Shown here: one piece after another, positions 1 to 64,000 of the stretch
How positions within the stretch are numbered: position 1 is the stretch's first letter
How the letters are laid out: every line of letters starts with the position of its first letter
Source of the DNA: Candidatus Bathyarchaeota archaeon
GTDB lineage: Archaea; Thermoproteota; Bathyarchaeia; Bathyarchaeales; Bathyarchaeaceae
Direction of reading: 5' to 3'
NCBI GenBank assembly: GCA_963697165.1
Contig: CAVOMX010000025.1
Span: 32,001 to 96,000 of the forward strand
DNA length: 64,000 bases
The notes under the pieces: generated by a model
Databases searched by the model: none
Seen by the model: only the letters and a program-made list of their open reading frames with translations
What the model was told of the DNA's origin: nothing
Translations under genes and position numbers: made by a program

Positions 1-1082
1 CGCTTAGACAATTCTGCCAGCTCCCTACTCCTTCGGTTCAGCTCTCTTGGAGGAATGGGAAGCAGCTTCTCTGCGGGAGTACGCGGTCTAGAAAAGAATT
101 TTGACACATTAACAATGTCAGGCTTAATCTCAGCTATAAGCCTCTTTGTCTGGTCAAAAGCTTCTTTGCTCTCTCCGGGAAAACCGCAAATAACATCCGT
201 CGAAAGTGTTAACCTTGGAATCTCTTCCCTGAAAATCTGAACAACATTCGTGAACTCCTCTACAGTGTAACGCCGATTCATTAGCCTAAGAACCTTATCG
301 TCGCCGCTTTGGACAGGCAGATGTAGAAACTTGAAAACCTTCTTGCATTTGTATGCTTCAACGAGTTCATCAAGCATACCCAACACATGATCAGGATTCA
401 TCATCCCTAAACGAACAAAAAAGTCGCCTTCAACATCACAGACTCTCCCCAACAAATCCACAAGGCTACTGCCGATGTCTTTCCCGTAACATGCCGTATC
501 CTGAGAAGTCAACCAAAACTCCTTAACTCCAGAAACCAAATCCCGCCTCACCCGCTCAACAATTTCGTGAACAGGATTACTTCTCAGATGTCCCCTAGCA
601 AAATGAACACAACAATAAGAACAGTCGCCTAAACAGCCATAATTGATTGGAACAACGCTTACAAGAGGATTAACAGGAACCCGTGGAAGATACAAATCAG
701 AACTTGAAGTGGCTCCCAAAGAAATAACATTCTCTCCAGCAGCCACATGACCCAAAACGTCAACGATTTTGGCGCCCGGCGCTGGACCCGTTATCCCATC
801 AAACTCGACCTCGTTCTCTAAGCGCTCAAAATTTATCACAGGCAAACAACCCGTCACTATTAGTCGCTTGTCTTTTGGCGCCTTTCGTAAAATGTCTACG
901 ATACGGTTTTCTGTTTGAGATTTAACCGCGCACGTGTTGTAAACCAAGAATTCTGCGTCTTTAGGATTCTTAACGACCTCAAATCCAGCCTCTGAAAGAC
1001 ATCCTGCTATGACTTCCCCATCCGCAAGATTTGCTGAACACCCGAAACTCTTAATGTAAACCCGTTTAGACTTTTCAACCAT
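1..1082 (-). CDS. MiaB/MtaB-like tRNA methylthiotransferase (radical SAM); 3' end lies outside the window
   Basis: Hand translation from ATG 1082: MVEKSKRVYIKSFGCSANLADGEVIAGCL (UPF0004 N-terminus), YNTCAVK, and GCLGDCSYC (CxxxCxxC). Absent from the ORF track because it runs off the edge. Confidence 0.9.
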   Translation of the reverse strand, partial: MVEKSKRVYIKSFGCSANLADGEVIAGCLSEAGFEVVKNPKDAEFLVYNTCAVKSQTENRIVDILRKAPKDKRLIVTGCLPVINFERLENEVEFDGITGPAPGAKIVDVLGHVAAGENVISLGATSSSDLYLPRVPVNPLVSVVPINYGCLGDCSYCCVHFARGHLRSNPVHEIVERVRRDLVSGVKEFWLTSQDTACYGKDIGSSLVDLLGRVCDVEGDFFVRLGMMNPDHVLGMLDELVEAYKCKKVFKFLHLPVQSGDDKVLRLMNRRYTVEEFTNVVQIFREEIPRLTLSTDVICGFPGESKEAFDQTKRLIAEIKPDIVNVSKFFSRPRTPAEKLLPIPPRELNRRSRELAELSK

Positions 1083-1342
1083 AAAGTTTCAGCTCAAGTG
1101 TTACAGCCAAACGGTTACAGAATGCGTAATATTACTTATACGGTTTTAATGGTACGAGAGAAACATAAAGATTCTGTGGAGTGGCTTTTTTACATGAAGG
1201 GGCACACAGCAGCCAAAAACTTTGGCAAAAGCTTATAAAGTATTGTATGTTCATGTTTGAATCATATTTGTTTCTTAACATTAAGGCATATAAGATGCAA
1301 ACAGTCAGTTCTTAGTTAATCGACCCAACGGAGAGAATAAAA

Positions 1343-1498
1343 ATGAAAATGATTACACTACACTTGCCTGAGCCATACATTCAGGCACTAGATAATCTAG
1401 TTGACGAAAAATATTATCCAAACAGAGCCGAGGCAATCCGCACAGCGGTTAGAGATCTCCTCAGCATAGAGGCTTGGGGAAGAAGCAGAAATGGTTAG
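1343..1498 (+). CDS. Small ribbon-helix-helix (CopG/CdrS-like) regulator, 51 aa
   Basis: Hand translation MKMITLHLPEPYIQALDNLVDEKYYPNRAEAIRTAVRDLLSIEAWGRSRNG. Beta-strand plus PNRxEAIRxAVRD pattern. Confidence 0.85.
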   Translation: MKMITLHLPEPYIQALDNLVDEKYYPNRAEAIRTAVRDLLSIEAWGRSRNG

Positions 1499-1682
1499 AA
1501 ACATAGAAAAACTAATCAAACTCGAGTGCCCAAGGGAAATTTCAGAAATGAAAATAGACACAGCAGAAGTCTTTCCCACAAACCCCAAACTAGACCTCAT
1601 GGACATGGAACCCTGCGCAGAACAAGGAATCACGGTCCACGTCAACTTAGGTCTAGACCAGCTCGAAGAACAGGAAGAATAA
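1491..1682 (+). CDS. Small acidic hypothetical protein, 63 aa
   Basis: Overlaps the RHH stop codon by 8 nt, suggesting an operon. No recognised motif. Confidence 0.55.
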   Translation: MVRNIEKLIKLECPREISEMKIDTAEVFPTNPKLDLMDMEPCAEQGITVHVNLGLDQLEEQEE

Positions 1683-1702
1683 ACTCTTCCATCCCAAATT
1701 TC

Positions 1703-2338
1703 TCAAATTTTCCTTTTCAAACCTAATGCCGTTCTTTCAAGCCTAATTTTCCAAGGTATCCCACGTCCTCTAGGAACCACAGCACCCCGTTTTATAGCAT
1801 CAACAATTTCGTCAACATCAGAATCAGCCTCAACAACAGTGTAGGCTGACCCAATTTCAGGAGCATAATGCGAATCGCTCCCACCAGTCTGCGGAAGACC
1901 TAAACCATCAGCAAACCTTTTGCTAAAATACGTCAAAACAGAAAAAGGAACAGAAGACGCATTCATCACCTCAACAGCATCATAAGAACTTACACTTCTG
2001 CTAGGCGGCGACTTATAGAATGCAGTAGGATGAGGAGCCACAGCGATTCCCCCAACGTCATGAATTCTTTGGATAGTCTCTTCAATGCCCAGTTTTGCGG
2101 GTATCGAAGTGGTTACGTTAATCCCGAGAAGATGACCATCCAAGGTGGATACTTCTATTCCGGGAACTATGAGTAGGTCACGTGTTTTTAGTTTGAGGGC
2201 GCCTTTGACGGTGTTGTGGTCTGTGACTGCAACTCCATCCAGTCCCCGCTTCTTAGCGAAGACAACAACTTCCTTGAGAGTTATAGAAGAGTCACAAGAA
2301 TAGCATGTGTGGACGTGAAAGTCTATTTTAAGCCCCAA
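1703..2338 (-). CDS. PHP-domain metal-dependent phosphoesterase
   Basis: DFHVHT, VTDHN, GIEVST, HP and GGSDSH motifs. Confidence 0.9.
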   Translation of the reverse strand: MGLKIDFHVHTCYSCDSSITLKEVVVFAKKRGLDGVAVTDHNTVKGALKLKTRDLLIVPGIEVSTLDGHLLGINVTTSIPAKLGIEETIQRIHDVGGIAVAPHPTAFYKSPPSRSVSSYDAVEVMNASSVPFSVLTYFSKRFADGLGLPQTGGSDSHYAPEIGSAYTVVEADSDVDEIVDAIKRGAVVPRGRGIPWKIRLERTALGLKRKI

Positions 2339-2362
2339 AAGCTTCCCTTCATATCGCCCATT

Positions 2363-4048
2363 CTATACTTTAGACTTTTGCAGTTTAGTCCTCGCTTTAT
2401 CCAGATTTGCCTGAAGCGTCTCTTCATTACCCTCTATTTTGCTGAACAGAGGCTTCGCCTTGCTTATCTTGTGGTCTGGAGGAAGCTCTTTTTCGGTTTC
2501 GTTCCACGTTTGCTCATGAACAGACCCGTCCAGATTGAGGAGCATCCAGAGCTTCTCTGCCGTGAAGGGAATGAAGGGCTCCATAATTATCGCCAACTGT
2601 TTCACGATTTGGGCAGCAACATAGAGGGTGTTTGCTGACTCTTGGCGGTCGGTCTTCATGGTTTTCCATGGCTCCTTCTCGTTGAAGTATCTGTTGCCCA
2701 AGTGGCTTAGGCTTATGGCGTAACGTAGAGCTTCCTGCAGTTTGAAGATTTCCAGCCTTTCTGCAGTTTTGTCCACAATTTCTTTAGCTTCTTTTAGAAC
2801 CGCCTCGTCTTTTTCGTCGAGGTTGCTTGGCTGCGGCACTGTGCTGCCGAATTGTTTGTTTATGAAGGTTAATGTTCTGTGTATGAAGTTGCCGAGGGTG
2901 TCGTTTAGGTCGGAGTTCACTTTTTCGATGAGTGTTGTCCATGAAAAGTTGGTGTCTTTAACTTCAGGCCTTATGGACATAAGGGAGTATCTCCAGTAGT
3001 CTGCCGGAAAGAGTTCTAGTGCCTCGTCTATCCAGATTCCTATTCTTCGGCTCTTGGAGAATGCTTGACCATCAAACATCAGAAACTCTGTGGAGTGGAC
3101 CGTCCAAGGCAGATTATAGGGTTCGTGGGTAGCCAACAGCAAAGCAGGCAAGATAATAGTGTGAAATGGAATGTTGTCTTTCCCAATGAAGTAAAGCGTT
3201 TTCGCTTCTTTGTCGAACCAGTATTCCTTCCACCGCTCTTCCTGCCCCAACCTCTTGAAGTACTGGATAGTGGCTGAAATGTATCCCAGAACGGCTTCAA
3301 CCCACACATAGATTGTCTTATCCTCAGATCCCGGAAAAGGCGACTGAATTCCCCATTTGTTGTCTCGTGTGACTGGTCTAGGTTTTAGTCCTTCTTTTAG
3401 AATGTTCAAAGTGAAGTTCCGCGCATTATCAGGCAAATTTTCGTTATTCTGAATATAGTCCCGAAGCTTTTCAGTTAACTTTGGCAAATCAAAATACCAA
3501 TGCTTCCGTGTCTCAACAATTGGCGCAGAATTGCATATTGCACAGCGAGGCTCCAAAAGATTTGTGGGCTCAAGAAGGTTCCCACAGGCGTCACACTGAT
3601 CTCCCCGAGCACCAGCGTCTCCGCAGCGGGGGCAAATTCCCTCCACGAACCTGTCAGGCAGGAACCGATCACACTTTGGACAGTAAAGCTGCTCGGTTTC
3701 TTGTGTGAAAATATAGCCGTTCTCGTAGATTTTCAGCAAAAAGTCGTGTACAAATTCTTTGTGCACAGGATTTTCTGTGCGTGTATAGTTGCTAAATGCT
3801 ATGCCCCACCGTTCAAAGAGGCTCGCGATTTGTGCATGGTTCCGGTCTGTCAACTGTTTTGGAGGAATATTCAATCGAAAAGCCTCTATCTCGATGGGAG
3901 TCCCATGCTCATCGGAGCCAGTTACGTACACAACATCTTCTCCCTTTAGCCGATAATAGCGGGCTACAACATCGGCTGAAAGAATTGAGCTTACAATATT
4001 TCCTAGATGCGGCACATAATTGATGTAAGGCCACGCCGAGGTAACCAA
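2363..4048 (-). CDS. metG: Methionyl-tRNA synthetase
   Basis: TSAWPYINYVPHLGN (HIGH), GSDEHG, Zn knuckles, YVWVEA, IGKDNIPFH, FSKS. True start may be a few codons upstream. Confidence 0.97.
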   Translation of the reverse strand: MVTSAWPYINYVPHLGNIVSSILSADVVARYYRLKGEDVVYVTGSDEHGTPIEIEAFRLNIPPKQLTDRNHAQIASLFERWGIAFSNYTRTENPVHKEFVHDFLLKIYENGYIFTQETEQLYCPKCDRFLPDRFVEGICPRCGDAGARGDQCDACGNLLEPTNLLEPRCAICNSAPIVETRKHWYFDLPKLTEKLRDYIQNNENLPDNARNFTLNILKEGLKPRPVTRDNKWGIQSPFPGSEDKTIYVWVEAVLGYISATIQYFKRLGQEERWKEYWFDKEAKTLYFIGKDNIPFHTIILPALLLATHEPYNLPWTVHSTEFLMFDGQAFSKSRRIGIWIDEALELFPADYWRYSLMSIRPEVKDTNFSWTTLIEKVNSDLNDTLGNFIHRTLTFINKQFGSTVPQPSNLDEKDEAVLKEAKEIVDKTAERLEIFKLQEALRYAISLSHLGNRYFNEKEPWKTMKTDRQESANTLYVAAQIVKQLAIIMEPFIPFTAEKLWMLLNLDGSVHEQTWNETEKELPPDHKISKAKPLFSKIEGNEETLQANLDKARTKLQKSKV

Positions 4049-4320
4049 AAACTTAGTGAACGCAACACACCTCCAAAAATGTTTTCAAGCACAACAATTT
4101 CTTTATGAAGATAATGTACTTAAAGACAACGGAAACAAAAACAGACACAGCAAACAAAGAAACGGTTAGTAAAAAGCTTGAGTGTAAGAAAAAATGGGAC
4201 ACAACAACGAGTTTACTTTTAATTTCTTGGGAATAAACTGAATTTTGGATCGATAATAACAGAATAAAATCAGGTTCTAGAGTTTGGTGGGCTTCTTGCG
4301 AAAATATATAAAAAAGGGAG

Positions 4321-4629
4321 TTAGGGTGTTTCTGCTTCACCCACTGGCTCTTTTCCGGTTCCAAGGAATCCACGATTCGATGCAAAGTAGACGTTTACTG
4401 GTTTTTCGTTTCGTAGAACGTCTATTACGTTTTCGAACATTGTTGAGGGGAGATGCATTCTTATGATTTCGCCTGAAGTATAGTCGTTTTCGAATGTCAT
4501 TCCGGGGTCATTGAATCTCACGTAGGCGACGACTTTGTTGTTATTGTAGAGAGTTATTTGTGCTCTGTTTGTTTGATATCCTGTTGGGCTTCCGTAGAAG
4601 AGAACATGGTATCCGGTAACGTTTACCAT
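4321..4629 (-). CDS. Hypothetical protein, 102 aa
   Basis: Clean ORF with AGGTGA RBS; C-terminal LRNEKPV...EPVGE pattern. Confidence 0.7.
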   Translation of the reverse strand: MVNVTGYHVLFYGSPTGYQTNRAQITLYNNNKVVAYVRFNDPGMTFENDYTSGEIIRMHLPSTMFENVIDVLRNEKPVNVYFASNRGFLGTGKEPVGEAETP

Positions 4630-4892
4630 TCATTTCACCTAATCCGTATCTTGAATATTGATTCTTAATAAACATTATCGTTTCTGAGGGCTACACAAAT
4701 ACACATCAAACAAGGCGCCGAAAAATGCACGCAAAGCAGATTTGCGAGTTTCATCCTGTTTACAATATTGAATAAAAAGGTATCCCGCAAAAATCCAGAG
4801 TTGGATCAGTGTGTCCAATAACGGTAACCTGAGTCTCGAAACTTGTCAGTCTTGCCGCTAAGGATAGAATGGAAAACTAACGCGCAAAATAG

Positions 4893-4915
4893 TGCGAGGG
4901 TTGGGATTCGAACCC
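4893..4915 (-). other. Isolated tRNA 3' fragment (T-arm plus acceptor 3' strand, Leu-like); possible att scar
   Basis: Reverse complement reads GGGTTCGAATCCCAACCCTCGCA. No D-arm or anticodon arm continues. Confidence 0.55.
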
Positions 4916-5116
4916 TCTGACGTGGAGATGCACCTAATTCCCTCTTTTTTATCACAAAACTCAAAGTAAATCAAGTCCCCATTTTGGTGATTTCATAATA
5001 CGCCCAAAATTGAATGGTTTGTAATGGCACGTATCTAGCATATTTTTTACGGAAAACTCTTCAATCAAGACAATCCAATAATGGGAAGAGGAAAACGCTA
5101 ATGGTGACTGACGGAA

Positions 5117-6370
5117 ATGATACGGAGCATGGAACCAAACAGTTTGGTTGTCTTTGATGTTGAAGGAATTCTGATACCAAAGAACCGTTATCTCCTCTTT
5201 GAGATATCAAGAATACTTGGATTTTTGGGTTTCATACGAATTATTACATTAGGATTCCTTTACGAAACTGGGCTATTACATCTAGAATCTGCCATGAAAA
5301 GAATATTTATGATGTTCAAAGGACTTAGCGCAAAAGAATTCTTTCAAATTCACAAAAAAATACCTCTGACGCCAGGAACTGAAGAAGTTTTCAAAAGATT
5401 AAACAAGAACGGGTATAGGACAGCATTGATTAGTTCAGGTCTTCCCACACAAGTTGTAAAAGATTTTGCCACCAGACTGCAGGCTGACTACGCATATGGT
5501 CTAGAACTGGAAATAATTGATGAACGTTTGACTGGAGCCATAGGAGGCGACGTGATTAAACAGGGAGGCAAGGCAGTAGTACTGAAAAGAATCCTCGAAA
5601 AAGAAAAATTAACCCCCAAAGAGTGCGTCATGGTTGCTGATGACCGAAACAACATTTCAATGTTTCCTTTATGCAAATTGAGGATAGGCTACAATCCCGA
5701 TTTTGTTTTAACCGCAAAATCCGACTTTGTCACAAGAGGCGCACTGACAGAAATTTTGCCTCCAATAACAGGAGAAAACTCGCCAGCGTCTCCAGTGGGC
5801 ATAACAAAAAGTCGAGGCCTAAGAGAAGCAATCCACACGGGCAGTTTTCTGTTAATATTTGTTTGCATATACATTCTCGGAAATGTTTTGGTCGCTTCGT
5901 TGATACTTCTTGTAACCGTCCTTTACACAGCATCTGAGATTGCCAGAGTACGCGAAATCAACATTCCCATACTGTCATTGATAACTTGGAATGCAGCAAA
6001 CAAAACTGAACTCTACGAATTTGCGACAGCTCCAATCCATTTTGCTTTAGGTATAGCGATTTCTCTTCTCGTCTTTCCAGCGCCTATATGTTACGTAGCA
6101 ATCACAGTGCTCACTTTAGGCGATGGTTGTGCTCACATTTTTGGAATGAAGTTTGGAAGAACCCGCCTGCCATTCAACAAAGGAAAGAATTTGGAAGGAA
6201 CAATCTGCGGTTTTCTGTTTGCCTTTTTTGGAGCAACGATTTTTGTTGACCCAACCAGAGCTTTTATTGTAGCCGCCGTTGGAATGCTAATTGAAAGCCT
6301 CCCGCTACCCATAAACGATAACATAACCCTGCCCATAGCCGCTGGACTAATGCTTAACCTAATTTCGTAA
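5117..6370 (+). CDS. SerB-like HAD phosphatase fused to a membrane CTP-dependent polyprenol/dolichol kinase-like domain
   Basis: N-terminal FDVEG, ISSG, K, ADDRNN HAD motifs. C-terminal transmembrane domain with REAIH, LGDG, GKNLEG, DNITLP. Confidence 0.8.
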   Translation: MIRSMEPNSLVVFDVEGILIPKNRYLLFEISRILGFLGFIRIITLGFLYETGLLHLESAMKRIFMMFKGLSAKEFFQIHKKIPLTPGTEEVFKRLNKNGYRTALISSGLPTQVVKDFATRLQADYAYGLELEIIDERLTGAIGGDVIKQGGKAVVLKRILEKEKLTPKECVMVADDRNNISMFPLCKLRIGYNPDFVLTAKSDFVTRGALTEILPPITGENSPASPVGITKSRGLREAIHTGSFLLIFVCIYILGNVLVASLILLVTVLYTASEIARVREINIPILSLITWNAANKTELYEFATAPIHFALGIAISLLVFPAPICYVAITVLTLGDGCAHIFGMKFGRTRLPFNKGKNLEGTICGFLFAFFGATIFVDPTRAFIVAAVGMLIESLPLPINDNITLPIAAGLMLNLIS

Positions 6371-6479
6371 TGCAAAACTGGTAGTTACGATACAATTAAA
6401 AGATTGCAGGTTATCATATAATATCGATTCGGCAAATTGATAGCCCGCAACAGAATTGATTTAATGGAGTTTTCTCTGC

Positions 6480-7085
6480 TTGGCAGAATCGGATAAAATT
6501 GAGTATAGACCCATCTCTGTTCGTGAAGCTCTCACAGAAATGAAAGATGTTTCAGAGATTATGATAGACTTAGCGTATTCAGCAGCCCTTTTCAATAGCA
6601 ACGAACTCGCAGAAGAGGTTATGGAACTCGAAAAAAGGGTAGATTACCTAGATTACATCATAGACATGAACGTCATGCTGGCAGTCAGAGACGCGGAAGA
6701 CGCAGAACACCTCACCGCGGTGACGACCGTAGCCGCAGCCACCAACAAAATTTCAGACGCAGCCGCTGACATAGCAGCCATTGTTCTAAAAAATATTGGA
6801 ATCCACCCCATAGTCCGAAAAGCATTTGAACAAGTTGAAGAACGGCTAGCACGAGCAATAGTCAAACCGGACTCAATATTAGTCAACAAGAAACTTGGAA
6901 AGTTAGAATTAGCTGCAAAGATAGGAGTTGACGTGATAGCTATTCGAAGGCAAAAAGAATGGATCATAGACCCCAGAGACGAAGAAAAGATTGTAAAAGA
7001 CGACGTTTTAATTGCCAGAGGAGCACCTCATGGCGTTGACGAACTAAAAGTTCTAGCATCAGGTAAACAAAAAGAGATGGAATGA
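6480..7085 (+). CDS. PhoU-like + TrkA-C (RCK_C) protein
   Basis: MKDVSEIMIDLAYSA helical domain plus VIAIRR...DVLIARG RCK_C domain. Confidence 0.85.
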   Translation: MAESDKIEYRPISVREALTEMKDVSEIMIDLAYSAALFNSNELAEEVMELEKRVDYLDYIIDMNVMLAVRDAEDAEHLTAVTTVAAATNKISDAAADIAAIVLKNIGIHPIVRKAFEQVEERLARAIVKPDSILVNKKLGKLELAAKIGVDVIAIRRQKEWIIDPRDEEKIVKDDVLIARGAPHGVDELKVLASGKQKEME

Positions 7086-7097
7086 GGAAAAAAGTCA

Positions 7098-7700
7098 GTG
7101 ACTATAACGGAAGAACATTTCAAAAAAATTGTTGAAAAACTCGTGCTTCTAAAAGACACCTCTGAAATCATGATAGACCTCGCATACTCTTCGCTCCTTC
7201 TCAACAGTCAAGCATTAGCCGAAGAAGTTGCAGCCCTAGAAAATTACATGGACAACCTCCACACAGAATTTGAACTCCTAATTTTGTCTAGCGGTTTTAC
7301 GCCAAAAGAATCCAAAGACTTCCTTGGGCTAATACGATTAGGAGTAGTCATAGAAAAAATAGCAGACGCAGCCATGGAAATCGCCTACGTCGTACTAAGA
7401 GGACTGGAACCCCATCCGATACTGAGGCTTGTAATAGAGGAAGCGGAAGAAACAGTGACAAAGGTTACCGTTTCAGCGGTCTCCACGTTAGTAGGAAAGA
7501 CAATTAGAGAAGCCCAACTTCAAGAGGAGACTGGAATGGGGGTTCTAGTTATCAGAAGAGGCACCTGTTGGTTGCGACCCCGCCCCGACACAGTGATTTG
7601 GTCAAGCGACATTTTGATTGCCGCAGGTTACGCCGAAGGAGAAGAAGACTTTAAGGCCTTAGCGTCAGGCAATAAACAACAATCTGAGGAAGAGTCTTAG
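7098..7700 (+). CDS. PhoU-like + TrkA-C protein (tandem paralog)
   Basis: KDTSEIMIDLAYSS...VIRRG...DILIAAG; visibly paralogous to the upstream gene. Confidence 0.85.
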   Translation: MTITEEHFKKIVEKLVLLKDTSEIMIDLAYSSLLLNSQALAEEVAALENYMDNLHTEFELLILSSGFTPKESKDFLGLIRLGVVIEKIADAAMEIAYVVLRGLEPHPILRLVIEEAEETVTKVTVSAVSTLVGKTIREAQLQEETGMGVLVIRRGTCWLRPRPDTVIWSSDILIAAGYAEGEEDFKALASGNKQQSEEES

Positions 7701-7716
7701 AGACATATTCGAGTTT

Positions 7717-8949
7717 TCAGACAATAAGAGCCAATGCAATAATAACAGCGGCTGTTGTCATTGTGTCTGCTAAGGAGCTTTCGATTGGAATTACAAAATT
7801 ATCTGGGTTCCAGCCGCGCCTGAAAGTGAAGATTGCCACAGAATAGGCAATAACGATCATAATAGAGACAGAAAGGGCATTTGTTGTTAAGAGTTGGATA
7901 ATAAATATTGCTAGGTCCCCTAACTTTGCTGTACCACTGATAAACGAAGACAACATCGCATAGATTACAAACATTATAACCGATGCTGACCATGCTCCGC
8001 CTATCTCGTTTATGTGCTGCTTTATGGATGAAAATGAGGGCTTGATTAAACCCAACGCAAGTTTTGTAGTGGCTGTTGAACCGATTATCGAGCCTACTCC
8101 TCCAATAGTTGCAATAATGGCGGGGTAAACAGCGTATATCGCTTTTCCACTAGCGATTCCAGTTATCCTGTTTAACAAAGAACCAGTAACGTTAACAATT
8201 ACAGTAACAAACAACAAAGTCAAAAGAAACTCTTTAATTATTCCAACAAAATTTGTGTCACCAACATTTTTTGCCAAAATGTAAGCCACAAAACAGATGA
8301 AAAATATGTCCAGCATCCAAATCAAATATCGCCCAAAGGAACCAAACAAGAAAAATAGAGCCAAACTGAAGACGTAGCAACTGGTGTTAATAATATCGGA
8401 CACTGGAGAAGTCACAGGATACACAACAACATCCGGATCCAGCCCTCGCCTAAATGAAAACACTGAAAAAATCATCGTTAAAGGTGAAACAAACACCACA
8501 GACAAAGCCATTGTAGCAATAATCACTGCAAGTAACGGAATAAAATCGATTACAGCGGCATTCCAAAGAAACACGCCAAAAACCCAAGTTCCAACTCCCA
8601 CACTGACGCCGCTTACAAGAGCCAATGTAACAATCACACGGAGAATGGTTTGAAAATCTTTAGTGTTTTTTGTCAAAACTGGTTTGATGGTTCCCAAGTG
8701 CAATCCAGTTCCCAAATGCCCACTAAAAAGACCCCCAACAGCACCTCTAACGCTCAGAATACCCGGAAACAGAAACAGCGCCCATGGAGCCTCATCGATA
8801 GATAAAACACCAAAATATAGAACAAGCAGGGTTCCAGTTAGTAACCCAATTAAATCAAACGATAAAGACAGTATAGACTGACCGAGACTGTTTTTCAGCT
8901 TCTTTTTGGACAGAGCTCCGCCTATGTTGGTCTTCGTCATCGCTGTCAC
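7717..8949 (-). CDS. Archaeal MgtE/SLC41-type divalent cation transporter (duplicated membrane domain)
   Basis: Two repeats of P..RG/GG.G and (G)xDPD/NPDN..P...D motifs; about 10 TM segments. Confidence 0.85.
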   Translation of the reverse strand: MTAMTKTNIGGALSKKKLKNSLGQSILSLSFDLIGLLTGTLLVLYFGVLSIDEAPWALFLFPGILSVRGAVGGLFSGHLGTGLHLGTIKPVLTKNTKDFQTILRVIVTLALVSGVSVGVGTWVFGVFLWNAAVIDFIPLLAVIIATMALSVVFVSPLTMIFSVFSFRRGLDPDVVVYPVTSPVSDIINTSCYVFSLALFFLFGSFGRYLIWMLDIFFICFVAYILAKNVGDTNFVGIIKEFLLTLLFVTVIVNVTGSLLNRITGIASGKAIYAVYPAIIATIGGVGSIIGSTATTKLALGLIKPSFSSIKQHINEIGGAWSASVIMFVIYAMLSSFISGTAKLGDLAIFIIQLLTTNALSVSIMIVIAYSVAIFTFRRGWNPDNFVIPIESSLADTMTTAAVIIALALIV

Positions 8950-9304
8950 TTCCGTCCATCCAGCTTAGCCTCCCAGTTCTTGAATGTGAACCCTCTGCAG
9001 TGGCATGGAGCGTACAGCTGAGCATGTAGAGTTCTTGACCCATTACTGGATCGGCACTCCCACGTAACATTAACACAGCTTTATGTCGCTCCTATTACAA
9101 AATAGACTTAACAATAGCCCTTAAAGGCTTTTTGTACAATCTTTCAGCACAATATACCTTATAACAAAAACAAAAGAATGAGTGAGAAAAAGGGGAAATT
9201 AGAGGAGTCCCTGAGCACCAACAATTGTTACGTTTATAGTCTCCGTTAACTCAGTCTTCAATGGCCATTAGCAAAAAAAGAAAAAGTGGGTAGATGTACA
9301 GACA

Positions 9305-10219
9305 CTATGGTTTTGTCAAGCTGAGACTCTTCATCAAGTCCCGTTTTCTGTTCCGAACAGTAACCTCAGTTACGTTTGCAGCTTTGGCAAGCTGGGCCTG
9401 GGTCACCTTTGTTTTCAACATTTTTGCTGAAAGGTAAAGTATTGCAGCCGCTAATCCCGAAGGATCCTTTCCGGTGGTAGCGTATTTCCTCTTAGCCTCT
9501 CTTAGCAGGTTGATTGCTAATCCCTCAACATCGCTGGAGACTTTAGCTTTCTCAGCTACCTTTGTTATGTAGTCTGTTGGATCGTCTATGGGCATCCTCA
9601 TATCCAAGTTTCTAACTATCACACTGTAGGATCGGGCAATCTCCTTTCCGCTCCACTGGCTGGCTTCCGCAATCTCTTTCAAAGTCCTAGGAACCTTAGT
9701 GAACCTAACTGCAGCGTATAAGGCTCCAGCCACCATACCTCCAATGCTTCTTCCCCGAACCAATCCTTCGTTCAAAGTTTTCCTGTAGATTATCGCTGCC
9801 ATGTCGTGAACTGAGGAGGGCATATGAAGCACGTCACAGAGGCGTTGGAGTTCACTCATAGCTAGCATTAGATTTCTGCTTTGTGAAGCGTGAACTTTTG
9901 AGCGTGTCTGCCATCTTCTAAGGCGCCACATTTGCTGTTTGACTTTTGGTGAAAGCGGGCGACCAAGAGCGTCCTTTTCCACTCGGATGACAGTGGACAA
10001 ACCTTTATCGTAGTGGGAATAGTCAGTCGGGCTGCCTGCTCGTGCTCTGGAGTCTCTTTCTTGGGGAGTGAATGCTCTCCATTCAGCTTCCTGGCTTTGA
10101 ATGTTCTCTTCGACGACTAAACCGCAACGACTGCAGACATATTCTCCCATCTCTGAATCTAGCACCAGATTGGTGCTCCCACATTCTGGGCATCTAACTG
10201 TTACAATCTGCTTTGTCAC
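9305..10219 (-). CDS. tfb: Transcription initiation factor IIB
   Basis: CPECG...CSRCG Zn ribbon, EWRAF, two cyclin repeats, VTEVTVRNR. Confidence 0.95.
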   Translation of the reverse strand: MTKQIVTVRCPECGSTNLVLDSEMGEYVCSRCGLVVEENIQSQEAEWRAFTPQERDSRARAGSPTDYSHYDKGLSTVIRVEKDALGRPLSPKVKQQMWRLRRWQTRSKVHASQSRNLMLAMSELQRLCDVLHMPSSVHDMAAIIYRKTLNEGLVRGRSIGGMVAGALYAAVRFTKVPRTLKEIAEASQWSGKEIARSYSVIVRNLDMRMPIDDPTDYITKVAEKAKVSSDVEGLAINLLREAKRKYATTGKDPSGLAAAILYLSAKMLKTKVTQAQLAKAANVTEVTVRNRKRDLMKSLSLTKP

Positions 10220-10848
10220 TTTTCATTACCCCTTTTATGTGACTAAATATACTGTAGTGCAAGCAATATTTAAATATGACGTATGTCATATTTCATCTCT
10301 CCGACCTTCTAAACAAAAATAGCCCAACAACACGATTAGAAAACAACAAAATTCAACACTAAGCTCATCTCCTGGTTGCCCATTTAATTCTAGTTTCTGT
10401 GGAATCAGAAAATTCACTCGAAGATCATGGAGACCTAAATCAGTTGAGAATGTTATTCTGGAATTGGAGCATCTACAGTTGAGGGTTATGAGCAGTTTTA
10501 GGATTGGTGCATCCCTACAAAATATAATTCGGTTTTTCTCAATTAATTGAAACCTTGAGTCCAGCAACCAGATGAGACTAATAATTAAAAGCTGATAAGT
10601 AAAATAGTAGGTTCAGCAAGCTCAACAGAGTAAAATCTAAGATTTTCTTAATAAAGGAAAAAAAGTCTGGGGGTTAAAATTTAACACCCTAAACGTTTAC
10701 TCTGGATCGTTGGTTCTTTTAGCTGTTTTTTTGGAAACCGTGGATACCGTTGATTTAGCTGTCTTTTGTGAAAATAAGCATAAGAATAAATTAAATTAGC
10801 ACATAAGTTAATATCAGGAAATAGTAGATTCACTGAATGTTTCTATAG

Positions 10849-11844
10849 TTGGGGAATAAGTTCATGTCACAGGAGAACGAAAGCGCCAGAAAAGAAATTG
10901 AAATACTGAGAATTTTGAGCGAATTCGAGGATCCCGTGGGTTCAACATTACTCAAACGAGAGTTGAGAAAAAGAGGCTTTCTTCTCAGCGAAAGAACTGT
11001 AAGATATCACCTCCAGTTGTTGGAGGCAAAAGGTTTCGTGCTGGGGCATGATCGAAGAGGAAGAACAATAACCCAACATGGTCTTGAAGAATTGAGCAGA
11101 TCTCTTGCTACCCAAAGGCTCGGTTTCACCACAACCCGTTTCATGTCCTTAGCCTATTCGGCAACATATGACCCTGTCTTAGACTCGGGAACAGTTGTCG
11201 GAAATGTATCAATACTTGACAATAGCCTTCAGCATAAAACGATGGATACAATGAAGGCGCTCCAGAGCATGAATCTCTTGTCAGCACCATATATCAAGAT
11301 ACTAAACGAGAAAGAAGAATACTGCGACATTTCTGTTCCTAAGGATAAATTTGCTCTTTTCACAGTCTGCAACTTGACTTTAGACAGCATCCTAATCCAC
11401 TCTGGAATTCCTCTGTTTTTCAAGTATGGCGGTCTTGTTCAAGTAGTAAACCGCAAGCCCATCAGGTTTGTGGAAATAATCTCCTATGAAGGAACAACCA
11501 TACCTCCACTGGAAGTCTTTGTCTACAGGAAAATGACTTCTATCTCAAGAATACTGAAAACAGGTTCAGGCATGATATTGGCGACGTTGAGGGAAATACC
11601 TTCTGAAGCAAGAGATAGAACAGTGAAGATTCTTGAGAGCCAACAGAAAAAGGGTTGGGGAGGAGTATTGGTTGTAGGAGAACCCAACGAGCCAGTTCTT
11701 GGAGTACCAGTGGGCATGGACAGATTCGGCATATGCATGGTTGGCGGCATCGTCCCAGGAGCCGCCATGGTAGAGGAAGGAGAACAAATTGTCACTTTCG
11801 CTCGGCACTGCTTCATTCCAATCGAAGAGATGACCCGAATCTAA
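10849..11844 (+). CDS. NrpR-family regulator (wHTH + DUF128/NRD domain)
   Basis: EILRIL...GS...ERTVRYHL wHTH; ISYEGTTIPPLEVF, GSG.ILA..RE.P. Confidence 0.85.
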   Translation: MGNKFMSQENESARKEIEILRILSEFEDPVGSTLLKRELRKRGFLLSERTVRYHLQLLEAKGFVLGHDRRGRTITQHGLEELSRSLATQRLGFTTTRFMSLAYSATYDPVLDSGTVVGNVSILDNSLQHKTMDTMKALQSMNLLSAPYIKILNEKEEYCDISVPKDKFALFTVCNLTLDSILIHSGIPLFFKYGGLVQVVNRKPIRFVEIISYEGTTIPPLEVFVYRKMTSISRILKTGSGMILATLREIPSEARDRTVKILESQQKKGWGGVLVVGEPNEPVLGVPVGMDRFGICMVGGIVPGAAMVEEGEQIVTFARHCFIPIEEMTRI

Positions 11845-11956
11845 ACAACAAACAATTCTTTAAGTCAGAATACGGTAAGCATCGTTTTTGGGTTGCTCCA
11901 AAGAAGACTTTAAAAGATGCACATCTTCAGTAAAGGACATGATGAAGGGGTAGCAC

Positions 11957-13501
11957 ATGAAACATGACGCGATTTTGGTGTTAGACTTCGGTGGACAATA
12001 CTGTAATCTTATAGCCAGAAGAATAAGAGAACACAAAGTATACTCCGAAATAGTGCCTTGCGACATAGCTCCTGAAGAAATCGAAGAACTAAACAAGACC
12101 ATGAATATTAAGGGGTTAATCCTGTCTGGAGGTCCATGGAGCGTTTACGAAAAGGATGCTCCAAAATTTGATTCACAAATACTAAAGATGGGCATTCCAA
12201 TACTTGGGTTGTGTTATGGACATCAGATGATAGCTTATTTTTCCAACGGAAAAGTGAAGCCCGGCACAAAGAAGGAATATGGAATAGCATACGTCACCGT
12301 CGATAAGCCTGTGGGCGTCCTCAAAGAACTTGACCAAAAAGAGAAAGTTTGGATGAGCCATGGGGACACAGTTTACGAGCTTCCTGAAGACTACGAGATG
12401 CTGGCTTATACAGAAAGCTGTCCAATCGCGGCTTTTCGACACGAAACGAAGCAGATATACGGGCTTCAGTGGCACCCAGAGGTGGTTCACACCGAAAACG
12501 GTATGAAAATGCTCAGAAACTTCATCTTTGAGGTTTGCAGGTGTGAAGCAAACTGGAGACCCGAGTCGCTAATCGATAAGGCAGTTCAAGAAATAAGAGA
12601 GACCGTCGGTGAAGGAACTGCCATAATCGGCTTGAGTGGAGGCATAGACTCTAGTGTCGCCACATTTATGGCGGCTAAAGCTATTGGAGAACGGCTTTTG
12701 GCGATTTATGTTGACCACGGTTTCATGCGTTTAGGTGAAACAGAATACGTTGAAAGCACTTTCAAGAAACTTGGGATCAACATTGTTGCAATTCATGCTC
12801 AGGAACGTTTTCTAAAGAGGCTTGAGGGAGTAATTGATCCTGAGAAGAAACGAAAAATTATTGGAGAAGAATTCATCAGGGTCTTTGAGGAAGCAGCGAA
12901 GAAGATTGCGGCAGATTATTTTATACAGGGAACAATTTACCCAGATAGAATCGAGTCTGGTTTCAGGAAGCATTCGGACACGATAAAGACCCACCATAAC
13001 GTGGGAGGCTTACCCGAAGACATAGAGTTCAAGGCTATCATTGAGCCCCTGTGTGACCTATACAAAGATGAGGTTAGAGAAGTTGCAAAAATTATGGGCT
13101 TGCCAGACGAACTGGTTCATAGGCAGCCGTTTCCGGGTCCTGGTTTGGCTGTGAGAATCATCGGTGAATTGACAAAAGAAAAGACAGAGATTGTAAGGAA
13201 AGCGGACAAAATTGTTACAGACGAAATCGGAAAAGTTGGGCTTGGAGACTGTTTGTGGCAATATTTTGCGGTTTTAACGAATACGAAGAGTACGGGAGTG
13301 AAGGGTGATTCTAGAGCTTACGGTTTTACTGTTGCTGTTAGGATTGTTGAAAGCAAGGAAGCTATGACTGCGGGTTTTGCAAGGATTCCCTATGATGTGT
13401 TGGAGAGAATATCAACGAGGATAACTAACGAGTTGCCTCAGGTAACGCGGGTTGTGTATGACATAACGCATAAGCCGCCAGCAACAATAGAATGGGAATA
13501 A
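11957..13501 (+). CDS. guaA: GMP synthase (fused GATase + ATP pyrophosphatase)
   Basis: DFGGQY, GLCYGHQ, QWHPE, SGGIDS, KTHHNVGG, PFPGPGL, KPPATIEWE. Confidence 0.97.
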   Translation: MKHDAILVLDFGGQYCNLIARRIREHKVYSEIVPCDIAPEEIEELNKTMNIKGLILSGGPWSVYEKDAPKFDSQILKMGIPILGLCYGHQMIAYFSNGKVKPGTKKEYGIAYVTVDKPVGVLKELDQKEKVWMSHGDTVYELPEDYEMLAYTESCPIAAFRHETKQIYGLQWHPEVVHTENGMKMLRNFIFEVCRCEANWRPESLIDKAVQEIRETVGEGTAIIGLSGGIDSSVATFMAAKAIGERLLAIYVDHGFMRLGETEYVESTFKKLGINIVAIHAQERFLKRLEGVIDPEKKRKIIGEEFIRVFEEAAKKIAADYFIQGTIYPDRIESGFRKHSDTIKTHHNVGGLPEDIEFKAIIEPLCDLYKDEVREVAKIMGLPDELVHRQPFPGPGLAVRIIGELTKEKTEIVRKADKIVTDEIGKVGLGDCLWQYFAVLTNTKSTGVKGDSRAYGFTVAVRIVESKEAMTAGFARIPYDVLERISTRITNELPQVTRVVYDITHKPPATIEWE

Positions 13502-13598
13502 ACGAACAATCTTAAGCAATCTCAAAGGTTTCAGAAATCTTTGGTGTTGCGAAAGTTATTATTGAAAAACGGCAAAGATGTAAATGGGGTAGATTTGC

Positions 13599-14081
13599 AT
13601 GGAACTTGAGACAGTTAAAGTTGAGATGCCCGAGAACTGCAACGTAATCTTGGGCACGGCTCATTTCATCAAAACCGTTGAAGATATTTACGAAGCGTTA
13701 GTCAACGCTGTTCCGGGAATCAAATTTGGGATAGGATTCTGCGAAGCCTCTGGACCATGTTTAGTCAGATCAGAGGGAAATGACAAAGAACTAAAAAACT
13801 TAGCAGCAACTCATGCTTTGAAGTTGGGATGTGGTCACTCGTTTATTGTCTTTCTAAAAAACGCTTACCCCATCAATGTCCTATACAAAATCAAGCAGGT
13901 GCATGAAGTCTGCACTATCCACGCTGCAACGGCTAACCCATTAGAGGTGATAGTTGCTGAGACCGAGCAAGGCAGAGGAATATTGGGTGTCGTTGACGGC
14001 TTCAAAATCAAGGGAATTGAAACCGAAAAAGATGTTAAAGAGAGAAAGGAGTTTCTCAGAAGAATCGGCTACAAACTATAA
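13599..14081 (+). CDS. Adenosine-specific kinase family (DUF355)
   Basis: [33 protein letters not shown]. Confidence 0.88.
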
Positions 14082-14504
14082 AATCGACACATTCGACAGT
14101 GTATAATATTTTTCAGTGAAACTTAAATTATCAATTGAAAAGAAATTTTTTGCAGCATTATATTATATTCAATATTATATCAGCTTTTTTTGCAGTGTAT
14201 TTGAACGAAAATTAGACATTAAAAGTGCCGTGGTGTTTAATATTTGTGGATATAGAGTTTTCAATCAATTCATGATACAGTGGCGATATCTACTGATTTG
14301 TGACATTTAAGATCTGATATCTTCCATTTTAATTGCAAGACCGTTAGTAATATAAATTAACATAGAGATTTTTTCTAGATTTTCATTATAACGACAGGAT
14401 CTAATGTTAATTTTTAGGTAGAGAGCTTATTATTTGTCCATATTGTCTAAAAGGTTCCCAGATTACGGGTCAAGTTTTATATTTGAATAACTCGAATTAG
14501 ACTT

Positions 14505-15068
14505 TTGGGGATTTTTAAATTGTCTGATCAAAGGTCTGTTTTTTGGTATGAATTGGTTGGGATGGTTTTTATAATTGTTCTTGGAAGTCTACTTCATTTT
14601 ATTTTTGAATGGTCTGGGAATCAACCAATCGTTGGTGTGTTTTCTGCTGTTAATGAAAGTGTATGGGAGCATCTGAAACTGGGTTTTTGGCCTGCTTTAC
14701 TCTTTACAATTTTTGAATACCGATACTTGAATAAAAAAACCAACAACTTCTTTTTGGCAAAGACAGTTGGAATTTACATGATAATAATTGTGATTCCAAT
14801 AATCTTCTACTCTTATACATTCTTTACCGGAGAAAGTATATTTGTAATAGATATTCTTAGTTTCTTTTTTGCTGTAGTAATTGGACAACTGGTTAGCTAT
14901 AAACTCTTGACTTTCAAAAAATTATCGAAGAATCTAAACATGATATGTATTGGCGCTCTCGTAATATTAGGACTTGCGTTTGTGATTTTCACCTTTTATC
15001 CACCTCAGATCCAAATCTTCCAAGATCCAATAACCGGAGAGTACGGAATAATAAATCACTCACATTAA
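14505..15068 (+). CDS. Membrane protein (DUF6512-like)
   Basis: LHFxFEWS...NESVWEHLKL...F.DP.TG.YGI; about 5 TM segments. Confidence 0.75.
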   Translation: MGIFKLSDQRSVFWYELVGMVFIIVLGSLLHFIFEWSGNQPIVGVFSAVNESVWEHLKLGFWPALLFTIFEYRYLNKKTNNFFLAKTVGIYMIIIVIPIIFYSYTFFTGESIFVIDILSFFFAVVIGQLVSYKLLTFKKLSKNLNMICIGALVILGLAFVIFTFYPPQIQIFQDPITGEYGIINHSH

Positions 15069-15082
15069 TTTCTTGAAAAACA

Positions 15083-15415
15083 CTATTCTATTGATTGAGA
15101 ATATCTGCTTTTACATTTTGAACAGCGATTAACAAGCTCGTTAACATTCTTTTCTCTATCTATTGCCCCAAGCTCTTCTACAAATTTCCATTTCTCATTA
15201 ACTTTGGAGCAGTGATTATAGCCTCTTCGTTTCATCTCTTCAACAAGATCCGCATGACGGGAATACAAATTATGTACTTCAAGCAAACCTTTCTGTAAAT
15301 ATCCTTTGACTGATTTATTACGATTAATTGTCCCTATAAACATGTGAATTTCCACATGCTCGCCAAGAAGATGTTGCCTACACATAATTCTTGGATTTAC
15401 CATCCACATTCTCAT
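15083..15415 (-). CDS. Pyrimidine-dimer DNA glycosylase / T4 endonuclease V-like protein
   Basis: MRMWMV..CRQHLLGEHVEIH...RH..LVEEMKRRGYNH pattern. Start moved to the MRMW ATG. Confidence 0.8.
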   Translation of the reverse strand: MRMWMVNPRIMCRQHLLGEHVEIHMFIGTINRNKSVKGYLQKGLLEVHNLYSRHADLVEEMKRRGYNHCSKVNEKWKFVEELGAIDREKNVNELVNRCSKCKSRYSQSIE

Positions 15416-15586
15416 ACCATAATAAATGCGAAAATGGAAGTTTAAGCCTATCCACAACAATCAACTAATCATCATTTATTTTCAAAGTTGGAAATATTTG
15501 GATTCGATGATTAAATTTTAACCTTCTCTCTCTTATTCAAACTCATTCAAACACGCACGTTCCCGCATTCCCTCTCCCCCACACCA

Positions 15587-15628
15587 CTAACTGTCTGACT
15601 GACTGAGAGACTGACGGACAGACAGACT
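15587..15628. repeat. Imperfect period-4 tandem repeat (CTGA/CAGA)
   Basis: CTAA CTGT CTGA CTGA CTGA GAGA CTGA CGGA CAGA CAGA read directly from the sequence. Confidence 0.7.
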
Positions 15629-15686
15629 CCCCCTATATAGAATCATTATAAAAAAGATTATACACAAAACAAATAACCATTAACTT

Positions 15687-16375
15687 ATGCAAAATGTTGA
15701 TGAGTTTATTCAGAAGAATGTTGAAAAATCTTTTCAACCGCAAATGTATGAAATTGCAAACGAGTTATGGGATTTGTTAGTAGTCTTGGATAAAAAAGGC
15801 TACGTTAGGAAGAAATTATATCAGAATGTCGAAGAAAAAAGAGAGACATATATTTCCGTAGGAAAAAATTGCGATAAAATTCTTTCAGCCCTGAACAAAT
15901 TTTGTGACTTGTATCGTGATGAGGATAAAAAGAAAAAAATTTCTTGATTTTATGAGAGAATACGAGTTCACTGACCCCGACCTAAGACATTTATTTCTTG
16001 TTCAACTAATTTTTGATTTATTACTCATCTCAGATATCTTTTAAGAATCTTCTTATTTTTGTATTAAAAAAATTTTCACCAAAAACAACCCTAGGGACGC
16101 TTTTCACAAAACTTGAAAAAATAACAAATGAAACTGGAGCATCTCAGAAGATTGCTAAAAGAATTGATGTTGATTTAAGGAATTCACTAGCTCATTTCAC
16201 ATTCAAAGCTTCAGAAGCAACAATTTATTCATATAACCCTGCCAAGAAAGATAATTACTGGATTCTAAAAGAGACAAAAATACAACCTTCTGATTTGATT
16301 GAGAAAATTCGTAATCAGAGTTTAATACGAGGCATTCTTTTTTCTGTAATAGTCGATTGGTATGGATTGCACTAA
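15687..16375 (+). CDS. Single ~230-aa helical protein with HEPN-like RxxxxH motif, split by two homopolymer indels
   Basis: ORFs 15687-15947 and 16013-16375 are bridged by a third frame (KFLDFMREYEFTDPDLRHLFLVQLIFDLLLISDIF), with shifts at an A-run (~15935) and a T-run (~16040). Contains LRNSLAH. Confidence 0.55.
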
Positions 16376-16434
16376 AAACCAGGTAATTCAAAAGGTGATT
16401 TACAAGTAGCACTTCTTAACATATCTAATTCACT

Positions 16435-16710
16435 TTAAATGTAAGCAATTCTTGGATTCCATTCTTTCCTTTCGTTTCTTAGAAACTAAGCTAACAACAG
16501 AGCTTCTTCACTGATTAGAGTATCGAGGGTTTGTCGTTTTCCATGTTTTATTCTTGGAATCTCAACTTTTTGATTAAAGAGATTTGTTAACCCCTCAGCT
16601 AAACTGTCAGTTTCATATTAGCAGAGATGTATTCTTTTACCCATCTACAAATGCATCATAAAATCTGTCAAAACAACAAAATCCTTCTTAAGCAATTTTC
16701 GACATCTTAT
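16435..16710 (-). pseudogene. Cas1-like C-terminal fragment with three in-frame stops
   Basis: Hand translation IRCRKLLKKDFVVLTDFMMHL*MGKRIHLC*YETDSLAEGLTNLFNQKVEIPRIKHGKRQTLDTLISEEALLLA*FLRNERKEWNPRIAYI*. Resembles, from memory, the tail of stand-alone archaeal Cas1. Confidence 0.6.
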
Positions 16711-16741
16711 TTTGCGCCACTAAAAATAATAACAACAGATT

Positions 16742-17245
16742 TTATTCGATTTTTTCAAATTGTTGTTTTGGCGCCCCACAAATCGGGCACCTTTCTGGTG
16801 CTGAAGCTTCGACGGTGTTTCCACAAACTTTGCAAACATAATAGTCTATGTCAATTACTTCTTTTTCATGCTCTAGTGATTCAATAGCTTTAGAAAAAAG
16901 ACCAGCATGGATCTTCTCAACCTTATTTGCAACATCAAAACTCCAGACGGCCTTCTTATTTCCCTCTTGTTTGGCAACTTCAATGTACTTGGGGTACATT
17001 TCATCAAACTCAAAAGTTTCTCCAGAAACAGCAGTCTTCAAATTCTCAACCGTAGATTTTGTTTTCCCAATTATGTCCAAATGATTCAAAGCATGCACAG
17101 TTTCTGCAAACGCAGCTGCTCTGAAAAGCTTAGCAACTTGTGGCATCCCTTCCTTTTCAGCTTTCTTGGCAAACGCCAAATATGTTCTATTAGCTTGGGA
17201 TTCTCCAGAAAATGCATCTTTCAGATTTTCAGCAGTTTTATTCAT
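16742..17245 (-). CDS. Rubrerythrin
   Basis: AFSGESQA, ETVHA, GETFE, EKIH, CKVCG...CPICG. Start moved to MNKTAENL. Confidence 0.93.
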   Translation of the reverse strand: MNKTAENLKDAFSGESQANRTYLAFAKKAEKEGMPQVAKLFRAAAFAETVHALNHLDIIGKTKSTVENLKTAVSGETFEFDEMYPKYIEVAKQEGNKKAVWSFDVANKVEKIHAGLFSKAIESLEHEKEVIDIDYYVCKVCGNTVEASAPERCPICGAPKQQFEKIE

Positions 17246-17581
17246 CTCAAAACCACACATTACAAATAAAAAATAGAACTTATTTATTAACAATTCTGGA
17301 ACAAACATTCCGCCCATCCACACATAGGCTGTGAGTATGGTTGCGAATATGGATATAACATATTTGGACGAAAAAAGAGGGAAAAAGTGGAATGTTGAAA
17401 ACGTAGCATTATATAAGCTAGATTAAAGTGGACAAATGTTGAGTTGATTCATATAAATATTAATTATGTATAAAGTTCAGATCATTACTAGAGTAAAAGA
17501 ATATGGGAAATTGGTAATATTTATATGTCAAGAAAAACAAGGAAAGAGTAGGATTTGTTTGAACATTAAATTAAGAGGTGA

Positions 17582-19738
<2,157 letters not shown>

Positions 19739-19982
19739 ACACAGCAAAAACAGCACTAACCCAAACCCCACCCCTTCTTTCTACAGGCTACAAGCAAGCA
19801 AACTAGACGCTGACAAAGTGGTTGGATGCAAGACTGGAGAGGTTGTTGCTGACGTACAAAGGGAAGATATTCTCCCCCAGTGAACTCCCTTTTGATTGAT
19901 TTTTTTATATCCGTAGCACTGTTTGTGAATAAATATAATTAATACATTAGCAGTTTCAGAAAGTATTGAAGGTGAGACTTGA

Positions 19983-20141
19983 TTGAAGAAATGGGAATGT
20001 ATACAGGTTAACCACCACAGCAGTGTTGGAAAAGTAATCGAGGAATTCCAAAGTAGAGGCTGGAGCCTTCACACATATTCTGCTGCTCAATTACGTGGGT
20101 CAGAGATTAACCACTACTTACTATTCGAAAGAGACCAATAA
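19983..20141 (+). CDS. Small hypothetical protein (DUF4177-like), 52 aa
   Basis: TTG start after AGGTGA; MKKWECIQVNHHSSVGKVIEEFQSRGWSLHTYSAAQLRGSEINHYLLFERDQ. Below the ORF-track cutoff. Confidence 0.7.
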   Translation: MKKWECIQVNHHSSVGKVIEEFQSRGWSLHTYSAAQLRGSEINHYLLFERDQ

Positions 20142-20250
20142 ATAATATTTTTACCAAAAGTGTGACAGCGACACCCGCTACCCGTGCAGTCCCCTTACAT
20201 AATCTATTATAGATAAGGCTGTAAAACAGTTTGATGGTTTGGTGTAGGAC

Positions 20251-21534
20251 TTGAGTGTTGTTGCTGATCTTCACATTCACAGCAAATATAGTCGTGCTAC
20301 AAGCCAGAACATGGACATAACAGAGATTACCCGTTATGCAAAAATAAAAGGACTAAAACTTGTGGGCACAGGAGACTTCACCCACCCAAGATGGTTTAAC
20401 GAATTATCTGAAGAACTAACAGAAGTTGCGGGCTCCAGTCTTTATTGCTCTAAGAAGCATCCAGAATCGCCTATTCGTTACATGATAACCGCCGAAGTAT
20501 GTACCATCTTTAAAGTTGAGGAAAAATCCAAAAAAATACACCACATCATCTTTACCCCTAGCCTCGAAACAGCCACACAAATAAATGACAGACTGAAACG
20601 CTACGGTGACCTTGGCGTGGATGGTAGACCATTCTTGGATATGACTGCGTCGCAGCTTGTGGAGGAGGTGATAGGGGTTTCGGATGAGAATGAGGTTGTG
20701 CCTGCTCATGTTTGGACTCCGTGGTTTAGTCTTTTTGGCGCGTTTAGCGGCTTTGATAAGGTAGAAGACTGCTACGAAGATATGACTAAGCACATTCATG
20801 CATTAGAGACCGGACTTTCTTCTGATCCGCCTATGAACTGGAGACTAAGCAACCTAGACAAATTCACTTTAATTTCTAACAGTGATTGCCACAGCCACTG
20901 GCCATGGAGAATCGGAAGAGAAGCAAACGTCTTCGAACTGGAACAGTTCACTTATATGGAAGTGGTTGATGCAATACGCAAAAAAGACCCTAAACGCTTC
21001 AAATACACGATAGAAACCAACCCCGCATACGGCAAATACCATTGGACAGGACACAGAAACTGCAACATCTCACTACCGCCCCAAGAAGCCATAAAATATG
21101 GAAACCGTTGCCCAAAATGCGGCAGAAAGCTCACCAGAGGAGTAGAACAGCGAATCGAAGAATTAGCAGACCGCCCCGCCGACTACACACCCGAAAACGG
21201 GATAGGCTACAAACGGCTACTGCCACTCTCCGAAATCATAACTGCAGTTCTGGGAGTCAGCTATCAAGGCGCCAAAAAAGTTTGGAACATCTACAACCCA
21301 CTAATAGAAAAGTTTGGTGACGAATACACGGTGCTCATTGATGCACCCCAAAAAGAAATGGCTCAAATCGTTGACACAAAAATTGCAGAAGCCATCATTC
21401 GGGTCAGAGAAGAAAAAGCCAAAGTAATACCCGGATACGACGGCGTGTATGGACAACTTGCAATCTTTGATGAAGAACAAGAAAATATGGCTCCGCAGAA
21501 GCCACAACAAAAAAGCATGTCCGACTTTATATAA
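20251..21534 (+). CDS. Endonuclease Q family protein (PHP + Zn ribbon)
   Basis: ADLHIHSKYSRATS, GTGDFTHP, PAHVWTPW, ETGLSSD, NSDCHS, GKYH, CPKCG, PGYDGVYG. Confidence 0.92.
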   Translation: MSVVADLHIHSKYSRATSQNMDITEITRYAKIKGLKLVGTGDFTHPRWFNELSEELTEVAGSSLYCSKKHPESPIRYMITAEVCTIFKVEEKSKKIHHIIFTPSLETATQINDRLKRYGDLGVDGRPFLDMTASQLVEEVIGVSDENEVVPAHVWTPWFSLFGAFSGFDKVEDCYEDMTKHIHALETGLSSDPPMNWRLSNLDKFTLISNSDCHSHWPWRIGREANVFELEQFTYMEVVDAIRKKDPKRFKYTIETNPAYGKYHWTGHRNCNISLPPQEAIKYGNRCPKCGRKLTRGVEQRIEELADRPADYTPENGIGYKRLLPLSEIITAVLGVSYQGAKKVWNIYNPLIEKFGDEYTVLIDAPQKEMAQIVDTKIAEAIIRVREEKAKVIPGYDGVYGQLAIFDEEQENMAPQKPQQKSMSDFI

Positions 21535-21608
21535 AAGGCTAGTTTGCTAACAGTTTTAAGACTCGACATAAATCTTAATCGACATACAAAGATGTGGAAT
21601 GATGCGTT

Positions 21609-22991
21609 TTGAAGGACACGCTCTCAAAGATTGTTGGTTACGGTCAAAGTTTAGGCGCCGAATATGTTGAGGTTCGAGCGCAAAGTCTTTTCAAGACTCT
21701 TTTGACAACCAAAGACGGCATCGTTGAAGGAGCAAAAGAAGGAAAGGAATGCGGCGCTGGGGTCAGAGTTTTGGTGAACGGCGCTTGGGGTTTTGTGTCT
21801 CTTGGAAATCTACAAGCCATACTGTTAACTGAAGCTGTTGAAGACGCAGTTAAGTTAGCAAAAGCAGCCAGTTTTAGATTAAAAAATCCTGTGAAGCTTG
21901 CTGAAGCAAAAACTGTGGAAGACTGGATATCTGCTAAGCCGAAAAAAGATCCGCAGGATGTTTCTATGGAACAAAAGATTGGAGACGTTTTGGCGATGGA
22001 TAAAACAGTTTTTGGTTGTGACAATCGAATAAAAAGTTGCACAATCAACTACTTGGATGTTACAGGAAAAAGCTACTTCGTCAACAGTGACGGAACATGT
22101 ATAGAACAGGACAAATTGTATGTTTGGTCGCGGATTCTTGCGTCAGCAAAACAGGGCAGCATTTTTGCTTCTGCACGAGAGGAGATAGGTTCCACGTCGG
22201 GTTACGAAATTTTTGATTTGGCAACGCCAGAAAAGGTAGGTACAATGGTTGCTAAACGTGTGGTTGAGCAACTGAAGGCTAAGACACCGAAGGGCGGAGG
22301 TTTTCCAGCGATTATTGGTCCAAACGTTGTGGGCGTTTTTATTCACGAAGCGATGGGACATTTAGCAGAAGCTGATTTGATGTTGTCTGGTTCTGTGCTT
22401 TATGATAAACTTGGAAAACAGATTGCGTCAGAAGCAGTTACGGTTTATGACGACGGCACAGTTGACGGCGCATTTGGGTCCTTCAAATACGATGATGAGG
22501 GAGTTCGGACACAAAAGACGGCGTTAATCGAAAAAGGAAAACTTGTTGGTCTAATGCATAGCAGAGAAACTGCCGCTAAACTTAACATGGAACCTACAGG
22601 AAATGCCAGAGCAGAAGATTTTCGTTATGAGCCGATTATCAGAATGAGAAACACGTACCTTGCAGCGGGCGACAGAACATTTGAGGAATTAATTGAAGAC
22701 ATAGATTTTGGGTATTACCTCAAAAGTTTTCGGGGCGGACAAGCAAACTTGGATGGAACATTTCAGGTGGGTATACAAGAAGCTTACGAGATTGTTAAAG
22801 GTCAGCTCGGAGATGCCGTTAGAAGCGCGTCCATAAGCGGTAATACGCTTGAAACTTTGTACAGGGTAGACGCGGTTGGTAAAGATTTTGAGTTGTGGCC
22901 TGGAAGATGCGGCAAGGGACAGACAGCATTCATCTGTGATGGTGGACCACACATACGGGTAGAAGAGGTGGTTATTGGTGGCGGCTCCTAA
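21609..22991 (+). CDS. tldD: TldD-family metalloprotease
   Basis: HEAMGH, DDEG, GNAR, RMRNT, CGKGQ. Confidence 0.92.
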   Translation: MKDTLSKIVGYGQSLGAEYVEVRAQSLFKTLLTTKDGIVEGAKEGKECGAGVRVLVNGAWGFVSLGNLQAILLTEAVEDAVKLAKAASFRLKNPVKLAEAKTVEDWISAKPKKDPQDVSMEQKIGDVLAMDKTVFGCDNRIKSCTINYLDVTGKSYFVNSDGTCIEQDKLYVWSRILASAKQGSIFASAREEIGSTSGYEIFDLATPEKVGTMVAKRVVEQLKAKTPKGGGFPAIIGPNVVGVFIHEAMGHLAEADLMLSGSVLYDKLGKQIASEAVTVYDDGTVDGAFGSFKYDDEGVRTQKTALIEKGKLVGLMHSRETAAKLNMEPTGNARAEDFRYEPIIRMRNTYLAAGDRTFEELIEDIDFGYYLKSFRGGQANLDGTFQVGIQEAYEIVKGQLGDAVRSASISGNTLETLYRVDAVGKDFELWPGRCGKGQTAFICDGGPHIRVEEVVIGGGS

Positions 22992-24354
22992 AGATTCAGA
23001 ATTGATAGATTTTGGCAAAAAAGCAGTCAACGTAGCCATAAGAAGAGGCGCTCAGGAAGCTGAAGCATTTTTGAGTAGGGCATCAAGCATTTCGATAGAC
23101 ATTGAAAGGGGACAAATTGTTAGAAGCACCAAAAGTACTGATCAGGGGTTGGGAGTTAGGGCAGTTTATGGGAAAGCAGTTGGATTTTCTTATGTTAATA
23201 CGTTAACGGATAGGGACATAGAAGAGGCTGCGGCAAGAGCGTTACGGGCTGCTAAAGCGAGCAGAGCGGATACGGATTGGGTGAGTTTTGCTGGCTCCAA
23301 AAAGTTTGGTAAAACAAAAGACACCTATGACAAAAGAGCGGCTGATGCGTCTTCGGATGAGTTAGTTGAGATGGCAGCTGACTTGTTGGGTGCGGTTGAG
23401 GCGTATGATAGACGGGTTTTGGCTGTTGATGGTGGAGTTGGAACTTCAGTTTTCCATAAGGTTGTTGTTAACTCTCATGGAGTTGAAGCTTACGACTTGG
23501 GCACTGCAGTCGGATGTTCCATGGAGACGATAGCAAGGGATGGAGGTGATGTGACTCCGGCGTGTTTTGAATTAAATGTAGAAAGAATCTACAAAATAGA
23601 CCCTGATACTGTTGGAACTGAGGCTGCAAGGCAGGCTGTTTCTGCGCTTAAAGCCAAAAAGGTTGAGTCTGGAGTGTTTCCGGTGATTTTTACTCAGGCT
23701 GCGTTTAGTTCTCTGCTATATTATACAGTGATAAACGCTGTCAAAGCTGATTATGTTCAGAGGGAAAGATCTGCGTTTAAGGACAAAATTGGAGAAAAAG
23801 TTGCCTCAGAGCTTGTATCGGTATATGATGATGGACTTCTTGAGGGCGGTCTCTTAACAAGCAAATTTGATGGCGAAGGCGTTCCATGCCAAAAAACGTC
23901 AGTTATCGAAAAAGGTGTCCTGAAGAATTTTTTGTATGACAATTACACGGCAAACAAGGCTGGAGTTGAAAGCACCGGAAACGCATCACGCTCAGGGCTT
24001 GCATCTTACGCTTCCACGCCAGCTCTTGAGGCCAGCAACTTTGTGTTTACAAAAGGAAACAAAACGGCTGAGGAGCTTGTAGCCGAGGTTGATGAGGGTT
24101 TTATAGTGTATGGTGTTCAGGGGGCGCATAGTAGTAATCCGGAGAGTGGAGAGTTTTCTGTTGTGGCTACTCCTGCATGGAAGATTGAAAAAGGGTCTGT
24201 GGCGTATGCTGTGCGTGAGGTTATGTTGACGGGCGTTTTCTTTGATGTTTTAAGGAACGTTTCGGCACTTGGCAGTAACGTCAGGAAAATGGGGCAGCTG
24301 GTTGCGCCATGGATCAGAGTAGAAAACGTCAAAGCCGTTGGAAAGCTGCTTTAG
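22975..24354 (+). CDS. pmbA: PmbA/TldE-family protein
   Basis: FDGEG, STGNA, SGEFS; lacks HExxxH; overlaps tldD. Confidence 0.9.
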   Translation: MVAAPKDSELIDFGKKAVNVAIRRGAQEAEAFLSRASSISIDIERGQIVRSTKSTDQGLGVRAVYGKAVGFSYVNTLTDRDIEEAAARALRAAKASRADTDWVSFAGSKKFGKTKDTYDKRAADASSDELVEMAADLLGAVEAYDRRVLAVDGGVGTSVFHKVVVNSHGVEAYDLGTAVGCSMETIARDGGDVTPACFELNVERIYKIDPDTVGTEAARQAVSALKAKKVESGVFPVIFTQAAFSSLLYYTVINAVKADYVQRERSAFKDKIGEKVASELVSVYDDGLLEGGLLTSKFDGEGVPCQKTSVIEKGVLKNFLYDNYTANKAGVESTGNASRSGLASYASTPALEASNFVFTKGNKTAEELVAEVDEGFIVYGVQGAHSSNPESGEFSVVATPAWKIEKGSVAYAVREVMLTGVFFDVLRNVSALGSNVRKMGQLVAPWIRVENVKAVGKLL

Positions 24355-24439
24355 AAAATGTGAACTTATTAATAGACAAAAAAATATTGCGTCGAAAGTG
24401 TATACAGTGGATACAAAAGCATCAACAGAAAATATAAAA

Positions 24440-25117
24440 CCTGTTAGATAGCATACTTGAATGTAAGCACAGACTATTTTCATCATGAATATAGCCATTT
24501 CAATGTCTGCTATACTGAAGGGGTATCCTTCGGAGTTTAGATAGTCTCGGATTATTTCTAGGGTCCAGATTAACTTTTGATAATTTTTTGTCCATCCAGA
24601 GTCTGAGCAGGGGTCTCCTGGTCTTGCACGTCCGGCTGGGCATTTGATGACTGGTTTTTCAGTAAATTGCAGAGTCTTTAGAGCGTGTCCAACGTTACTA
24701 TCGTAGATACAAAATCTTTCTTGATCGAAGAGTCCAATAATTTTGGATGCTCGAGATATTCCAACACCCTTTATGTTTAAGAGTTCCTCAACTGCATCAG
24801 ATATTTTGCCTTTATCAACAAAATCGAATACCCTTCTAGTAATCTCCAAAACTTTATCTTCGTCACGTAAAGGAAACGGAGGAAAACCGCCCCAAGACAT
24901 GATCATATCAAGAGTTTCAAGACCAACGCCACCAGAATTTTGAATCCGAGACAAAACGATGGCTTGAGAATACTTGGTTACGTTCCACGAGACATGCTTT
25001 AGGCTCTTTATCGTTCCATGAATAGTTCTTTCTACCTTCAATAAGACGTGATTTGTTTTCTTTGACCCAATCTAAAATAACTTGTCCGTATTTTCTTAAA
25101 AATAGGTCTTTATCCAT
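24440..25117 (-). CDS. Hypothetical HhH-containing protein (DNA glycosylase-like fold), frameshifted; 3' end uncertain
   Basis: ORFs 24917-25117 and 24250-25041 join. IMSWGG, LLNIKGVGISRASKI (HhH), IYDS, ADIEMAIF. Confidence 0.6.
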
Positions 25118-25157
25118 AAGTGCCCCCTCTTTTGTAGATCACTTATTCAATGTTTTG

Positions 25158-25245
25158 TGGCGCGGGGTGCGGGATTTGAACCCGCGTGGCCCTACGGACC
25201 ACAGACTTAGCAGGCCTGCTCCCTACCAGGCTAGGAGAACCCCGC
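25158..25245 (-). tRNA. tRNA-Ser(GCT), CCA encoded
   Basis: GCGGGGT...ACCCCGC G CCA acceptor; CAGGC-CT-GCT-AA-GTCTG anticodon arm; long variable arm; GGTTCAAATCC. Confidence 0.95.
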
Positions 25246-26110
25246 AAAGGTCACTCTACTCCAATTTTCTCTAGTTCAAGACTCGGGAGTTTACCTTCCT
25301 ACAATTATACTCAGCATCTATTTTTGTCTTTTTGTGGGTTGACTACGCTCAAAAGGTAAAGCAACAAAAAAGACTTGTATCTTATATCATGTAATTCATA
25401 ATTTTTTGGAACAAGTTAATGCGCCCGCTAGAGTTTTTTTTCATTTCGTATCCCAATAAATTCTCACGAATAATTTGGGTTTGGAATTTGAGTAAATGGC
25501 AAAATATGGGAAACCAATTTAGAAACTCGTTTTGAATGCAGCTCACAAATTAAATAAGGAAATATTTAGATGTTAAAAAAAGTGGTCGGGATCAAACCTT
25601 GCGCGTGCGTTTATGACTAATACGATATTAGAGGAAGAGTAATTTTTTGTTTTAAATTATTAGCTATTATTGTGTATTCGATATGAATGTATATTGTGGG
25701 ATCTTTGGAATTGGGTTTAGCCTCTATTTTAGCATGAATATTATCAATCCGTTTTTCCCATGTACTAAGAGATTTTTCTATGAGAAGTGAAAATTTTTAC
25801 CAATTCTGGCTCGTTTCGAATATAATAGATGTTAGATAGACATGTACGGGAGAGTCGAGGTAAGGGCTACGTAATCCTAAAATGAGTTGGATAGAATCAA
25901 TTATGTTTTTATAGTGTGCATTAAATCCTCCATCAACTTCATACGTTCTTCCAGGGAAATCGAGTCTTTCTCTGTAGGAGAGAACGGATAAACGAGAGGA
26001 AGAACAAAGGAGAAAATACGTAGACACGCGCGGATTGCCATTATGCGTTAGTCTTATTCTAGTTATTTTCCAAGTCCAACTTCGATTCTTATAAGAGTTC
26101 CATGATTAAA

Positions 26111-29100
26111 CTAATAATCACGTATCTTTGTCAATAATCGTGCTTTTAATTCATTTTTTTCATATCCTCTAATTTCCAATGTGAGAATTCCTTTGGAATG
26201 AGTTTCTTTCGGCATCTTTATTTTAATTTCTTTTGACTCATTTTGAACATCTACAGATTCAATTGGTCTATTTTCAATGAAAAAGTCAAGGCGTGATAGA
26301 TTTTCAGTGGTAACTACACCAATGATACTATAATTAACAATTTTCTTAAATTCAAAAGAAATTTCATGAACTAGCTTAGACGAAAGTATCTCTCCAGCTT
26401 TGTTTATTAAATCTTTATTACCGTTCAACAAATCGTCATCAGTCATTTGATAAAAAACATCTGGAGTAACTCCGAAATCTTCCAATGGAATAGTTGAATT
26501 TTTTCCAACTCTTAGCATCCTTCTTGCAGCAACTGTCATATTTGCCCCTTTGGGTAGAGAAAAGAATTGGGAGCTTGATGAGTTCGGAGATGTCTTTCCA
26601 GAATCTTTCATTAAGAGAAGAAGTAGATCATGACTCCACACATTTGCTCCTCCGGCTCCTGTATTTTTGTTTACCCCAATTATTGTCCCAATATTGTGAT
26701 CTTTGAATCCAGCCGCAAACATATCAGCCGCACTGTAAGTTAATCCATTCGTGATAAGAACTACAGGACCATAATATTTTTGACCAATATTATTACATGA
26801 GGTGAGAGACGTAATCGGAAATCCTCTGGAGTATGTAGCGCCCGTTTCTATAGCTTGATGTATCGAATCTTTCCAAGGTTTCAAATCGAAATCATCCCAT
26901 AGGTTTGAGGGGCTATTCTTTTCACATATCTCGAGCATTAATCTTGTATTAAGAAATTGAACCTTCTCTGGATTAATGGTATTAGGAGTCAATGTTTGTA
27001 ATAACCGTTCAGCAGCCATTATCAGACCTCCACCATTATCACGAATATCAATAATAAGCCCCTTTTTTGGAAGTGAAGAAAGTAGCTGGATAAACTCTTT
27101 TACGAATTTTTCACTATCATCTACTTTAAAGGTAAATATTCTTATATATGCAAAATCCCCAGCATCAGTTTTCGCCTTTTTGGCTCGGAATACCGATGGC
27201 ATGTCCGTTGGGATTTCTCCTCCTCTTACTGGAGCCCGATCAATATTCTTTTGCGCAATGTTCCTTTCAAGTTTAACAGCGTCTGGAGCGATCATCAACT
27301 TTTTTACTTCTTGAATCGCAAATGAGTGAAGATCCAGACCAAGCGCGGTTGCTTCGCCAACATTAGACTTAGGAGTTGTTGTAATGAATGCTGTTGGAGG
27401 CGCGAATACAAGCCATTTTTGGATTAATTGAAATTCTTTTTCATTAGAGCGATAATTGAAAGTTACCCATTCTTCATCTGGAGGAAATGAATTAATTAAT
27501 GGACGAATAGTTAGAGCATTGATTCCCCTTGCTCTTCGTGCAGCAGGATTACCTCCTCCTTGTTTTTCAGAATTTAATTCAATTGCACGTTTGATTGGAA
27601 TTCCATTCCAATGAGTGATTTCGACACCTTTTTTAAACGTCTTTGGACCGAATCCTTCCATTTTGTAAGAAACGATATATTTTGGATTTTTTTCTCCCGA
27701 ATTATCTTTTATGAAACATTCCTCAATAATGAATGGCATGAAGGCAATTTTTCCCTTAAATGGATGGGGCAGAAGGTAATTTGTATGAAGATCTCTGGTA
27801 GATTTAAAAATATCAATCATTTCTTTATGGAATTCAATTTCACAAGGTAATTCTTCTATTGTTGTCCTTTCAAGCTTGTATTGCAATAATTTTAAGCGTT
27901 GTATGGGATCAATTGCATACATCGCTTTTTTATGAGGTAGATGAACATAAACTTGTTCAAGTAGAACAAGTGCTTGATTAACTATATCTAGACGTTCGGA
28001 GCACTTCAAATATCCTTCTGAACTTAAGAAGGTAGATAATTCAGAGGTGGTATCAAAAAGTTCTTCTTGATATTCATCTTTGAAAGTAATGCTTTCAGGA
28101 AGAATGGGTTTTACTCCGTATATTGAGGGTAACCTTTTTCTTAGAAAGTCGGGGAGATTTACTTGATTTGCAATTTTTTTGAAATATTGTTTATCATCGA
28201 CAACTGCCAAAGGATCAAGTTCTACTACTACATCTTTTAAAAGTGTTGGATAATCTACTGCTTCATAAAAACTTGGAAAACCAGTTTCATTTCCTTCATA
28301 AGGTATATGTGGCCTAATGAATTCGGTTGCTAGTTCATCTTGTTCCAATGATAAAAACCAATAAGGTTTCATCGTTAAGCCTGATGTTGCGCGATTCCAT
28401 CCAGAATCAGGTTGTTCAAGATCAGTAGCCAATTCACCTAATCGTGATAATCCGTCTTGAAGGCGATCGACGGCTTCACTCAATTTTAAAGTTAAAGAGA
28501 TTGGATTGTTATTTTTAGTTTCAAGGTTTAATAATCGAAAAGAATTTTTAATCTTAAGAATTTCGGTATTTAACTTAAAATTATCCATTAGCCGTTTTTG
28601 ACCATATCGAGGAATACCATCTATTACCACAAAAGTAATTGAAGTTTCTCGTGCATCTATAAGTCCTTGATATGGTGGCCCTTTCTGTCCATTGATTACA
28701 ACCAAATCTGCAATTTTTCCCTTTTCTATTGTTCCAATATGTTTATCCCACTTCAGAATTTTTGCAGCATTTCGTGTAACCATTGAAACTAATTCTTTTT
28801 TTGTGAAAGGTTCATCTAATTCATTGTTGATTAAGTGAGCTATTTTCAATTCACATAAAAGATTCTTGCTTCCTGTCGGAGACCAATCTGAACCTAAAGC
28901 GATGAGTAACCCGGAGTCTTTCGCACATCTTATCCTAGCAGTTTGTCCATATAGTAAATAGTTACTCAATGGAGACCATACTATGGAAGCTTCATATTTC
29001 TTCAGTATATCAAAATCTTCAGCTTCAAGTGCTACGCAATGAATTCCAGACAATGCATCTGTAATTGCCCACTTTTCCTCAGAGATCTGAAGAGCAAAAA

Positions 29101-29768
29101 AATGAGCCCGCGATCTTTCATCCACACCTTCACTAAGATGCAACAGCTTGCATCCCTTACTTTCTTCTAGTTGATCCAAGAAAGTTTCTGCTTCTCTTGC
29201 TGCTACATCAGCAATTCTTGTACCTGCATTTGGTAAATCTTCATTATCAGTGGCTTCAACATTACGTACTAACCCTTTAAATCTGGTCTTAGTTCCTGCT
29301 ACCGCATCTGCAAGCGTTATCCCCTGAGAAGTTGTTACACCTGAAATAAGACATTTACATTCAACATATCTAATAATTGCTTCAATATATTTAATTGACC
29401 TTCCCAGCACATACATAGGTCCTCTAATTAATCGCGTTTTATCGCGATGACCTTGCCACTGCCCACGGTTCTTGAATGTTTTAGGAACATTCCATAGTGG
29501 TAAAATGTTATAACATAAATGATTGTGAAGTTCAATTAATCCAGGATAAATTGTACCACCTGTACGAATTACCTGGATTTCTTCGAATCCTTGAGGAGGA
29601 GTTTCGTTTGAAGGTTTTACATCCACAATTTTTTCTTTTTCAATGTATATTGTCCCTTTGTCTAATACTTCAAAATCATCATTCATCGTGACGATTTTTC
29701 CTTGAATTGCATATTTCGGTTTGTTTTGTAAGTCGATTTTATTTTTTGGCGAATTGTTTTCCCCCCAT
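26111..29768 (-). CDS. Amidohydrolase (deaminase-like) fused to CPAF-like S41 serine peptidase, ~1200 aa
   Basis: PGLIELHNH, LHLSEG, IHCVAL, LGSDW (amidohydrolase). DLHTNY, IDIRDNGGG, YSAADMF, TGAGG, LEDFGV (S41). Frame is open upstream of 29686 (KYAIQGKIVTM); ATG at 29768 is displaced by one base in a G-run. Confidence 0.85.
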
Positions 29769-29908
29769 TATTTTTTTAAAACGAATTCTATTACAGTTAC
29801 TTCATGTTTTTTAAAAACTATAAAATTTTCCCTAGTTATGGTTAATCCGCTACTCTTGAATACCTAAATCTTGTAATTAAATTTAAAAATAACTTACCTG
29901 AAATTACT

Positions 29909-30859
29909 ATGGGGGATAATATGGGTTCTTCTTTTAAAAAATTATTAATAAATAAATACCTGAGTAAATCTATTGACGAAATTTTAAATTCATCATCAGC
30001 GGCTCTCCGAGGACTTAGTGAGACTGACGCCAGCGAGTTAGAAAATTCAATCGACATCACTACTATAAGGGATATGGCGAATAACGAATTTTTTATTCAT
30101 GCAAAGGCTTTACTTTCGGCATCTGGTACACCCAACTACGATCCGGGTCCTCCACCAGATTGGACTGATTTCTTTGAATCCGTACCTAATTACATGTCCC
30201 ATTGGCCAAAAAGAATTCGATGGGAATTCGGACCAATTTTTTACAGAGGAAGACTTGATGGTACTGCAAGAGTAATTGTGATTGGTCAAGATCCGTCCAC
30301 TGATGAAGCACTTGCGCGTCGTGTTTTTGTTGGAGGTTCAGGACAACGCGTTCAAGGGCTCCTTAAAAAACTAGGTATCAGTTCTTCTTACATTATGATT
30401 AACACATTCGTATTTAGCATCTACGGACAATTTGATGCTGAAATGAAGACTATTTCCAAGAATTCTCTAGTTTTGAATTACAGAAATGAATATTTGGACA
30501 GACTAATCGAACAAAATAACATCGAAGCAATCATCGCTATTGGTGCAGCAGCTCGTCACGCCATTGAGAATTGGTCTATCCCACAAGGATTGCACGTTTC
30601 AAATTTAGTCCATCCCTCAGCACCACCAAACATGGTAACTGCCGATTGGAACAAAGATCTCTCAATTTTGCTTAATAAAATTGAACCAGACTTAAACGAA
30701 GTTCAAGATAATAGACCCTATGGTCAAAATTGGGCACCCGGAGACCGGGTCCCAATTCCTAGAAGAGATTTACCGTTTGGAATACCTGAATTCTTAGGTA
30801 CTGGTGGGACTAGAAGTCGTAGAGACACTCCAAAAAAAATTGTTTGGGAAGCACCATAA
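29909..30859 (+). CDS. Uracil-DNA glycosylase superfamily protein with N-terminal helical extension
   Basis: IGQDP (motif A), FVGGSG, INTF, LVHPSA (motif B); ~75-aa N-terminal domain ALRGLSETDA...ITTIRDMANN. Confidence 0.8.
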   Translation: MGDNMGSSFKKLLINKYLSKSIDEILNSSSAALRGLSETDASELENSIDITTIRDMANNEFFIHAKALLSASGTPNYDPGPPPDWTDFFESVPNYMSHWPKRIRWEFGPIFYRGRLDGTARVIVIGQDPSTDEALARRVFVGGSGQRVQGLLKKLGISSSYIMINTFVFSIYGQFDAEMKTISKNSLVLNYRNEYLDRLIEQNNIEAIIAIGAAARHAIENWSIPQGLHVSNLVHPSAPPNMVTADWNKDLSILLNKIEPDLNEVQDNRPYGQNWAPGDRVPIPRRDLPFGIPEFLGTGGTRSRRDTPKKIVWEAP

Positions 30860-30872
30860 AATCAATTATTTA

Positions 30873-31012
30873 ACAAAGGTAACTATAACCAGGCTAGGAG
30901 AACCCCGCAAAGGTCACTCTACTCCGATTTTCTCTATTTCTCAGACTCGAGAGTTTACCTTTTTACCACTATGCTCATCATCTATTTTTGTCTTTTGTGG
31001 ATTGACAAAGCT
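30873..31012. repeat. Internal attP-like junction (P arm + core + P' arm)
   Basis: Core at 30888-30909. The following ~105 bp match 25246-25349 (about 15 differences by hand alignment). The preceding ACAAAGGTAACTATAACC matches ACAAACGTAACTCTACC at 39625-39641. Confidence 0.88.
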
Positions 31013-31068
31013 AAAGATTATGCATAGATGTGCGAGAATAGATTTTTCGGGGGCAATTTATAAACAAC

Positions 31069-31250
31069 TTAAATTACCTCAAGAGCTCCATCGTTTATTG
31101 AGACACAAGATGGGGTGAGCTTCACACTTGCTGCACCATTACTCAATTCAATGTTACCTATATTCATAATGATCTTCAAGCCAGTTACGCTTTCAATAGT
31201 GATTTCACCTGTACCCAGTATGGCTTTGATTGTTATTTTGGCAAAATTTG
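31069..31250 (-). pseudogene. C-terminal remnant of a VgrG/gp5-like baseplate spike gene
   Basis: TGEITIES..G.KI.M....IELSNGAASVKLTPSCVSINDGALEVI* beta-helix-like tail; no N-terminal OB-fold domain. Confidence 0.6.
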
Positions 31251-31299
31251 TTTTGATATGATGCACACTAATAAATGAGAGGGATAGCAAAGATTCAGT

Positions 31300-32868
31300 C
31301 TAATTACCAGCTATCTGTTGGATCTTTATTATAATAAATTCCGCTGGTTTCAGAGGTGCAAATCCTATGATGATATTAACAATACCTCGATCGATGTCAT
31401 ATTGTGTAGTAGTCTCTTTATCGCATTTCACAAAATATGCTTCTTTGGGGGCGGTACCTTGAAATGCACCTTGTATAAACATTTCGTGCATAAACTTACC
31501 TACATTAAGACGAATTTGTGACCAGAGCGGTTCATCATTCGGTTCAAACACAACCCACTGAGTTCCTCGATAAAGGCTTTCTTCGATATAAAGGGCCACT
31601 CGACGAACAGAGAGGTATTTCCATTGGTCAGCCAGTCTATCTGCTCCTCTCATTGTGCGTGCACCCCAAACTACTGGTCCGATTACAGGCATGATTCGCA
31701 GACAGTTGATGCCTAACTGATTTAACTTACCGTTTTCTTTATCTGTCAATTGGTTACTTAACCCGGATATTCCTATCAAGGTTGCTTTATCACCCGCCGG
31801 AGATTTCCAGACACCACGTTCAATATCCGTTCGTGTAATCACACCTGCAACCGCACCGCAGGGCACAAAATCCCGAATTATATTATTACTTTCAGGATCG
31901 TTTGCTTTGATTCGAGGGAAATATATTGCAGCGTTTTTGTGTCTTTTTGGTTGGAAACCTGGACTATCTATTCCAATATTAGGATCCATTGGTTTAGCTT
32001 TAGTGTTCCATGATGTTGGTGGGTCAACAATGAGTATTGCGCGTCGTTTTTCACAATAATCTAGAGCTTTTGAATATACAGCCCCTGAAGGAGTCTCGTC
32101 CTCTTGATATGGGGGAATACAGAGTAGGTTGAAATCAACATCATCCAAAGCATAGATACCCGTCCTATCGTTGAGGTTGCCAATAATGTTGGAATCTTCG
32201 ATGGGGTCTCCATCGCTAGCTGACTCTAGCACCAAAGAAATTGTGTTTGGTAGTTCAGTATTATCTTTAGTTGTGGCTTCTGGAGGTCTTTCGTTCGGTA
32301 CATCTCCTAGTACACGAATTAGATTTGACTCATTTTGCAAAATATTTTTGATAAATCTTGGGCTATCGATTTTAACACTAAGATTATGAAAGTTTTCACT
32401 TGTTAGAGTTTTTTTATCATCAATTGTAAGATTGAAAATGGTTTCTTCTTTGTCTAGGTTGTCAGTGTCTATATTGTGGTCAATTGTTATTTCAAGACGT
32501 TTGCCCCACTCGCCGGGGTTAGCTGCTTCAAACTCTAAATTTGAACCTTTAATCGTGAACGTGGCTTTTCCGTTTATTTTATCTCCATTAATGCTCGTCT
32601 CAGGGTTATAGACTCGAACGATTATTGCTTGATTACCTCCGTTCTGGAAGTAATGATAAAGTGCATAACTCATGTTGCTTTTTTTCCATAGTCCACCGAA
32701 GGAACGTGTGTAATCCGCAAAACTGAAAACTCGTTTTGCCTGGTTCACTTCTCCCATTGAAGCGCGTCCAATAAAAGCTGCTATTGACGAACTAACACCC
32801 TTTATAGTTCTAATTGCAGTGGGAATTTCTTCTATGTAAACTCCAGGATATGTAATTTGGATTGGCAT
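31300..32868 (-). CDS. Contractile tail sheath protein (eCIS Afp2/3/4-like)
   Basis: TYPGVYIEE, AAFIGRA, YFQNGG, PCGAVAG..RTD..RGVWKSPAG, WGART, FEPN, GFAPLKPAEF. Confidence 0.93.
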   Translation of the reverse strand: MPIQITYPGVYIEEIPTAIRTIKGVSSSIAAFIGRASMGEVNQAKRVFSFADYTRSFGGLWKKSNMSYALYHYFQNGGNQAIIVRVYNPETSINGDKINGKATFTIKGSNLEFEAANPGEWGKRLEITIDHNIDTDNLDKEETIFNLTIDDKKTLTSENFHNLSVKIDSPRFIKNILQNESNLIRVLGDVPNERPPEATTKDNTELPNTISLVLESASDGDPIEDSNIIGNLNDRTGIYALDDVDFNLLCIPPYQEDETPSGAVYSKALDYCEKRRAILIVDPPTSWNTKAKPMDPNIGIDSPGFQPKRHKNAAIYFPRIKANDPESNNIIRDFVPCGAVAGVITRTDIERGVWKSPAGDKATLIGISGLSNQLTDKENGKLNQLGINCLRIMPVIGPVVWGARTMRGADRLADQWKYLSVRRVALYIEESLYRGTQWVVFEPNDEPLWSQIRLNVGKFMHEMFIQGAFQGTAPKEAYFVKCDKETTTQYDIDRGIVNIIIGFAPLKPAEFIIIKIQQIAGN

Positions 32869-32965
32869 CGTATAGCATCCCCCTAATTAGATAATAATAT
32901 CGCAGGGGGTCATTAAAATTGTTTAAGAAAATTTTGATCTGAAATATTTTAAAAAAATATGTACC

Positions 32966-33403
32966 TTAAATTAGTCTGGAAATTGCTTCGATAATTCTTT
33001 CTTTATGGTTGTACTGCAGTTCCTCAATAGTTTCTATCAGTTCGTTGATCAGTAACCTATACCCTTTTGTGTTCTGATTTAGTAACCACTCTAAAAATCC
33101 ATGAGACAATAATTGCTTAGCTTGATCAAAATCTTCTACGAAAATGAAAATTGTGTTTCCACGAACTTCTTCTAGGAGTTGCTTACCGTTTCTGTGCCGT
33201 ACAATACCAGGTGACCATTCTAGATTTTGTTCCTTAAAGCGCTTAACATGATAACTAACTGTGCTTTTGCTACATCCAATTAATTCTCCAACTTCAGTTT
33301 GTGTTTTTCCATTTCCAACTAATTCTAAAATCTGTTTAGATATTGGAGTAAACTGGAAGAGTTCGAACTGTTTATTCTTATATCGAACTTTCGAACTCCT
33401 CAA
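32966..33403 (-). CDS. HTH-domain protein (start uncertain)
   Basis: GKTQTEVGELIGCSKSTVSYHVKR HTH. Confidence 0.6.
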   Translation of the reverse strand: MRSSKVRYKNKQFELFQFTPISKQILELVGNGKTQTEVGELIGCSKSTVSYHVKRFKEQNLEWSPGIVRHRNGKQLLEEVRGNTIFIFVEDFDQAKQLLSHGFLEWLLNQNTKGYRLLINELIETIEELQYNHKERIIEAISRLI

Positions 33404-33589
33404 ATCTAATCAATCCCATTTTTTTATTTCAAAAAGAACATGAAATTTTTGATGAAATTATCAGAAGAATTTTGGAAATATGGCTAAGCTTAGCCCAATT
33501 ACAAATCGTTTATTATTTGTTTTACTCATGATAAAGATGCAGGTGTTCTATGTTGAGTGATTACTCTAATAGAAGGAGACTGTTACTTA

Positions 33590-35416
33590 ATGATTGAATT
33601 GTCTCGAGTTGGTGCCCATCTTGACGGCGATAGTGTACGTTTTGGGTTATATCTGCCTGCTCTTGAGAAAGAGGAGGCAATTTCTCTCACGGCGAAGGTT
33701 AGTCATATAAGCGATTTTGCATGGGAGAAAATTTTTGATTGCCCTCTTCAGTATATTGACAACCAAGATGGTTACCCATTCTATGAAGGAAACCTCGATC
33801 TGACAGGCAAAAAAAAGGGCTTATATCGATACCAGTATGAAGTGGGCAAACACGATACTATTTACCCGTGGTGGGCTAGTGATCCTTTCGCAAGACAAAC
33901 GGCTGCAGGACATCGCTCCGCGTTTTTCTATGGCGAGGAGGAGAAGATCACAGTGCCACTTTTTGAAATGCCTTCTGTAGATGAGCTTATTGTCTATGAA
34001 TGTAGCATATCGGAGTACAATCGCACATTTGAAGGATTTATCAGGAATATTGATTACCTTGAAGCTTTGGGCGTTAATGCTGTTGAGTTCATGCCCTTAA
34101 CGAATGTCGTAGAAACTTACCGCTGGGGTTATGTTCCTCTCAACCTCTTTGCACCAGACGAGCGTTTTGGTAGGCCTAATGATTTGAAGAGATTAATTAA
34201 AACGTGCCATGAACTTGGAATAGCCGTAATTATGGATGTAGTTTATAATCATATTAGTGGTCGTTTTGGTTACAATGTAATTTACGATCAAATTGGTATT
34301 GAGAATCCCATAACGGGTGAATTCGGCAAATCGTTCTATGGGCTTTCTGATGTGGACTACTCAAAGCAGTTCGCTCGGGAGTTCATTTTTTCAGTCAATC
34401 GCTATTACCTCGATGAGTTTGGCGTTGATGGTTTCCGATACGATTTTACTCCCGGTTTCTTTGATGGAGTCCAAATTGGAAATGTTGGATTGTCACATCT
34501 TTTATGGTCAACACGTGAATACGCAAAATCCATTGGGCGTCCCAATATTATTCAATGCATTGAGCATCTAGAGAAGTGCATCATTCAAGGCACCGAATTT
34601 GAACCGGTTGATGTTTTCAATAAAACATACGCTAACGCGTGTTGGTATGAAGACCTAAGATCAAGAATAGAAAATCAATTCGCAAAAGGTAATCTTGATG
34701 AAAGTCTAATTCGACTTCTAGATCTTGATGCACGCGGTTACCAGTTGAATTATGAAAGCGAAGAAGAATTAGTTAAATCACCTTTTGTGTACCTCGAAAC
34801 CCACGATCACAGCAGACTCATAAGTTACTTTCCCGCTCGTGCCCTACAGAAAGATTATTTCGGTGAAAACCAGGGTGATCGTTATGCGAGTTATTATTTA
34901 ACTCAGCCCTACGTTATTGCTCTTTTCACGGGCCCGGGTACTCCTATGATATATAATGGACAAGAGTTCGGAGAAAACTATATTGTGCCAGAGTCTGGAA
35001 TGGATCGCGTTCTGAATTTCCGTTTTCTTCGCTGGGAAAACACGGAAGATCGACCAGGTCGGACGCTACTTCGTTTATATCAGCAGCTAATCTTGCTCCG
35101 TAAGAAATATCCTTCCCTCCGCAGTAGAGGGCTAAACAGTTTCTATTACTACAACCAATATGATCCACAAACTGGTGAAGTTGGCAATTATCGTCCACCA
35201 AAAGGAGTATATTTCTACAGACGACAATTCGATAACGAAATTGTGCTTGTTGCACTAAACTTTACAAGCCAAGAATTATCAGTGCCCCATCCATTTCCCG
35301 ATGTTGGTACCTGGCGAGATCTCCTCCATGATTCCGAAGTTACTAATACTCCTGACAAACGCTGCCCAAAGGTTAACATACCAAGCAACTATGGTCGTAT
35401 CTACTTATTAGAGTAG
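33590..35416 (+). CDS. GH13 alpha-amylase-family glycoside hydrolase (branching enzyme/trehalohydrolase-like)
   Basis: DPFAR, WGY.P, DVVYNH, DGFRYD (nucleophile), EH, THDH, YNGQEFG. ATG 33590 follows AAGGAG. Confidence 0.9.
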   Translation: MIELSRVGAHLDGDSVRFGLYLPALEKEEAISLTAKVSHISDFAWEKIFDCPLQYIDNQDGYPFYEGNLDLTGKKKGLYRYQYEVGKHDTIYPWWASDPFARQTAAGHRSAFFYGEEEKITVPLFEMPSVDELIVYECSISEYNRTFEGFIRNIDYLEALGVNAVEFMPLTNVVETYRWGYVPLNLFAPDERFGRPNDLKRLIKTCHELGIAVIMDVVYNHISGRFGYNVIYDQIGIENPITGEFGKSFYGLSDVDYSKQFAREFIFSVNRYYLDEFGVDGFRYDFTPGFFDGVQIGNVGLSHLLWSTREYAKSIGRPNIIQCIEHLEKCIIQGTEFEPVDVFNKTYANACWYEDLRSRIENQFAKGNLDESLIRLLDLDARGYQLNYESEEELVKSPFVYLETHDHSRLISYFPARALQKDYFGENQGDRYASYYLTQPYVIALFTGPGTPMIYNGQEFGENYIVPESGMDRVLNFRFLRWENTEDRPGRTLLRLYQQLILLRKKYPSLRSRGLNSFYYYNQYDPQTGEVGNYRPPKGVYFYRRQFDNEIVLVALNFTSQELSVPHPFPDVGTWRDLLHDSEVTNTPDKRCPKVNIPSNYGRIYLLE

Positions 35417-35940
35417 CAACTTATGAAATCCAAAAAAGCATAAAAAATCCAACTTGTCAGTTAAAAAAAATTTTTGGACCGTGTCAGCCAAACATTCTCA
35501 ATAAAAATTATAGCACTGAGATGGTTGCATTCTTCAAACGTGTTGATCCCGCCATAATTCGTGAGATCACAGAGGCGGGAAATGAAAGCAATAATAAGAT
35601 TGAGACATCAAACGCTTATATTAAGACGACTTTCGGTATCGTGCATGTTCGGAGCAATGGAGAACGTGTTCTAGTTGTAACGCATGGGGTAAGCCTGGTC
35701 AAAAAGAGAGCTATGCGTTTAAGGTCGATAAACAAGGCAAAATTACATTCGAAGAAACTAAAGTGATTTGAAAAGAATAACTTGCTGTTTTTCCAGCCCC
35801 AATTTATTCTAAAATCTGTTTGGACATAGGATTTAACCTGAAGAGTCCAAGCGTTCTATCTTTTTCTACTAACTTGAATGTTGCTGCAGGCTCAGTTGAT
35901 AATAATCAATACAAGGTACTGACTTTATAATAAAAGAGGT

Positions 35941-37524
35941 TTAACGAAGCTCTGGACTCAAATTTTTTATTCTTTTATCTATGGCTAATTGTGCGCTAAT
36001 TTCTTGTTGAGTTAAGACTTCTAATGTTTTCCAGAAGTAAAGTATGTCTTTATAGTCATGCTTCCGCATGAAATTTAACGCTATTTCTATTGTTTCTAGT
36101 GCAGAATTATTGTATGAAATTATAGCTTCTTTTACGGATTTGGCGTATTCGTCAAGGTTAAATCTTTCAGGATAAAACTTTCCAATTATTTGAACATCAA
36201 GATATAACATGCGTAACTTGTTTACTAGAGCTAAAGAACCAAAAAATGCTTCGTGGAATGTTTTTGTGAGAAATACTTCCATCAAGTTTACTCTCGGATC
36301 ATTAAATTGGTAAGTTGGATAGTCCAGGGTTCCTTCAAGCCTGCCTTCTCGTTTTAATTGTTCCGCAATCGAAGTGCCTGCATAAGGAAACATTTTAGTA
36401 AAGTGAACCAAAGCCCGACCATTAAGAGTTAAATTCTTCAGAAATTCAAGATCTCCCTCGATAGAATCAAATGTAGTAGTAGGTGTAAGCATCATGAATC
36501 CATAGTCAAACTTCATGTCTGCTTTCTCGAGTAAATCAAGTGAATTGTAAACGTCTTTAACTGCAAAATGCTTATTGCAGGTTTTAAGACCTTGCTCGTT
36601 TCCAGATTCTATTCCTAGGTATACAAACGTAAGACCGACATTCTTTAGTGTTTTTAGACAATCAAGATCCAACTCGTCCACTCTATTTGATATTCGCCAA
36701 AGGATCTTATCGTCTATTTTTCTCCTTTTTAGCTCCGAAGCGAATTCGTTGATCCATTCTTTTTGTACCTTTGTTTTCATTCCCAAATCATCGTCGACAA
36801 ATTTGAAAATCCTAACGTTACTCTTGTAAAGCTGTTCCATTTCTTCCGCAACGTTAGAAGCTGATCGTGACCTTCGCTTTGGTCCAGGTGCATCTAAGTA
36901 AAATTGGCGTATACTACAAAAACTACAATTATAGTAACAACCTCGACTAGCAAGGATTGATGCAGACTCAATACCGCGGTACTTTTGTTTCTTACCGCCT
37001 CTAATAGGGAAAGGTAGGGAATCAAGATTTTCAATAAGTTTTCTTGGTGAGGTGAAGACTACTTCATCGTTTCTTCTAAAGGCAATTCCCTTAATCCCGA
37101 ACCATTTATCAGGATTTGCCAAGTTTTTAAAGAGCTCTAATATAGTAACTTCACCTTCGTGGGTCACCACTGTGTCAAGCTCTGGCATGAGTTGCAATGT
37201 TTTTGTATATTCTATTGTTGGAAAATGACCACCCATGGTAAAATGTGCAGAAATACCGCTTTCTCGAAGGTATTTCAACAGTTCCTTAAATTCAAGGACC
37301 ATAGGTTGAAAAATAAGAGAAAAACCAACCATTTTGGGGTTGGTTTTAAGAATATCTGCTAGAACTTGCTTTTTATCTGACTTTCTGTATGGTACGATCT
37401 TTACTTTTAGTTTATTTGCTTGTAGGTAGGCTGCAATTGATCTGAGGCCAAGATTCTCCTCGTCCTCATATCCAACAAGAGCGATGTCACAGTCTTGAGA
37501 CTTTGCCTCTTTTAAAAGAGATAT
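35941..37524 (-). CDS. Cobalamin-binding radical SAM enzyme (class B methyltransferase-like), ~527 aa
   Basis: Frame is open upstream of the track start through DIALVGYEDEENLGLRSIAAYL to an ATA at 37524. GGHFPT, HEGE, SRGCYYNCSFC, GIESG. Confidence 0.9.
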   Translation of the reverse strand: MSLLKEAKSQDCDIALVGYEDEENLGLRSIAAYLQANKLKVKIVPYRKSDKKQVLADILKTNPKMVGFSLIFQPMVLEFKELLKYLRESGISAHFTMGGHFPTIEYTKTLQLMPELDTVVTHEGEVTILELFKNLANPDKWFGIKGIAFRRNDEVVFTSPRKLIENLDSLPFPIRGGKKQKYRGIESASILASRGCYYNCSFCSIRQFYLDAPGPKRRSRSASNVAEEMEQLYKSNVRIFKFVDDDLGMKTKVQKEWINEFASELKRRKIDDKILWRISNRVDELDLDCLKTLKNVGLTFVYLGIESGNEQGLKTCNKHFAVKDVYNSLDLLEKADMKFDYGFMMLTPTTTFDSIEGDLEFLKNLTLNGRALVHFTKMFPYAGTSIAEQLKREGRLEGTLDYPTYQFNDPRVNLMEVFLTKTFHEAFFGSLALVNKLRMLYLDVQIIGKFYPERFNLDEYAKSVKEAIISYNNSALETIEIALNFMRKHDYKDILYFWKTLEVLTQQEISAQLAIDKRIKNLSPELR

Positions 37525-37531
37525 TTACTTG

Positions 37532-37789
37532 CTATCCCCTTTTGGCCATTATCAATGACTTCATTGTTTCGAGCTTTTCAAGTTCCAATTTCAAATTTTG
37601 CATCTGGAATCTTACGGCGTTGATTTTCTGATCAATTTCTTTTTCTAGTACGACTTTGATCTGATCGGCTGCAAGGTTTTCTAGCCACCGCCTCAAAAGG
37701 TAAGGAGCTGGGTCTGCTACGGGTCCAAGAAAGTCACGGATATTTAAAATTGGTCTATTAATTTCTTCTGCCATTTTAACACCTTCCAT
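37532..37789 (-). CDS. Small protein with GPVADPAP motif and C-terminal coiled coil; candidate radical SAM substrate/precursor
   Basis: 80-85 aa; ends 7 nt before the radical SAM gene; likely start MAEEINR after GGAAGGTG. Confidence 0.75.
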   Translation of the reverse strand: MEGVKMAEEINRPILNIRDFLGPVADPAPYLLRRWLENLAADQIKVVLEKEIDQKINAVRFQMQNLKLELEKLETMKSLIMAKRG

Positions 37790-38268
37790 ATATTGTTAAT
37801 TAATAGTCCATATAAATCTTCCCAGCGTTATCCATTTGCACCGTTATTACTATAAGATAACTTTTCGCTACGGGTGTAAAAGGTCAACTTATAAGCAATC
37901 AGGACTAATTTGCATCCTTCATTTGGCTGGAATGGGCTGATGGAATTTTCCCCAACAAAATGGGAATCTAAATTTTTCAGCCATAAAGCACATTATGCAA
38001 ATTGTGTGACCGCAACCATAAAATGTGCTTGTCCAAGTGGATTTTTCCAGCAAAGATCACATTTAACATATATGATTCCTTCAATCCTTTTCATACTATC
38101 AGCTTTTACTTTTCATAATAATAGAATTCTATGCTTATCGGATCAACTCCAAGTTCCCTGTCACAAACTGGACATTTTCCATCAGTTCTTCTTATCAGAC
38201 GTTAAATGGGAATCATGTCTCTTCATTCATACAAGAGTTTTCCGTAACCATGCTGGAGATCGTAATTA

Positions 38269-39570
38269 CTATTTCTTTACGAGAATCTTTCCGGAAGAAA
38301 GCACGGTTTGGACATCCCACCCTTTTGCTAAGTAGTTTTCCAAATCATATTCATCTATAATCTTTTTAGGCTCTTTGTTGGGATTCTCTCTTAAGCGGTT
38401 ACCTTCAAGACTCAACGTCCTTATTTCGTCAATGGCATCATCAACTGAAGCATATTTTGCTAAAGCCTCTTCAACGCTCTTGATTCTGTCCTCATCGTAG
38501 CCAAATAGCCTAGCTGTATCAAGAAGTTGCTTCTTTCTCAATTCTTCGGAGGAATAATTCTTTTGAGGGAAGAACTCAACCTGAGCATATTTTCTTCTTA
38601 AATCCTCGATCTTAGTCTTATCATAGTAAGTGTCTTGGCTTCCTGGTAAAATATGCCCCATGAGAAATTCTTGATCTTTAGTATCCATTCCACTATTTCT
38701 TAAGGCAGATTCAAAGGCTTTTCTAAGACAGTGAGGAGAAACAAAATTCCATTTCTTAACTCCAACATCTCTTGCAGCACGCTTTACAAGATTTTCAAGT
38801 GTCTTTTTCATAACGGGAGTTTTTCTTCTCAAGTCAGGAACTAAATTTTTGCTAGTGGAAGCAAAGAGAGGTTCATTATCGCCAATATTACCAAAACTTT
38901 TCTTTCTTTTTTCCAAGTATTGGCTTATTGCTTCAACGGTTTCCATAGAAAAAAATGTGTAGTATGTTATGTTCCCTTTGCAGGCGCCATTAACAATTTT
39001 TTTCATTTCAGCATAAACTGGAACATTTAAGATGTCTAGTCCATTTTCAAAATCGTCTTTTACGTCTTGATATAAGATTGCTCTTAAAGTGGAATTTCTG
39101 AGTCCACTTGTATAGAGGGATAAAACTAATGCCTTATTGCGAGTTGACCCAGACGCGTAAGCCATCTTGTAAATTTCGTCAGATGTTGGAATATACTCGT
39201 CACGTTTTCTGTAACGTGAAGGTTGATAATGGCGTTCAACTTCAAGAGCCTTACTTCCTTTTAACCCATTGACTTTGAAGAATGTCTTCAAGTAAGCCAG
39301 AGACACATTCACATATCTAATACTGTATCCTTTGTTGGCTAACGAGTCAACAAAATCTTTCACAAGACTAGAAGCCTTGCTAGGACTTAAAGTTACAAGA
39401 TCGTCTGGACCTTTATCCGCAAAGTCTGATAGCGCTTTTACAGTCTGACAAGCATTCGCTCTCGTATGTTCACTTCTTGTTTTGCGTTGGTAATGACGAA
39501 GCAGACGATTGACACTTTGAAAATTACTGTCCCAACCGTTTATTTGCAAAAAATCTTCCCAGTTGGTCAC
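38269..39570 (-). CDS. Tyrosine recombinase/integrase
   Basis: SGLRNS (R), CKG (K), HCLRK (HxxR), LMGH, DTYY (Y); starts 66 bp from the att repeat. Confidence 0.93.
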   Translation of the reverse strand: MTNWEDFLQINGWDSNFQSVNRLLRHYQRKTRSEHTRANACQTVKALSDFADKGPDDLVTLSPSKASSLVKDFVDSLANKGYSIRYVNVSLAYLKTFFKVNGLKGSKALEVERHYQPSRYRKRDEYIPTSDEIYKMAYASGSTRNKALVLSLYTSGLRNSTLRAILYQDVKDDFENGLDILNVPVYAEMKKIVNGACKGNITYYTFFSMETVEAISQYLEKRKKSFGNIGDNEPLFASTSKNLVPDLRRKTPVMKKTLENLVKRAARDVGVKKWNFVSPHCLRKAFESALRNSGMDTKDQEFLMGHILPGSQDTYYDKTKIEDLRRKYAQVEFFPQKNYSSEELRKKQLLDTARLFGYDEDRIKSVEEALAKYASVDDAIDEIRTLSLEGNRLRENPNKEPKKIIDEYDLENYLAKGWDVQTVLSSGKILVKK

Positions 39571-39754
39571 TGTATCACCAGTAAATACAGGGTTTACTGT
39601 CTAAATAAGTGTTAGGGTAACCTTACAAACGTAACTCTACCAGGCTAGGAGAACCCCGCATAAGATATTTTGTTCAGAACGAAACCTAAAAAAAGTATCT
39701 GTTCAAACAAAACCAAGTTTTTATAAAACCGTTGTATCCATACTGTTGGAAGAT

Positions 39755-39831
39755 GGGCCGGTTGTCTAGTTCGGTAGGATGCAGCCCTTACGCGGCTGAG
39801 GTCGCAGGTTCAAATCCTGCTCGGCCCACCA
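39755..39831 (+). tRNA. tRNA-Val(TAC), CCA encoded
   Basis: GGGCCGG...TCGGCCC A CCA; CAGCC-CT-TAC-GC-GGCTG; TTTATA box about 30 nt upstream. Confidence 0.95.
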
Positions 39832-39956
39832 CTTTTCACCAAATCCTCAAAAGAAGGCAACATAACAATAATATTAGGAGACTAATAACAGATCATTGTT
39901 GAAAACTAGCTTTTTCCAAAAGCAAACCCCACAACCATCCATAAAAGAGGAAAAAC

Positions 39957-41172
39957 ATGAAAAAAATGTTCGCCCTCCCAATAGTGTGCATTCTAGTAAT
40001 AGCCAGCACCACAGTCTTTGTCTCAACAGTCCACGAAAACGAAGGCACAAAAGAAACGGCGGACTGTTACGTTGGCGTCTCATTTTGCGGAAACACAACC
40101 GCAGAAGCAAAGCTTCTTATCGACAGGGTAAAAGACTACACTAACCTGCTTGTGCTACAGTCGGGAGACGTAAGCGAGAACGAAACAGCCACAAACGAAA
40201 TTTGCGACTACGCAGTAGACGTTGGACTTGATATCATAGTATATTTTGGTAACCTCTCCCCCAGAGCACTTCAGAGAATCAAGCGAAGAGGAGGGAAAGG
40301 ATTTGCTTTGGCGGCTGTCTTGGATAAGCACTGCTGAAGAAAAGTGGGGTGACAGCTTTCTTGGAGTTTACTATTATGATGAGTCGGGCGGAATCTGGCT
40401 TGACCAAGTGGAAAATTGGCTTAAAGAGCTTGAATCATTGAACATTACCACGCCGTTTGTTGACCCAACATATGATAGCATAGCAGAACTGTTTAACGCG
40501 TTCTTACCAAGAGACAGGGGATACCAGGCATTAAAAAATAACTCCATTAACGTTTTCGCCTCAGATTATGCGCTTTACTGGTTCGACTACAAGATGGGCT
40601 ACGACACCATATTTGCTCAAGTAGGCTGGAATCACACACTAGAACAGGATATAGCACTAATACGAGGCGCAGCAAACCTGCAAAACAAGAGCTGGGGAAC
40701 AATAATAACATGGAAATATAATCATCCGCCCTACCTTGACACAGCACTAAACATCTACAATCAAATGTGGACATCATACGATGCAGGCGCAGAATACATT
40801 GTCCTCTTCAATTATCCTACATACCCGGAAGGAAACAGTTACGGCGCTATGACAGACGCGCACTTTGAGGCTCTAGAAAACTTCTGGAAAGACATCGTGC
40901 AGAACCCAGAGGCGGTTCATGGCAAAACAAAAGCCGAGGCATTATTAGTGCTGCCAAAGAATTACGGTTGGGGAATGCGAAACCCACAAGACACAATCTG
41001 GGCATTCTGGGGACCAGACGAAAAATCAGAGCAAATATGGACAATCTCACGACAGCTCCTTGCACAATACGGCACAGCCTTGGATATAGTCTACGATGAG
41101 CCAGAGTTTCCAGTCACGGAAAGGTACCAGAAAATCTACTACTGGAACCAAACAATAACAGCGAACCCATGA
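39957..41172 (+). CDS. Exported hypothetical protein (signal peptide), frameshifted near 40270
   Basis: ORFs 39957-40337 and 40246-41172 read as one protein; YYYDE.GG, WFDY..GYD, LPKNYGWGMR. Confidence 0.7.
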
Positions 41173-41299
41173 AAATAGCCCAGAAAAACGGTTTTACCGC
41201 AACTTCTGTTAAACAGTTTATCCTCAGTTTTGGTTAACCTTTATATGCACCTTATGAACCTCTCAAAAGTTATCTGGAAGGTTCTACGTAAACTTACGA

Positions 41300-41884
41300 T
41301 TGGAGACACCGAAACACATGAATGAAAGCGAAAACAGCTCAATCATGCGTGTTGTCAAAAAACTTGCAAAAACAAAACTCAGCAGCCTCGCAATTCATAA
41401 GCTAGAGCAAATCGCAACCAAAGTGGGCGTAGAAGAGAAAGAGCTGTTTCAACTCTACGTTGAAGCAAAGAATCGCTCCCTGATAGAAAGTTTTGCAGCC
41501 ACACCATACAACGAAAGAATCGTATTGCTTCCTCAATGTCTCCGCGACAAAGATTGTCCAGCAGAAATAGGCAAATACGGTTACGAATGCAAGCAATGCG
41601 GAAGATGCAGCGTCAGCAAAGATAGTGGAGACTAACTAAAGATTTGGGCTATAAGGGCACATTTCGTCATGCCCGGAGGAAGTTTAGCAAAAAATATTAT
41701 GCTTGAACTTAAACCCAAGGCATCTCTGGGCGTTGCATGCTCCAAAGAACTTGTCATGGGAAGCTACCTCTGTGAGAAAGTGGGAGTAATCGGTCAAGGC
41801 GTAGAACTGCTTAAAGATGGATGCATTAACACAGTCGTGGATATGAAGATTCTAAAAGATGCTCTGAAAGTCAGCGTGCTTTAA
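41300..41884 (+). CDS. DUF116-domain protein, frameshifted
   Basis: LPQCLR..CPA...C..CG.C, then PGGS...GVAC..EL...GC.NT in the next frame. Confidence 0.8.
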
Positions 41885-41886
41885 GT

Positions 41887-42671
41887 TTACCAATCAAAGG
41901 ATTGGCTGCCAACAGCTTTAAGGATTTTTTTGGGTGAAAAAGGAACCAGAACAGCGGATTTAAGGAAACGTCCAAGCTTCGGAATCAGCCCCACAGCATC
42001 AGTTCCCAACTTGCAGAGAACAATCTGTTCAAGAACACCCAAAGACTCTATTCGGATTATGTCCCGAGAGTGCCTAGACGAATTCACGGCTTGCTCAACG
42101 TCAGAGAAAAGAGAACCTAAAATAAGTAGCCGATCAAACCTGCATCGAACCCAACTGCGAAACAAAGAAAGCTTGGCGCTCAGAGAGAACCGCCTCAACA
42201 GTTCTTGCTATCTGTCCCAACCTTTTTGGCAATCTTGACTTCAAGGGGCACATTATCATACAAACAAAAAAGCTCAACTAAACGCTTAAGCGAAAGCTTC
42301 CTACCGTCAGCCAACTGAGCACGCAATTGATTCTCGGAAAGAACAGCATCACAAGTTTCCAAAGAAACAACCCCCAAATCCACATAAAGCTCACTTTCGC
42401 TTTTACCCGAAAAAACAATCTTACCACGCATAACAGAAAACTTTTCTAGACCATCCAAAGAAGCAGGCGCCAATCCGACTTCACGGTCAAGCAAACTCAG
42501 GGCTGCGGTTTTGTCATCTCCTGATACGTCCAGTTTTATCCACCCACTGTCTGTTGTGCCAGCGAAATGCAACTGCACGTTAAGACCGCTAATCAAACTA
42601 GAATAGAGCTCCTCAAAGGTTGCAGGGGAACAGGAGCCGTAAAGCTTCTCAAGAACGGTGACTGTTGGCAT
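41887..42671 (-). CDS. DUF2110-family protein, frameshifted near 42200
   Basis: LEKLYG...GWI...G.D; DIIRIESLG.LE....CK.GTDAVGLIP; usual position after the HD gene. Confidence 0.75.
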
Positions 42672-43203
42672 TCAAATCGCCTATCAAAAGAGAAAGCTCT
42701 TCGTGGAGCCTTATAACCCGATCTATAGCAGGATGGTTCTCTCCAAGTTTCCTAGAAAACTGTTCTATTGTCCGCTCTATCGGCACAATACTGGAACCTT
42801 CAATCAGCTTGTCAGTGTAAGCCACAAGTTTTTCTTCCAAAGTTGCCGGAACATAATCTTTTACGGGCAAACCAAGCTTTTTTGCTTCATCAGCACCTAT
42901 GCCTCCACCAATGTGACACTCAATAATGGACACTATAGGCTCCGGCAGATTCAAGGATTTGGCGATTTCCACGCCAACAACAGCATGTGATACATCATGC
43001 GTTTTTGAGCGCCCAATATCATGAAGAAGAGCGCCAACCTCAACAAGGTCAACATCAACAGGTAATCCCTTGCTTTCGCAGACTCTAGCAAATTTAACAG
43101 CAAGAACAGAAACCGCTTTACAATGAGCAATAACCTGCTCGGAACAACCGACATCAGAAAGAAAACTCAGCGCCATCTGCGACGACGGCAGCTTCTCATT
43201 CAC
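42649..43203 (-). CDS. HD-domain protein (TIGR00295-like)
   Basis: VIAHC, LLHDIGRSKTH, HIGGG, EEKLVAY.DKL. Confidence 0.9.
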   Translation of the reverse strand: MNEKLPSSQMALSFLSDVGCSEQVIAHCKAVSVLAVKFARVCESKGLPVDVDLVEVGALLHDIGRSKTHDVSHAVVGVEIAKSLNLPEPIVSIIECHIGGGIGADEAKKLGLPVKDYVPATLEEKLVAYTDKLIEGSSIVPIERTIEQFSRKLGENHPAIDRVIRLHEELSLLIGDLNANSHRS

Positions 43204-43708
43204 CTAATTCCTTCTTCAGAGCCTCAACCCGCTCCATCAAAGAAGCCTTCAGTTCAGTGTTATCGAAATGCATCAAAAGCTTGTTGCAGGTGGGGCACCT
43301 AAAAACAAGTTCCATAGCTTCTTCAAAGGGAATCCGTTTACATCCCTCAGTAAAACAGTAATAGAAGTCATGTGCCTGCTCATAATCGAGCCTCGTTTCA
43401 AGTTTTTCTAGAACACGACGCTTCTGATTCAAAATGAATCCTGCAAGCTGATCAAGCTGCAGTCTCCAGTGAAAAATAAACCAGCCTGTGGTTTTGTCAC
43501 GAGACCTTCTTAATCCCACAAGAGAATGATCGTAGAGCTTGTAGAGAATCCTGCGAACCGTGTTGAGCCGTATCTCGGTTTTTGCTGCAATCTCATCATC
43601 TGTGGTTTCTCCGATTCCTTTAAGGGAACTAATAATCTGAACAGCCTCTTCGCCCCCAAAGGCTTCGGCAACCTTCTGCAAAGTTTTATCGTCTACAATA
43701 GATAACAT
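43196..43708 (-). CDS. tfe: Transcription factor E (alpha)
   Basis: TDDEIA...LNTVRRILYKL...RDKTTGWFIFHW; C...C...FRCPTC. Confidence 0.93.
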   Translation of the reverse strand: MLSIVDDKTLQKVAEAFGGEEAVQIISSLKGIGETTDDEIAAKTEIRLNTVRRILYKLYDHSLVGLRRSRDKTTGWFIFHWRLQLDQLAGFILNQKRRVLEKLETRLDYEQAHDFYYCFTEGCKRIPFEEAMELVFRCPTCNKLLMHFDNTELKASLMERVEALKKELGE

Positions 43709-43782
43709 TGAAACTTGTACTCCACTCTTCCAATATACTATGGAAACAGAGCTTAAATCTCTTACCAAATTTAGTCCATAAA

Positions 43783-44324
<542 letters not shown>

Positions 44325-44353
44325 CCTTGTTGGGGTCTCCTTCGCTTTTGTCT

Positions 44354-45613
44354 TCAGACTTGAACTCTCCTCCTAGTTTTTTTACTGCGTCCCTTAACCC
44401 TGTCTGCTAACCAAGGAATCGCACGGAAGACAACTTTCACAAGATCACCTTCATATTCGATATTCTGCACATGGGCACGATTGAAAAGGTCCGAAACCAA
44501 GGACAATGATTCGTCGTTTATTTTCACGGAAAAAGATGTCTCAACGAAGCCTTCTAGGTAGCGGGTAATCTTCTGCTTCAACAAATCCACGTTGGTTTTA
44601 GTCAACGTTGAAATATGAACAGGGTTTACTGCACGCTCATTCATATACTCAATCTTGCGCTTCAGCTCATCTTCGTCAAGCAAATCTATTTTGTTTAGCG
44701 CAGTTACGACAGGTATTCCTGATGCTCCAATTTGCTTTATTGTATCAAGACAACAAGTGAGCTTACGTTCAATGTCTTTTTCGGGTTCGCTCAAGTCAAC
44801 AACTAGGATAATCACGTCTGAAAAAATTGTTTCCTCAAGGGTTGAATGAAAAGCCTTAATCAGTTTCAGTGGCAGATGGTCAATGAAGCCAACTGTGTCC
44901 GTTAACAGGACCTTTCTTTTAGAAAACTGCACCGCCCGAGTCGTAGTGGAAAGAGTAGTAAAGAGAGCGTTGTCAACAGTAACAGCTTCTTCTGCAAGCA
45001 CATTAAACAGTGAACTTTTACCCGCGTTTGTGTACCCAGCCAAAGAAATCGAGGAAAACCCTAATTCGGTTCTTCGGATACGATGCAATTGACGTTCTTC
45101 CTGCTTCTTTTTCAGTTTTTCTTTGGTAGAAGTGATTTGCCGCTTCACAGTCTCGAAGTAAACATCCACTTCATATTTTCCCAGCCCTCCAAAACCGGGC
45201 TGCTCCTCAATCTTTGCCAGCTTCACCCGTTCTTTTGCCCTCGACAATTCGTATCGAAGAGTAGCCAACTGAATCTGAAGCTCTGCCTCATAGGTTGAAG
45301 CTCTTATGGAAAAGATTTCGAGAATAAGCTGAAAGCGGTCAATAACAAGCAAGCCCGTAATCTTAGCCAAGTTATAGGCTTGAGTAGGCGTCAACTCGTT
45401 ATCGAAAACAATCTTCTCGGCGCCAGTTGCTTTAGCCAAATCTGCTAGCTCAGTTGTTTTGCCGCGTCCAATCTGGTAGCTGGGGTCTCGTTTCCTGACT
45501 TGTTCCATGGAGCCCACAATAGTGTATCCTGCTGCCTTAGCGAGGTTCCCAAGTTCATCTAGGCTTGAAAGTTCTGTGGGAAGCCGCCGTTGAACGATTA
45601 TCGTTTTCGTTAT
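44354..45613 (-). CDS. hflX: GTPase HflX
   Basis: IGRGK, DRFQLILEIF, GYTNAGKSS, LFTTL, DTVGFI, NKID. Frame is open upstream to an ATA overlapping the mbf1 stop. Confidence 0.93.
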   Translation of the reverse strand: MTKTIIVQRRLPTELSSLDELGNLAKAAGYTIVGSMEQVRKRDPSYQIGRGKTTELADLAKATGAEKIVFDNELTPTQAYNLAKITGLLVIDRFQLILEIFSIRASTYEAELQIQLATLRYELSRAKERVKLAKIEEQPGFGGLGKYEVDVYFETVKRQITSTKEKLKKKQEERQLHRIRRTELGFSSISLAGYTNAGKSSLFNVLAEEAVTVDNALFTTLSTTTRAVQFSKRKVLLTDTVGFIDHLPLKLIKAFHSTLEETIFSDVIILVVDLSEPEKDIERKLTCCLDTIKQIGASGIPVVTALNKIDLLDEDELKRKIEYMNERAVNPVHISTLTKTNVDLLKQKITRYLEGFVETSFSVKINDESLSLVSDLFNRAHVQNIEYEGDLVKVVFRAIPWLADRVKGRSKKTRRRVQV

Positions 45614-46125
45614 TTCTCCGCCTCCTTTTCCTTCAACTTGAAATTGATAAGGTCTCCCAAGGTTGTTCCTTGAGGTTTATTTGCTGAACTAATCTGAGTT
45701 TTAGGTTCTGAAGGAGGCACACGAAGCTTTATTTTCAGTGTATGCTCCAGCTTTTCTGCAAGCCCAAGATCTGGAACCATTTTGTTATTCTCAATCTTAC
45801 GCAGAACCGAGACGCGTTCTCTGGTTTTTCTACCCAAATCCTCATGACTCATGCCCAAACCCTCTCTAGCCTGCCTCACCAGCGGACCCACGTTTTCCAC
45901 GAGCTCCAAGGTTTCAGGTACCGTTGCAAGCTGTTTTCTTTTTGCGAAAGTTATTGGCTGACGGGGTATGCCCTTTTTTGTACTCTTTTGAGGTGTAGGT
46001 TCCCAGTAGCCAGAACCCAGGTTACTGCATTCAGAACAGACAGCCAAATTGGCTCCTTCAATTATCGCCCTGAATGGGGCACCAAATATTTGACGACCAC
46101 AGACTTCACACAGCAAGAAAAGCAC
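45610..46125 (-). CDS. mbf1: Archaeal multiprotein bridging factor aMBF1
   Basis: CEVCG...C..C Zn ribbon, Cro-like HTH, TLGD. Confidence 0.9.
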   Translation of the reverse strand: MLFLLCEVCGRQIFGAPFRAIIEGANLAVCSECSNLGSGYWEPTPQKSTKKGIPRQPITFAKRKQLATVPETLELVENVGPLVRQAREGLGMSHEDLGRKTRERVSVLRKIENNKMVPDLGLAEKLEHTLKIKLRVPPSEPKTQISSANKPQGTTLGDLINFKLKEKEAEK

Positions 46126-46302
46126 TCACCTAACTATTTCAACGCAAGCCGATTCTTTATACTTGTCGATTTTATAGGATTTGACAGTCAAACAACTAAA
46201 CAAAACCTCCGAAAAATAGTAAATAGCTCTTCAGTTTGACATAAAAGCCGCAAATTATTTAGGGAGACAAAAACTATTATTATATTGTGGAGTGATGATT
46301 TT

Positions 46303-46542
46303 ATGCCTATGGCTTTCGTATTGATAAACACTGAGATAGGATCTGAAAGCGAAGTTTTAGATGAATTGAAAAAGATCGATGCGGTGAAGGAAGCTTACAT
46401 GGTTTATGGCGTTTACGATGTCGTAGCTAAGGTCGGCGCAAATACGATGGAGAAGCTTAAAGAAATTGTCACATGGAACGTGAGAAGACTGGACAAGGTT
46501 CGGTCAACCTTAACCATGATAGTTATCGAGGGACAAAAGTAG
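46303..46542 (+). CDS. Stand-alone Lrp/AsnC ligand-binding-domain protein
   Basis: AFVLIN...[11 protein letters not shown]...VRSTLTMIV. Confidence 0.88.
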
Positions 46543-46655
46543 CCTCCACCTCCCCCCTTTTCTATTTAACGCATTCCAATTATCTAATAAGCAACTTTTT
46601 ATCTGAATGTTCTTATCCGCCCGGCAATCTAACTACAGGCAACGAGCGGAAGCTA

Positions 46656-47982
46656 ATGGTTAAGCTGCACATAGGATTCGACGACACCGATTCGCCAAAT
46701 GGAGGTTGCACTACTTACATAGCAGCCATCCTAGTCGAAAAATTGAGCAGCATGGGCTGTCTCCTTCACGGATTACCCCAGCTTAGTCAGGCTTAACCCA
46801 AATGTTCCATGGAAGACCAGAGGTAACGGAGCGCTATGCCTACAACTTATTTGCCCAGAAAACCTCGTGGATACAATCAAAGAGACAGTTATAGACACAG
46901 TTGAAGCTAACTCTGAGCTGGGTTATGATGGAACAGACCCCGGAATAGTATTCATTTTAGAGGAAGTTCCCCAAGAAATCAGGGACTTTGCAAAAAAAGC
47001 TGAGCAGAGCATCTTAACAATCGAAGCGGCAGTGAAGCTCGCTAAAAAAGTTAACGCCGAGGCAGTAGGATTCAAGAAGGGAAGAGGAATCATCGGAGGC
47101 TTAGCCGCCATCGGAGAGGACCTGAAGGGAGACCACACTTTTGAGATTATATCTTATAGAACGCCAGAAAATCGAGACAAACCTCGCCGCGTACATGCTT
47201 CATCCGTGAAAACGATGGACAAAAACTCGTCTCTTACATTCAATAATGTAGACCCTGAAACGGGTAGAGTCCTCATCACGCCCAGAGGACCTGACCCGAT
47301 CCTTTGTGGAATCAGAGGCGAAACCCCAGAGGCAGTTAAACAGGCGTACGAGATGATCACAATCGATGAACCGGTTGAGAGATGGATGATTTTTCGTACA
47401 AACCAAGGAACAGACGCTCATCTAAGGAGGGTCAGCGCAGTTGCGGATATACAGCCATATAATCCTGTGGTTGCGCAGGGAGTGGTATCCAAGGAACCAA
47501 AGGTAATCCAAGGCGGTCATGTAATCTTTTCGATCAAGGACGAAACAGGGGAAGTGAATTGTGCCGCCTATGAACCTACTGTGAGTCTATGCAAAACAGC
47601 AAGAAAACTGATGGCAGGAGACATCGTGAAGGTATATGGGGGCGTTCGTCCTTCTTCTTCAGAGCATCAGTTAACCATCAATCTTGAAAAGATGAGGATA
47701 TTGGAATTGGCTCCTAGAGTATCGTTTGTTAATCCAAACTGCCCTGAATGCACTAAGAGAATGAAGTCTATGGGAAAAAATCAGGGTTTCAGGTGTGACA
47801 AGTGCAGTTTTCGTTCTTCTCAGATAAAGAAGCTGGCGGTCAATGAAGAGCGTGGGCTTGAGAGGGGACTTTACATTACGTCGCAAAGGTCTCAGAGGCA
47901 TCTAACAAAGCCATATTGCCGATACGGGAAAGAAAAAACTGGGGCATCAAAAGAAATGATCGAAAACTGGCATTATCCGTGA
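46656..47982 (+). CDS. tiaS: tRNA(Ile2) agmatinylcytidine synthase, frameshifted near 46770
   Basis: [48 protein letters not shown]; Zn ribbon; RHLTKP. Confidence 0.93.
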
Positions 47983-48087
47983 AATTCTAGAAGATCCTCT
48001 TTCGCGGGGTGGGAGTCTTAATTACTGTTTTGACAGTAAACTTAAATGCTTCTGGAGAAAAGTTACGGACTGGAAAAAGGGTACATC

Positions 48088-49518
48088 ATGAAGTTCTCGT
48101 TCATTAATCCGGGTCCAAATCCTGAGTTGCCTATCGAAGATGTTAAGAAGATGGTGGGAGCAGCGCCTCCCCTTGGCATGCTTTACATCGCAACTTACCT
48201 TAGAGAGAATGGAGTAGACATCTCGATTATAGACGAGGCTGCGCAGGGCTACTCCCTGAAGGACATAATTGATTGGGTGAAAAAAGAGGACCCTGAGATT
48301 CTAGGTTTTTCAACATGCAGCAGTTCAGGACGCAAAGCCGCGCTTATCGCAGAGAAAGTGAAGAGTGAGAACCCTAACACGGTCACTGTTTTCGGCAACT
48401 TTTATGCCACCTTCAACGCTGAGCGGATTCTGAAGAAGTATCCTTTTGTTGACGCGATTATCAGGGGAGAAGGAGAACACACTAGCCTCGAACTGGCAAA
48501 GTGTCTAGAAAAAAATGGTGACCTGAAGAAAGTTTTGGGAATCAACTTTAGAGATAATGGCAAGATAATTTCAACCCCTGATAGACCATTAATCAAGGAT
48601 GTTGATTCGCTGCCTTTTCCAGACAGGGAACTGCTGGATGTAGAATATCATAATACTACCGCGGGTATAGTTGTTGCACCAAAAAAGTTCAGCAGCTTTG
48701 TCTCGTCTAGAGGCTGCGTTTTTAGGTGCCGTTTCTGTGGATGTCGAAGATTAGCCCGCAGCCTTTGGCGGTCTAGGTCTGTGGATAACATAATGGAGGA
48801 GCTGCATTTGTTGTCCAGTCAGGGCTACAAGCAGTTTCTTTTTGTTGATGACAATTTCACCTTGAACACCAAAAGAGTGATTAAACTTTGCCGAAGATTG
48901 AAAAAAGAGAAGGTGGACATAGAATTTTTTGCTGAGGGTAGAGTTGACAATTGTCCCCGAGATATGCTGCAGGAGATGTCAAGGGCTAACTGTAAAATGA
49001 TGTATTTTGGAATCGAAAATGGCACTCAGAAGGTTCTGGATTACTACGATAAACAGACTACTACTCAGCAGGCGATTGATGCACTTAAAGCAGCCAAGAA
49101 AGCGGGCATAGATGTGACGGTTGCATCATTTATTTTGGGGGCACCCCATGAAACAAGACAAGAGATTCTGAATACTCTAAAGTATGCGCAGAAGATTGAG
49201 GCGGACATTCCACAATTCAACATATTAGCCACTTTTCCGGGAACCGACATCTGGGAGGAACTGAAGATGCATGGTTTGATAGATGAAGAGAAGCATTGGG
49301 AGACAGGAGTTTTGGTGTCTGAAGTTTCGCCTGACGCTGTGCCCGCCAAAGAGATTGAGCAGATGATTCATGATGGCTATCAGCGATTCTTCATTAGACC
49401 AAACTATATTGTGAAACAGTTGCTTAGAATCGGCATAAGCTCGTATCGATTCAATGTTTTGCTTAGCAACCTGAAGAGGGCTAACACTGTAGCTGAAGGC
49501 ATAAGGGACGTCACTTAA
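48088..49518 (+). CDS. Cobalamin-binding radical SAM protein
   Basis: PPLGMLYIA, RGEGE, SRGCVFRCRFC, FVDDNF, GIENG, PGT. Confidence 0.9.
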   Translation: MKFSFINPGPNPELPIEDVKKMVGAAPPLGMLYIATYLRENGVDISIIDEAAQGYSLKDIIDWVKKEDPEILGFSTCSSSGRKAALIAEKVKSENPNTVTVFGNFYATFNAERILKKYPFVDAIIRGEGEHTSLELAKCLEKNGDLKKVLGINFRDNGKIISTPDRPLIKDVDSLPFPDRELLDVEYHNTTAGIVVAPKKFSSFVSSRGCVFRCRFCGCRRLARSLWRSRSVDNIMEELHLLSSQGYKQFLFVDDNFTLNTKRVIKLCRRLKKEKVDIEFFAEGRVDNCPRDMLQEMSRANCKMMYFGIENGTQKVLDYYDKQTTTQQAIDALKAAKKAGIDVTVASFILGAPHETRQEILNTLKYAQKIEADIPQFNILATFPGTDIWEELKMHGLIDEEKHWETGVLVSEVSPDAVPAKEIEQMIHDGYQRFFIRPNYIVKQLLRIGISSYRFNVLLSNLKRANTVAEGIRDVT

Positions 49519-49582
49519 AGGTTATAACAGGAAAACCAAAATATTATTGGTTACAGTATAGCTTCTGCAATTCTATTGAGAA

Positions 49583-50503
49583 GTGAATGACATGTATGAT
49601 GTAATAATTCTTGGTTCTGGACCAGCTGGTTTGACAGCCGCCATTTACACGAGCAGGGCTGGATTGAAAACTCTTGTTGTTGCAGGAGCCATGTGGGGTG
49701 GTCAGCTCATGCTTACGCGGGAAGTAGAGAATTTTCCGGGATTCGAAAACGGAATACTTGGACCCACACTCATGGAGCAGATACGAAAACAGGCTGAACG
49801 CTGCGGCGCAGAATTAATCTTCGAACATGCCACCGCTGCAGACTTCAGGTCCAAGCCCTTCAAGGTGACGGCTGGAAACAAAGTTTACGAAACAAAATCG
49901 GTTATCATAGCCACTGGCGCTTTGGCTAAGTGGTTGGGATTAGAAAGCGAAACACGTCTTAGAGGCAGGGGAGTTTCGGTTTGTGCTACATGCGATGCGC
50001 CATTTTTCAGGAACAAGATAGTTGTGGTTGTGGGGGGAGGAGACACAGCCATAGAGGAGGCACTCTTTCTTTCTAAAGTTGTGAGCGAAGTAAAAGTTAT
50101 TCATAGACGAGACAAGTTACGGGCTTGCAATTGGCTTCAAGAAAAGGCTTTTGCGAATCCAAAGATATCGTTTATGTGGAACATCACAGTAACGGACATT
50201 CTGGGCAAAGACAGAGTTGAAGGAATTAAGCTTAGAAATGTTGTTTCTGGCGAAGATTCTGTTCTTTCGTGTGACGCGGTTTTCTTAGCTATAGGCTACA
50301 CGCCAAACACGAGCATCTTCAGAGACCAAATTGAACTAGACGATAACGGTTATATTGAAGCCAGAGAAGAAACACGAACCAATATAGACGGAGTCTTCGT
50401 TGCAGGCGATGTAGCAGATTACCGTTACCGCCAAGCCATTGCAGCCGCGGGGTCTGGATGCAAAGCCGCCCTTGATGCAGAAAAATATCTGATAGAAACT
50501 TGA
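49583..50503 (+). CDS. trxB: Thioredoxin-disulfide reductase
   Basis: GSGPAG, CATCD, GGGDTA, HRRD, AGDV, QAI.AAG.G. Confidence 0.95.
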
Positions 50504-50624
50504 AAGCAATTTATCTCAATTTGTTCAAAATGCATTTGAAAACGAAGATGCCACAGTCGAGATTAACAAAGCTTTTACACGTGATAAGACAATAAAACGG
50601 GTTGAATACTTCTCCACAGAATAC

Positions 50625-51882
50625 GTGGCAGCGGAGAAAGGAAAAGAGTCAGCAATGAGCGCACAATCTTACTCAAAAAAGTTGGGAATCGTAGGCAAAC
50701 CAAACACCGGAAAATCCACATTTTTCTCGGCTGCAACCCTAATTCCTGTAGATATCGGAAACTATCCATTCACCACCATCAAACCCAACCTAGGCGTAGG
50801 ATACCTACGGACGCCCTGTGTACACACAGAGTTCAACGTTGAAGACACCCCAAAAAATTCCCTTTGCCTAGACGGAATCAGACTAGTTCCGGTGGATTTG
50901 ATTGACGTGGCAGGACTTGTTCCCGGTGCATGGGAAGGACGGGGACTAGGAAACCAGTTTTTAGACGAAATCAGGAGAGCAGATGCACTTCTTCATGTGG
51001 TTGATGCTTCCGGGTCAACAGATTGTGAAGGAAGAATCTGCAAACAGGGGTAACATGACCCATTAGAGGATGTTAAGTTTCTTGAGACTGAGATAACCAT
51101 GTGGATGCACCAGATACTGAAAAAGGACTGGGCTAAAATGATGAGGACCGCCGATTCTGGAAAAGAAAATTTGATTTCTCTTTTTGAATCGCGTTTGAGC
51201 GGATTGGCTATCAAACGGTTCCATATAATTGAGAGTCTAAGAAAAACAGACCTTACAATGGAAAAGCCGACCCTCTGGAGCGACGAGGATCTAATAACGT
51301 TCTTGGACTACGTTGAGAAGCGTTTCCAAGCCAATGTTGATTGTGGCAAACAAGATTGATCGTCCAGCAGCAGAAGAAAATGTTGAGCACCTAAAAGAAA
51401 GCGGATACAAGGTTGTGCCCTGTAGTGCAGAAGCAGAACTGGCACTCAGAAGAGCAGGAGAAAAAGGTTTAATCGACTACAAGCCTGGAGATTGTAAGTT
51501 AACGGCAAAAAATCCTGAAAAACTCACCCAATCCCAGAAGAGAGCATTGGAGGCGATTCAGGAACAGATTTTGTTCAAGTTTGGGGCTACTGGAGTCCAA
51601 GAAGCAATTAACACTGCCTTTTTTGAGCTATTGCAGATGGTTACTGTTTATCCAGTAGAAGACAGCGAACACCTAAGCGACCACAAGGGCAGAGTGCTTC
51701 CAGATGTTTATCTTGTACCCTTCGGGACTACTGCTCGAGAGCTTGCCTATATCATCCACACGGAACTAGGAGACAGTTTCATCCACGCAATTGACATTCG
51801 CGGAAAAAACAGAATTGGAGAAGACTATGTGCTAAAGGACAGGGACGTAGTTTCGATAGTCAGCGCCAAAAAAAGAGGCTAA
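50625..51882 (+). CDS. ychF: YchF/Obg-family ATPase with TGS domain, split by two indels
   Basis: [39 protein letters not shown] across three frames. Confidence 0.9.
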
Positions 51883-51884
51883 TT

Positions 51885-52668
51885 TTATTCGCCGAAACGA
51901 CGTTTTCGTTTCTGGTATGTTCTAACTGCACGCAGAAGGTCTATGAGTCTGAATTCTGGCCAGTTTACGTCTACAAAGCAGAGTTCACTGTAGGCGGACT
52001 GCCATGAGAGGAAACCGCTGAGTCGTTCTTCTCCTGAGGTTCGGATGATAAGGTCAGCGTCTTGTTTTGGCATGTGGGCGGTGTATAGATATTTTTCGAA
52101 GACCTTCTCGTTTATTTTGTCGGGATTTAGTTCTCCCTTTACCGCCTTTTTTGCTATCTTTTTTGTTGCATCAACTATTTCTGCTCTTCCACCGTAAGCT
52201 AGAGCCACATTTAAGAGTCGGTCAGGATACGTTTTTGTTGATTCTTCTACGCGCTGGATAACTTCTTGCATTGATTTAGGCAAGAGGTCTGTGCGTCCTA
52301 TGACTTTGACTCTGATTTTGTTTTGGTGAATTTGTTCATTCTCAAGAATAGAAAACAGTTTTTCCTCAATCAGCTTCAAGATTTCCTCCACTTCTTTTGG
52401 GGCACGATGAAAGTTTTCGGTTGAAAAAGCGTATAGGGTAATGAATTTTACGTTCAGTCCTATGCACCAATCCATCAGCTCCTCGATCTTGTTGGCACCA
52501 TGGCGATGACCGACCCAAGAGATCAGAGCATTGTTGGAAGCCCATCTTCGGTTTCCGTCGAGGATGATGGCGATATGTTCTGGTTTTTTCTCCATCTTTA
52601 ACTTGGAACCACAGCCACTTCTCGTATAACTTGTAGATTCCTAAAAGAGAGAGTAAACCTTCAAGCAT
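51885..52668 (-). CDS. uppS: cis-Prenyltransferase (polyprenyl diphosphate synthase), N-terminal frameshift
   Basis: HIAIILDGNRRWA, FSTENF, YGGR, IRTSGE.RLSGF..WQ..YSE. Confidence 0.93.
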
Positions 52669-52831
52669 ATTTTTTACCACAGAGACTAAACAAGTCCGGC
52701 ATTACATTTCTTTCCGTTTGTTTAGTTGTTCCCAATTCATCATTAGGATGCCAGAAATATATAGACAGGATTTTTAGATAATAAACCTTTCAATTATCGA
52801 GAAGGTTTAGGGGGTCCAGTTGATCTGCCTG

Positions 52832-54005
52832 TCAGCTTTCCTCGAAGTCTTCCATTGTCTTGTCTGTTCCTTTGAAGTAGCTACTGTATTTTCTACGTAA
52901 CAGTAGCGCGGTTAAGAATGTGGATACTATCACGGGTATACCTCCGATGATGGCATAAACTAATGGAGTATAAGAGAACGCGGGGTCAATAAGAATCTGT
53001 GACACCTGAACAAATATAACCGAAGACCATGCAACCACAACTATAATTACAATGGTACGCCACAAACGTAAGTCCCGCTCAAAGAACCAGCGAACAGCCC
53101 TGCCTGAAAGTATAACACATATTCCGATAGCGATAAGGTATGTTGATTGTAAAAGAAATTCTCCGACAAGTCTTGGAACCTGTGCAAAGAGGTTCAGCCT
53201 CAGGATTAGCCACAGTTGCCACTGCGGTTCCTCCCAGATAGCCACCAACAAGAATCAGCAAGATTCCTGCAAGAGCTGAAAAGCCTGCTATCTGCACAGT
53301 AAATGGGGGCGGGGAGTATTCTCTTAGCCATTTAACAAAGCTATGTGCTGTTTTGTCGAGTCTGAATCCTCTCACAACAAGGAATGCACCTGCGATTACG
53401 GCGAGGGCTGGTATAGCGTATGTCAATCCGGTTGGGGTATAAATGCTAGGACACCTAAAACTATGAACAGGAGTCCTGGGAGACCTAGGAGCATTCGGGA
53501 ATATTTGGGGTTCTCTACAAGAATTTTCAGGTATCGACTAAAGAGCGCGGCTGATTCTTCGATGGATTTGCTGTGCTGTATCACAATTCTTCGAACAGAA
53601 GTAACTGGCACTCTTGATTCAATGAGCGGCAATACCATCTCGTCTGTGTAGCCGTCAGTAACTAGGATAACGTCTGTTGCCCGAAACTCTTTCTAGAACA
53701 TCAGTGAGTTCGGATACGAGTTGCCTGTCAGCTTCTACTCCTTTCAAATCGGAGCCTGCTATGGTTGCAACTTCGTACTCTTCCTCGCCTTTTGCGCTCT
53801 TTTTCAGGTTGTCATAAATTCTGACAGCTTCAAACATTGCATTGGCGTCAGCTTCTTCAGGGTCTCGGAGGGCGAGACTTGCAGCAGCATTCACGTTTTC
53901 TTTTCTTCCAACGATGGGCGTGTCTATTCCTGCTTTCATGCCGATGTCGTCGTCCCTGTCAACACATAGAACAAGAATTCGTTCCGCCTTGGCTGCTGTA
54001 GGCAT
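52832..54005 (-). CDS. DUF373-family membrane protein, split into four ORFs
   Basis: LVLCVDRDDDIG...DPEEADAN; VTDG..DE..LP.I.SR; IQHS.SIE; C-terminal TM segments. Confidence 0.85.
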
Positions 54006-54109
54006 ATTTGCTCTCCCTTATAGTACCCATTTATTCGGAGGCACACTTTAATTTTGTCTTTATTTTTTGTATTCAAGATTCTGTGAATCAGCTTTAACTA
54101 TGGCTGTCA

Positions 54110-54988
54110 GAAATTAGAGCAGCCCTTTTTCTGCCAGAATACTGAAATTCTTCCCACAACAGCTTTTCGCCGCTCTTCAACTTCGCTAATGCCCTCTCCT
54201 CCAGATCTTTCTGAAGTTCGCCTTTACGTTCAGCCTGCTTTTTGTCCGCGGTTTCCTTCAATTCTTGTTCGATTGCTTTTATTGTTTCCATTAACTCGAC
54301 GCATTTTTCGTGTTTCTGTTGGGCTTGTTGTCGGGTTTCCACATATTTTTGGTGCGCCTCATTAGCCTCAGCTTGGAGGTCACGGGCTTTCTCTAAGACT
54401 CCAATCATTTGCAGATGATATTTTTGGCTTTGTTCAGCCAGTTCAGTCATTTTTTCGTGAATCGTCTTTGCTTCTGTTCCAAAGCCTTCTGTTCGGTTCG
54501 CAACTCGAATAGTTTGTCTTTCACTTTTTTTATTCGCTTTTGAACAACAAGCTGGGTTTCAAGCTCTCGTATCTGATTAATTAGTTCCTGTTCTTCCTTT
54601 ACGGGGAGCGAGTTTGTTTGAATTTCCCAATCGAGCTTTTCAATTTCTCTCGTTACCTGCCGCAGGTTTCCATCAGGTCGCTTTTCATTTAGCGCCCATA
54701 ATTTTTTCTTGCAATTCCGAAACTTTTTCGCGTTTCTCTTTGCCTTTGCTGCTCACTTGATCGCGCAGGTTTTTCAGTTCTTGGACTTGATTGTTTATGG
54801 CGTCTCTTTTTTCTTTGATGCTGTTTGCTTCTTTTCGTAGGTTTTGGACTTTTTCGTTGAGTTTATTTCTTTTTTCAACCCACTTTTTTGATTCTATGTT
54901 AAGGTTGTTTCTTTCTTCTTTGATCGGAATTAATTCTTGGTTTAGGGTTTCGAGTTTGTTTTTAGTGGAGTCAGATATTTTTATTCAC
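54110..54988 (-). CDS. Archaeal coiled-coil protein (COG1340-like), frameshifted; ends approximate
   Basis: Heptad-rich; LDWEIQT..L....EQELI; KLKSGEKL.WEEF tail. Confidence 0.75.
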
Positions 54989-55084
54989 GTCCTATGCAGT
55001 GGTTAGCTTCGGCAAGGTTTTTCTTGAGTTAATGTTATCTTTTTGATTAGTTTGAAAAGGATGTGACATTCTAAAATAAGAGGT

Positions 55085-55793
55085 TTATTCCAGTATGATT
55101 CTTGCATCGACCGTTTTTGCTCCATTCTCGTAGACCATTACTGGATTTAGGTCGAGTTCTTTTATTTCTTGGTGATCCATAACCAGCCTTGATGTGCTTA
55201 GCAGGATTTTTTCTAATGTGTCGATGTCGGCTGGTGGTTGACCTCTGTATCCTCGGAGGAGGGGATATGCTTTCACTTCTGAGATCATCTCTTTGGCTTC
55301 CTCTTCATTTATTGGAGCAATTCTGAATGAAACGTCTTTCAGTAATTCCACGAAGGTTCCGCCAAAGCCGAACATCAATGTTGGTCCAAATTGTGCATCT
55401 TTAATTGCTCCCACTATAACTTCTATTGAGCAGGGCGCCATCTCCTGAACTAGGATGCCATCAATTTTTGCGTTTGGGTTATGTTTCTTTACGTTCTCCC
55501 CAATTTGGCTGTAGGCTTTTTTGGCTTCCTCGCGACTGTTGATGTTGAGGATTACTCCGCCTACGTCAAATTTGTGGATTACATCTGGTGAGATAATTTT
55601 GAAGACTGTAGGGTATCCGATTTCCTCGGAATACTTTGCTGCCTCTTCGGCGGTTTTTGCTATCTTCAATGCTGGTAACGGGTATTCCGTATTCTTTACA
55701 AACAGTTTTGGCTTCATGCTCAAGGAGGAATTTTCGTCCTTCTGTTCTGGCTTGTCCAAAGATTTTGGTAATTTTTTCCGACAATGTTAACAA
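55085..55793 (-). CDS. acdB: ADP-forming acyl-CoA synthetase beta subunit (ATP-grasp), frameshifted
   Basis: LLEHEAK...YGIP; KIISPD..HK.DVGGV; FGP..MFG.GG..VE...D; ELDLNP; VDAR. Confidence 0.88.
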
Positions 55794-55991
55794 CCTGTTT
55801 CTTGGCTGCAGAGAGGTAGGTAAGCTTTTCCCCTTTCTAACTCTTTCGCATATTTTAACGAAGTCCTACTTTTTTGTTATCGGTTTTCCTGAAAAAAGCT
55901 AGTTTTCAACAATGTTCTGTTTTTAGTCTTCTAATATGCGGTTTTGTTTGTGCCAGTTTTGGCTTTCTTGCCAGATCTAGAAGGGAAGTTG

Positions 55992-56146
55992 TGGTCGGGC
56001 GGGCGGGATTTGAACCTGCGACAGTCCGGTTTCTGTACGCTTGATAGGCTAAATGATGCCCACCATACGGGTAGACTTCTACAGCGTCTCCGTCAGCCTC
56101 GATATTAGGCTGGCTCGGAAGCTCTACCAAGCTGAGCTACCGCCCG
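55992..56146 (-). tRNA. tRNA-Tyr(GTA) with two introns (30/31: 56086-56115; 37/38: 56031-56078)
   Basis: C1:G72, A73, CCA. Removing both introns gives TCCGG-CT-GTA-GA-CCGGA and a 77-nt cloverleaf. BHB motifs at the junctions. Confidence 0.9.
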
Positions 56147-56335
56147 ACAGACTTTTACAACGTAAATATTACAATTTATGCGTTTCGTTACATTTCAACA
56201 AATTACGGGTGACGGTGTGCTTGTGTTTGCCGCAGTTATCTTTATGCTTCTTGGGTTGCGCATTCAAGACTGTCTGTTTGTTTTGTGTAGAAAATGGGAA
56301 CAAAAAAATTAGTGTGCCCCAATTTTTGGGGACAG

Positions 56336-56500
56336 TTATTTACTGAGTTCTTGAATGTGTTCGTTTACAGCCGCAAGTTCTTTCTTTAGTTCTTCTGCGT
56401 AATTGTTTAGTTTCTCGACTTTTTCTGCTTTGGTTAACACTTTTCGGGGTCCATGTCCATGGTCGTGACAGTCTGAACCGCAACTACAGCTTCCGCACAT
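56336..56500 (-). CDS. Small Cys/His-rich protein with C-terminal coiled coil (DUF5320-like), 54 aa
   Basis: MCGSCSCGSDCHDHGHGPRKVLTKAEKVEKLNNYAEELKKELAAVNEHIQELSK, GGAGGTG RBS. Missed by the ORF track. Confidence 0.8.
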   Translation of the reverse strand: MCGSCSCGSDCHDHGHGPRKVLTKAEKVEKLNNYAEELKKELAAVNEHIQELSK

Positions 56501-56607
56501 GTTTTTTGTTCACCTCCAATTTTACACATAAATGATGTTCAAAGTAAAGTATTTAAACTATCCAATTTATAGTAACACAGTCACTATCCTCAACGAAAGC
56601 GAATATC

Positions 56608-57006
56608 ATGTGTGAAAAAGAGGAACAACCCTGCCTTTGCCCTCTTAAAGGCGTCATCGACCTAATCAGCAAAAAATGGGCGCTTCTTATCATCAACGCA
56701 TTAGGCAACTGCGGAAAGCTACGATTCAACAAAATCATGGAAACTTTAAGAGGAATAAGCCCAAAAACACTGTCAGATACGCTAAAAGAACTCCAAGCAG
56801 AAGGCTTAATCAAGCGAGAATCATTTGCCGAGATACCGCCACGAGTTGAATACTCACTAACAAAGGATGGAGCAGGACTCAGAAAATCTATTATACCACT
56901 TTTAGAATGGACTGCAAACAGAAGCAGCATAAACAAAGAGCGGTGCGAGAATTGTCCCCCGCAAATACGCACACGCTATAAAGCAAATTTAGGTGAACAG
57001 AAATGA
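56608..57006 (+). CDS. HxlR-family wHTH regulator
   Basis: CP...KKWALLII...LRFN...ISPKTLS..LKEL...PPRVEYSLT. Confidence 0.9.
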   Translation: MCEKEEQPCLCPLKGVIDLISKKWALLIINALGNCGKLRFNKIMETLRGISPKTLSDTLKELQAEGLIKRESFAEIPPRVEYSLTKDGAGLRKSIIPLLEWTANRSSINKERCENCPPQIRTRYKANLGEQK

Positions 57007-58102
57007 ACCGTGAACAAATTCATGAAGTTTTGTCAGATTATGACCCCAAAGAAATAAAGATAGGCGTGCTTGGGTCTCACTCTGCCCTAGAGATGGGTCA
57101 TGGCGCCAAGCAGGAAGGATTCGAAGTAGTTGTTGTGTGCCAGAAGGGAAGAGAAAAAACCTACACGAAACACTACAGAAACCTGTTTGACCACGTTCTG
57201 CTGGTAGACAAATTCTCCGACATAATAAAAGAAGAAAACCAAGCCAAACTGCGAAGATTAAACACTATTTTTGTTCCGAACAGATCATTCTCAGTTTACA
57301 CAGGCTACGACAACATCGAACAGAAGTTCAAGGTTCCACTCCTAGGAAACAGGTTCATGCTCAGAAGCGAAGAAAGAAACGTTCCCAGAAACCAGTATGA
57401 CCTAATCAGGCAAGCTGGATTAAATTTGCCCAAAATTTTTGGTTCACCAGAAGAAATCGACCGATTAGCGATAGTGAAGGTTCCTGAGAAAACAAGAAGC
57501 ATAGAACGCGCCTTCTTTTACGCTTCGTCTCCCGAAGAATTCAAGAAAAGGTCCGAAGAACGGATAAAAAAGGGCATAATCGACCGAGAAGACTTGAAAG
57601 AATCAGTCATCGAAGAGTACATTGTTGGAGCAAAATTCAACGCAAACTACTTCTACTCTCCAATAACCAGACGAAATAGACCTTCTAGGATTCGACAGAA
57701 GAATACAAACAAACCTCGACGGAGTCCTGGATTTACCCGCAGACGAACAACTAGAAGCAAAACTGCCAACACAAAACGTCGAAATCGGACACATGGGCGC
57801 AACAATGCGAGAATCACAACTAGAAAAAATCTTGGACGCAGGTGAAAAATTTGTTGAAACATGCAAAAAAGAGTACCCGCCAGGAATAATCGGCTTGTTT
57901 GCATTGCAGGGTGCCGTGAACAAGAATTTGGAGTTCTACATTTTTGATGTAAGCCCAAGAATACCCGGCTGCCCATGCGTAGAACCGACGTCTCCATATA
58001 TGAAGTACAAGTATGGCATGGCGGTTGGTCCGGGAAGAAGAGTGGCAATGGAGATTAAGAACAGCGGTTGCGGAAAACAAGCTTGAGATGATAGTCACGT
58101 GA
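57003..58102 (+). CDS. PurP-family formate-dependent ligase (paralog 1), frameshifted
   Basis: LGSHSAL, VPNRSF, ERAFF; GH...TMRES, GLFALQG, DVSPRIPG, GRRVAMEIK in the next frame. Confidence 0.88.
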
Positions 58103-59190
58103 TACCAAAAACCGTAATAAACAAGATTCTGGGTGACTATGACAGCAAAAACATTACGGTAGGCACAATTGGCTCCCACTCTGCACTCAACATATTCAAG
58201 GGAGCAAAAGAAGAAGGCTTCAACACAGTTTGTGTCTGCAAGAAAGAAAGCGAAATCGTTTACAAACGCTTTCCTCTGGCAGACCAAATTATCACGGTTA
58301 AAGAGTATGGCGAACTTTTGGATGAGAACGTCCAGCAGAAACTGAGACAGGAAAACACGATTCTGGTTCCGCATGGATCATTTAATGCATATGTTGGAAC
58401 AGACCAGATGATCGACAAATTAGAGGTGCCATTGTTTGGCAACAGAGAGCTTCTGCACTGGGAAACGGATAGAGAAAGGCAGAGAGAATGGTTAAAAAAA
58501 GCGGGTTTAAGGTTGCCCAAGACCTTCGAAAATCCAGAGGATATTGAGGGACTGGTTATCGCAAAGTTTCCGGGCGCAATGGGTGGAAAAGGTTACTTCA
58601 TCGTGGAGTCTCCCAGAGGTCATTTCACAAAAAAGCGAAAGACATGATAAAACGAGGACACATAAGCAAACAAAATTTGGAAAACATCCACCTTCAAGAA
58701 TACGTGATAGGAGTAAACGTTTATCCACTATACTTCTATTCGCCACTGACACATGAAGTTGAACTATTGGGAATGGACAGACGATACGAAACCACCGTCG
58801 ACAGCATAGGAAAGATACCAGCAAAAGAGCAAATGGAAATCAACGTGAACCCAACATACACTGTCGTAGGCAATTTCCCTATTGTTGCCAGAGAGTCGCT
58901 TCTGCCAGAAATTCTCAGAATGGGCGAAAAAGTAGTTGAAGAATCCAAGAAGATTGCCCCTCCAGGAATCATAGGACCCTTCTGCCTAGAAACGGTAATC
59001 ACAGATAACCTAGAAATGTTCACGTTCGAGATTTCTGCCAGAATAGTTGCAGGAAGCAATGTGGGCATCGGCACTTCCCCATACGCCTACCTGAAGTATG
59101 GCGAAGGAATGTACATGGGTAGAAGAATTGCCCGAGAAATAAAAAACGCAATAGCCAACAACGAACTAGAAAAAGTCGTGTATTACTTTA
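58099..59190 (+). CDS. purP: FAICAR synthetase PurP, frameshifted near 58620; end approximate
   Basis: IGSHSAL, PHGSF, GA.GGKGYF, QEYV.G, DRRYE, RESLL, FEISARIVAG, GRRIAREIK. Confidence 0.88.
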
Positions 59191-59193
59191 GGC

Positions 59194-59391
59194 TTATTTT
59201 TGGCTCATTCTTGTTTTCATTTCGTGCTCAAGTATGCCACGGTAGAGTATAAGCGGTGCAATCTGTTCATTGGGCGCAGTTTCTGCAATCTTCTTTGTTA
59301 TGTTTTCGTCCAAACGTTTCTTGTAAGCTTGAAGTTCAGCCAAACATAGGCCCTTGAGTTTGGTTTCAAAATAGTTCACAGGGTCACTCAT
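59194..59391 (-). CDS. Small helical hypothetical protein
   Basis: MSDPVNYFETKLK...LYRGILEHE; GTGA RBS. Confidence 0.65.
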   Translation of the reverse strand: MSDPVNYFETKLKGLCLAELQAYKKRLDENITKKIAETAPNEQIAPLILYRGILEHEMKTRMSQK

Positions 59392-60129
59392 ACCAATCAC
59401 TTCTTGATCTAACAGATGTTCTGCATTAATGTAGCAAATTAATTGTTATATACTTATGTGACGAAGAAATTCGTGTAAAAACTTAAATTCGTTTACACTT
59501 AAGAAGCGGCATCAATAATTCGCTGGAGGAAATTACTAAAGTGGTAACTGCAGAATCTATAGACAAAATAATTGATGTGTCAGAAGAAAATGACCTGGAG
59601 TTTTCAGAAAAATACCCGAAATCAGCAAAAAAATGACCCTGTTCTAATGGCATGTATTGCTCCATATGTGGAATTAAAAAGTTCTCCCAAAAAAACAGTA
59701 GGCATTGGAGAATAAGCCACCTCACAGAATACTATATGTCCAATCCACTACAATTAAGCAACTAATCAGGATGGAGCATCCAAAACTCATTCACAAAAGC
59801 AGGAATGGCACTAGGTTCACAAAACGTAGACAAATATGTAAAAACTGTTTGACACAGTTACGTTCCGAAACTTCTAAGACCAATAGAACAACTAACAAAA
59901 TAGAACATAAGACCTAACAATACAAGGTTTTTCCTTTGTCGTCTTCTCAGTCTTTGTTCAATCACAAGTTATTCTCACAATAGACTTGATCCACTCATCA
60001 CTAAATGGACTGCCCACATAGGAAAAAAACACCAAAAAACAAGAGCATACAGTATACTAGAGAAAAGTGAACTCTAGACATAGCAGTTTCTGGGTCAATT
60101 AAATTGGCTATTTTATCTGATTGTCCAAA

Positions 60130-60701
60130 GTTGTTAAGGGCTAAACGTCTTTTTCTTTTGTGCCAGTTATGCCTTGGACGATTCTTGCTATTCCATTGAA
60201 CATGAAAGTGAATGAAAGCATCAGAACCAGAGCAAGTAAGCCAAACTCGGTAGGATACAAAGACTACAGCAGCCAATACTGACTGTAACGATAAGCCCAC
60301 GACAATAAAGAAGCCTCTGAGCCAGTTGGGAAAGGCTCTAGCGAATCCGCCGATTACAAGTCTTGCAACTCCGTTAAGCAGCAGAACAAGGGACAGGATA
60401 TAAATCAGCACTTGGGCGGTAAGATTTGGATATAAAATTGCAACAATCGACAATACCATGGCTACCATGCCTACACCAAAGTTAAGTGCACGTATCTTGT
60501 CGGAAAGATATTTTGCGAATATTCCATTTAGGATTCTAGCAATTCCAGTAACCAGCAAGGACAATTGAAAGAACAAGAATCATTGTTAAGATGGCAAGTT
60601 CCTGATAGGACCAAAACTACAACCGACAAAACTACTGCAATCAAACCAAAGACAATATCAAAAGCACGTAGCCAATTTGGAGCCTTATGTTCTTGCATCA
60701 T
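60130..60701 (-). CDS. HdeD/DUF308-like membrane protein, multiply frameshifted; ends approximate
   Basis: Repeated PNWLR...G and GIARI..G hydrophobic units. Confidence 0.7.
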
Positions 60702-60758
60702 TAACTCCACAAAAGTCAAATATGGTCTAAAATCGTTAAAAGATTTGCCGTATCTAGG

Positions 60759-61245
60759 CTACTGTTTGTCGTATTCTTCAACCTGATTGTTCATGACAAC
60801 CAACTCGACACCTGCAAGCTTGAACATTTTTATTGTATCTTTGTCCGCATGGTAATGCTTCTCGCAAACAACACGTCTGATTCCAGAATTGACTATAATC
60901 ATGGCACAAGTCCTGCACGGCGTCATCTTGCAGTAAAGCGTGGAGCCATCAAGTGGGATTCCAAATTTTGCAGCCTGAATAATTGCATTCTGTTCTGCAT
61001 GCAAAGTGCGTACACAGTGATTGCGAAACGTTTCCCTGATCATCAAAGACTTTTCTCATGTCATGACCTGCCTCATCGCAGTGTGGTAGCCCTGCAGGTG
61101 CGCCAACGTAGCCTGTTGTCATGATTCTGCGGTCTTTGACGATTACGCAACCTGCTCTGCCCCTGTCGCAGGTGGCACGCTTGGAAACTGCTTCACATAA
61201 ATCTAGAAAATATCTGTCCCAGTCAGGTCGCTCTTTACAGTCCAT
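60759..61245 (-). CDS. dCMP deaminase-family protein, frameshifted near 61035
   Basis: RPDWD.YF...R.TC.R, TGY.G.P...HC; HAEQNAI, PCRTC. Confidence 0.9.
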
Positions 61246-61402
61246 TTTGCATCTCCAGCTTTCGAATATACACCTACAAGGGCATGGAATAAAACTGTTT
61301 TTTCCCGTATCAAAGATAGATTGGGGTCCAGGTTAATGGCTTAGTGCCACAAGAAATCTTTCATAGAATATTACGATACAATATATTTGGAGAGTGCAAA
61401 CA

Positions 61403-61681
61403 ATGGGACCAATCCTGTGCCCAGAATGCGAATCAAACTATCTAGCATGGAGCAAAGACAGATTCGTTGTATGCGACAAATGCGGATTCAAAGTAGACGT
61501 AAACGGTGACCCCTTTGAGTAGATGCGAAAGAAAGCCAAAGAAATCGAAGAATGGGAACAAAACAGCCCCTGCAACAGCTGCGTATTCAATAACCACTGC
61601 AAACAAGGAGTGCAACAAAACAAAAACAGCACATGGAAAAGAAGAAAACAGCAGTTCTGCATGCCCAAAGCAGTAATCTAG
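61403..61681 (+). CDS. Zn-ribbon/Cys-rich small protein(s); two in-frame ORFs separated by one TAG
   Basis: MGPILCPECES...CDKCG...DPFE*MRKKAKE...PCNSC.....C...FC; TAG 61520-61522 is directly followed by ATG. Confidence 0.6.
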
Positions 61682-61772
61682 AGCCCAAACAAAAAGACAC
61701 AGATTTTTTCATCGACGAGCCAACCTTCAATACTGTTAAATATTGTCTTTGATTCAAACGATAGAAAGAGAG

Positions 61773-61866
61773 GGGCCGGTAGTTCAGTTCGGTATGAACG
61801 CCGCCTTCGCATGCCTTTGGCAGAAAGAGGCGGATGCCGCGGGTTCAAATCCCGCCCGGTCCACCA
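61773..61866 (+). tRNA. tRNA-Ala(CGC) with a 16-nt 37/38 intron (61812-61827)
   Basis: G3:U70 in GGGCCGG/CCGGTCC, A73, CCA; CCGCC-TT-CGC-A[intron]A-GGCGG. Confidence 0.92.
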
Positions 61867-61869
61867 TCA

Positions 61870-62432
61870 GTTTAAGTTTTAATTGAAGCGAGTTCAGGAG
61901 GTTTTGTTTCTTGTTCCGCGTAATCGCCATGCTTCACCCAATCTGGAGTAGACTAATCTGTGCGGGAATGATGTTGATTAGTGCTTGGGTTCCATTCATT
62001 ATGGCCAGCGCAGGCAGAATACCAACCACAAATGATACGGGCATAGACATAGAATACTGGGAGCAGGTAGTAATTTGCCACAGTCATTGCGAGAACTCTG
62101 GAACTGACTGCTGCAATTGATTTTGATACGAAGCCTCTTTGGATTGCAGCAAACGCCAAGATGGTTGCTAATTCAGCTATGAGTTTTGAATATGCCGCCG
62201 TAAACATTTCCTCGAATGAAAATAAATGAGCAGCCAATTAGGCAAGTGTAGAGTGCGCCGATGGGACCAGTGAAGAGCAGGCTGATCATCATGGGCATTC
62301 CAGTTAGGTCCCATGAGACTCGTGTCGTAAAGTGGAAAGGGAATGTCAAATGGGGGTCCAGGTATTATTTCGAATACTGCCGACAAGAGCTCCTAGTATG
62401 CTAGCTAACGCAAGTTTTCTGGTGTCTAGTAT
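61870..62432 (-). CDS. ECF transporter S-component-like membrane protein, multiply frameshifted
   Basis: DTRKLALASILGAL...FDIPFP...; FKLIAELAT...SRVLAMTVANYYLLP. Confidence 0.7.
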
Positions 62433-62499
62433 CTGGAACGGCGTTTCACCTTTAGAGAAGAAGAGGGTGTGTGCTAAATAATATTTATGTTTTTTGCAA

Positions 62500-62837
62500 A
62501 ATGATATGTCTTTTTTGTCAACTAATATTAGCGGGTTCAGAGCATTTTTTTGACGGTTTGAACACACTCTTTAATCAGTTCACGCATTTTTCAGGTAAAT
62601 CACCCGCGAACGTCCAACCTCGTAAACTCCAACAAGTCCGCTCTCCTCTAGGACTCTGATGTGGCGATAAACCGCTGCGTAGTCCTTCTTTAGCACCTTA
62701 GATACAGCTTTTATGTGAAGGGGTCTCTCGGTTTCGCTTACAAGCTCAATTATCTTCAATCTTGTAGGGCTACCCAATGCGCTGAATATGCCGGAAACTT
62801 GGCGTAATCTCTGTTCGTCAATCACAGCGTAAACCAC
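62500..62837 (-). CDS. ArsR-family HTH regulator (C-terminal frameshift; end approximate)
   Basis: FSALGSPTRLKII...YRHIRVLEESGLV...GRSR. Confidence 0.8.
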
Positions 62838-62934
62838 TTTTATTGTATATGCATCTAATTTATGACATTTTCGCTAAACATCGCAACAGAACACCAAACA
62901 AACTGTAACAACAAAAGAAATATTGGATAGGCTA

Positions 62935-64000
62935 CTAAGAACCGAAAAAGTTTGTTAACTGTTTTTGCAGTGACTCCTTTTTCGTGAGGCTTGAGAGTTT
63001 GACGCCTACTCTTCTTGCCTCAACATCGGATTCGTTTAGAAACTTTTCCAGAAGTTCTATCACAGTCGTTTTGAATGTTTTCAAGTTGCTTGTTGGGTTT
63101 TCGAAGGTCTTGGATCTGCTGTGAACACTAAGGTTGCTGGCAACGACATATATGTTCACTGACCTGTAGAGTAGTCCCTGACTCATTAGCCTAGCGTGAA
63201 CGTCATCGCATAGCCGGTAAGCTTCATCGAGTATAACCGCCAAGTCTCTCGTGTCCTTTTTGAGAGTGGAGATTCGGCTTACAGATTCAGGTTCGTTTCG
63301 TTCCTGAACAGGCTCACCATCCACCCCCAAAGACGCGTTATGAAAGTAGGTTCCTATTTTTCTTCCAAAAACATCGATTAGCCGTTGCACATCAAACTTT
63401 GCCAACTGACCGACAGTTCTGATGCCCAAAGTTTCCATCTTCTTTTCAGTCTGTTTTCCTACACCTAATAGACGACGGGTAGGCAAAGCCGACAAAAAAC
63501 TGTTTACTTGCTGGGGTGTAACCAGTGTTAAGCCGTCAGGTTTCTGGATGTCGGCGGCTATCTTGGCGATGAGCTTGTTTGGTCCAACACCGACAGAGCA
63601 TGTGAGCTGCTGTTGAGTCAAAATGTCGTCTTTTATTGTTGCCGCCAGTTGCTTTACTTCGTGGTAGTTTGTTTTTGTTCTTTTTGTCACATCTAGGTAG
63701 GCTTCATCTACACTAACCTGCTCGAAACGATCAGCATAGATTCTGAGAATCTCCATTACACTTTCCGAAATTTCCTTGTAGAATTCCTTATCTACAGGCA
63801 AAAAGACTGCATCTACGTCTTCGAGCTTCTTTTTGGCTAACGATATTGGGATTCCAGATTTTACGCCATACTTTCGTGCAACATAGTTTGCTGTGCTTAC
63901 GACTCCGCTGTCTTCTGTGCGACCCGAATAAACGCAAACAACCACGGGTTTGCCCTTTATGGACGGGTTTCGTCTCTCCTCACATTGAGCATAAAAGTAG
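62935..64000 (-). CDS. dinB: Y-family DNA polymerase IV (Dbh/DinB); start lies outside the window
   Basis: YFYAQCEE at the window edge, STANY.ARKYGV.SG, SVDEAY, NKLIAK.A....KPDG, RRVGV. Confidence 0.95.
   Translation of the reverse strand, partial: YFYAQCEERRNPSIKGKPVVVCVYSGRTEDSGVVSTANYVARKYGVKSGIPISLAKKKLEDVDAVFLPVDKEFYKEISESVMEILRIYADRFEQVSVDEAYLDVTKRTKTNYHEVKQLAATIKDDILTQQQLTCSVGVGPNKLIAKIAADIQKPDGLTLVTPQQVNSFLSALPTRRLLGVGKQTEKKMETLGIRTVGQLAKFDVQRLIDVFGRKIGTYFHNASLGVDGEPVQERNEPESVSRISTLKKDTRDLAVILDEAYRLCDDVHARLMSQGLLYRSVNIYVVASNLSVHSRSKTFENPTSNLKTFKTTVIELLEKFLNESDVEARRVGVKLSSLTKKESLQKQLTNFFGS

What the first reader, a model, noticed from the sequence alone, without database searches (positions are those of the whole stretch)
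25223..39660. Tandem integrative array that targets the 5' end of a tRNA, with an integrase-less passenger element
Seen: the att core equals tRNA-Ser positions -1 to ~23 (acceptor 5' strand and D-arm), not the usual 3' half. It occurs three times. The middle copy has the left flank of the right site and a ~85%-identical copy of the ~105-bp arm following the left site, i.e. a P-core-P' junction. Inference: two related elements integrated in tandem. Element 1 (25223-30909, ~5.7 kb) lacks an integrase; element 2 (30888-39660) supplies one. This could act as a cassette-like system that accretes cargo at one site.
Basis: partly seen in the sequence, partly recalled or inferred. Interest (0 to 1): 0.8.

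Follow-up and report, generated by a model that had tools for sequence, protein, structure and literature searches.

The report
Tandem island at tRNA front end
In an uncultured Bathyarchaeia archaeon, two related DNA blocks sit in tandem at the front end of a serine tRNA gene, one with an integrase gene and one without; the one without is likely a stripped-down leftover, and the unusual part is that the integrase is predicted to cut inside the tRNA's D-loop and so would swap promoters with the tRNA.

Summary
Observation confirmed. A core equal to tRNA-Ser(GCT) positions -1 to 23 occurs three times (24, 22, 24 bp) and nowhere else in the genome. The middle copy joins an 85%-identical copy of the left arm to a 14-bp stub of the right arm. 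The empty site (tRNA-Val back-to-back with tRNA-Ser) is present in 17 of 18 same-genus loci. Unit 2 carries an intact tyrosine integrase; unit 1 has no trace of one.

The parts are mostly known. Five-prime targeting occurs in 4% of Islander islands, and CalSub-E1 uses the same 20-bp site. Tandem accretion with integrase-less CIMEs is described in bacteria.

Unit 1's integrase-side arm is damaged (+1 base, fourth box lost), so it looks like a cis-mobilisable relic, not a free cassette.

What looks new: the D-arm is likely the core dyad, a tRNA subsite not listed in Islander. The element carries a conserved ~105-bp arm that must replace the tRNA promoter. That arm is found across Bathyarchaeia, mostly without an integrase: none of 15 scorable internal junctions is followed by one. 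Mobility and promoter function are untested. New variant of a known kind; interest 0.38.

The parts
25158..25245 (-). tRNA-Ser(GCT), the intact target gene and the only Ser(GCT) gene found in this 81%-complete assembly
25223..25246 (-). Left att core (arm-core-tRNA junction) = tRNA positions -1..+23; the D-stem halves flank the 6-bp GCCTGG of the D-loop
25247..25352 (-). Unit-1 upstream arm (P1): box 1 at 25249-25258, conserved motif A at 25319-25332; stands where the native tRNA promoter was
26111..29686 (-). Unit-1 cargo: 1191-aa amidohydrolase + peptidase S41 fusion; relatives found are bacterial
29909..30859 (+). Unit-1 cargo: uracil-DNA-glycosylase-superfamily protein; ends 28 bp from the middle core, where an integrase would be expected
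30873..30887 (-). Stub of unit 1's integrase-side arm (P1'): box 3 (30878-30887) shifted by one extra base, box 4 missing
30888..30909 (-). Middle att core (22 bp)
30910..31015 (-). Unit-2 upstream arm (P2): box 1 at 30912-30921, motif A at 30983-30996; 85% identical to P1
31300..32868 (-). Unit-2 cargo: phage-tail-sheath-family protein, with no other tail genes detected in the island
32966..33403 (-). Unit-2 cargo: HTH protein; its 5' part is repeated at 35786-35859 (74 nt, 76%)
33557..35416 (+). Unit-2 cargo: alpha-amylase-family protein lying between the two HTH repeats; skipped in related contigs
35941..37332 (-). Unit-2 cargo: B12-binding radical SAM protein
37532..37789 (-). Unit-2 cargo: 85-aa protein, no family hit
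38269..39570 (-). Intact 433-aa tyrosine integrase (R158, H280-x-x-R283, H306, Y315/Y316), not split by att, with a ~100-aa C-terminal extension of no known family; starts 66 bp after the right core on the tRNA's strand
39613..39636 (-). Unit-2 integrase-side arm (P2'): box 4 at 39613-39622; box 3 at 39630-39639, overlapping the core end
39637..39660 (-). Right att core (host-core-arm junction; the displaced 5' tRNA fragment)
39661..39754 (-). Native Val/Ser intergenic spacer with the conserved T-run motif at ~39685-39695 (likely the tRNA-Ser promoter), now pointing at the integrase
39755..39831 (+). tRNA-Val(TAC), the host neighbour of tRNA-Ser at the empty site

Best explanation
This is a tandem island at the 5' end of tRNA-Ser(GCT), likely built by a tyrosine integrase predicted to cut in the tRNA D-loop, and its integrase-less unit is likely a decayed sibling (CIME-like) that would move only together with the integrase-bearing unit. 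SHOWN: three cores, an empty site in relatives, an intact integrase directly behind the right core, no integrase in unit 1, and a four-box layout (box1-7bp-box2-GCCTGG-box3-7bp-box4) in which box 2 and the host's box 3 are the two halves of the D-stem. SHOWN: identity between the sites stops at position 23, so any crossover lies 5' of the anticodon arm. INFERRED: the overlap is the D-loop. INFERRED: each element must bring tRNA nucleotides 1-14 and a promoter on its ~105-bp arm. After integration the arm would drive the tRNA and the host's tRNA promoter would drive the integrase (a promoter swap). INFERRED: two sibling elements integrated one after the other (order not resolved), and a deletion starting ~14 bp past the middle core removed unit 1's box 4 and integrase. 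The two outer sites are intact, so the whole 14.4-kb block could excise. Unit 1 alone would give a circle with a defective site. INFERRED: once the far site and the integrase are lost, the tRNA depends on the arm, so the arm stays fixed, as seen in three relatives.
For:: repeats, identities and chance rates; empty site in 17 of 18 same-genus loci. G023 has an 83%-identical integrase behind the same host-core-arm junction, with different cargo; the four-box layout is shared with G023; box 4's end recurs before the integrase starts in G415 and L092 and is missing at the window's middle site. A distant integrase (28-30%) in G117 flanks a 12.8-kb element whose repeat also ends in the D-loop, at a tRNA-Pro-like gene; the att of CalSub-E1 also ends at GCCTGG; motif A was not in the search pattern, yet 43 of 48 arms carry it within 3 mismatches (shuffled arms 3.9%), mostly ending at -62 to -77. 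One arm without it (4 records) has a canonical TATA-like run ending at -68; in G059, G172 and G386 the arm precedes tRNA-Ser with tRNA-Val 2.8-8.8 kb away and neither integrase nor far core in between; the CIME/accretion model; integrase-less archaeal elements are attributed to integrase loss.
Against: No excision, circle or empty-site joint was seen for this island (contigs only). The promoter weight-matrix test did not separate motif A from shuffled arms, and motif A is no better conserved next to tRNAs than at internal junctions (Mann-Whitney p 0.81), so it may be a recombination site rather than a promoter. Integrase-less junctions dominate class-wide (none of 15 scorable ones is followed by an integrase), and some share downstream arms across different cargo. 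That is more than simple decay obviously predicts. Unit 1's two genes are intact, and it has no integrase pseudogene to prove a loss.
Confidence: 0.6

Rival explanations
1. Unit 1 belongs to a pool of dedicated integrase-less cassettes. Each carries the conserved arm plus a minimal right half-site and is excised and inserted on its own by a rare helper integrase (integron-like accretion at the tRNA 5' end).
For: None of 15 internal arm+core junctions with at least 300 bp of downstream sequence has an integrase behind it. Other integrase-less units bounded by cores exist: L088 (2.2 kb, next to the tRNA), L074 (6.1 kb) and L076 (4.9 kb, away from the tRNA). Motif A stays near-perfect in many internal arms. 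Some downstream arms recur with different cargo (L074/L109/L113; L118/L158/L161). Unit 1 is tRNA-proximal, the place where newcomers usually land.
Against: The window's stub is a damaged copy of the integrase-type arm and matched none of the other integrase-less downstream sequences. Unit 1's largest gene is absent from 390 other class genomes. Many internal junctions lie among host-like genes, away from the tRNA, as integration at secondary sites would give. No circles were seen.
Confidence: 0.2
2. There was only one element. Its arm and core were duplicated in place, or it integrated twice as a dimer, and the second copy was then overwritten by unrelated cargo. Unit 1 never travelled as its own element.
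For: P1's closest match among the arms compared is P2 (86%; next 77%). Cargo in this family changes through non-att repeats: the amylase module between HTH repeats is skipped in related contigs.
Against: The arms differ at 15% of columns and the units share no other sequence. G023's sibling element shows this much divergence between independent elements (82.7% over arm and integrase start).
Confidence: 0.15
3. The tandem is an assembly chimera of two strains, each carrying one unit, joined through the shared core.
For: The genome is a metagenome-type bin, and no laid contig spans a junction.
Against: The exact shared stretches are only 38, 22 and 24 bp, shorter than usual final assembly word lengths (general knowledge). 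The contig is 182.5 kb. The middle site has its own extra base. The same architecture occurs in an unrelated record (L088).
Confidence: 0.05

Closest known systems
CalSub-E1 of Ca. Caldiarchaeum subterraneum (Krupovic et al. 2019, PMC6563490; passages and supplement rows read)
   Same: Same target: the first 20 bp of tRNA-Ser(GCT), ending in the D-loop. Intact XerC/D-type integrase starting ~140 bp inside one end, on the same strand. Similar size (7.2 kb).
   Different: Single element with primase/helicase replication genes. The paper notes only '5'-distal' integration in the passages read. No sequence comparison was possible; a profile search of 401 phylum genomes returned no hit I could tie to it.
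CIMEs and site-specific accretion of ICEs/IMEs (review PMC5704250, passages read; Pavlovic 2004 and Bellanger 2011 seen only as references there)
   Same: An integrase-less element that keeps att sites, in tandem with an integrase-bearing one, joined by a chimeric internal site; composite excision is expected.
   Different: Described in bacteria, mostly at gene 3' ends, with conjugation modules. Here it is archaeal, at a 5' end, with no transfer or replication gene found in either unit.
pTN3-like (and other 5'-half) archaeal integrases (review PMC8371274, sections 18 and 24 and passages read)
   Same: attB in the 5' part of a tRNA gene; the recombinant tRNA is expressed from an element promoter and the integrase part from the tRNA promoter.
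   Different: pTN3-like integrases are suicidal, with att inside the gene. This integrase is whole, and its att covers only positions 1-23.
Islander tRNA islands (PMC4383910, passages read)
   Same: tRNA plus displaced fragment plus tyrosine integrase; 159 of 3919 islands have a 5' fragment and 125 are tandems.
   Different: The listed crossover subsites are the anticodon loop, the T loop and the T/acceptor junction; the D loop is not listed. Islander's filters would reject unit 1.
Integrons
   Same: An integrase beside an array of units without integrases.
   Different: Not an integron integrase (TIGR02249 26 bits vs cut-off 265). Units are multi-gene kilobase blocks bounded by tRNA-derived cores; attC-type hairpins were not tested.

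Membership tests
tRNA-targeting integrative element (tyrosine recombinase) | Intact tRNA plus displaced tRNA end fragment as direct repeats in the correct orientation | tested here: met
tRNA-targeting integrative element (tyrosine recombinase) | Tyrosine integrase with catalytic residues inside the element (unit 2) | tested here: met
   PF00589 58.6 bits vs cut-off 27.1; motifs invariant or nearly so in 22 homologs; fold matches XerA
tRNA-targeting integrative element (tyrosine recombinase) | Precise empty site in relatives | tested here: met
   17 of 18 same-genus loci
tRNA-targeting integrative element (tyrosine recombinase) | Excision / circular form | tested here: inconclusive
   No att-spanning joint among the 15 listed of 17; contigs only, mostly from relatives
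CIME (cis-mobilizable element), unit 1 | Lacks integration and transfer genes | tested here: met
CIME (cis-mobilizable element), unit 1 | Retains attL and attR | tested here: inconclusive
   tRNA-side site intact; the other side is a damaged stub
CIME (cis-mobilizable element), unit 1 | Derived by decay from an autonomous element | tested here: inconclusive
   Arm homology to unit 2 and the stub support it; no integrase remnant and no intact parent found
CIME (cis-mobilizable element), unit 1 | Co-excision and co-transfer with the neighbour | not testable with these tools
   needs reads or experiment
ICE / IME | Relaxase, oriT or conjugation genes | tested here: not met
   No such Pfam family among the island's ORFs; oriT not tested
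pTN3-like / SSV-type suicidal integrases | att inside the integrase gene, gene split on integration | tested here: not met
   Whole 433-aa ORF starting 66 bp beyond the core; open frame only 443 codons
Integron | IntI-family integrase | tested here: not met
   TIGR02249 26 vs 265 bits
Integron | attC hairpin sites closing single-gene cassettes | not tested
   Units are multi-gene and bounded by tRNA-derived cores; no folding test run
Host XerA | NF040815 above cut-off | tested here: not met
   78.9 vs 220 bits; a close homolog (E<=1e-100) occurs in only 2 of 60 family genomes
Provirus | Virion gene set | tested here: not met
   Only a lone sheath gene; no integrase relative or arm pattern in viral contigs

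The most novel reading that the evidence does not exclude
Bathyarchaeia run a class-wide cassette system at the 5' end of tRNA-Ser(GCT). A rare helper integrase cuts in the D-loop (a fourth tRNA crossover subsite) and shuffles integrase-less multi-gene cassettes. Each cassette carries a promoter-bearing arm that the essential tRNA then depends on, so every insertion holds the tRNA hostage and ratchets foreign genes into the chromosome.
Probability: 0.2. Interest if true: 0.7.

Novelty: new variant of a known kind. Interest (0 to 1): 0.38.

Why it matters
The tandem and the passenger are known phenomena. The geometry is the useful part. A D-loop crossover would add a subsite to the three listed for tRNA-targeting integrases, and it can be tested directly with one integrase and 60-bp oligos. 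An intact integrase that swaps promoters with an essential tRNA also suggests a simple ratchet: lose the far site and the host cannot drop the foreign arm. That would explain why several Bathyarchaeia genomes have an element-type arm fixed before tRNA-Ser and a variable gene block between tRNA-Val and tRNA-Ser. It offers one route by which these abundant sediment archaea collect genes with bacterial relatives, in a form that island finders requiring an integrase would miss.

Tried and rejected
Searches that found nothing:
- Integrase in genome contigs by peptide patterns: 81 candidates, none confirmed. In viral contigs: 18 candidates, none confirmed.
- Arm pattern in viral contigs: 0.
- UDG-like gene in plasmids: no match.
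- PADLOC: no convincing defence system, only weak domain-level hits.
- Rfam: only tRNAs in the window.

Sequencing runs: no RNA holder was listed, so there is no expression data. Four runs were laid, all as contigs. None of the 15 listed joints (of 17) crosses an att site. One run has short near-identical pieces on both units but may be the source sample. Relatives cover unit 2 far more than unit 1, which cannot be read as abundance.

Tests that did not decide:
- Promoter weight matrix from 38 host tRNA upstream regions: arm best scores overlap the shuffled range (null mean 4.3, 95th percentile 7.8), and the native tRNA-Ser motif also scored poorly.
- A guessed third motif downstream of integrase-less junctions fits only 3 of 21 well and was derived from those same sequences; it is absent at the window's middle site.
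- GC content (unit 1 35.6%, unit 2 38.0%, flanks 41.5% and 43.3%) does not date the units.
- Structure model of moderate confidence (pLDDT 73, pTM 0.47). The C-terminal extension has only sub-0.9 Atlas leads.

Left open:
- Longer context for five metagenome records could not be searched, so their far ends beyond 10 kb are unknown.
- Zhao & Williams 2002 (PMC139527) is not held; only its reference line was seen, and it may already describe a similar crossover.

Rejected: suicidal integrase, host XerA, integron integrase, provirus (see membership tests).
Full report
OBSERVATION. The window is G000:C25:32001-96000 of a 1.99-Mb, 81%-complete assembly. Named homologs of the integrase and records carrying the same arm are Bathyarchaeia. 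tRNA-Ser(GCT) lies at 25158-25245 (-) and tRNA-Val(TAC) at 39755-39831 (+). A core equal to tRNA positions -1..+23 occurs at 25223-25246, 30888-30909 (22 bp) and 39637-39660, and nowhere else in the genome at up to 4 mismatches. The arm beside the left core and the arm beside the middle core agree at 91 of 107 columns. On its other side the middle core shares only ~14 bp with the right site. A 14-mer that close occurs 22 times genome-wide, so the stub is real homology but short. Unit 2 encodes an intact 433-aa tyrosine integrase that starts 66 bp beyond the right core on the tRNA's strand. Unit 1 has none: best tblastn E 0.78, best profile E 1.1. Of 18 same-genus tRNA-Ser loci fetched, 17 have tRNA-Val back-to-back and one has a 1.1-kb insert between them.

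SITE GEOMETRY. Read on the tRNA strand, a rebuilt attP has four related 10-bp boxes: box1-7bp-box2-GCCTGG-box3-7bp-box4. Box 2 is the 5' half of the D-stem, and in the host site the partner box is the 3' half. The D-arm is therefore the inverted repeat and the D-loop the likely overlap (inference from symmetry and the known core layout of tyrosine recombinases). Identity between sites ends at +23, which excludes the anticodon and T arms. The published att of CalSub-E1 ends at the same GCCTGG. In G117 a 28-30%-identical integrase heads a 12.8-kb element whose repeat also ends in the D-loop of a tRNA-Pro-like gene (I called that tRNA by eye, as ARAGORN and Rfam did not). Islander lists the anticodon loop, T loop and T/acceptor junction as crossover subsites, not the D loop. 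The window's middle site has one extra base at the overlap edge and lacks box 4. The end of box 4 is kept before the integrase starts in G023, G415 and L092.

THE FAMILY. The integrase has 635 relatives at E<=0.001. At E<=1e-30 it occurs in 21 of 401 class genomes, and at E<=1e-100 in 2 of 60 family genomes. G023's copy is 83% identical, sits behind the same host-core-arm junction and carries other cargo. In a tree of 29 proteins, G000, G023, G141, G086 and G415 form a clade (100/98); four of these five have a tRNA-5'-type core upstream and G141 has none. A 53%-identical neighbour (G354) uses the 3' end of tRNA-Ile. The fold matches archaeal XerA and other tyrosine recombinases, but the protein is below the XerA and integron cut-offs.

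THE ARM. A pattern for box 1 plus the start of the core found 11 genome and 44 metagenome stretches and 10 of 401 class genomes. Screening gave 60 junction hits, 52 distinct: 31 continue into tRNA-Ser and 21 do not. I dropped three of the 21: G023's box 3/4, a bacterial chance hit, and a tRNA with a broken 3' end. Of the 18 left, 15 have at least 300 bp downstream (the window's middle site included), and none of these shows an integrase in the next 1.5 kb. One short contig (L092) ends in an integrase-like start, and G415, found through the protein, is also arm-core-arm-integrase. These junctions are not independent: several share downstream sequence, and many lie among host-like genes away from the tRNA, as integration at secondary sites would give. 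A second motif (A), not part of the search pattern, is present within 3 mismatches in 43 of 48 arms (shuffled arms 3.9%), mostly ending 62-77 nt before the core. One arm lacking it has a canonical TATA-like run at -68. Because the native spacer is moved 14.4 kb away, the arm or read-through from cargo must supply the tRNA's promoter. Whether motif A is that promoter is unresolved: the matrix test was inconclusive, and the motif is as conserved at internal junctions as beside tRNAs (p 0.81). In G059, G172 and G386 the arm precedes tRNA-Ser, tRNA-Val lies 7.8, 2.8 and 8.8 kb away, and neither an integrase nor a far core is found between them. Among 14 other arm-tRNA loci with 3.8-19 kb of upstream sequence, none had a full integrase of this family upstream (one had a short 28-residue hit), and two had a second core; elements longer than the fetched flank would be missed.

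MECHANISM. Most likely (0.6), two sibling elements integrated in turn, and a deletion beginning just past the middle core removed unit 1's box 4 and integrase. The outer sites are intact, so the composite could excise; unit 1 alone would yield a defective site. Integration would put the integrase under the host tRNA promoter and the tRNA under the arm. Loss of the far site would then fix the arm. The order of arrival is not resolved. Rivals are a dedicated cassette pool mobilised in trans (0.2), in-place duplication with cargo turnover (0.15) and misassembly (0.05). Against my reading: integrase-less junctions are the rule, other core-bounded integrase-less units exist (L088, L074, L076), and no integrase remnant proves a loss. 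For it: the damaged stub, no match of that stub to other integrase-less arms, and unit 1's main gene in none of 390 other class genomes. Its relatives and those of the UDG-like gene are bacterial where named. Laid contigs showed no joint across any att site; they are not evidence either way.

WHAT IS KNOWN. PMC6563490 (passages, supplement rows): 5'-distal integration is rarer but cited five times; CalSub-E1 uses this same site; tyrosine-recombinase elements form arrays. PMC8371274 (sections 18 and 24, passages): pTN3-like integrases use the 5' half and drive the tRNA from the integrase promoter; integrase-less elements are put down to loss. PMC5704250 (passages): CIMEs and accretion. PMC4383910 (passages): 159 of 3919 islands have 5' fragments. 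bioRxiv 10.1101/2020.12.28.424599 (passages): tandem elements and remnants at tRNAs in Prochlorococcus. PMC11529989 (passages): an integrase-less circularising mini-element in Asgard archaea. Seven searches of the held library surfaced no paper on this Bathyarchaeia family or on a D-loop subsite. The library lacks most subscription papers, and Zhao & Williams 2002 could not be read. Earlier AI notes of this scan report integrase-less cassette rows at tRNA-Ser in other Bathyarchaeia, mostly behind the 3' end; I did not test them.

VERDICT. The feature is real and is a new variant of a known kind. The tandem and the passenger are ordinary. The predicted D-loop crossover, the promoter swap with an intact integrase and the class-wide persistence of the arm are the parts worth testing. 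Interest 0.38; the cassette-system reading has probability about 0.2 and would deserve 0.7.

Noticed in passing
window 33302-33375 and 35786-35859: A 74-nt, 76% direct repeat (start of the HTH gene) brackets the amylase gene. Related contigs in two runs skip 33277->35787, so the amylase module comes and goes without att sites.
   Followed up: partly
window 31069-32868: Lone phage-tail-sheath gene plus a 73-aa ORF next to the arm that resembles, from recall only, the tail end of a contractile-system spike protein (no NCBIfam hit). Looks like a fragment of a contractile injection locus.
   Followed up: partly
window 24250-25041: ORF just beyond the tRNA-Ser 3' end, no family hit, with a 68%-identical paralog on contig C19. 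Possibly separate cargo on the 3' side of the same tRNA.
   Followed up: no
window 39866-39917: A ~50-bp repeat after tRNA-Val with more than 20 similar copies across the genome.
   Followed up: no
window 37330-37560: The radical SAM reading frame is open ~65 codons upstream of the listed ATG, and related contigs have small insertions at 37502 and 37547. The true start is uncertain or damaged.
   Followed up: no
L076 (G183:C3) 5051-10092: Two 187-bp arm+core copies (88%) far from the tRNA bracket an HD-domain-like gene plus grpE-dnaK-dnaJ-like genes (named by eye); each is followed by a stretch like a tRNA-Ile 3' end. A possible route for the archaeal DnaK operon.
   Followed up: partly
L035, L048 (G172:C6, G223:C6); also L046, L036: 34-38%-identical integrases lie directly behind the RNase P RNA gene (Rfam-confirmed for two) and form a clade; a possible rnpB-targeting family.
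   Followed up: partly
L052 (G354:C26): A 53%-identical integrase bounds an 18.3-kb element by a 25-bp repeat of the tRNA-Ile 3' end, so close kin switched between 5' and 3' targets.
   Followed up: partly
L056, L057 (G014): A second, divergent tRNA-Ser(GCT) preceded by motif A; at the native locus, a 1.1-kb insert with one ORF between tRNA-Val and the Ser promoter.
   Followed up: no
L138, L140, L147, L148, L149, L141, L150: tRNA-Ser(GCT) in other families is preceded by motif A and/or variant box-1 sequences, suggesting further integrase lineages using the same site.
   Followed up: no
window 38269-38570 (integrase residues 335-433): C-terminal extension without Pfam hit; Atlas neighbours are ~100-aa archaeal hypothetical proteins (score 0.86, lead only). 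Could be an arm-binding domain.
   Followed up: partly
genome contigs C12 and C14: tRNA-Val(GAC)/tRNA-Ala(GGC) pairs with near-identical upstream sequence occur twice; either a duplication or bin redundancy.
   Followed up: no

Follow-up and report, generated by a model that had tools for sequence, protein, structure and literature searches.

The window, a 64,000-nucleotide stretch of a Candidatus Bathyarchaeota contig, carries two adjoining genes on its minus strand, and the nearest named homologs of both are from Candidatus Bathyarchaeota. The upstream gene (37532..37774, minus strand) encodes a small Asp-Pro protein of 80 amino acids, a putative substrate, in which a disordered, Pro-rich head is followed by one long helix. 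A start at ATG 37789 would give 85 amino acids; the second ATG gives 80, and close homologs begin at this second Met. As described in the initial annotation, the segment FLGPVADPAPY precedes a long coiled coil in this protein. The DPAP motif (residues 21 to 24; 37703..37714, minus strand) is the putative modification site, judged by its conservation in aligned homologs. The heptad-repeat part of the C-terminal helix, delimited by heptad columns and by homology to DP-less proteins, covers residues 47 to 75 (37550..37636, minus strand). Over 75 codons, the small gene differs from that of homologous locus L007 by 8 synonymous and 9 nonsynonymous changes. The downstream gene (35941..37524, minus strand) encodes, by its open frame and Pfam domains, a class B (cobalamin-binding) radical SAM enzyme of 527 amino acids with a probable ATA start.

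The open frame of the enzyme gene (527 codons) contains no ATG, GTG, or TTG before codon 65. The first conventional start (37332) falls within the B12-binding domain, and homologs align to the enzyme from residue 2 to 13. At the junction of the two genes (37522..37539, minus strand), a ribosome-binding-like GGGGA that overlaps the end of the small gene, 10 nt ahead of ATA 37524, is followed by TAG, 7 nt, and the ATA. Codons 12 to 64 stay in frame with L007, with 7 synonymous and 10 nonsynonymous differences, and when read by eye, ATA stands at the equivalent site in L007, L021, and L032. L032 has an alternative GTG 13 codons downstream of its ATA, and L008 has ATG/TTG instead. The public gene calls of close homologs are shortened to 453 to 479 amino acids. 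We concluded that translation of the enzyme probably starts at ATA 37524. The 7-nt gap originally reported between the genes stands with this start and is lost if the first ATG, GTG, or TTG, at 37332, is used. ATA does not serve generally as a start codon in this genome: a ribosome-site-like motif was found at 45 of 711 ATA codons near ORF starts, compared with 5.6% of all codons and 146 of 801 ATG codons. We therefore take the ATA to be a local feature, which may keep the enzyme level low. With so rare a start, gene callers clip the B12 domain of this enzyme in public sets.

A TTTATA box with purine-rich bases upstream (37811..37822, minus strand) is a possible, weak archaeal promoter. The hexamer lies at 37816 to 37811, 27 nt ahead of ATG 37789, as would suit an archaeal TATA box. 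Thus, the box that had been noted upstream of the operon is present, in a single copy in 480 nt, and its value as a promoter is weak, with about 0.5 copies expected by chance by our own estimate for DNA this AT-rich. TTTTAAA boxes were seen by eye at a similar distance in L008 and L032. Two RNA runs, each from a separate study, gave contigs that span 37370 to 37763 and 37431 to 37675, both across the junction; these contigs are blind to strand, level, and transcription, and we do not count them in favor of expression.

We found that the pair sits inside a tRNA-Ser integrative island (25223..39660), delimited by att-like repeats and a tyrosine recombinase. A 24-nt repeat of the tRNA-Ser end occurs at 25223 to 25246, 30886 to 30909, and 39637 to 39660, the recombinase gene (38269 to 39570) adjoins the pair, and the GC content of the island is 0.34 to 0.40, versus 0.41 to 0.45 over most of the flanks. 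A search of seven same-genus genomes did not find the enzyme. Across the window's class, 4 of 301 genomes have it, counting its own genome and one enzyme of a sister type, and its presence was patchy in three phylum samples (3/301, 3/301, and 4/301 genomes, each count with its center genome). Among the named carriers are Methanothrix harundinacea, Ca. Methanoperedens, Methanoregula, and a record titled Bacteroidota; the bacterial family of genome G615 we take, from its neighboring genes, to be green sulfur bacteria. The clade is large: in a database clustered at 90% identity, 1,894 of 7,998 scored candidates fell below an E value of 1e-100, with clade membership checked for part of them. The pair thus occurs in scattered anaerobic archaea and bacteria, and the system is not archaea specific, as had been proposed at first, since bacterial loci also carry it.

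To place the enzyme, we compared its domains with Pfam. The B12-binding domain (residues 18 to 131; 37132..37473, minus strand), of the base-off/His-off type, scored 65.9 bits against PF02310 (cutoff, 32.1) and contains the motif G67-x-S69-x-I71-F72-Q73. The radical SAM domain (residues 192 to 362; 36439..36951, minus strand), with C196-x3-C200-x2-C203, scored 65.5 bits against PF04055 (cutoff, 29.5). The three cysteines, S69, F72, Q73, G98-G99, and G124-E125 are invariant in 113 of 113 enzymes, and G67 and Ile71 are kept in 107 and 111 of them, respectively. With both domains above the Pfam cutoffs and the sequence features of class B present, the assignment as a cobalamin-binding radical SAM gene was confirmed. 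In the AlphaFold2 model of the enzyme (pLDDT 95), a B12 domain is followed by a partial barrel and by a C-terminal domain of four helices (pLDDT above 90). This last domain (residues 410 to 520 by AlphaFold2 DSSP; 35965..36297, minus strand), in which F450, Y460, N472, I494, and W498 are at least 90% conserved, is a candidate substrate-binding cap. Residues 410 to 520 form four helices and no sheet, unlike an RRE, in which three helices pack with a three-stranded sheet, and no PqqD-family match was found in the enzyme or among 47 neighbors.

To determine whether the two genes are linked in other genomes, we gathered enzyme loci from named genomes, metagenomes, and genome samples and sorted them into 33 groups at 80% identity. 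Four groups were of a more distant sister type and three had no upstream DNA (L022, L039, and L117), which left 26 scored groups, our own included. A homologous small gene lies directly upstream of the enzyme in 23 of the 26 groups; none was found in the remaining three (L017, L019/L020, and L059/L060). In M. harundinacea, five tandem small genes precede one enzyme. In the genome of the window, the single match to the small protein lies beside this enzyme, and none lies beside 12 other matches. The locus peptides were initially chosen with the DP pattern, and counts of its invariance are partly circular; the independent part is a leave-out profile built without five bacterial peptides of the G615 family. 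Run over 8,076 short segments, this profile picked out the peptide encoded upstream at 10 of the 11 loci from that family. Beside distant B12 radical SAM enzymes, we found the small protein at 0 of 52 loci (48 viral and 4 plasmid; best score 9.9 bits, E = 0.48). Viral contigs held only distant relatives of the enzyme. A plasmid tblastn search with the window enzyme returned nothing at 1e-40; with a homolog as the query, it returned 11 records at 26 to 32% identity, and the 4 of these that we inspected had no DP protein. L030 was rejected as a true member. Taken together, these data show that the small gene and the enzyme gene form a conserved two-gene unit, as the initial annotation had proposed for this locus, and among the 47 neighbors scanned no third gene was found to travel with it.

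We then examined 46 aligned small proteins, P0016 having been dropped before the count for a chance GPVIDPAP repeat in a 1,595-amino-acid protein. The anchor residue is Asp in 45 of 46 and Glu in 1, and Pro follows it in all 46. The third motif position is Ala or Val in 36 of 45, and the final Pro is present in 38 of 46. Two or three DP copies occur in 14 of the 46 proteins. The expectation that upstream small ORFs of homologs would conserve or repeat the motif was therefore borne out, with DP(A/V)P kept and often repeated; as a conserved unit, DPAP is better described as a near-invariant Asp-Pro followed by an x-Pro that is usual yet not required. A short gene tightly linked to a putative maturase, with a motif that is conserved or repeated, is also the pattern by which RiPP clusters are recognized. 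DP lies outside the last 35 residues in 59 of 60 instances. AlphaFold2 predicted a single helix across residues 25 to 79, with hydrophobic columns at 47, 51, 54, 58, 61, 65, 68, 71, and 75 that recur as heptads; 26 of 46 proteins carry a 7-residue indel, which preserves the heptad phase. No Pfam or NCBIfam family fits the small protein; Pfam searches with 33 members gave scattered weak matches, with at most two members per family, the ESM Atlas gave no usable match, and a Foldseek search with the model gave no PDB match. Predictions of the complex between enzyme and small protein, made with alignments, SAM, and 4Fe-4S, scored 0.01 and 0.02 and were given no weight in either direction. An Asp-Pro fixed within variable flanks, motif repeats, and tandem genes together make a pattern that looks like that of a substrate.

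A sister clade of enzymes joins the DPxP clade in the tree with a support of 0.994, and its lower-face cobalamin motif reads G-L-S-M-V-F-T in three groups. In three of the four sister groups, the enzyme lies beside a protein of 239 to over 370 amino acids with EP(A/V)H repeats, the motif recurring many times per chain; the fourth group (L118) has no EP(A/V)H neighbor within 10 kb. Both clades thus share an acidic residue followed by Pro and Ala or Val, and the motif has diverged in step with the enzyme, as expected of an enzyme and its substrate. Because Pro is the sole residue constant across DPxP and EP(A/V)H, it seems a slightly better bet for the target than Asp.

We consider it very probable that the enzyme modifies the Asp-Pro motif in some way. 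Reported targets of methylation by class B enzymes include Pro, in bottromycin and clavusporin, and Gln, in MCR (PMC11285071, PMC10849626, PMC13469106). The full reading that we favor over its rivals, that the enzyme C-methylates Asp or Pro and that the small protein stays uncut, is plausible but short of probable. According to this model, the small gene would come first in the transcript and probably be translated at a much higher level than the ATA-started enzyme. The enzyme, by its domains and motifs, would hold base-off cobalamin and a [4Fe-4S] cluster and would grip the small protein, probably via its C-terminal helical domain. A 5'-deoxyadenosyl radical would take a hydrogen off the Asp or Pro of each D-P-x-P unit, and, by analogy with class B chemistry, a methyl group would move from methylcobalamin to that Asp or Pro. 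The product would most likely be the whole protein, a coiled-coil oligomer that shows modified Asp-Pro heads inside the cell.

It had first been suggested that the C-terminal helix is a follower or recognition element, and we therefore asked where else it occurs. Searches with the small protein also returned helix proteins without DPxP (L123 and L130). In the order of the Methanoregula record (G304), 23 of 101 genomes match, at 25 places, and 24 of these lack both DPxP and, within 1.5 kb, any enzyme of this clade. One DPxP-less Methanomicrobiales place adjoins a distant B12 radical SAM gene. A DP-only profile gave the 24 DPxP-less proteins a median score of 23.8 bits, compared with 0.4 for reversed and -0.3 for shuffled sequences; 20 of 24 reached at least 15 bits, versus none of the 24 reversed or 480 shuffled sequences. 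A broader profile run over 201 genomes of the window's class matched two true loci alone, which indicates that it does not catch coiled coils at large. The heads of the DPxP-less Methanomicrobiales proteins contain 10% His, 16% Met, and 22% Gly. We infer that the helix is an oligomerizing stalk common to both families, on which heads are exchangeable. This weakens the follower assignment, as the same module is found in 24 Methanomicrobiales proteins without DPxP or this enzyme, and the helix may still serve enzyme recognition.

These relatives bear on a classical follower-type RiPP, in which the N-terminal core is methylated, the helix is the recognition follower, and an unlinked protease or a labile Asp-Pro bond frees the peptide. 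Such a core-then-follower order is known from bottromycin (PMC11285071), and an unlinked protease is described as cutting the clavusporin follower (PMC10849626). The repeated cores on one helix, the tandem precursor genes, and heads rich in Pro (11%) and Trp (5%) would also suit it. However, the helix is common to enzyme-independent proteins, and the alignments reveal no conserved cleavage site, with no common core length around DP. A RiPP core is as a rule released by proteolysis, usually by a linked protease, and is often exported; here there is no linked protease or exporter. The original statement that the operon contains neither holds, and among the 47 neighbors and 35 loci that we scanned, none was linked across groups. 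M10/astacin peptidases flank just two Methanoperedens loci of one group, and one MFS gene, beside an orphan enzyme, was found among the 47 neighbors. TldD/E and the S41 protease (an amidohydrolase-S41 fusion), which had been named as possible maturases, gave 0 tblastn matches in 35 representative homolog loci (231 kb); TldD/E is located outside the att repeats, and the S41 protease sits in a separate integration module. Four other genes of the window (amylase, sheath, integrase, and UDG) likewise had no match in the 35 loci, and all of these were rejected as partners. No neighbor family recurs across independent groups among the 47 neighbors, which were picked by hand, mostly from 76 listed, leaving out near-duplicates and doubtful frames, many loci having just 1.5 kb of flank. 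Unlinked host proteases could still cut the product, and we regard a released peptide as rather unlikely. The lack of a linked protease or exporter and a helix module used by an enzyme-independent family favor an uncut product.

The nature of the chemistry is a separate question. The small protein may be a substrate for a non-methylating reaction, such as Pro ring contraction or expansion, epimerization, cross-linking, or backbone rearrangement at Asp-Pro. None of 25 listed NCBIfam families of B12 radical SAM enzymes reached its cutoff with the window enzyme, including BchE, ApyD, HpnR, HpnJ, PhpK, MgmA, KedN5, TIGR03975, and CUAEP, and none of 23 did so with a bacterial member. The best scores, all far below cutoff, were those of BchE (136 bits), ApyD (108 bits), HpnJ (100 bits), and HpnR (100 bits). 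BchE and HpnJ are non-methylases, and ApyD and HpnR are methylases. That BchE ranks first speaks for a reaction other than methylation, as does OxsB, the top match in both sequence and structure (E = 6e-22; Z = 24.7; 17% identity), which likewise ends in a helical bundle (PMC9204698). In fold, OxsB is tied with MgmA (Z = 24.5; rmsd, 3.3; 379 aligned) and AprD4 (Z = 24.0), at 17 to 20% identity; of the three, OxsB and AprD4 are non-methylases. The lower-face cobalamin motif is described as potentially chemically determinative (PMC9204698). Here, G-x-S-x-I-F-Q is unlike the motifs of OxsB (Asn), TsrM (Arg), and TokK (Tyr-x-Trp), which also fits a non-methylating enzyme; because it matches none of the three, the reaction is not readable from sequence. 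The same source gives a TokK/ThnK/CysS signature, a Trp two residues past the downstream cobalamin motif and a Trp in C-x3-C-x2-C-x-W (PMC9204698); our enzymes have the invariant Gln73 at the position of TokK Trp76 and a C-S-I consensus after the third Cys. QCMT is reported to convert a Pro substrate to a product of the same mass (PMC13469106). On the other hand, characterized members of the class are mostly methylases as summarized in PMC9204698, the peptide-acting class B enzymes treated in the cited papers are all methylases in their native role, and aromatic residues at no fixed place relative to DP argue against an aromatic cross-link. We consider a non-methylating reaction unlikely.

That the small protein is instead a nonsubstrate partner (a chaperone, active-site plug, or scaffold, like MpcC for MpcB) of an enzyme that acts elsewhere would suit the MpcB requirement for a partner protein (PMC10849626), a helix well conserved for a disposable precursor, and the three groups with no adjacent small gene, whose enzymes nest in the tree among peptide-bearing Methanothrix-type relatives, but partners seldom multiply motif or gene, the EP(A/V)H counterpart has many copies of its motif in each chain, and no linked pathway gene would provide a small-molecule substrate, which makes this reading quite improbable. 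No DP protein was found in genomes G1044 or G1024, for which completeness is not given.

We next compared the pair with known systems. In its proposed action, it would resemble clavusporin MpcB or bottromycin RMT3 working on Pro, or MgmA working on an intact protein. Like clavusporin MpcA/MpcB/MpcC, it contains a B12 radical SAM enzyme; within a short ribosomal peptide, MpcB is reported to beta-methylate Pro as well as other residues (PMC10849626). As described there, MpcB has a CX7CX2C motif and needs the DUF5825 protein MpcC and an N-terminal leader, and the system includes an S9 peptidase and a transporter and occurs in Actinobacteria (PMC10849626), whereas here we found CX3CX2C, two genes only, a motif N-terminal to a coiled coil, and anaerobic archaeal and bacterial carriers. 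No DUF5825 or S9 match was found among the 47 neighbors. Bottromycin is encoded by a large cluster with further enzymes, including YcaO and proteases, and its core begins at residue 2; here, in contrast, the motif has no fixed place within a variable head, and the pair has no further linked maturase. The likeness lies in BotA, with its N-terminal core and C-terminal follower, and in a radical SAM C-methyltransferase (among BotRMT1 to BotRMT3) that methylates Pro once or twice according to the cited account (PMC11285071). MgmA/QCMT (PDB 9ccb; TIGR04014) is an archaeal class B enzyme that is reported to modify an intact protein (PMC13469106) and shares the tied-best fold. However, our enzyme scores 81 bits against its cutoff of 360, at 20% identity, and MgmA targets a Gln of MCR and has no dedicated small-protein gene. 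ApyD and PoyB/PoyC (NF050148 and TIGR03975), also of class B, are described as RiPP C-methyltransferases (PMC11117315, PMC11285071). Here the scores were 108 and 63 bits against cutoffs of 750 and 282, and the C-terminal domain is all helical, unlike ApyD, described with an RRE, and PoyC, described with CX7CX2C. OxsB (PDB 5ul2) shares the order of B12 domain, radical SAM barrel, and C-terminal helical bundle and differs as a non-methylase acting on a nucleotide, with an extra N-terminal domain and an Asn/water lower ligand where Ile stands here. Because it falls below their cutoffs and lacks their partner genes, the pair belongs to none of the clavusporin, bottromycin, MgmA, and ApyD/Poy systems. 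No description of the motif or clade was found in the literature covered, mostly the main text of open papers; RODEO or SSN tables in supplements could list these loci. We concluded that this probable two-gene modification system is real, belongs to a general kind already known, and has itself not been described.

A peptide or protein substrate is known for few B12 radical SAM enzymes, and the archaeal cases that we know of act on MCR. Here, the gene for the likely substrate adjoins that of the enzyme, which allows the two to be coexpressed at once. If the enzyme is a site-specific C-methylase, or a stranger radical enzyme, for a four-residue Asp-Pro tag, the modification would be new, and peptide engineering would gain a portable tool. 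Going further, we suggest with little confidence that the product of the system is an intact coiled-coil oligomer with chemically rebuilt Asp-Pro heads, in which radical modification may create or tune a metal or cofactor site; a binding site is proposed because the enzyme-free relatives carry His/Met/Gly-rich heads on the same stalk. If uncut, such a modified coiled-coil product would blur the boundary between RiPPs and protein modification. If the assignment is right, the DPxP and EP(A/V)H pairs would form a superfamily of acid-Pro-modifying B12 enzymes, possibly non-methylating.

We found that the tRNA-Ser end is present three times in the island (window 25223-39660), at 25223, 30886, and 39637, and that the island also contains a longer repeat (25225-25332 and 30888-30996). 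Taken together, these sequence repeats suggest that tandem integrations gave rise to a composite island. A 74-nt repeat (33302 and 35786), which overlaps an HTH gene, may mark a duplication. The island also encodes a 1,191-amino-acid protein (26111-29686, minus strand) in which an amidohydrolase domain is fused to an S41/CPAF-like peptidase. This architecture is unusual, and the gene is followed within the island by one of the UDG family (29909-30859, plus strand). In addition, we found a lone phage tail-sheath gene (31300-32868, minus strand). No tube or baseplate genes were seen in the list of window ORFs, and it is probably the remnant of a contractile element.

Elsewhere in the same genome, one contig carries a group of roughly seven additional matches to B12 radical SAM enzymes (G000:C11:43373-63942), and two of these matches are apparently split. 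On a Burkholderia stagnalis plasmid, a 55-amino-acid ORF (L042:4642-4809) is flanked by three radical SAM genes on one side and by a gene for an insulinase-family peptidase on the other. This cluster is RiPP-like and is unrelated to the DP system.

The helical stalk of the DP protein also carries His/Met/Gly-rich heads that lack DPxP. We found this unnamed family of 53- to 78-amino-acid proteins at 24 places in 23 of the 101 sampled genomes of the Methanomicrobiales (L134 to L157, e.g., L134, at G304:C1:545119-545334 in a Methanoregula record, and L139), and also at L123:1492-1653. Near several of these genes are what we take to be a GNAT-like gene and a gene for a nitrogenase-like CENPLWPC protein. 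Metal binding is a possible role for the family.

Proteins with many EP(A/V)H repeats are paired with the sister clade of B12 radical SAM enzymes (L046:461-1180, L062:3381-4440, and L063:3311-4425), and one genome (G1044) contains both such a pair and an orphan DPxP-clade enzyme. In Methanothrix-like loci, DPxP-clade enzymes without a small gene sit between tandem acetyl-CoA synthetase genes (L017:1870-7863 and L019:1802-7828). In the Methanothrix harundinacea array, EPAS replaces DPAP in the fifth small gene (L001:4704-4955), which provides a natural variant for tests of specificity.
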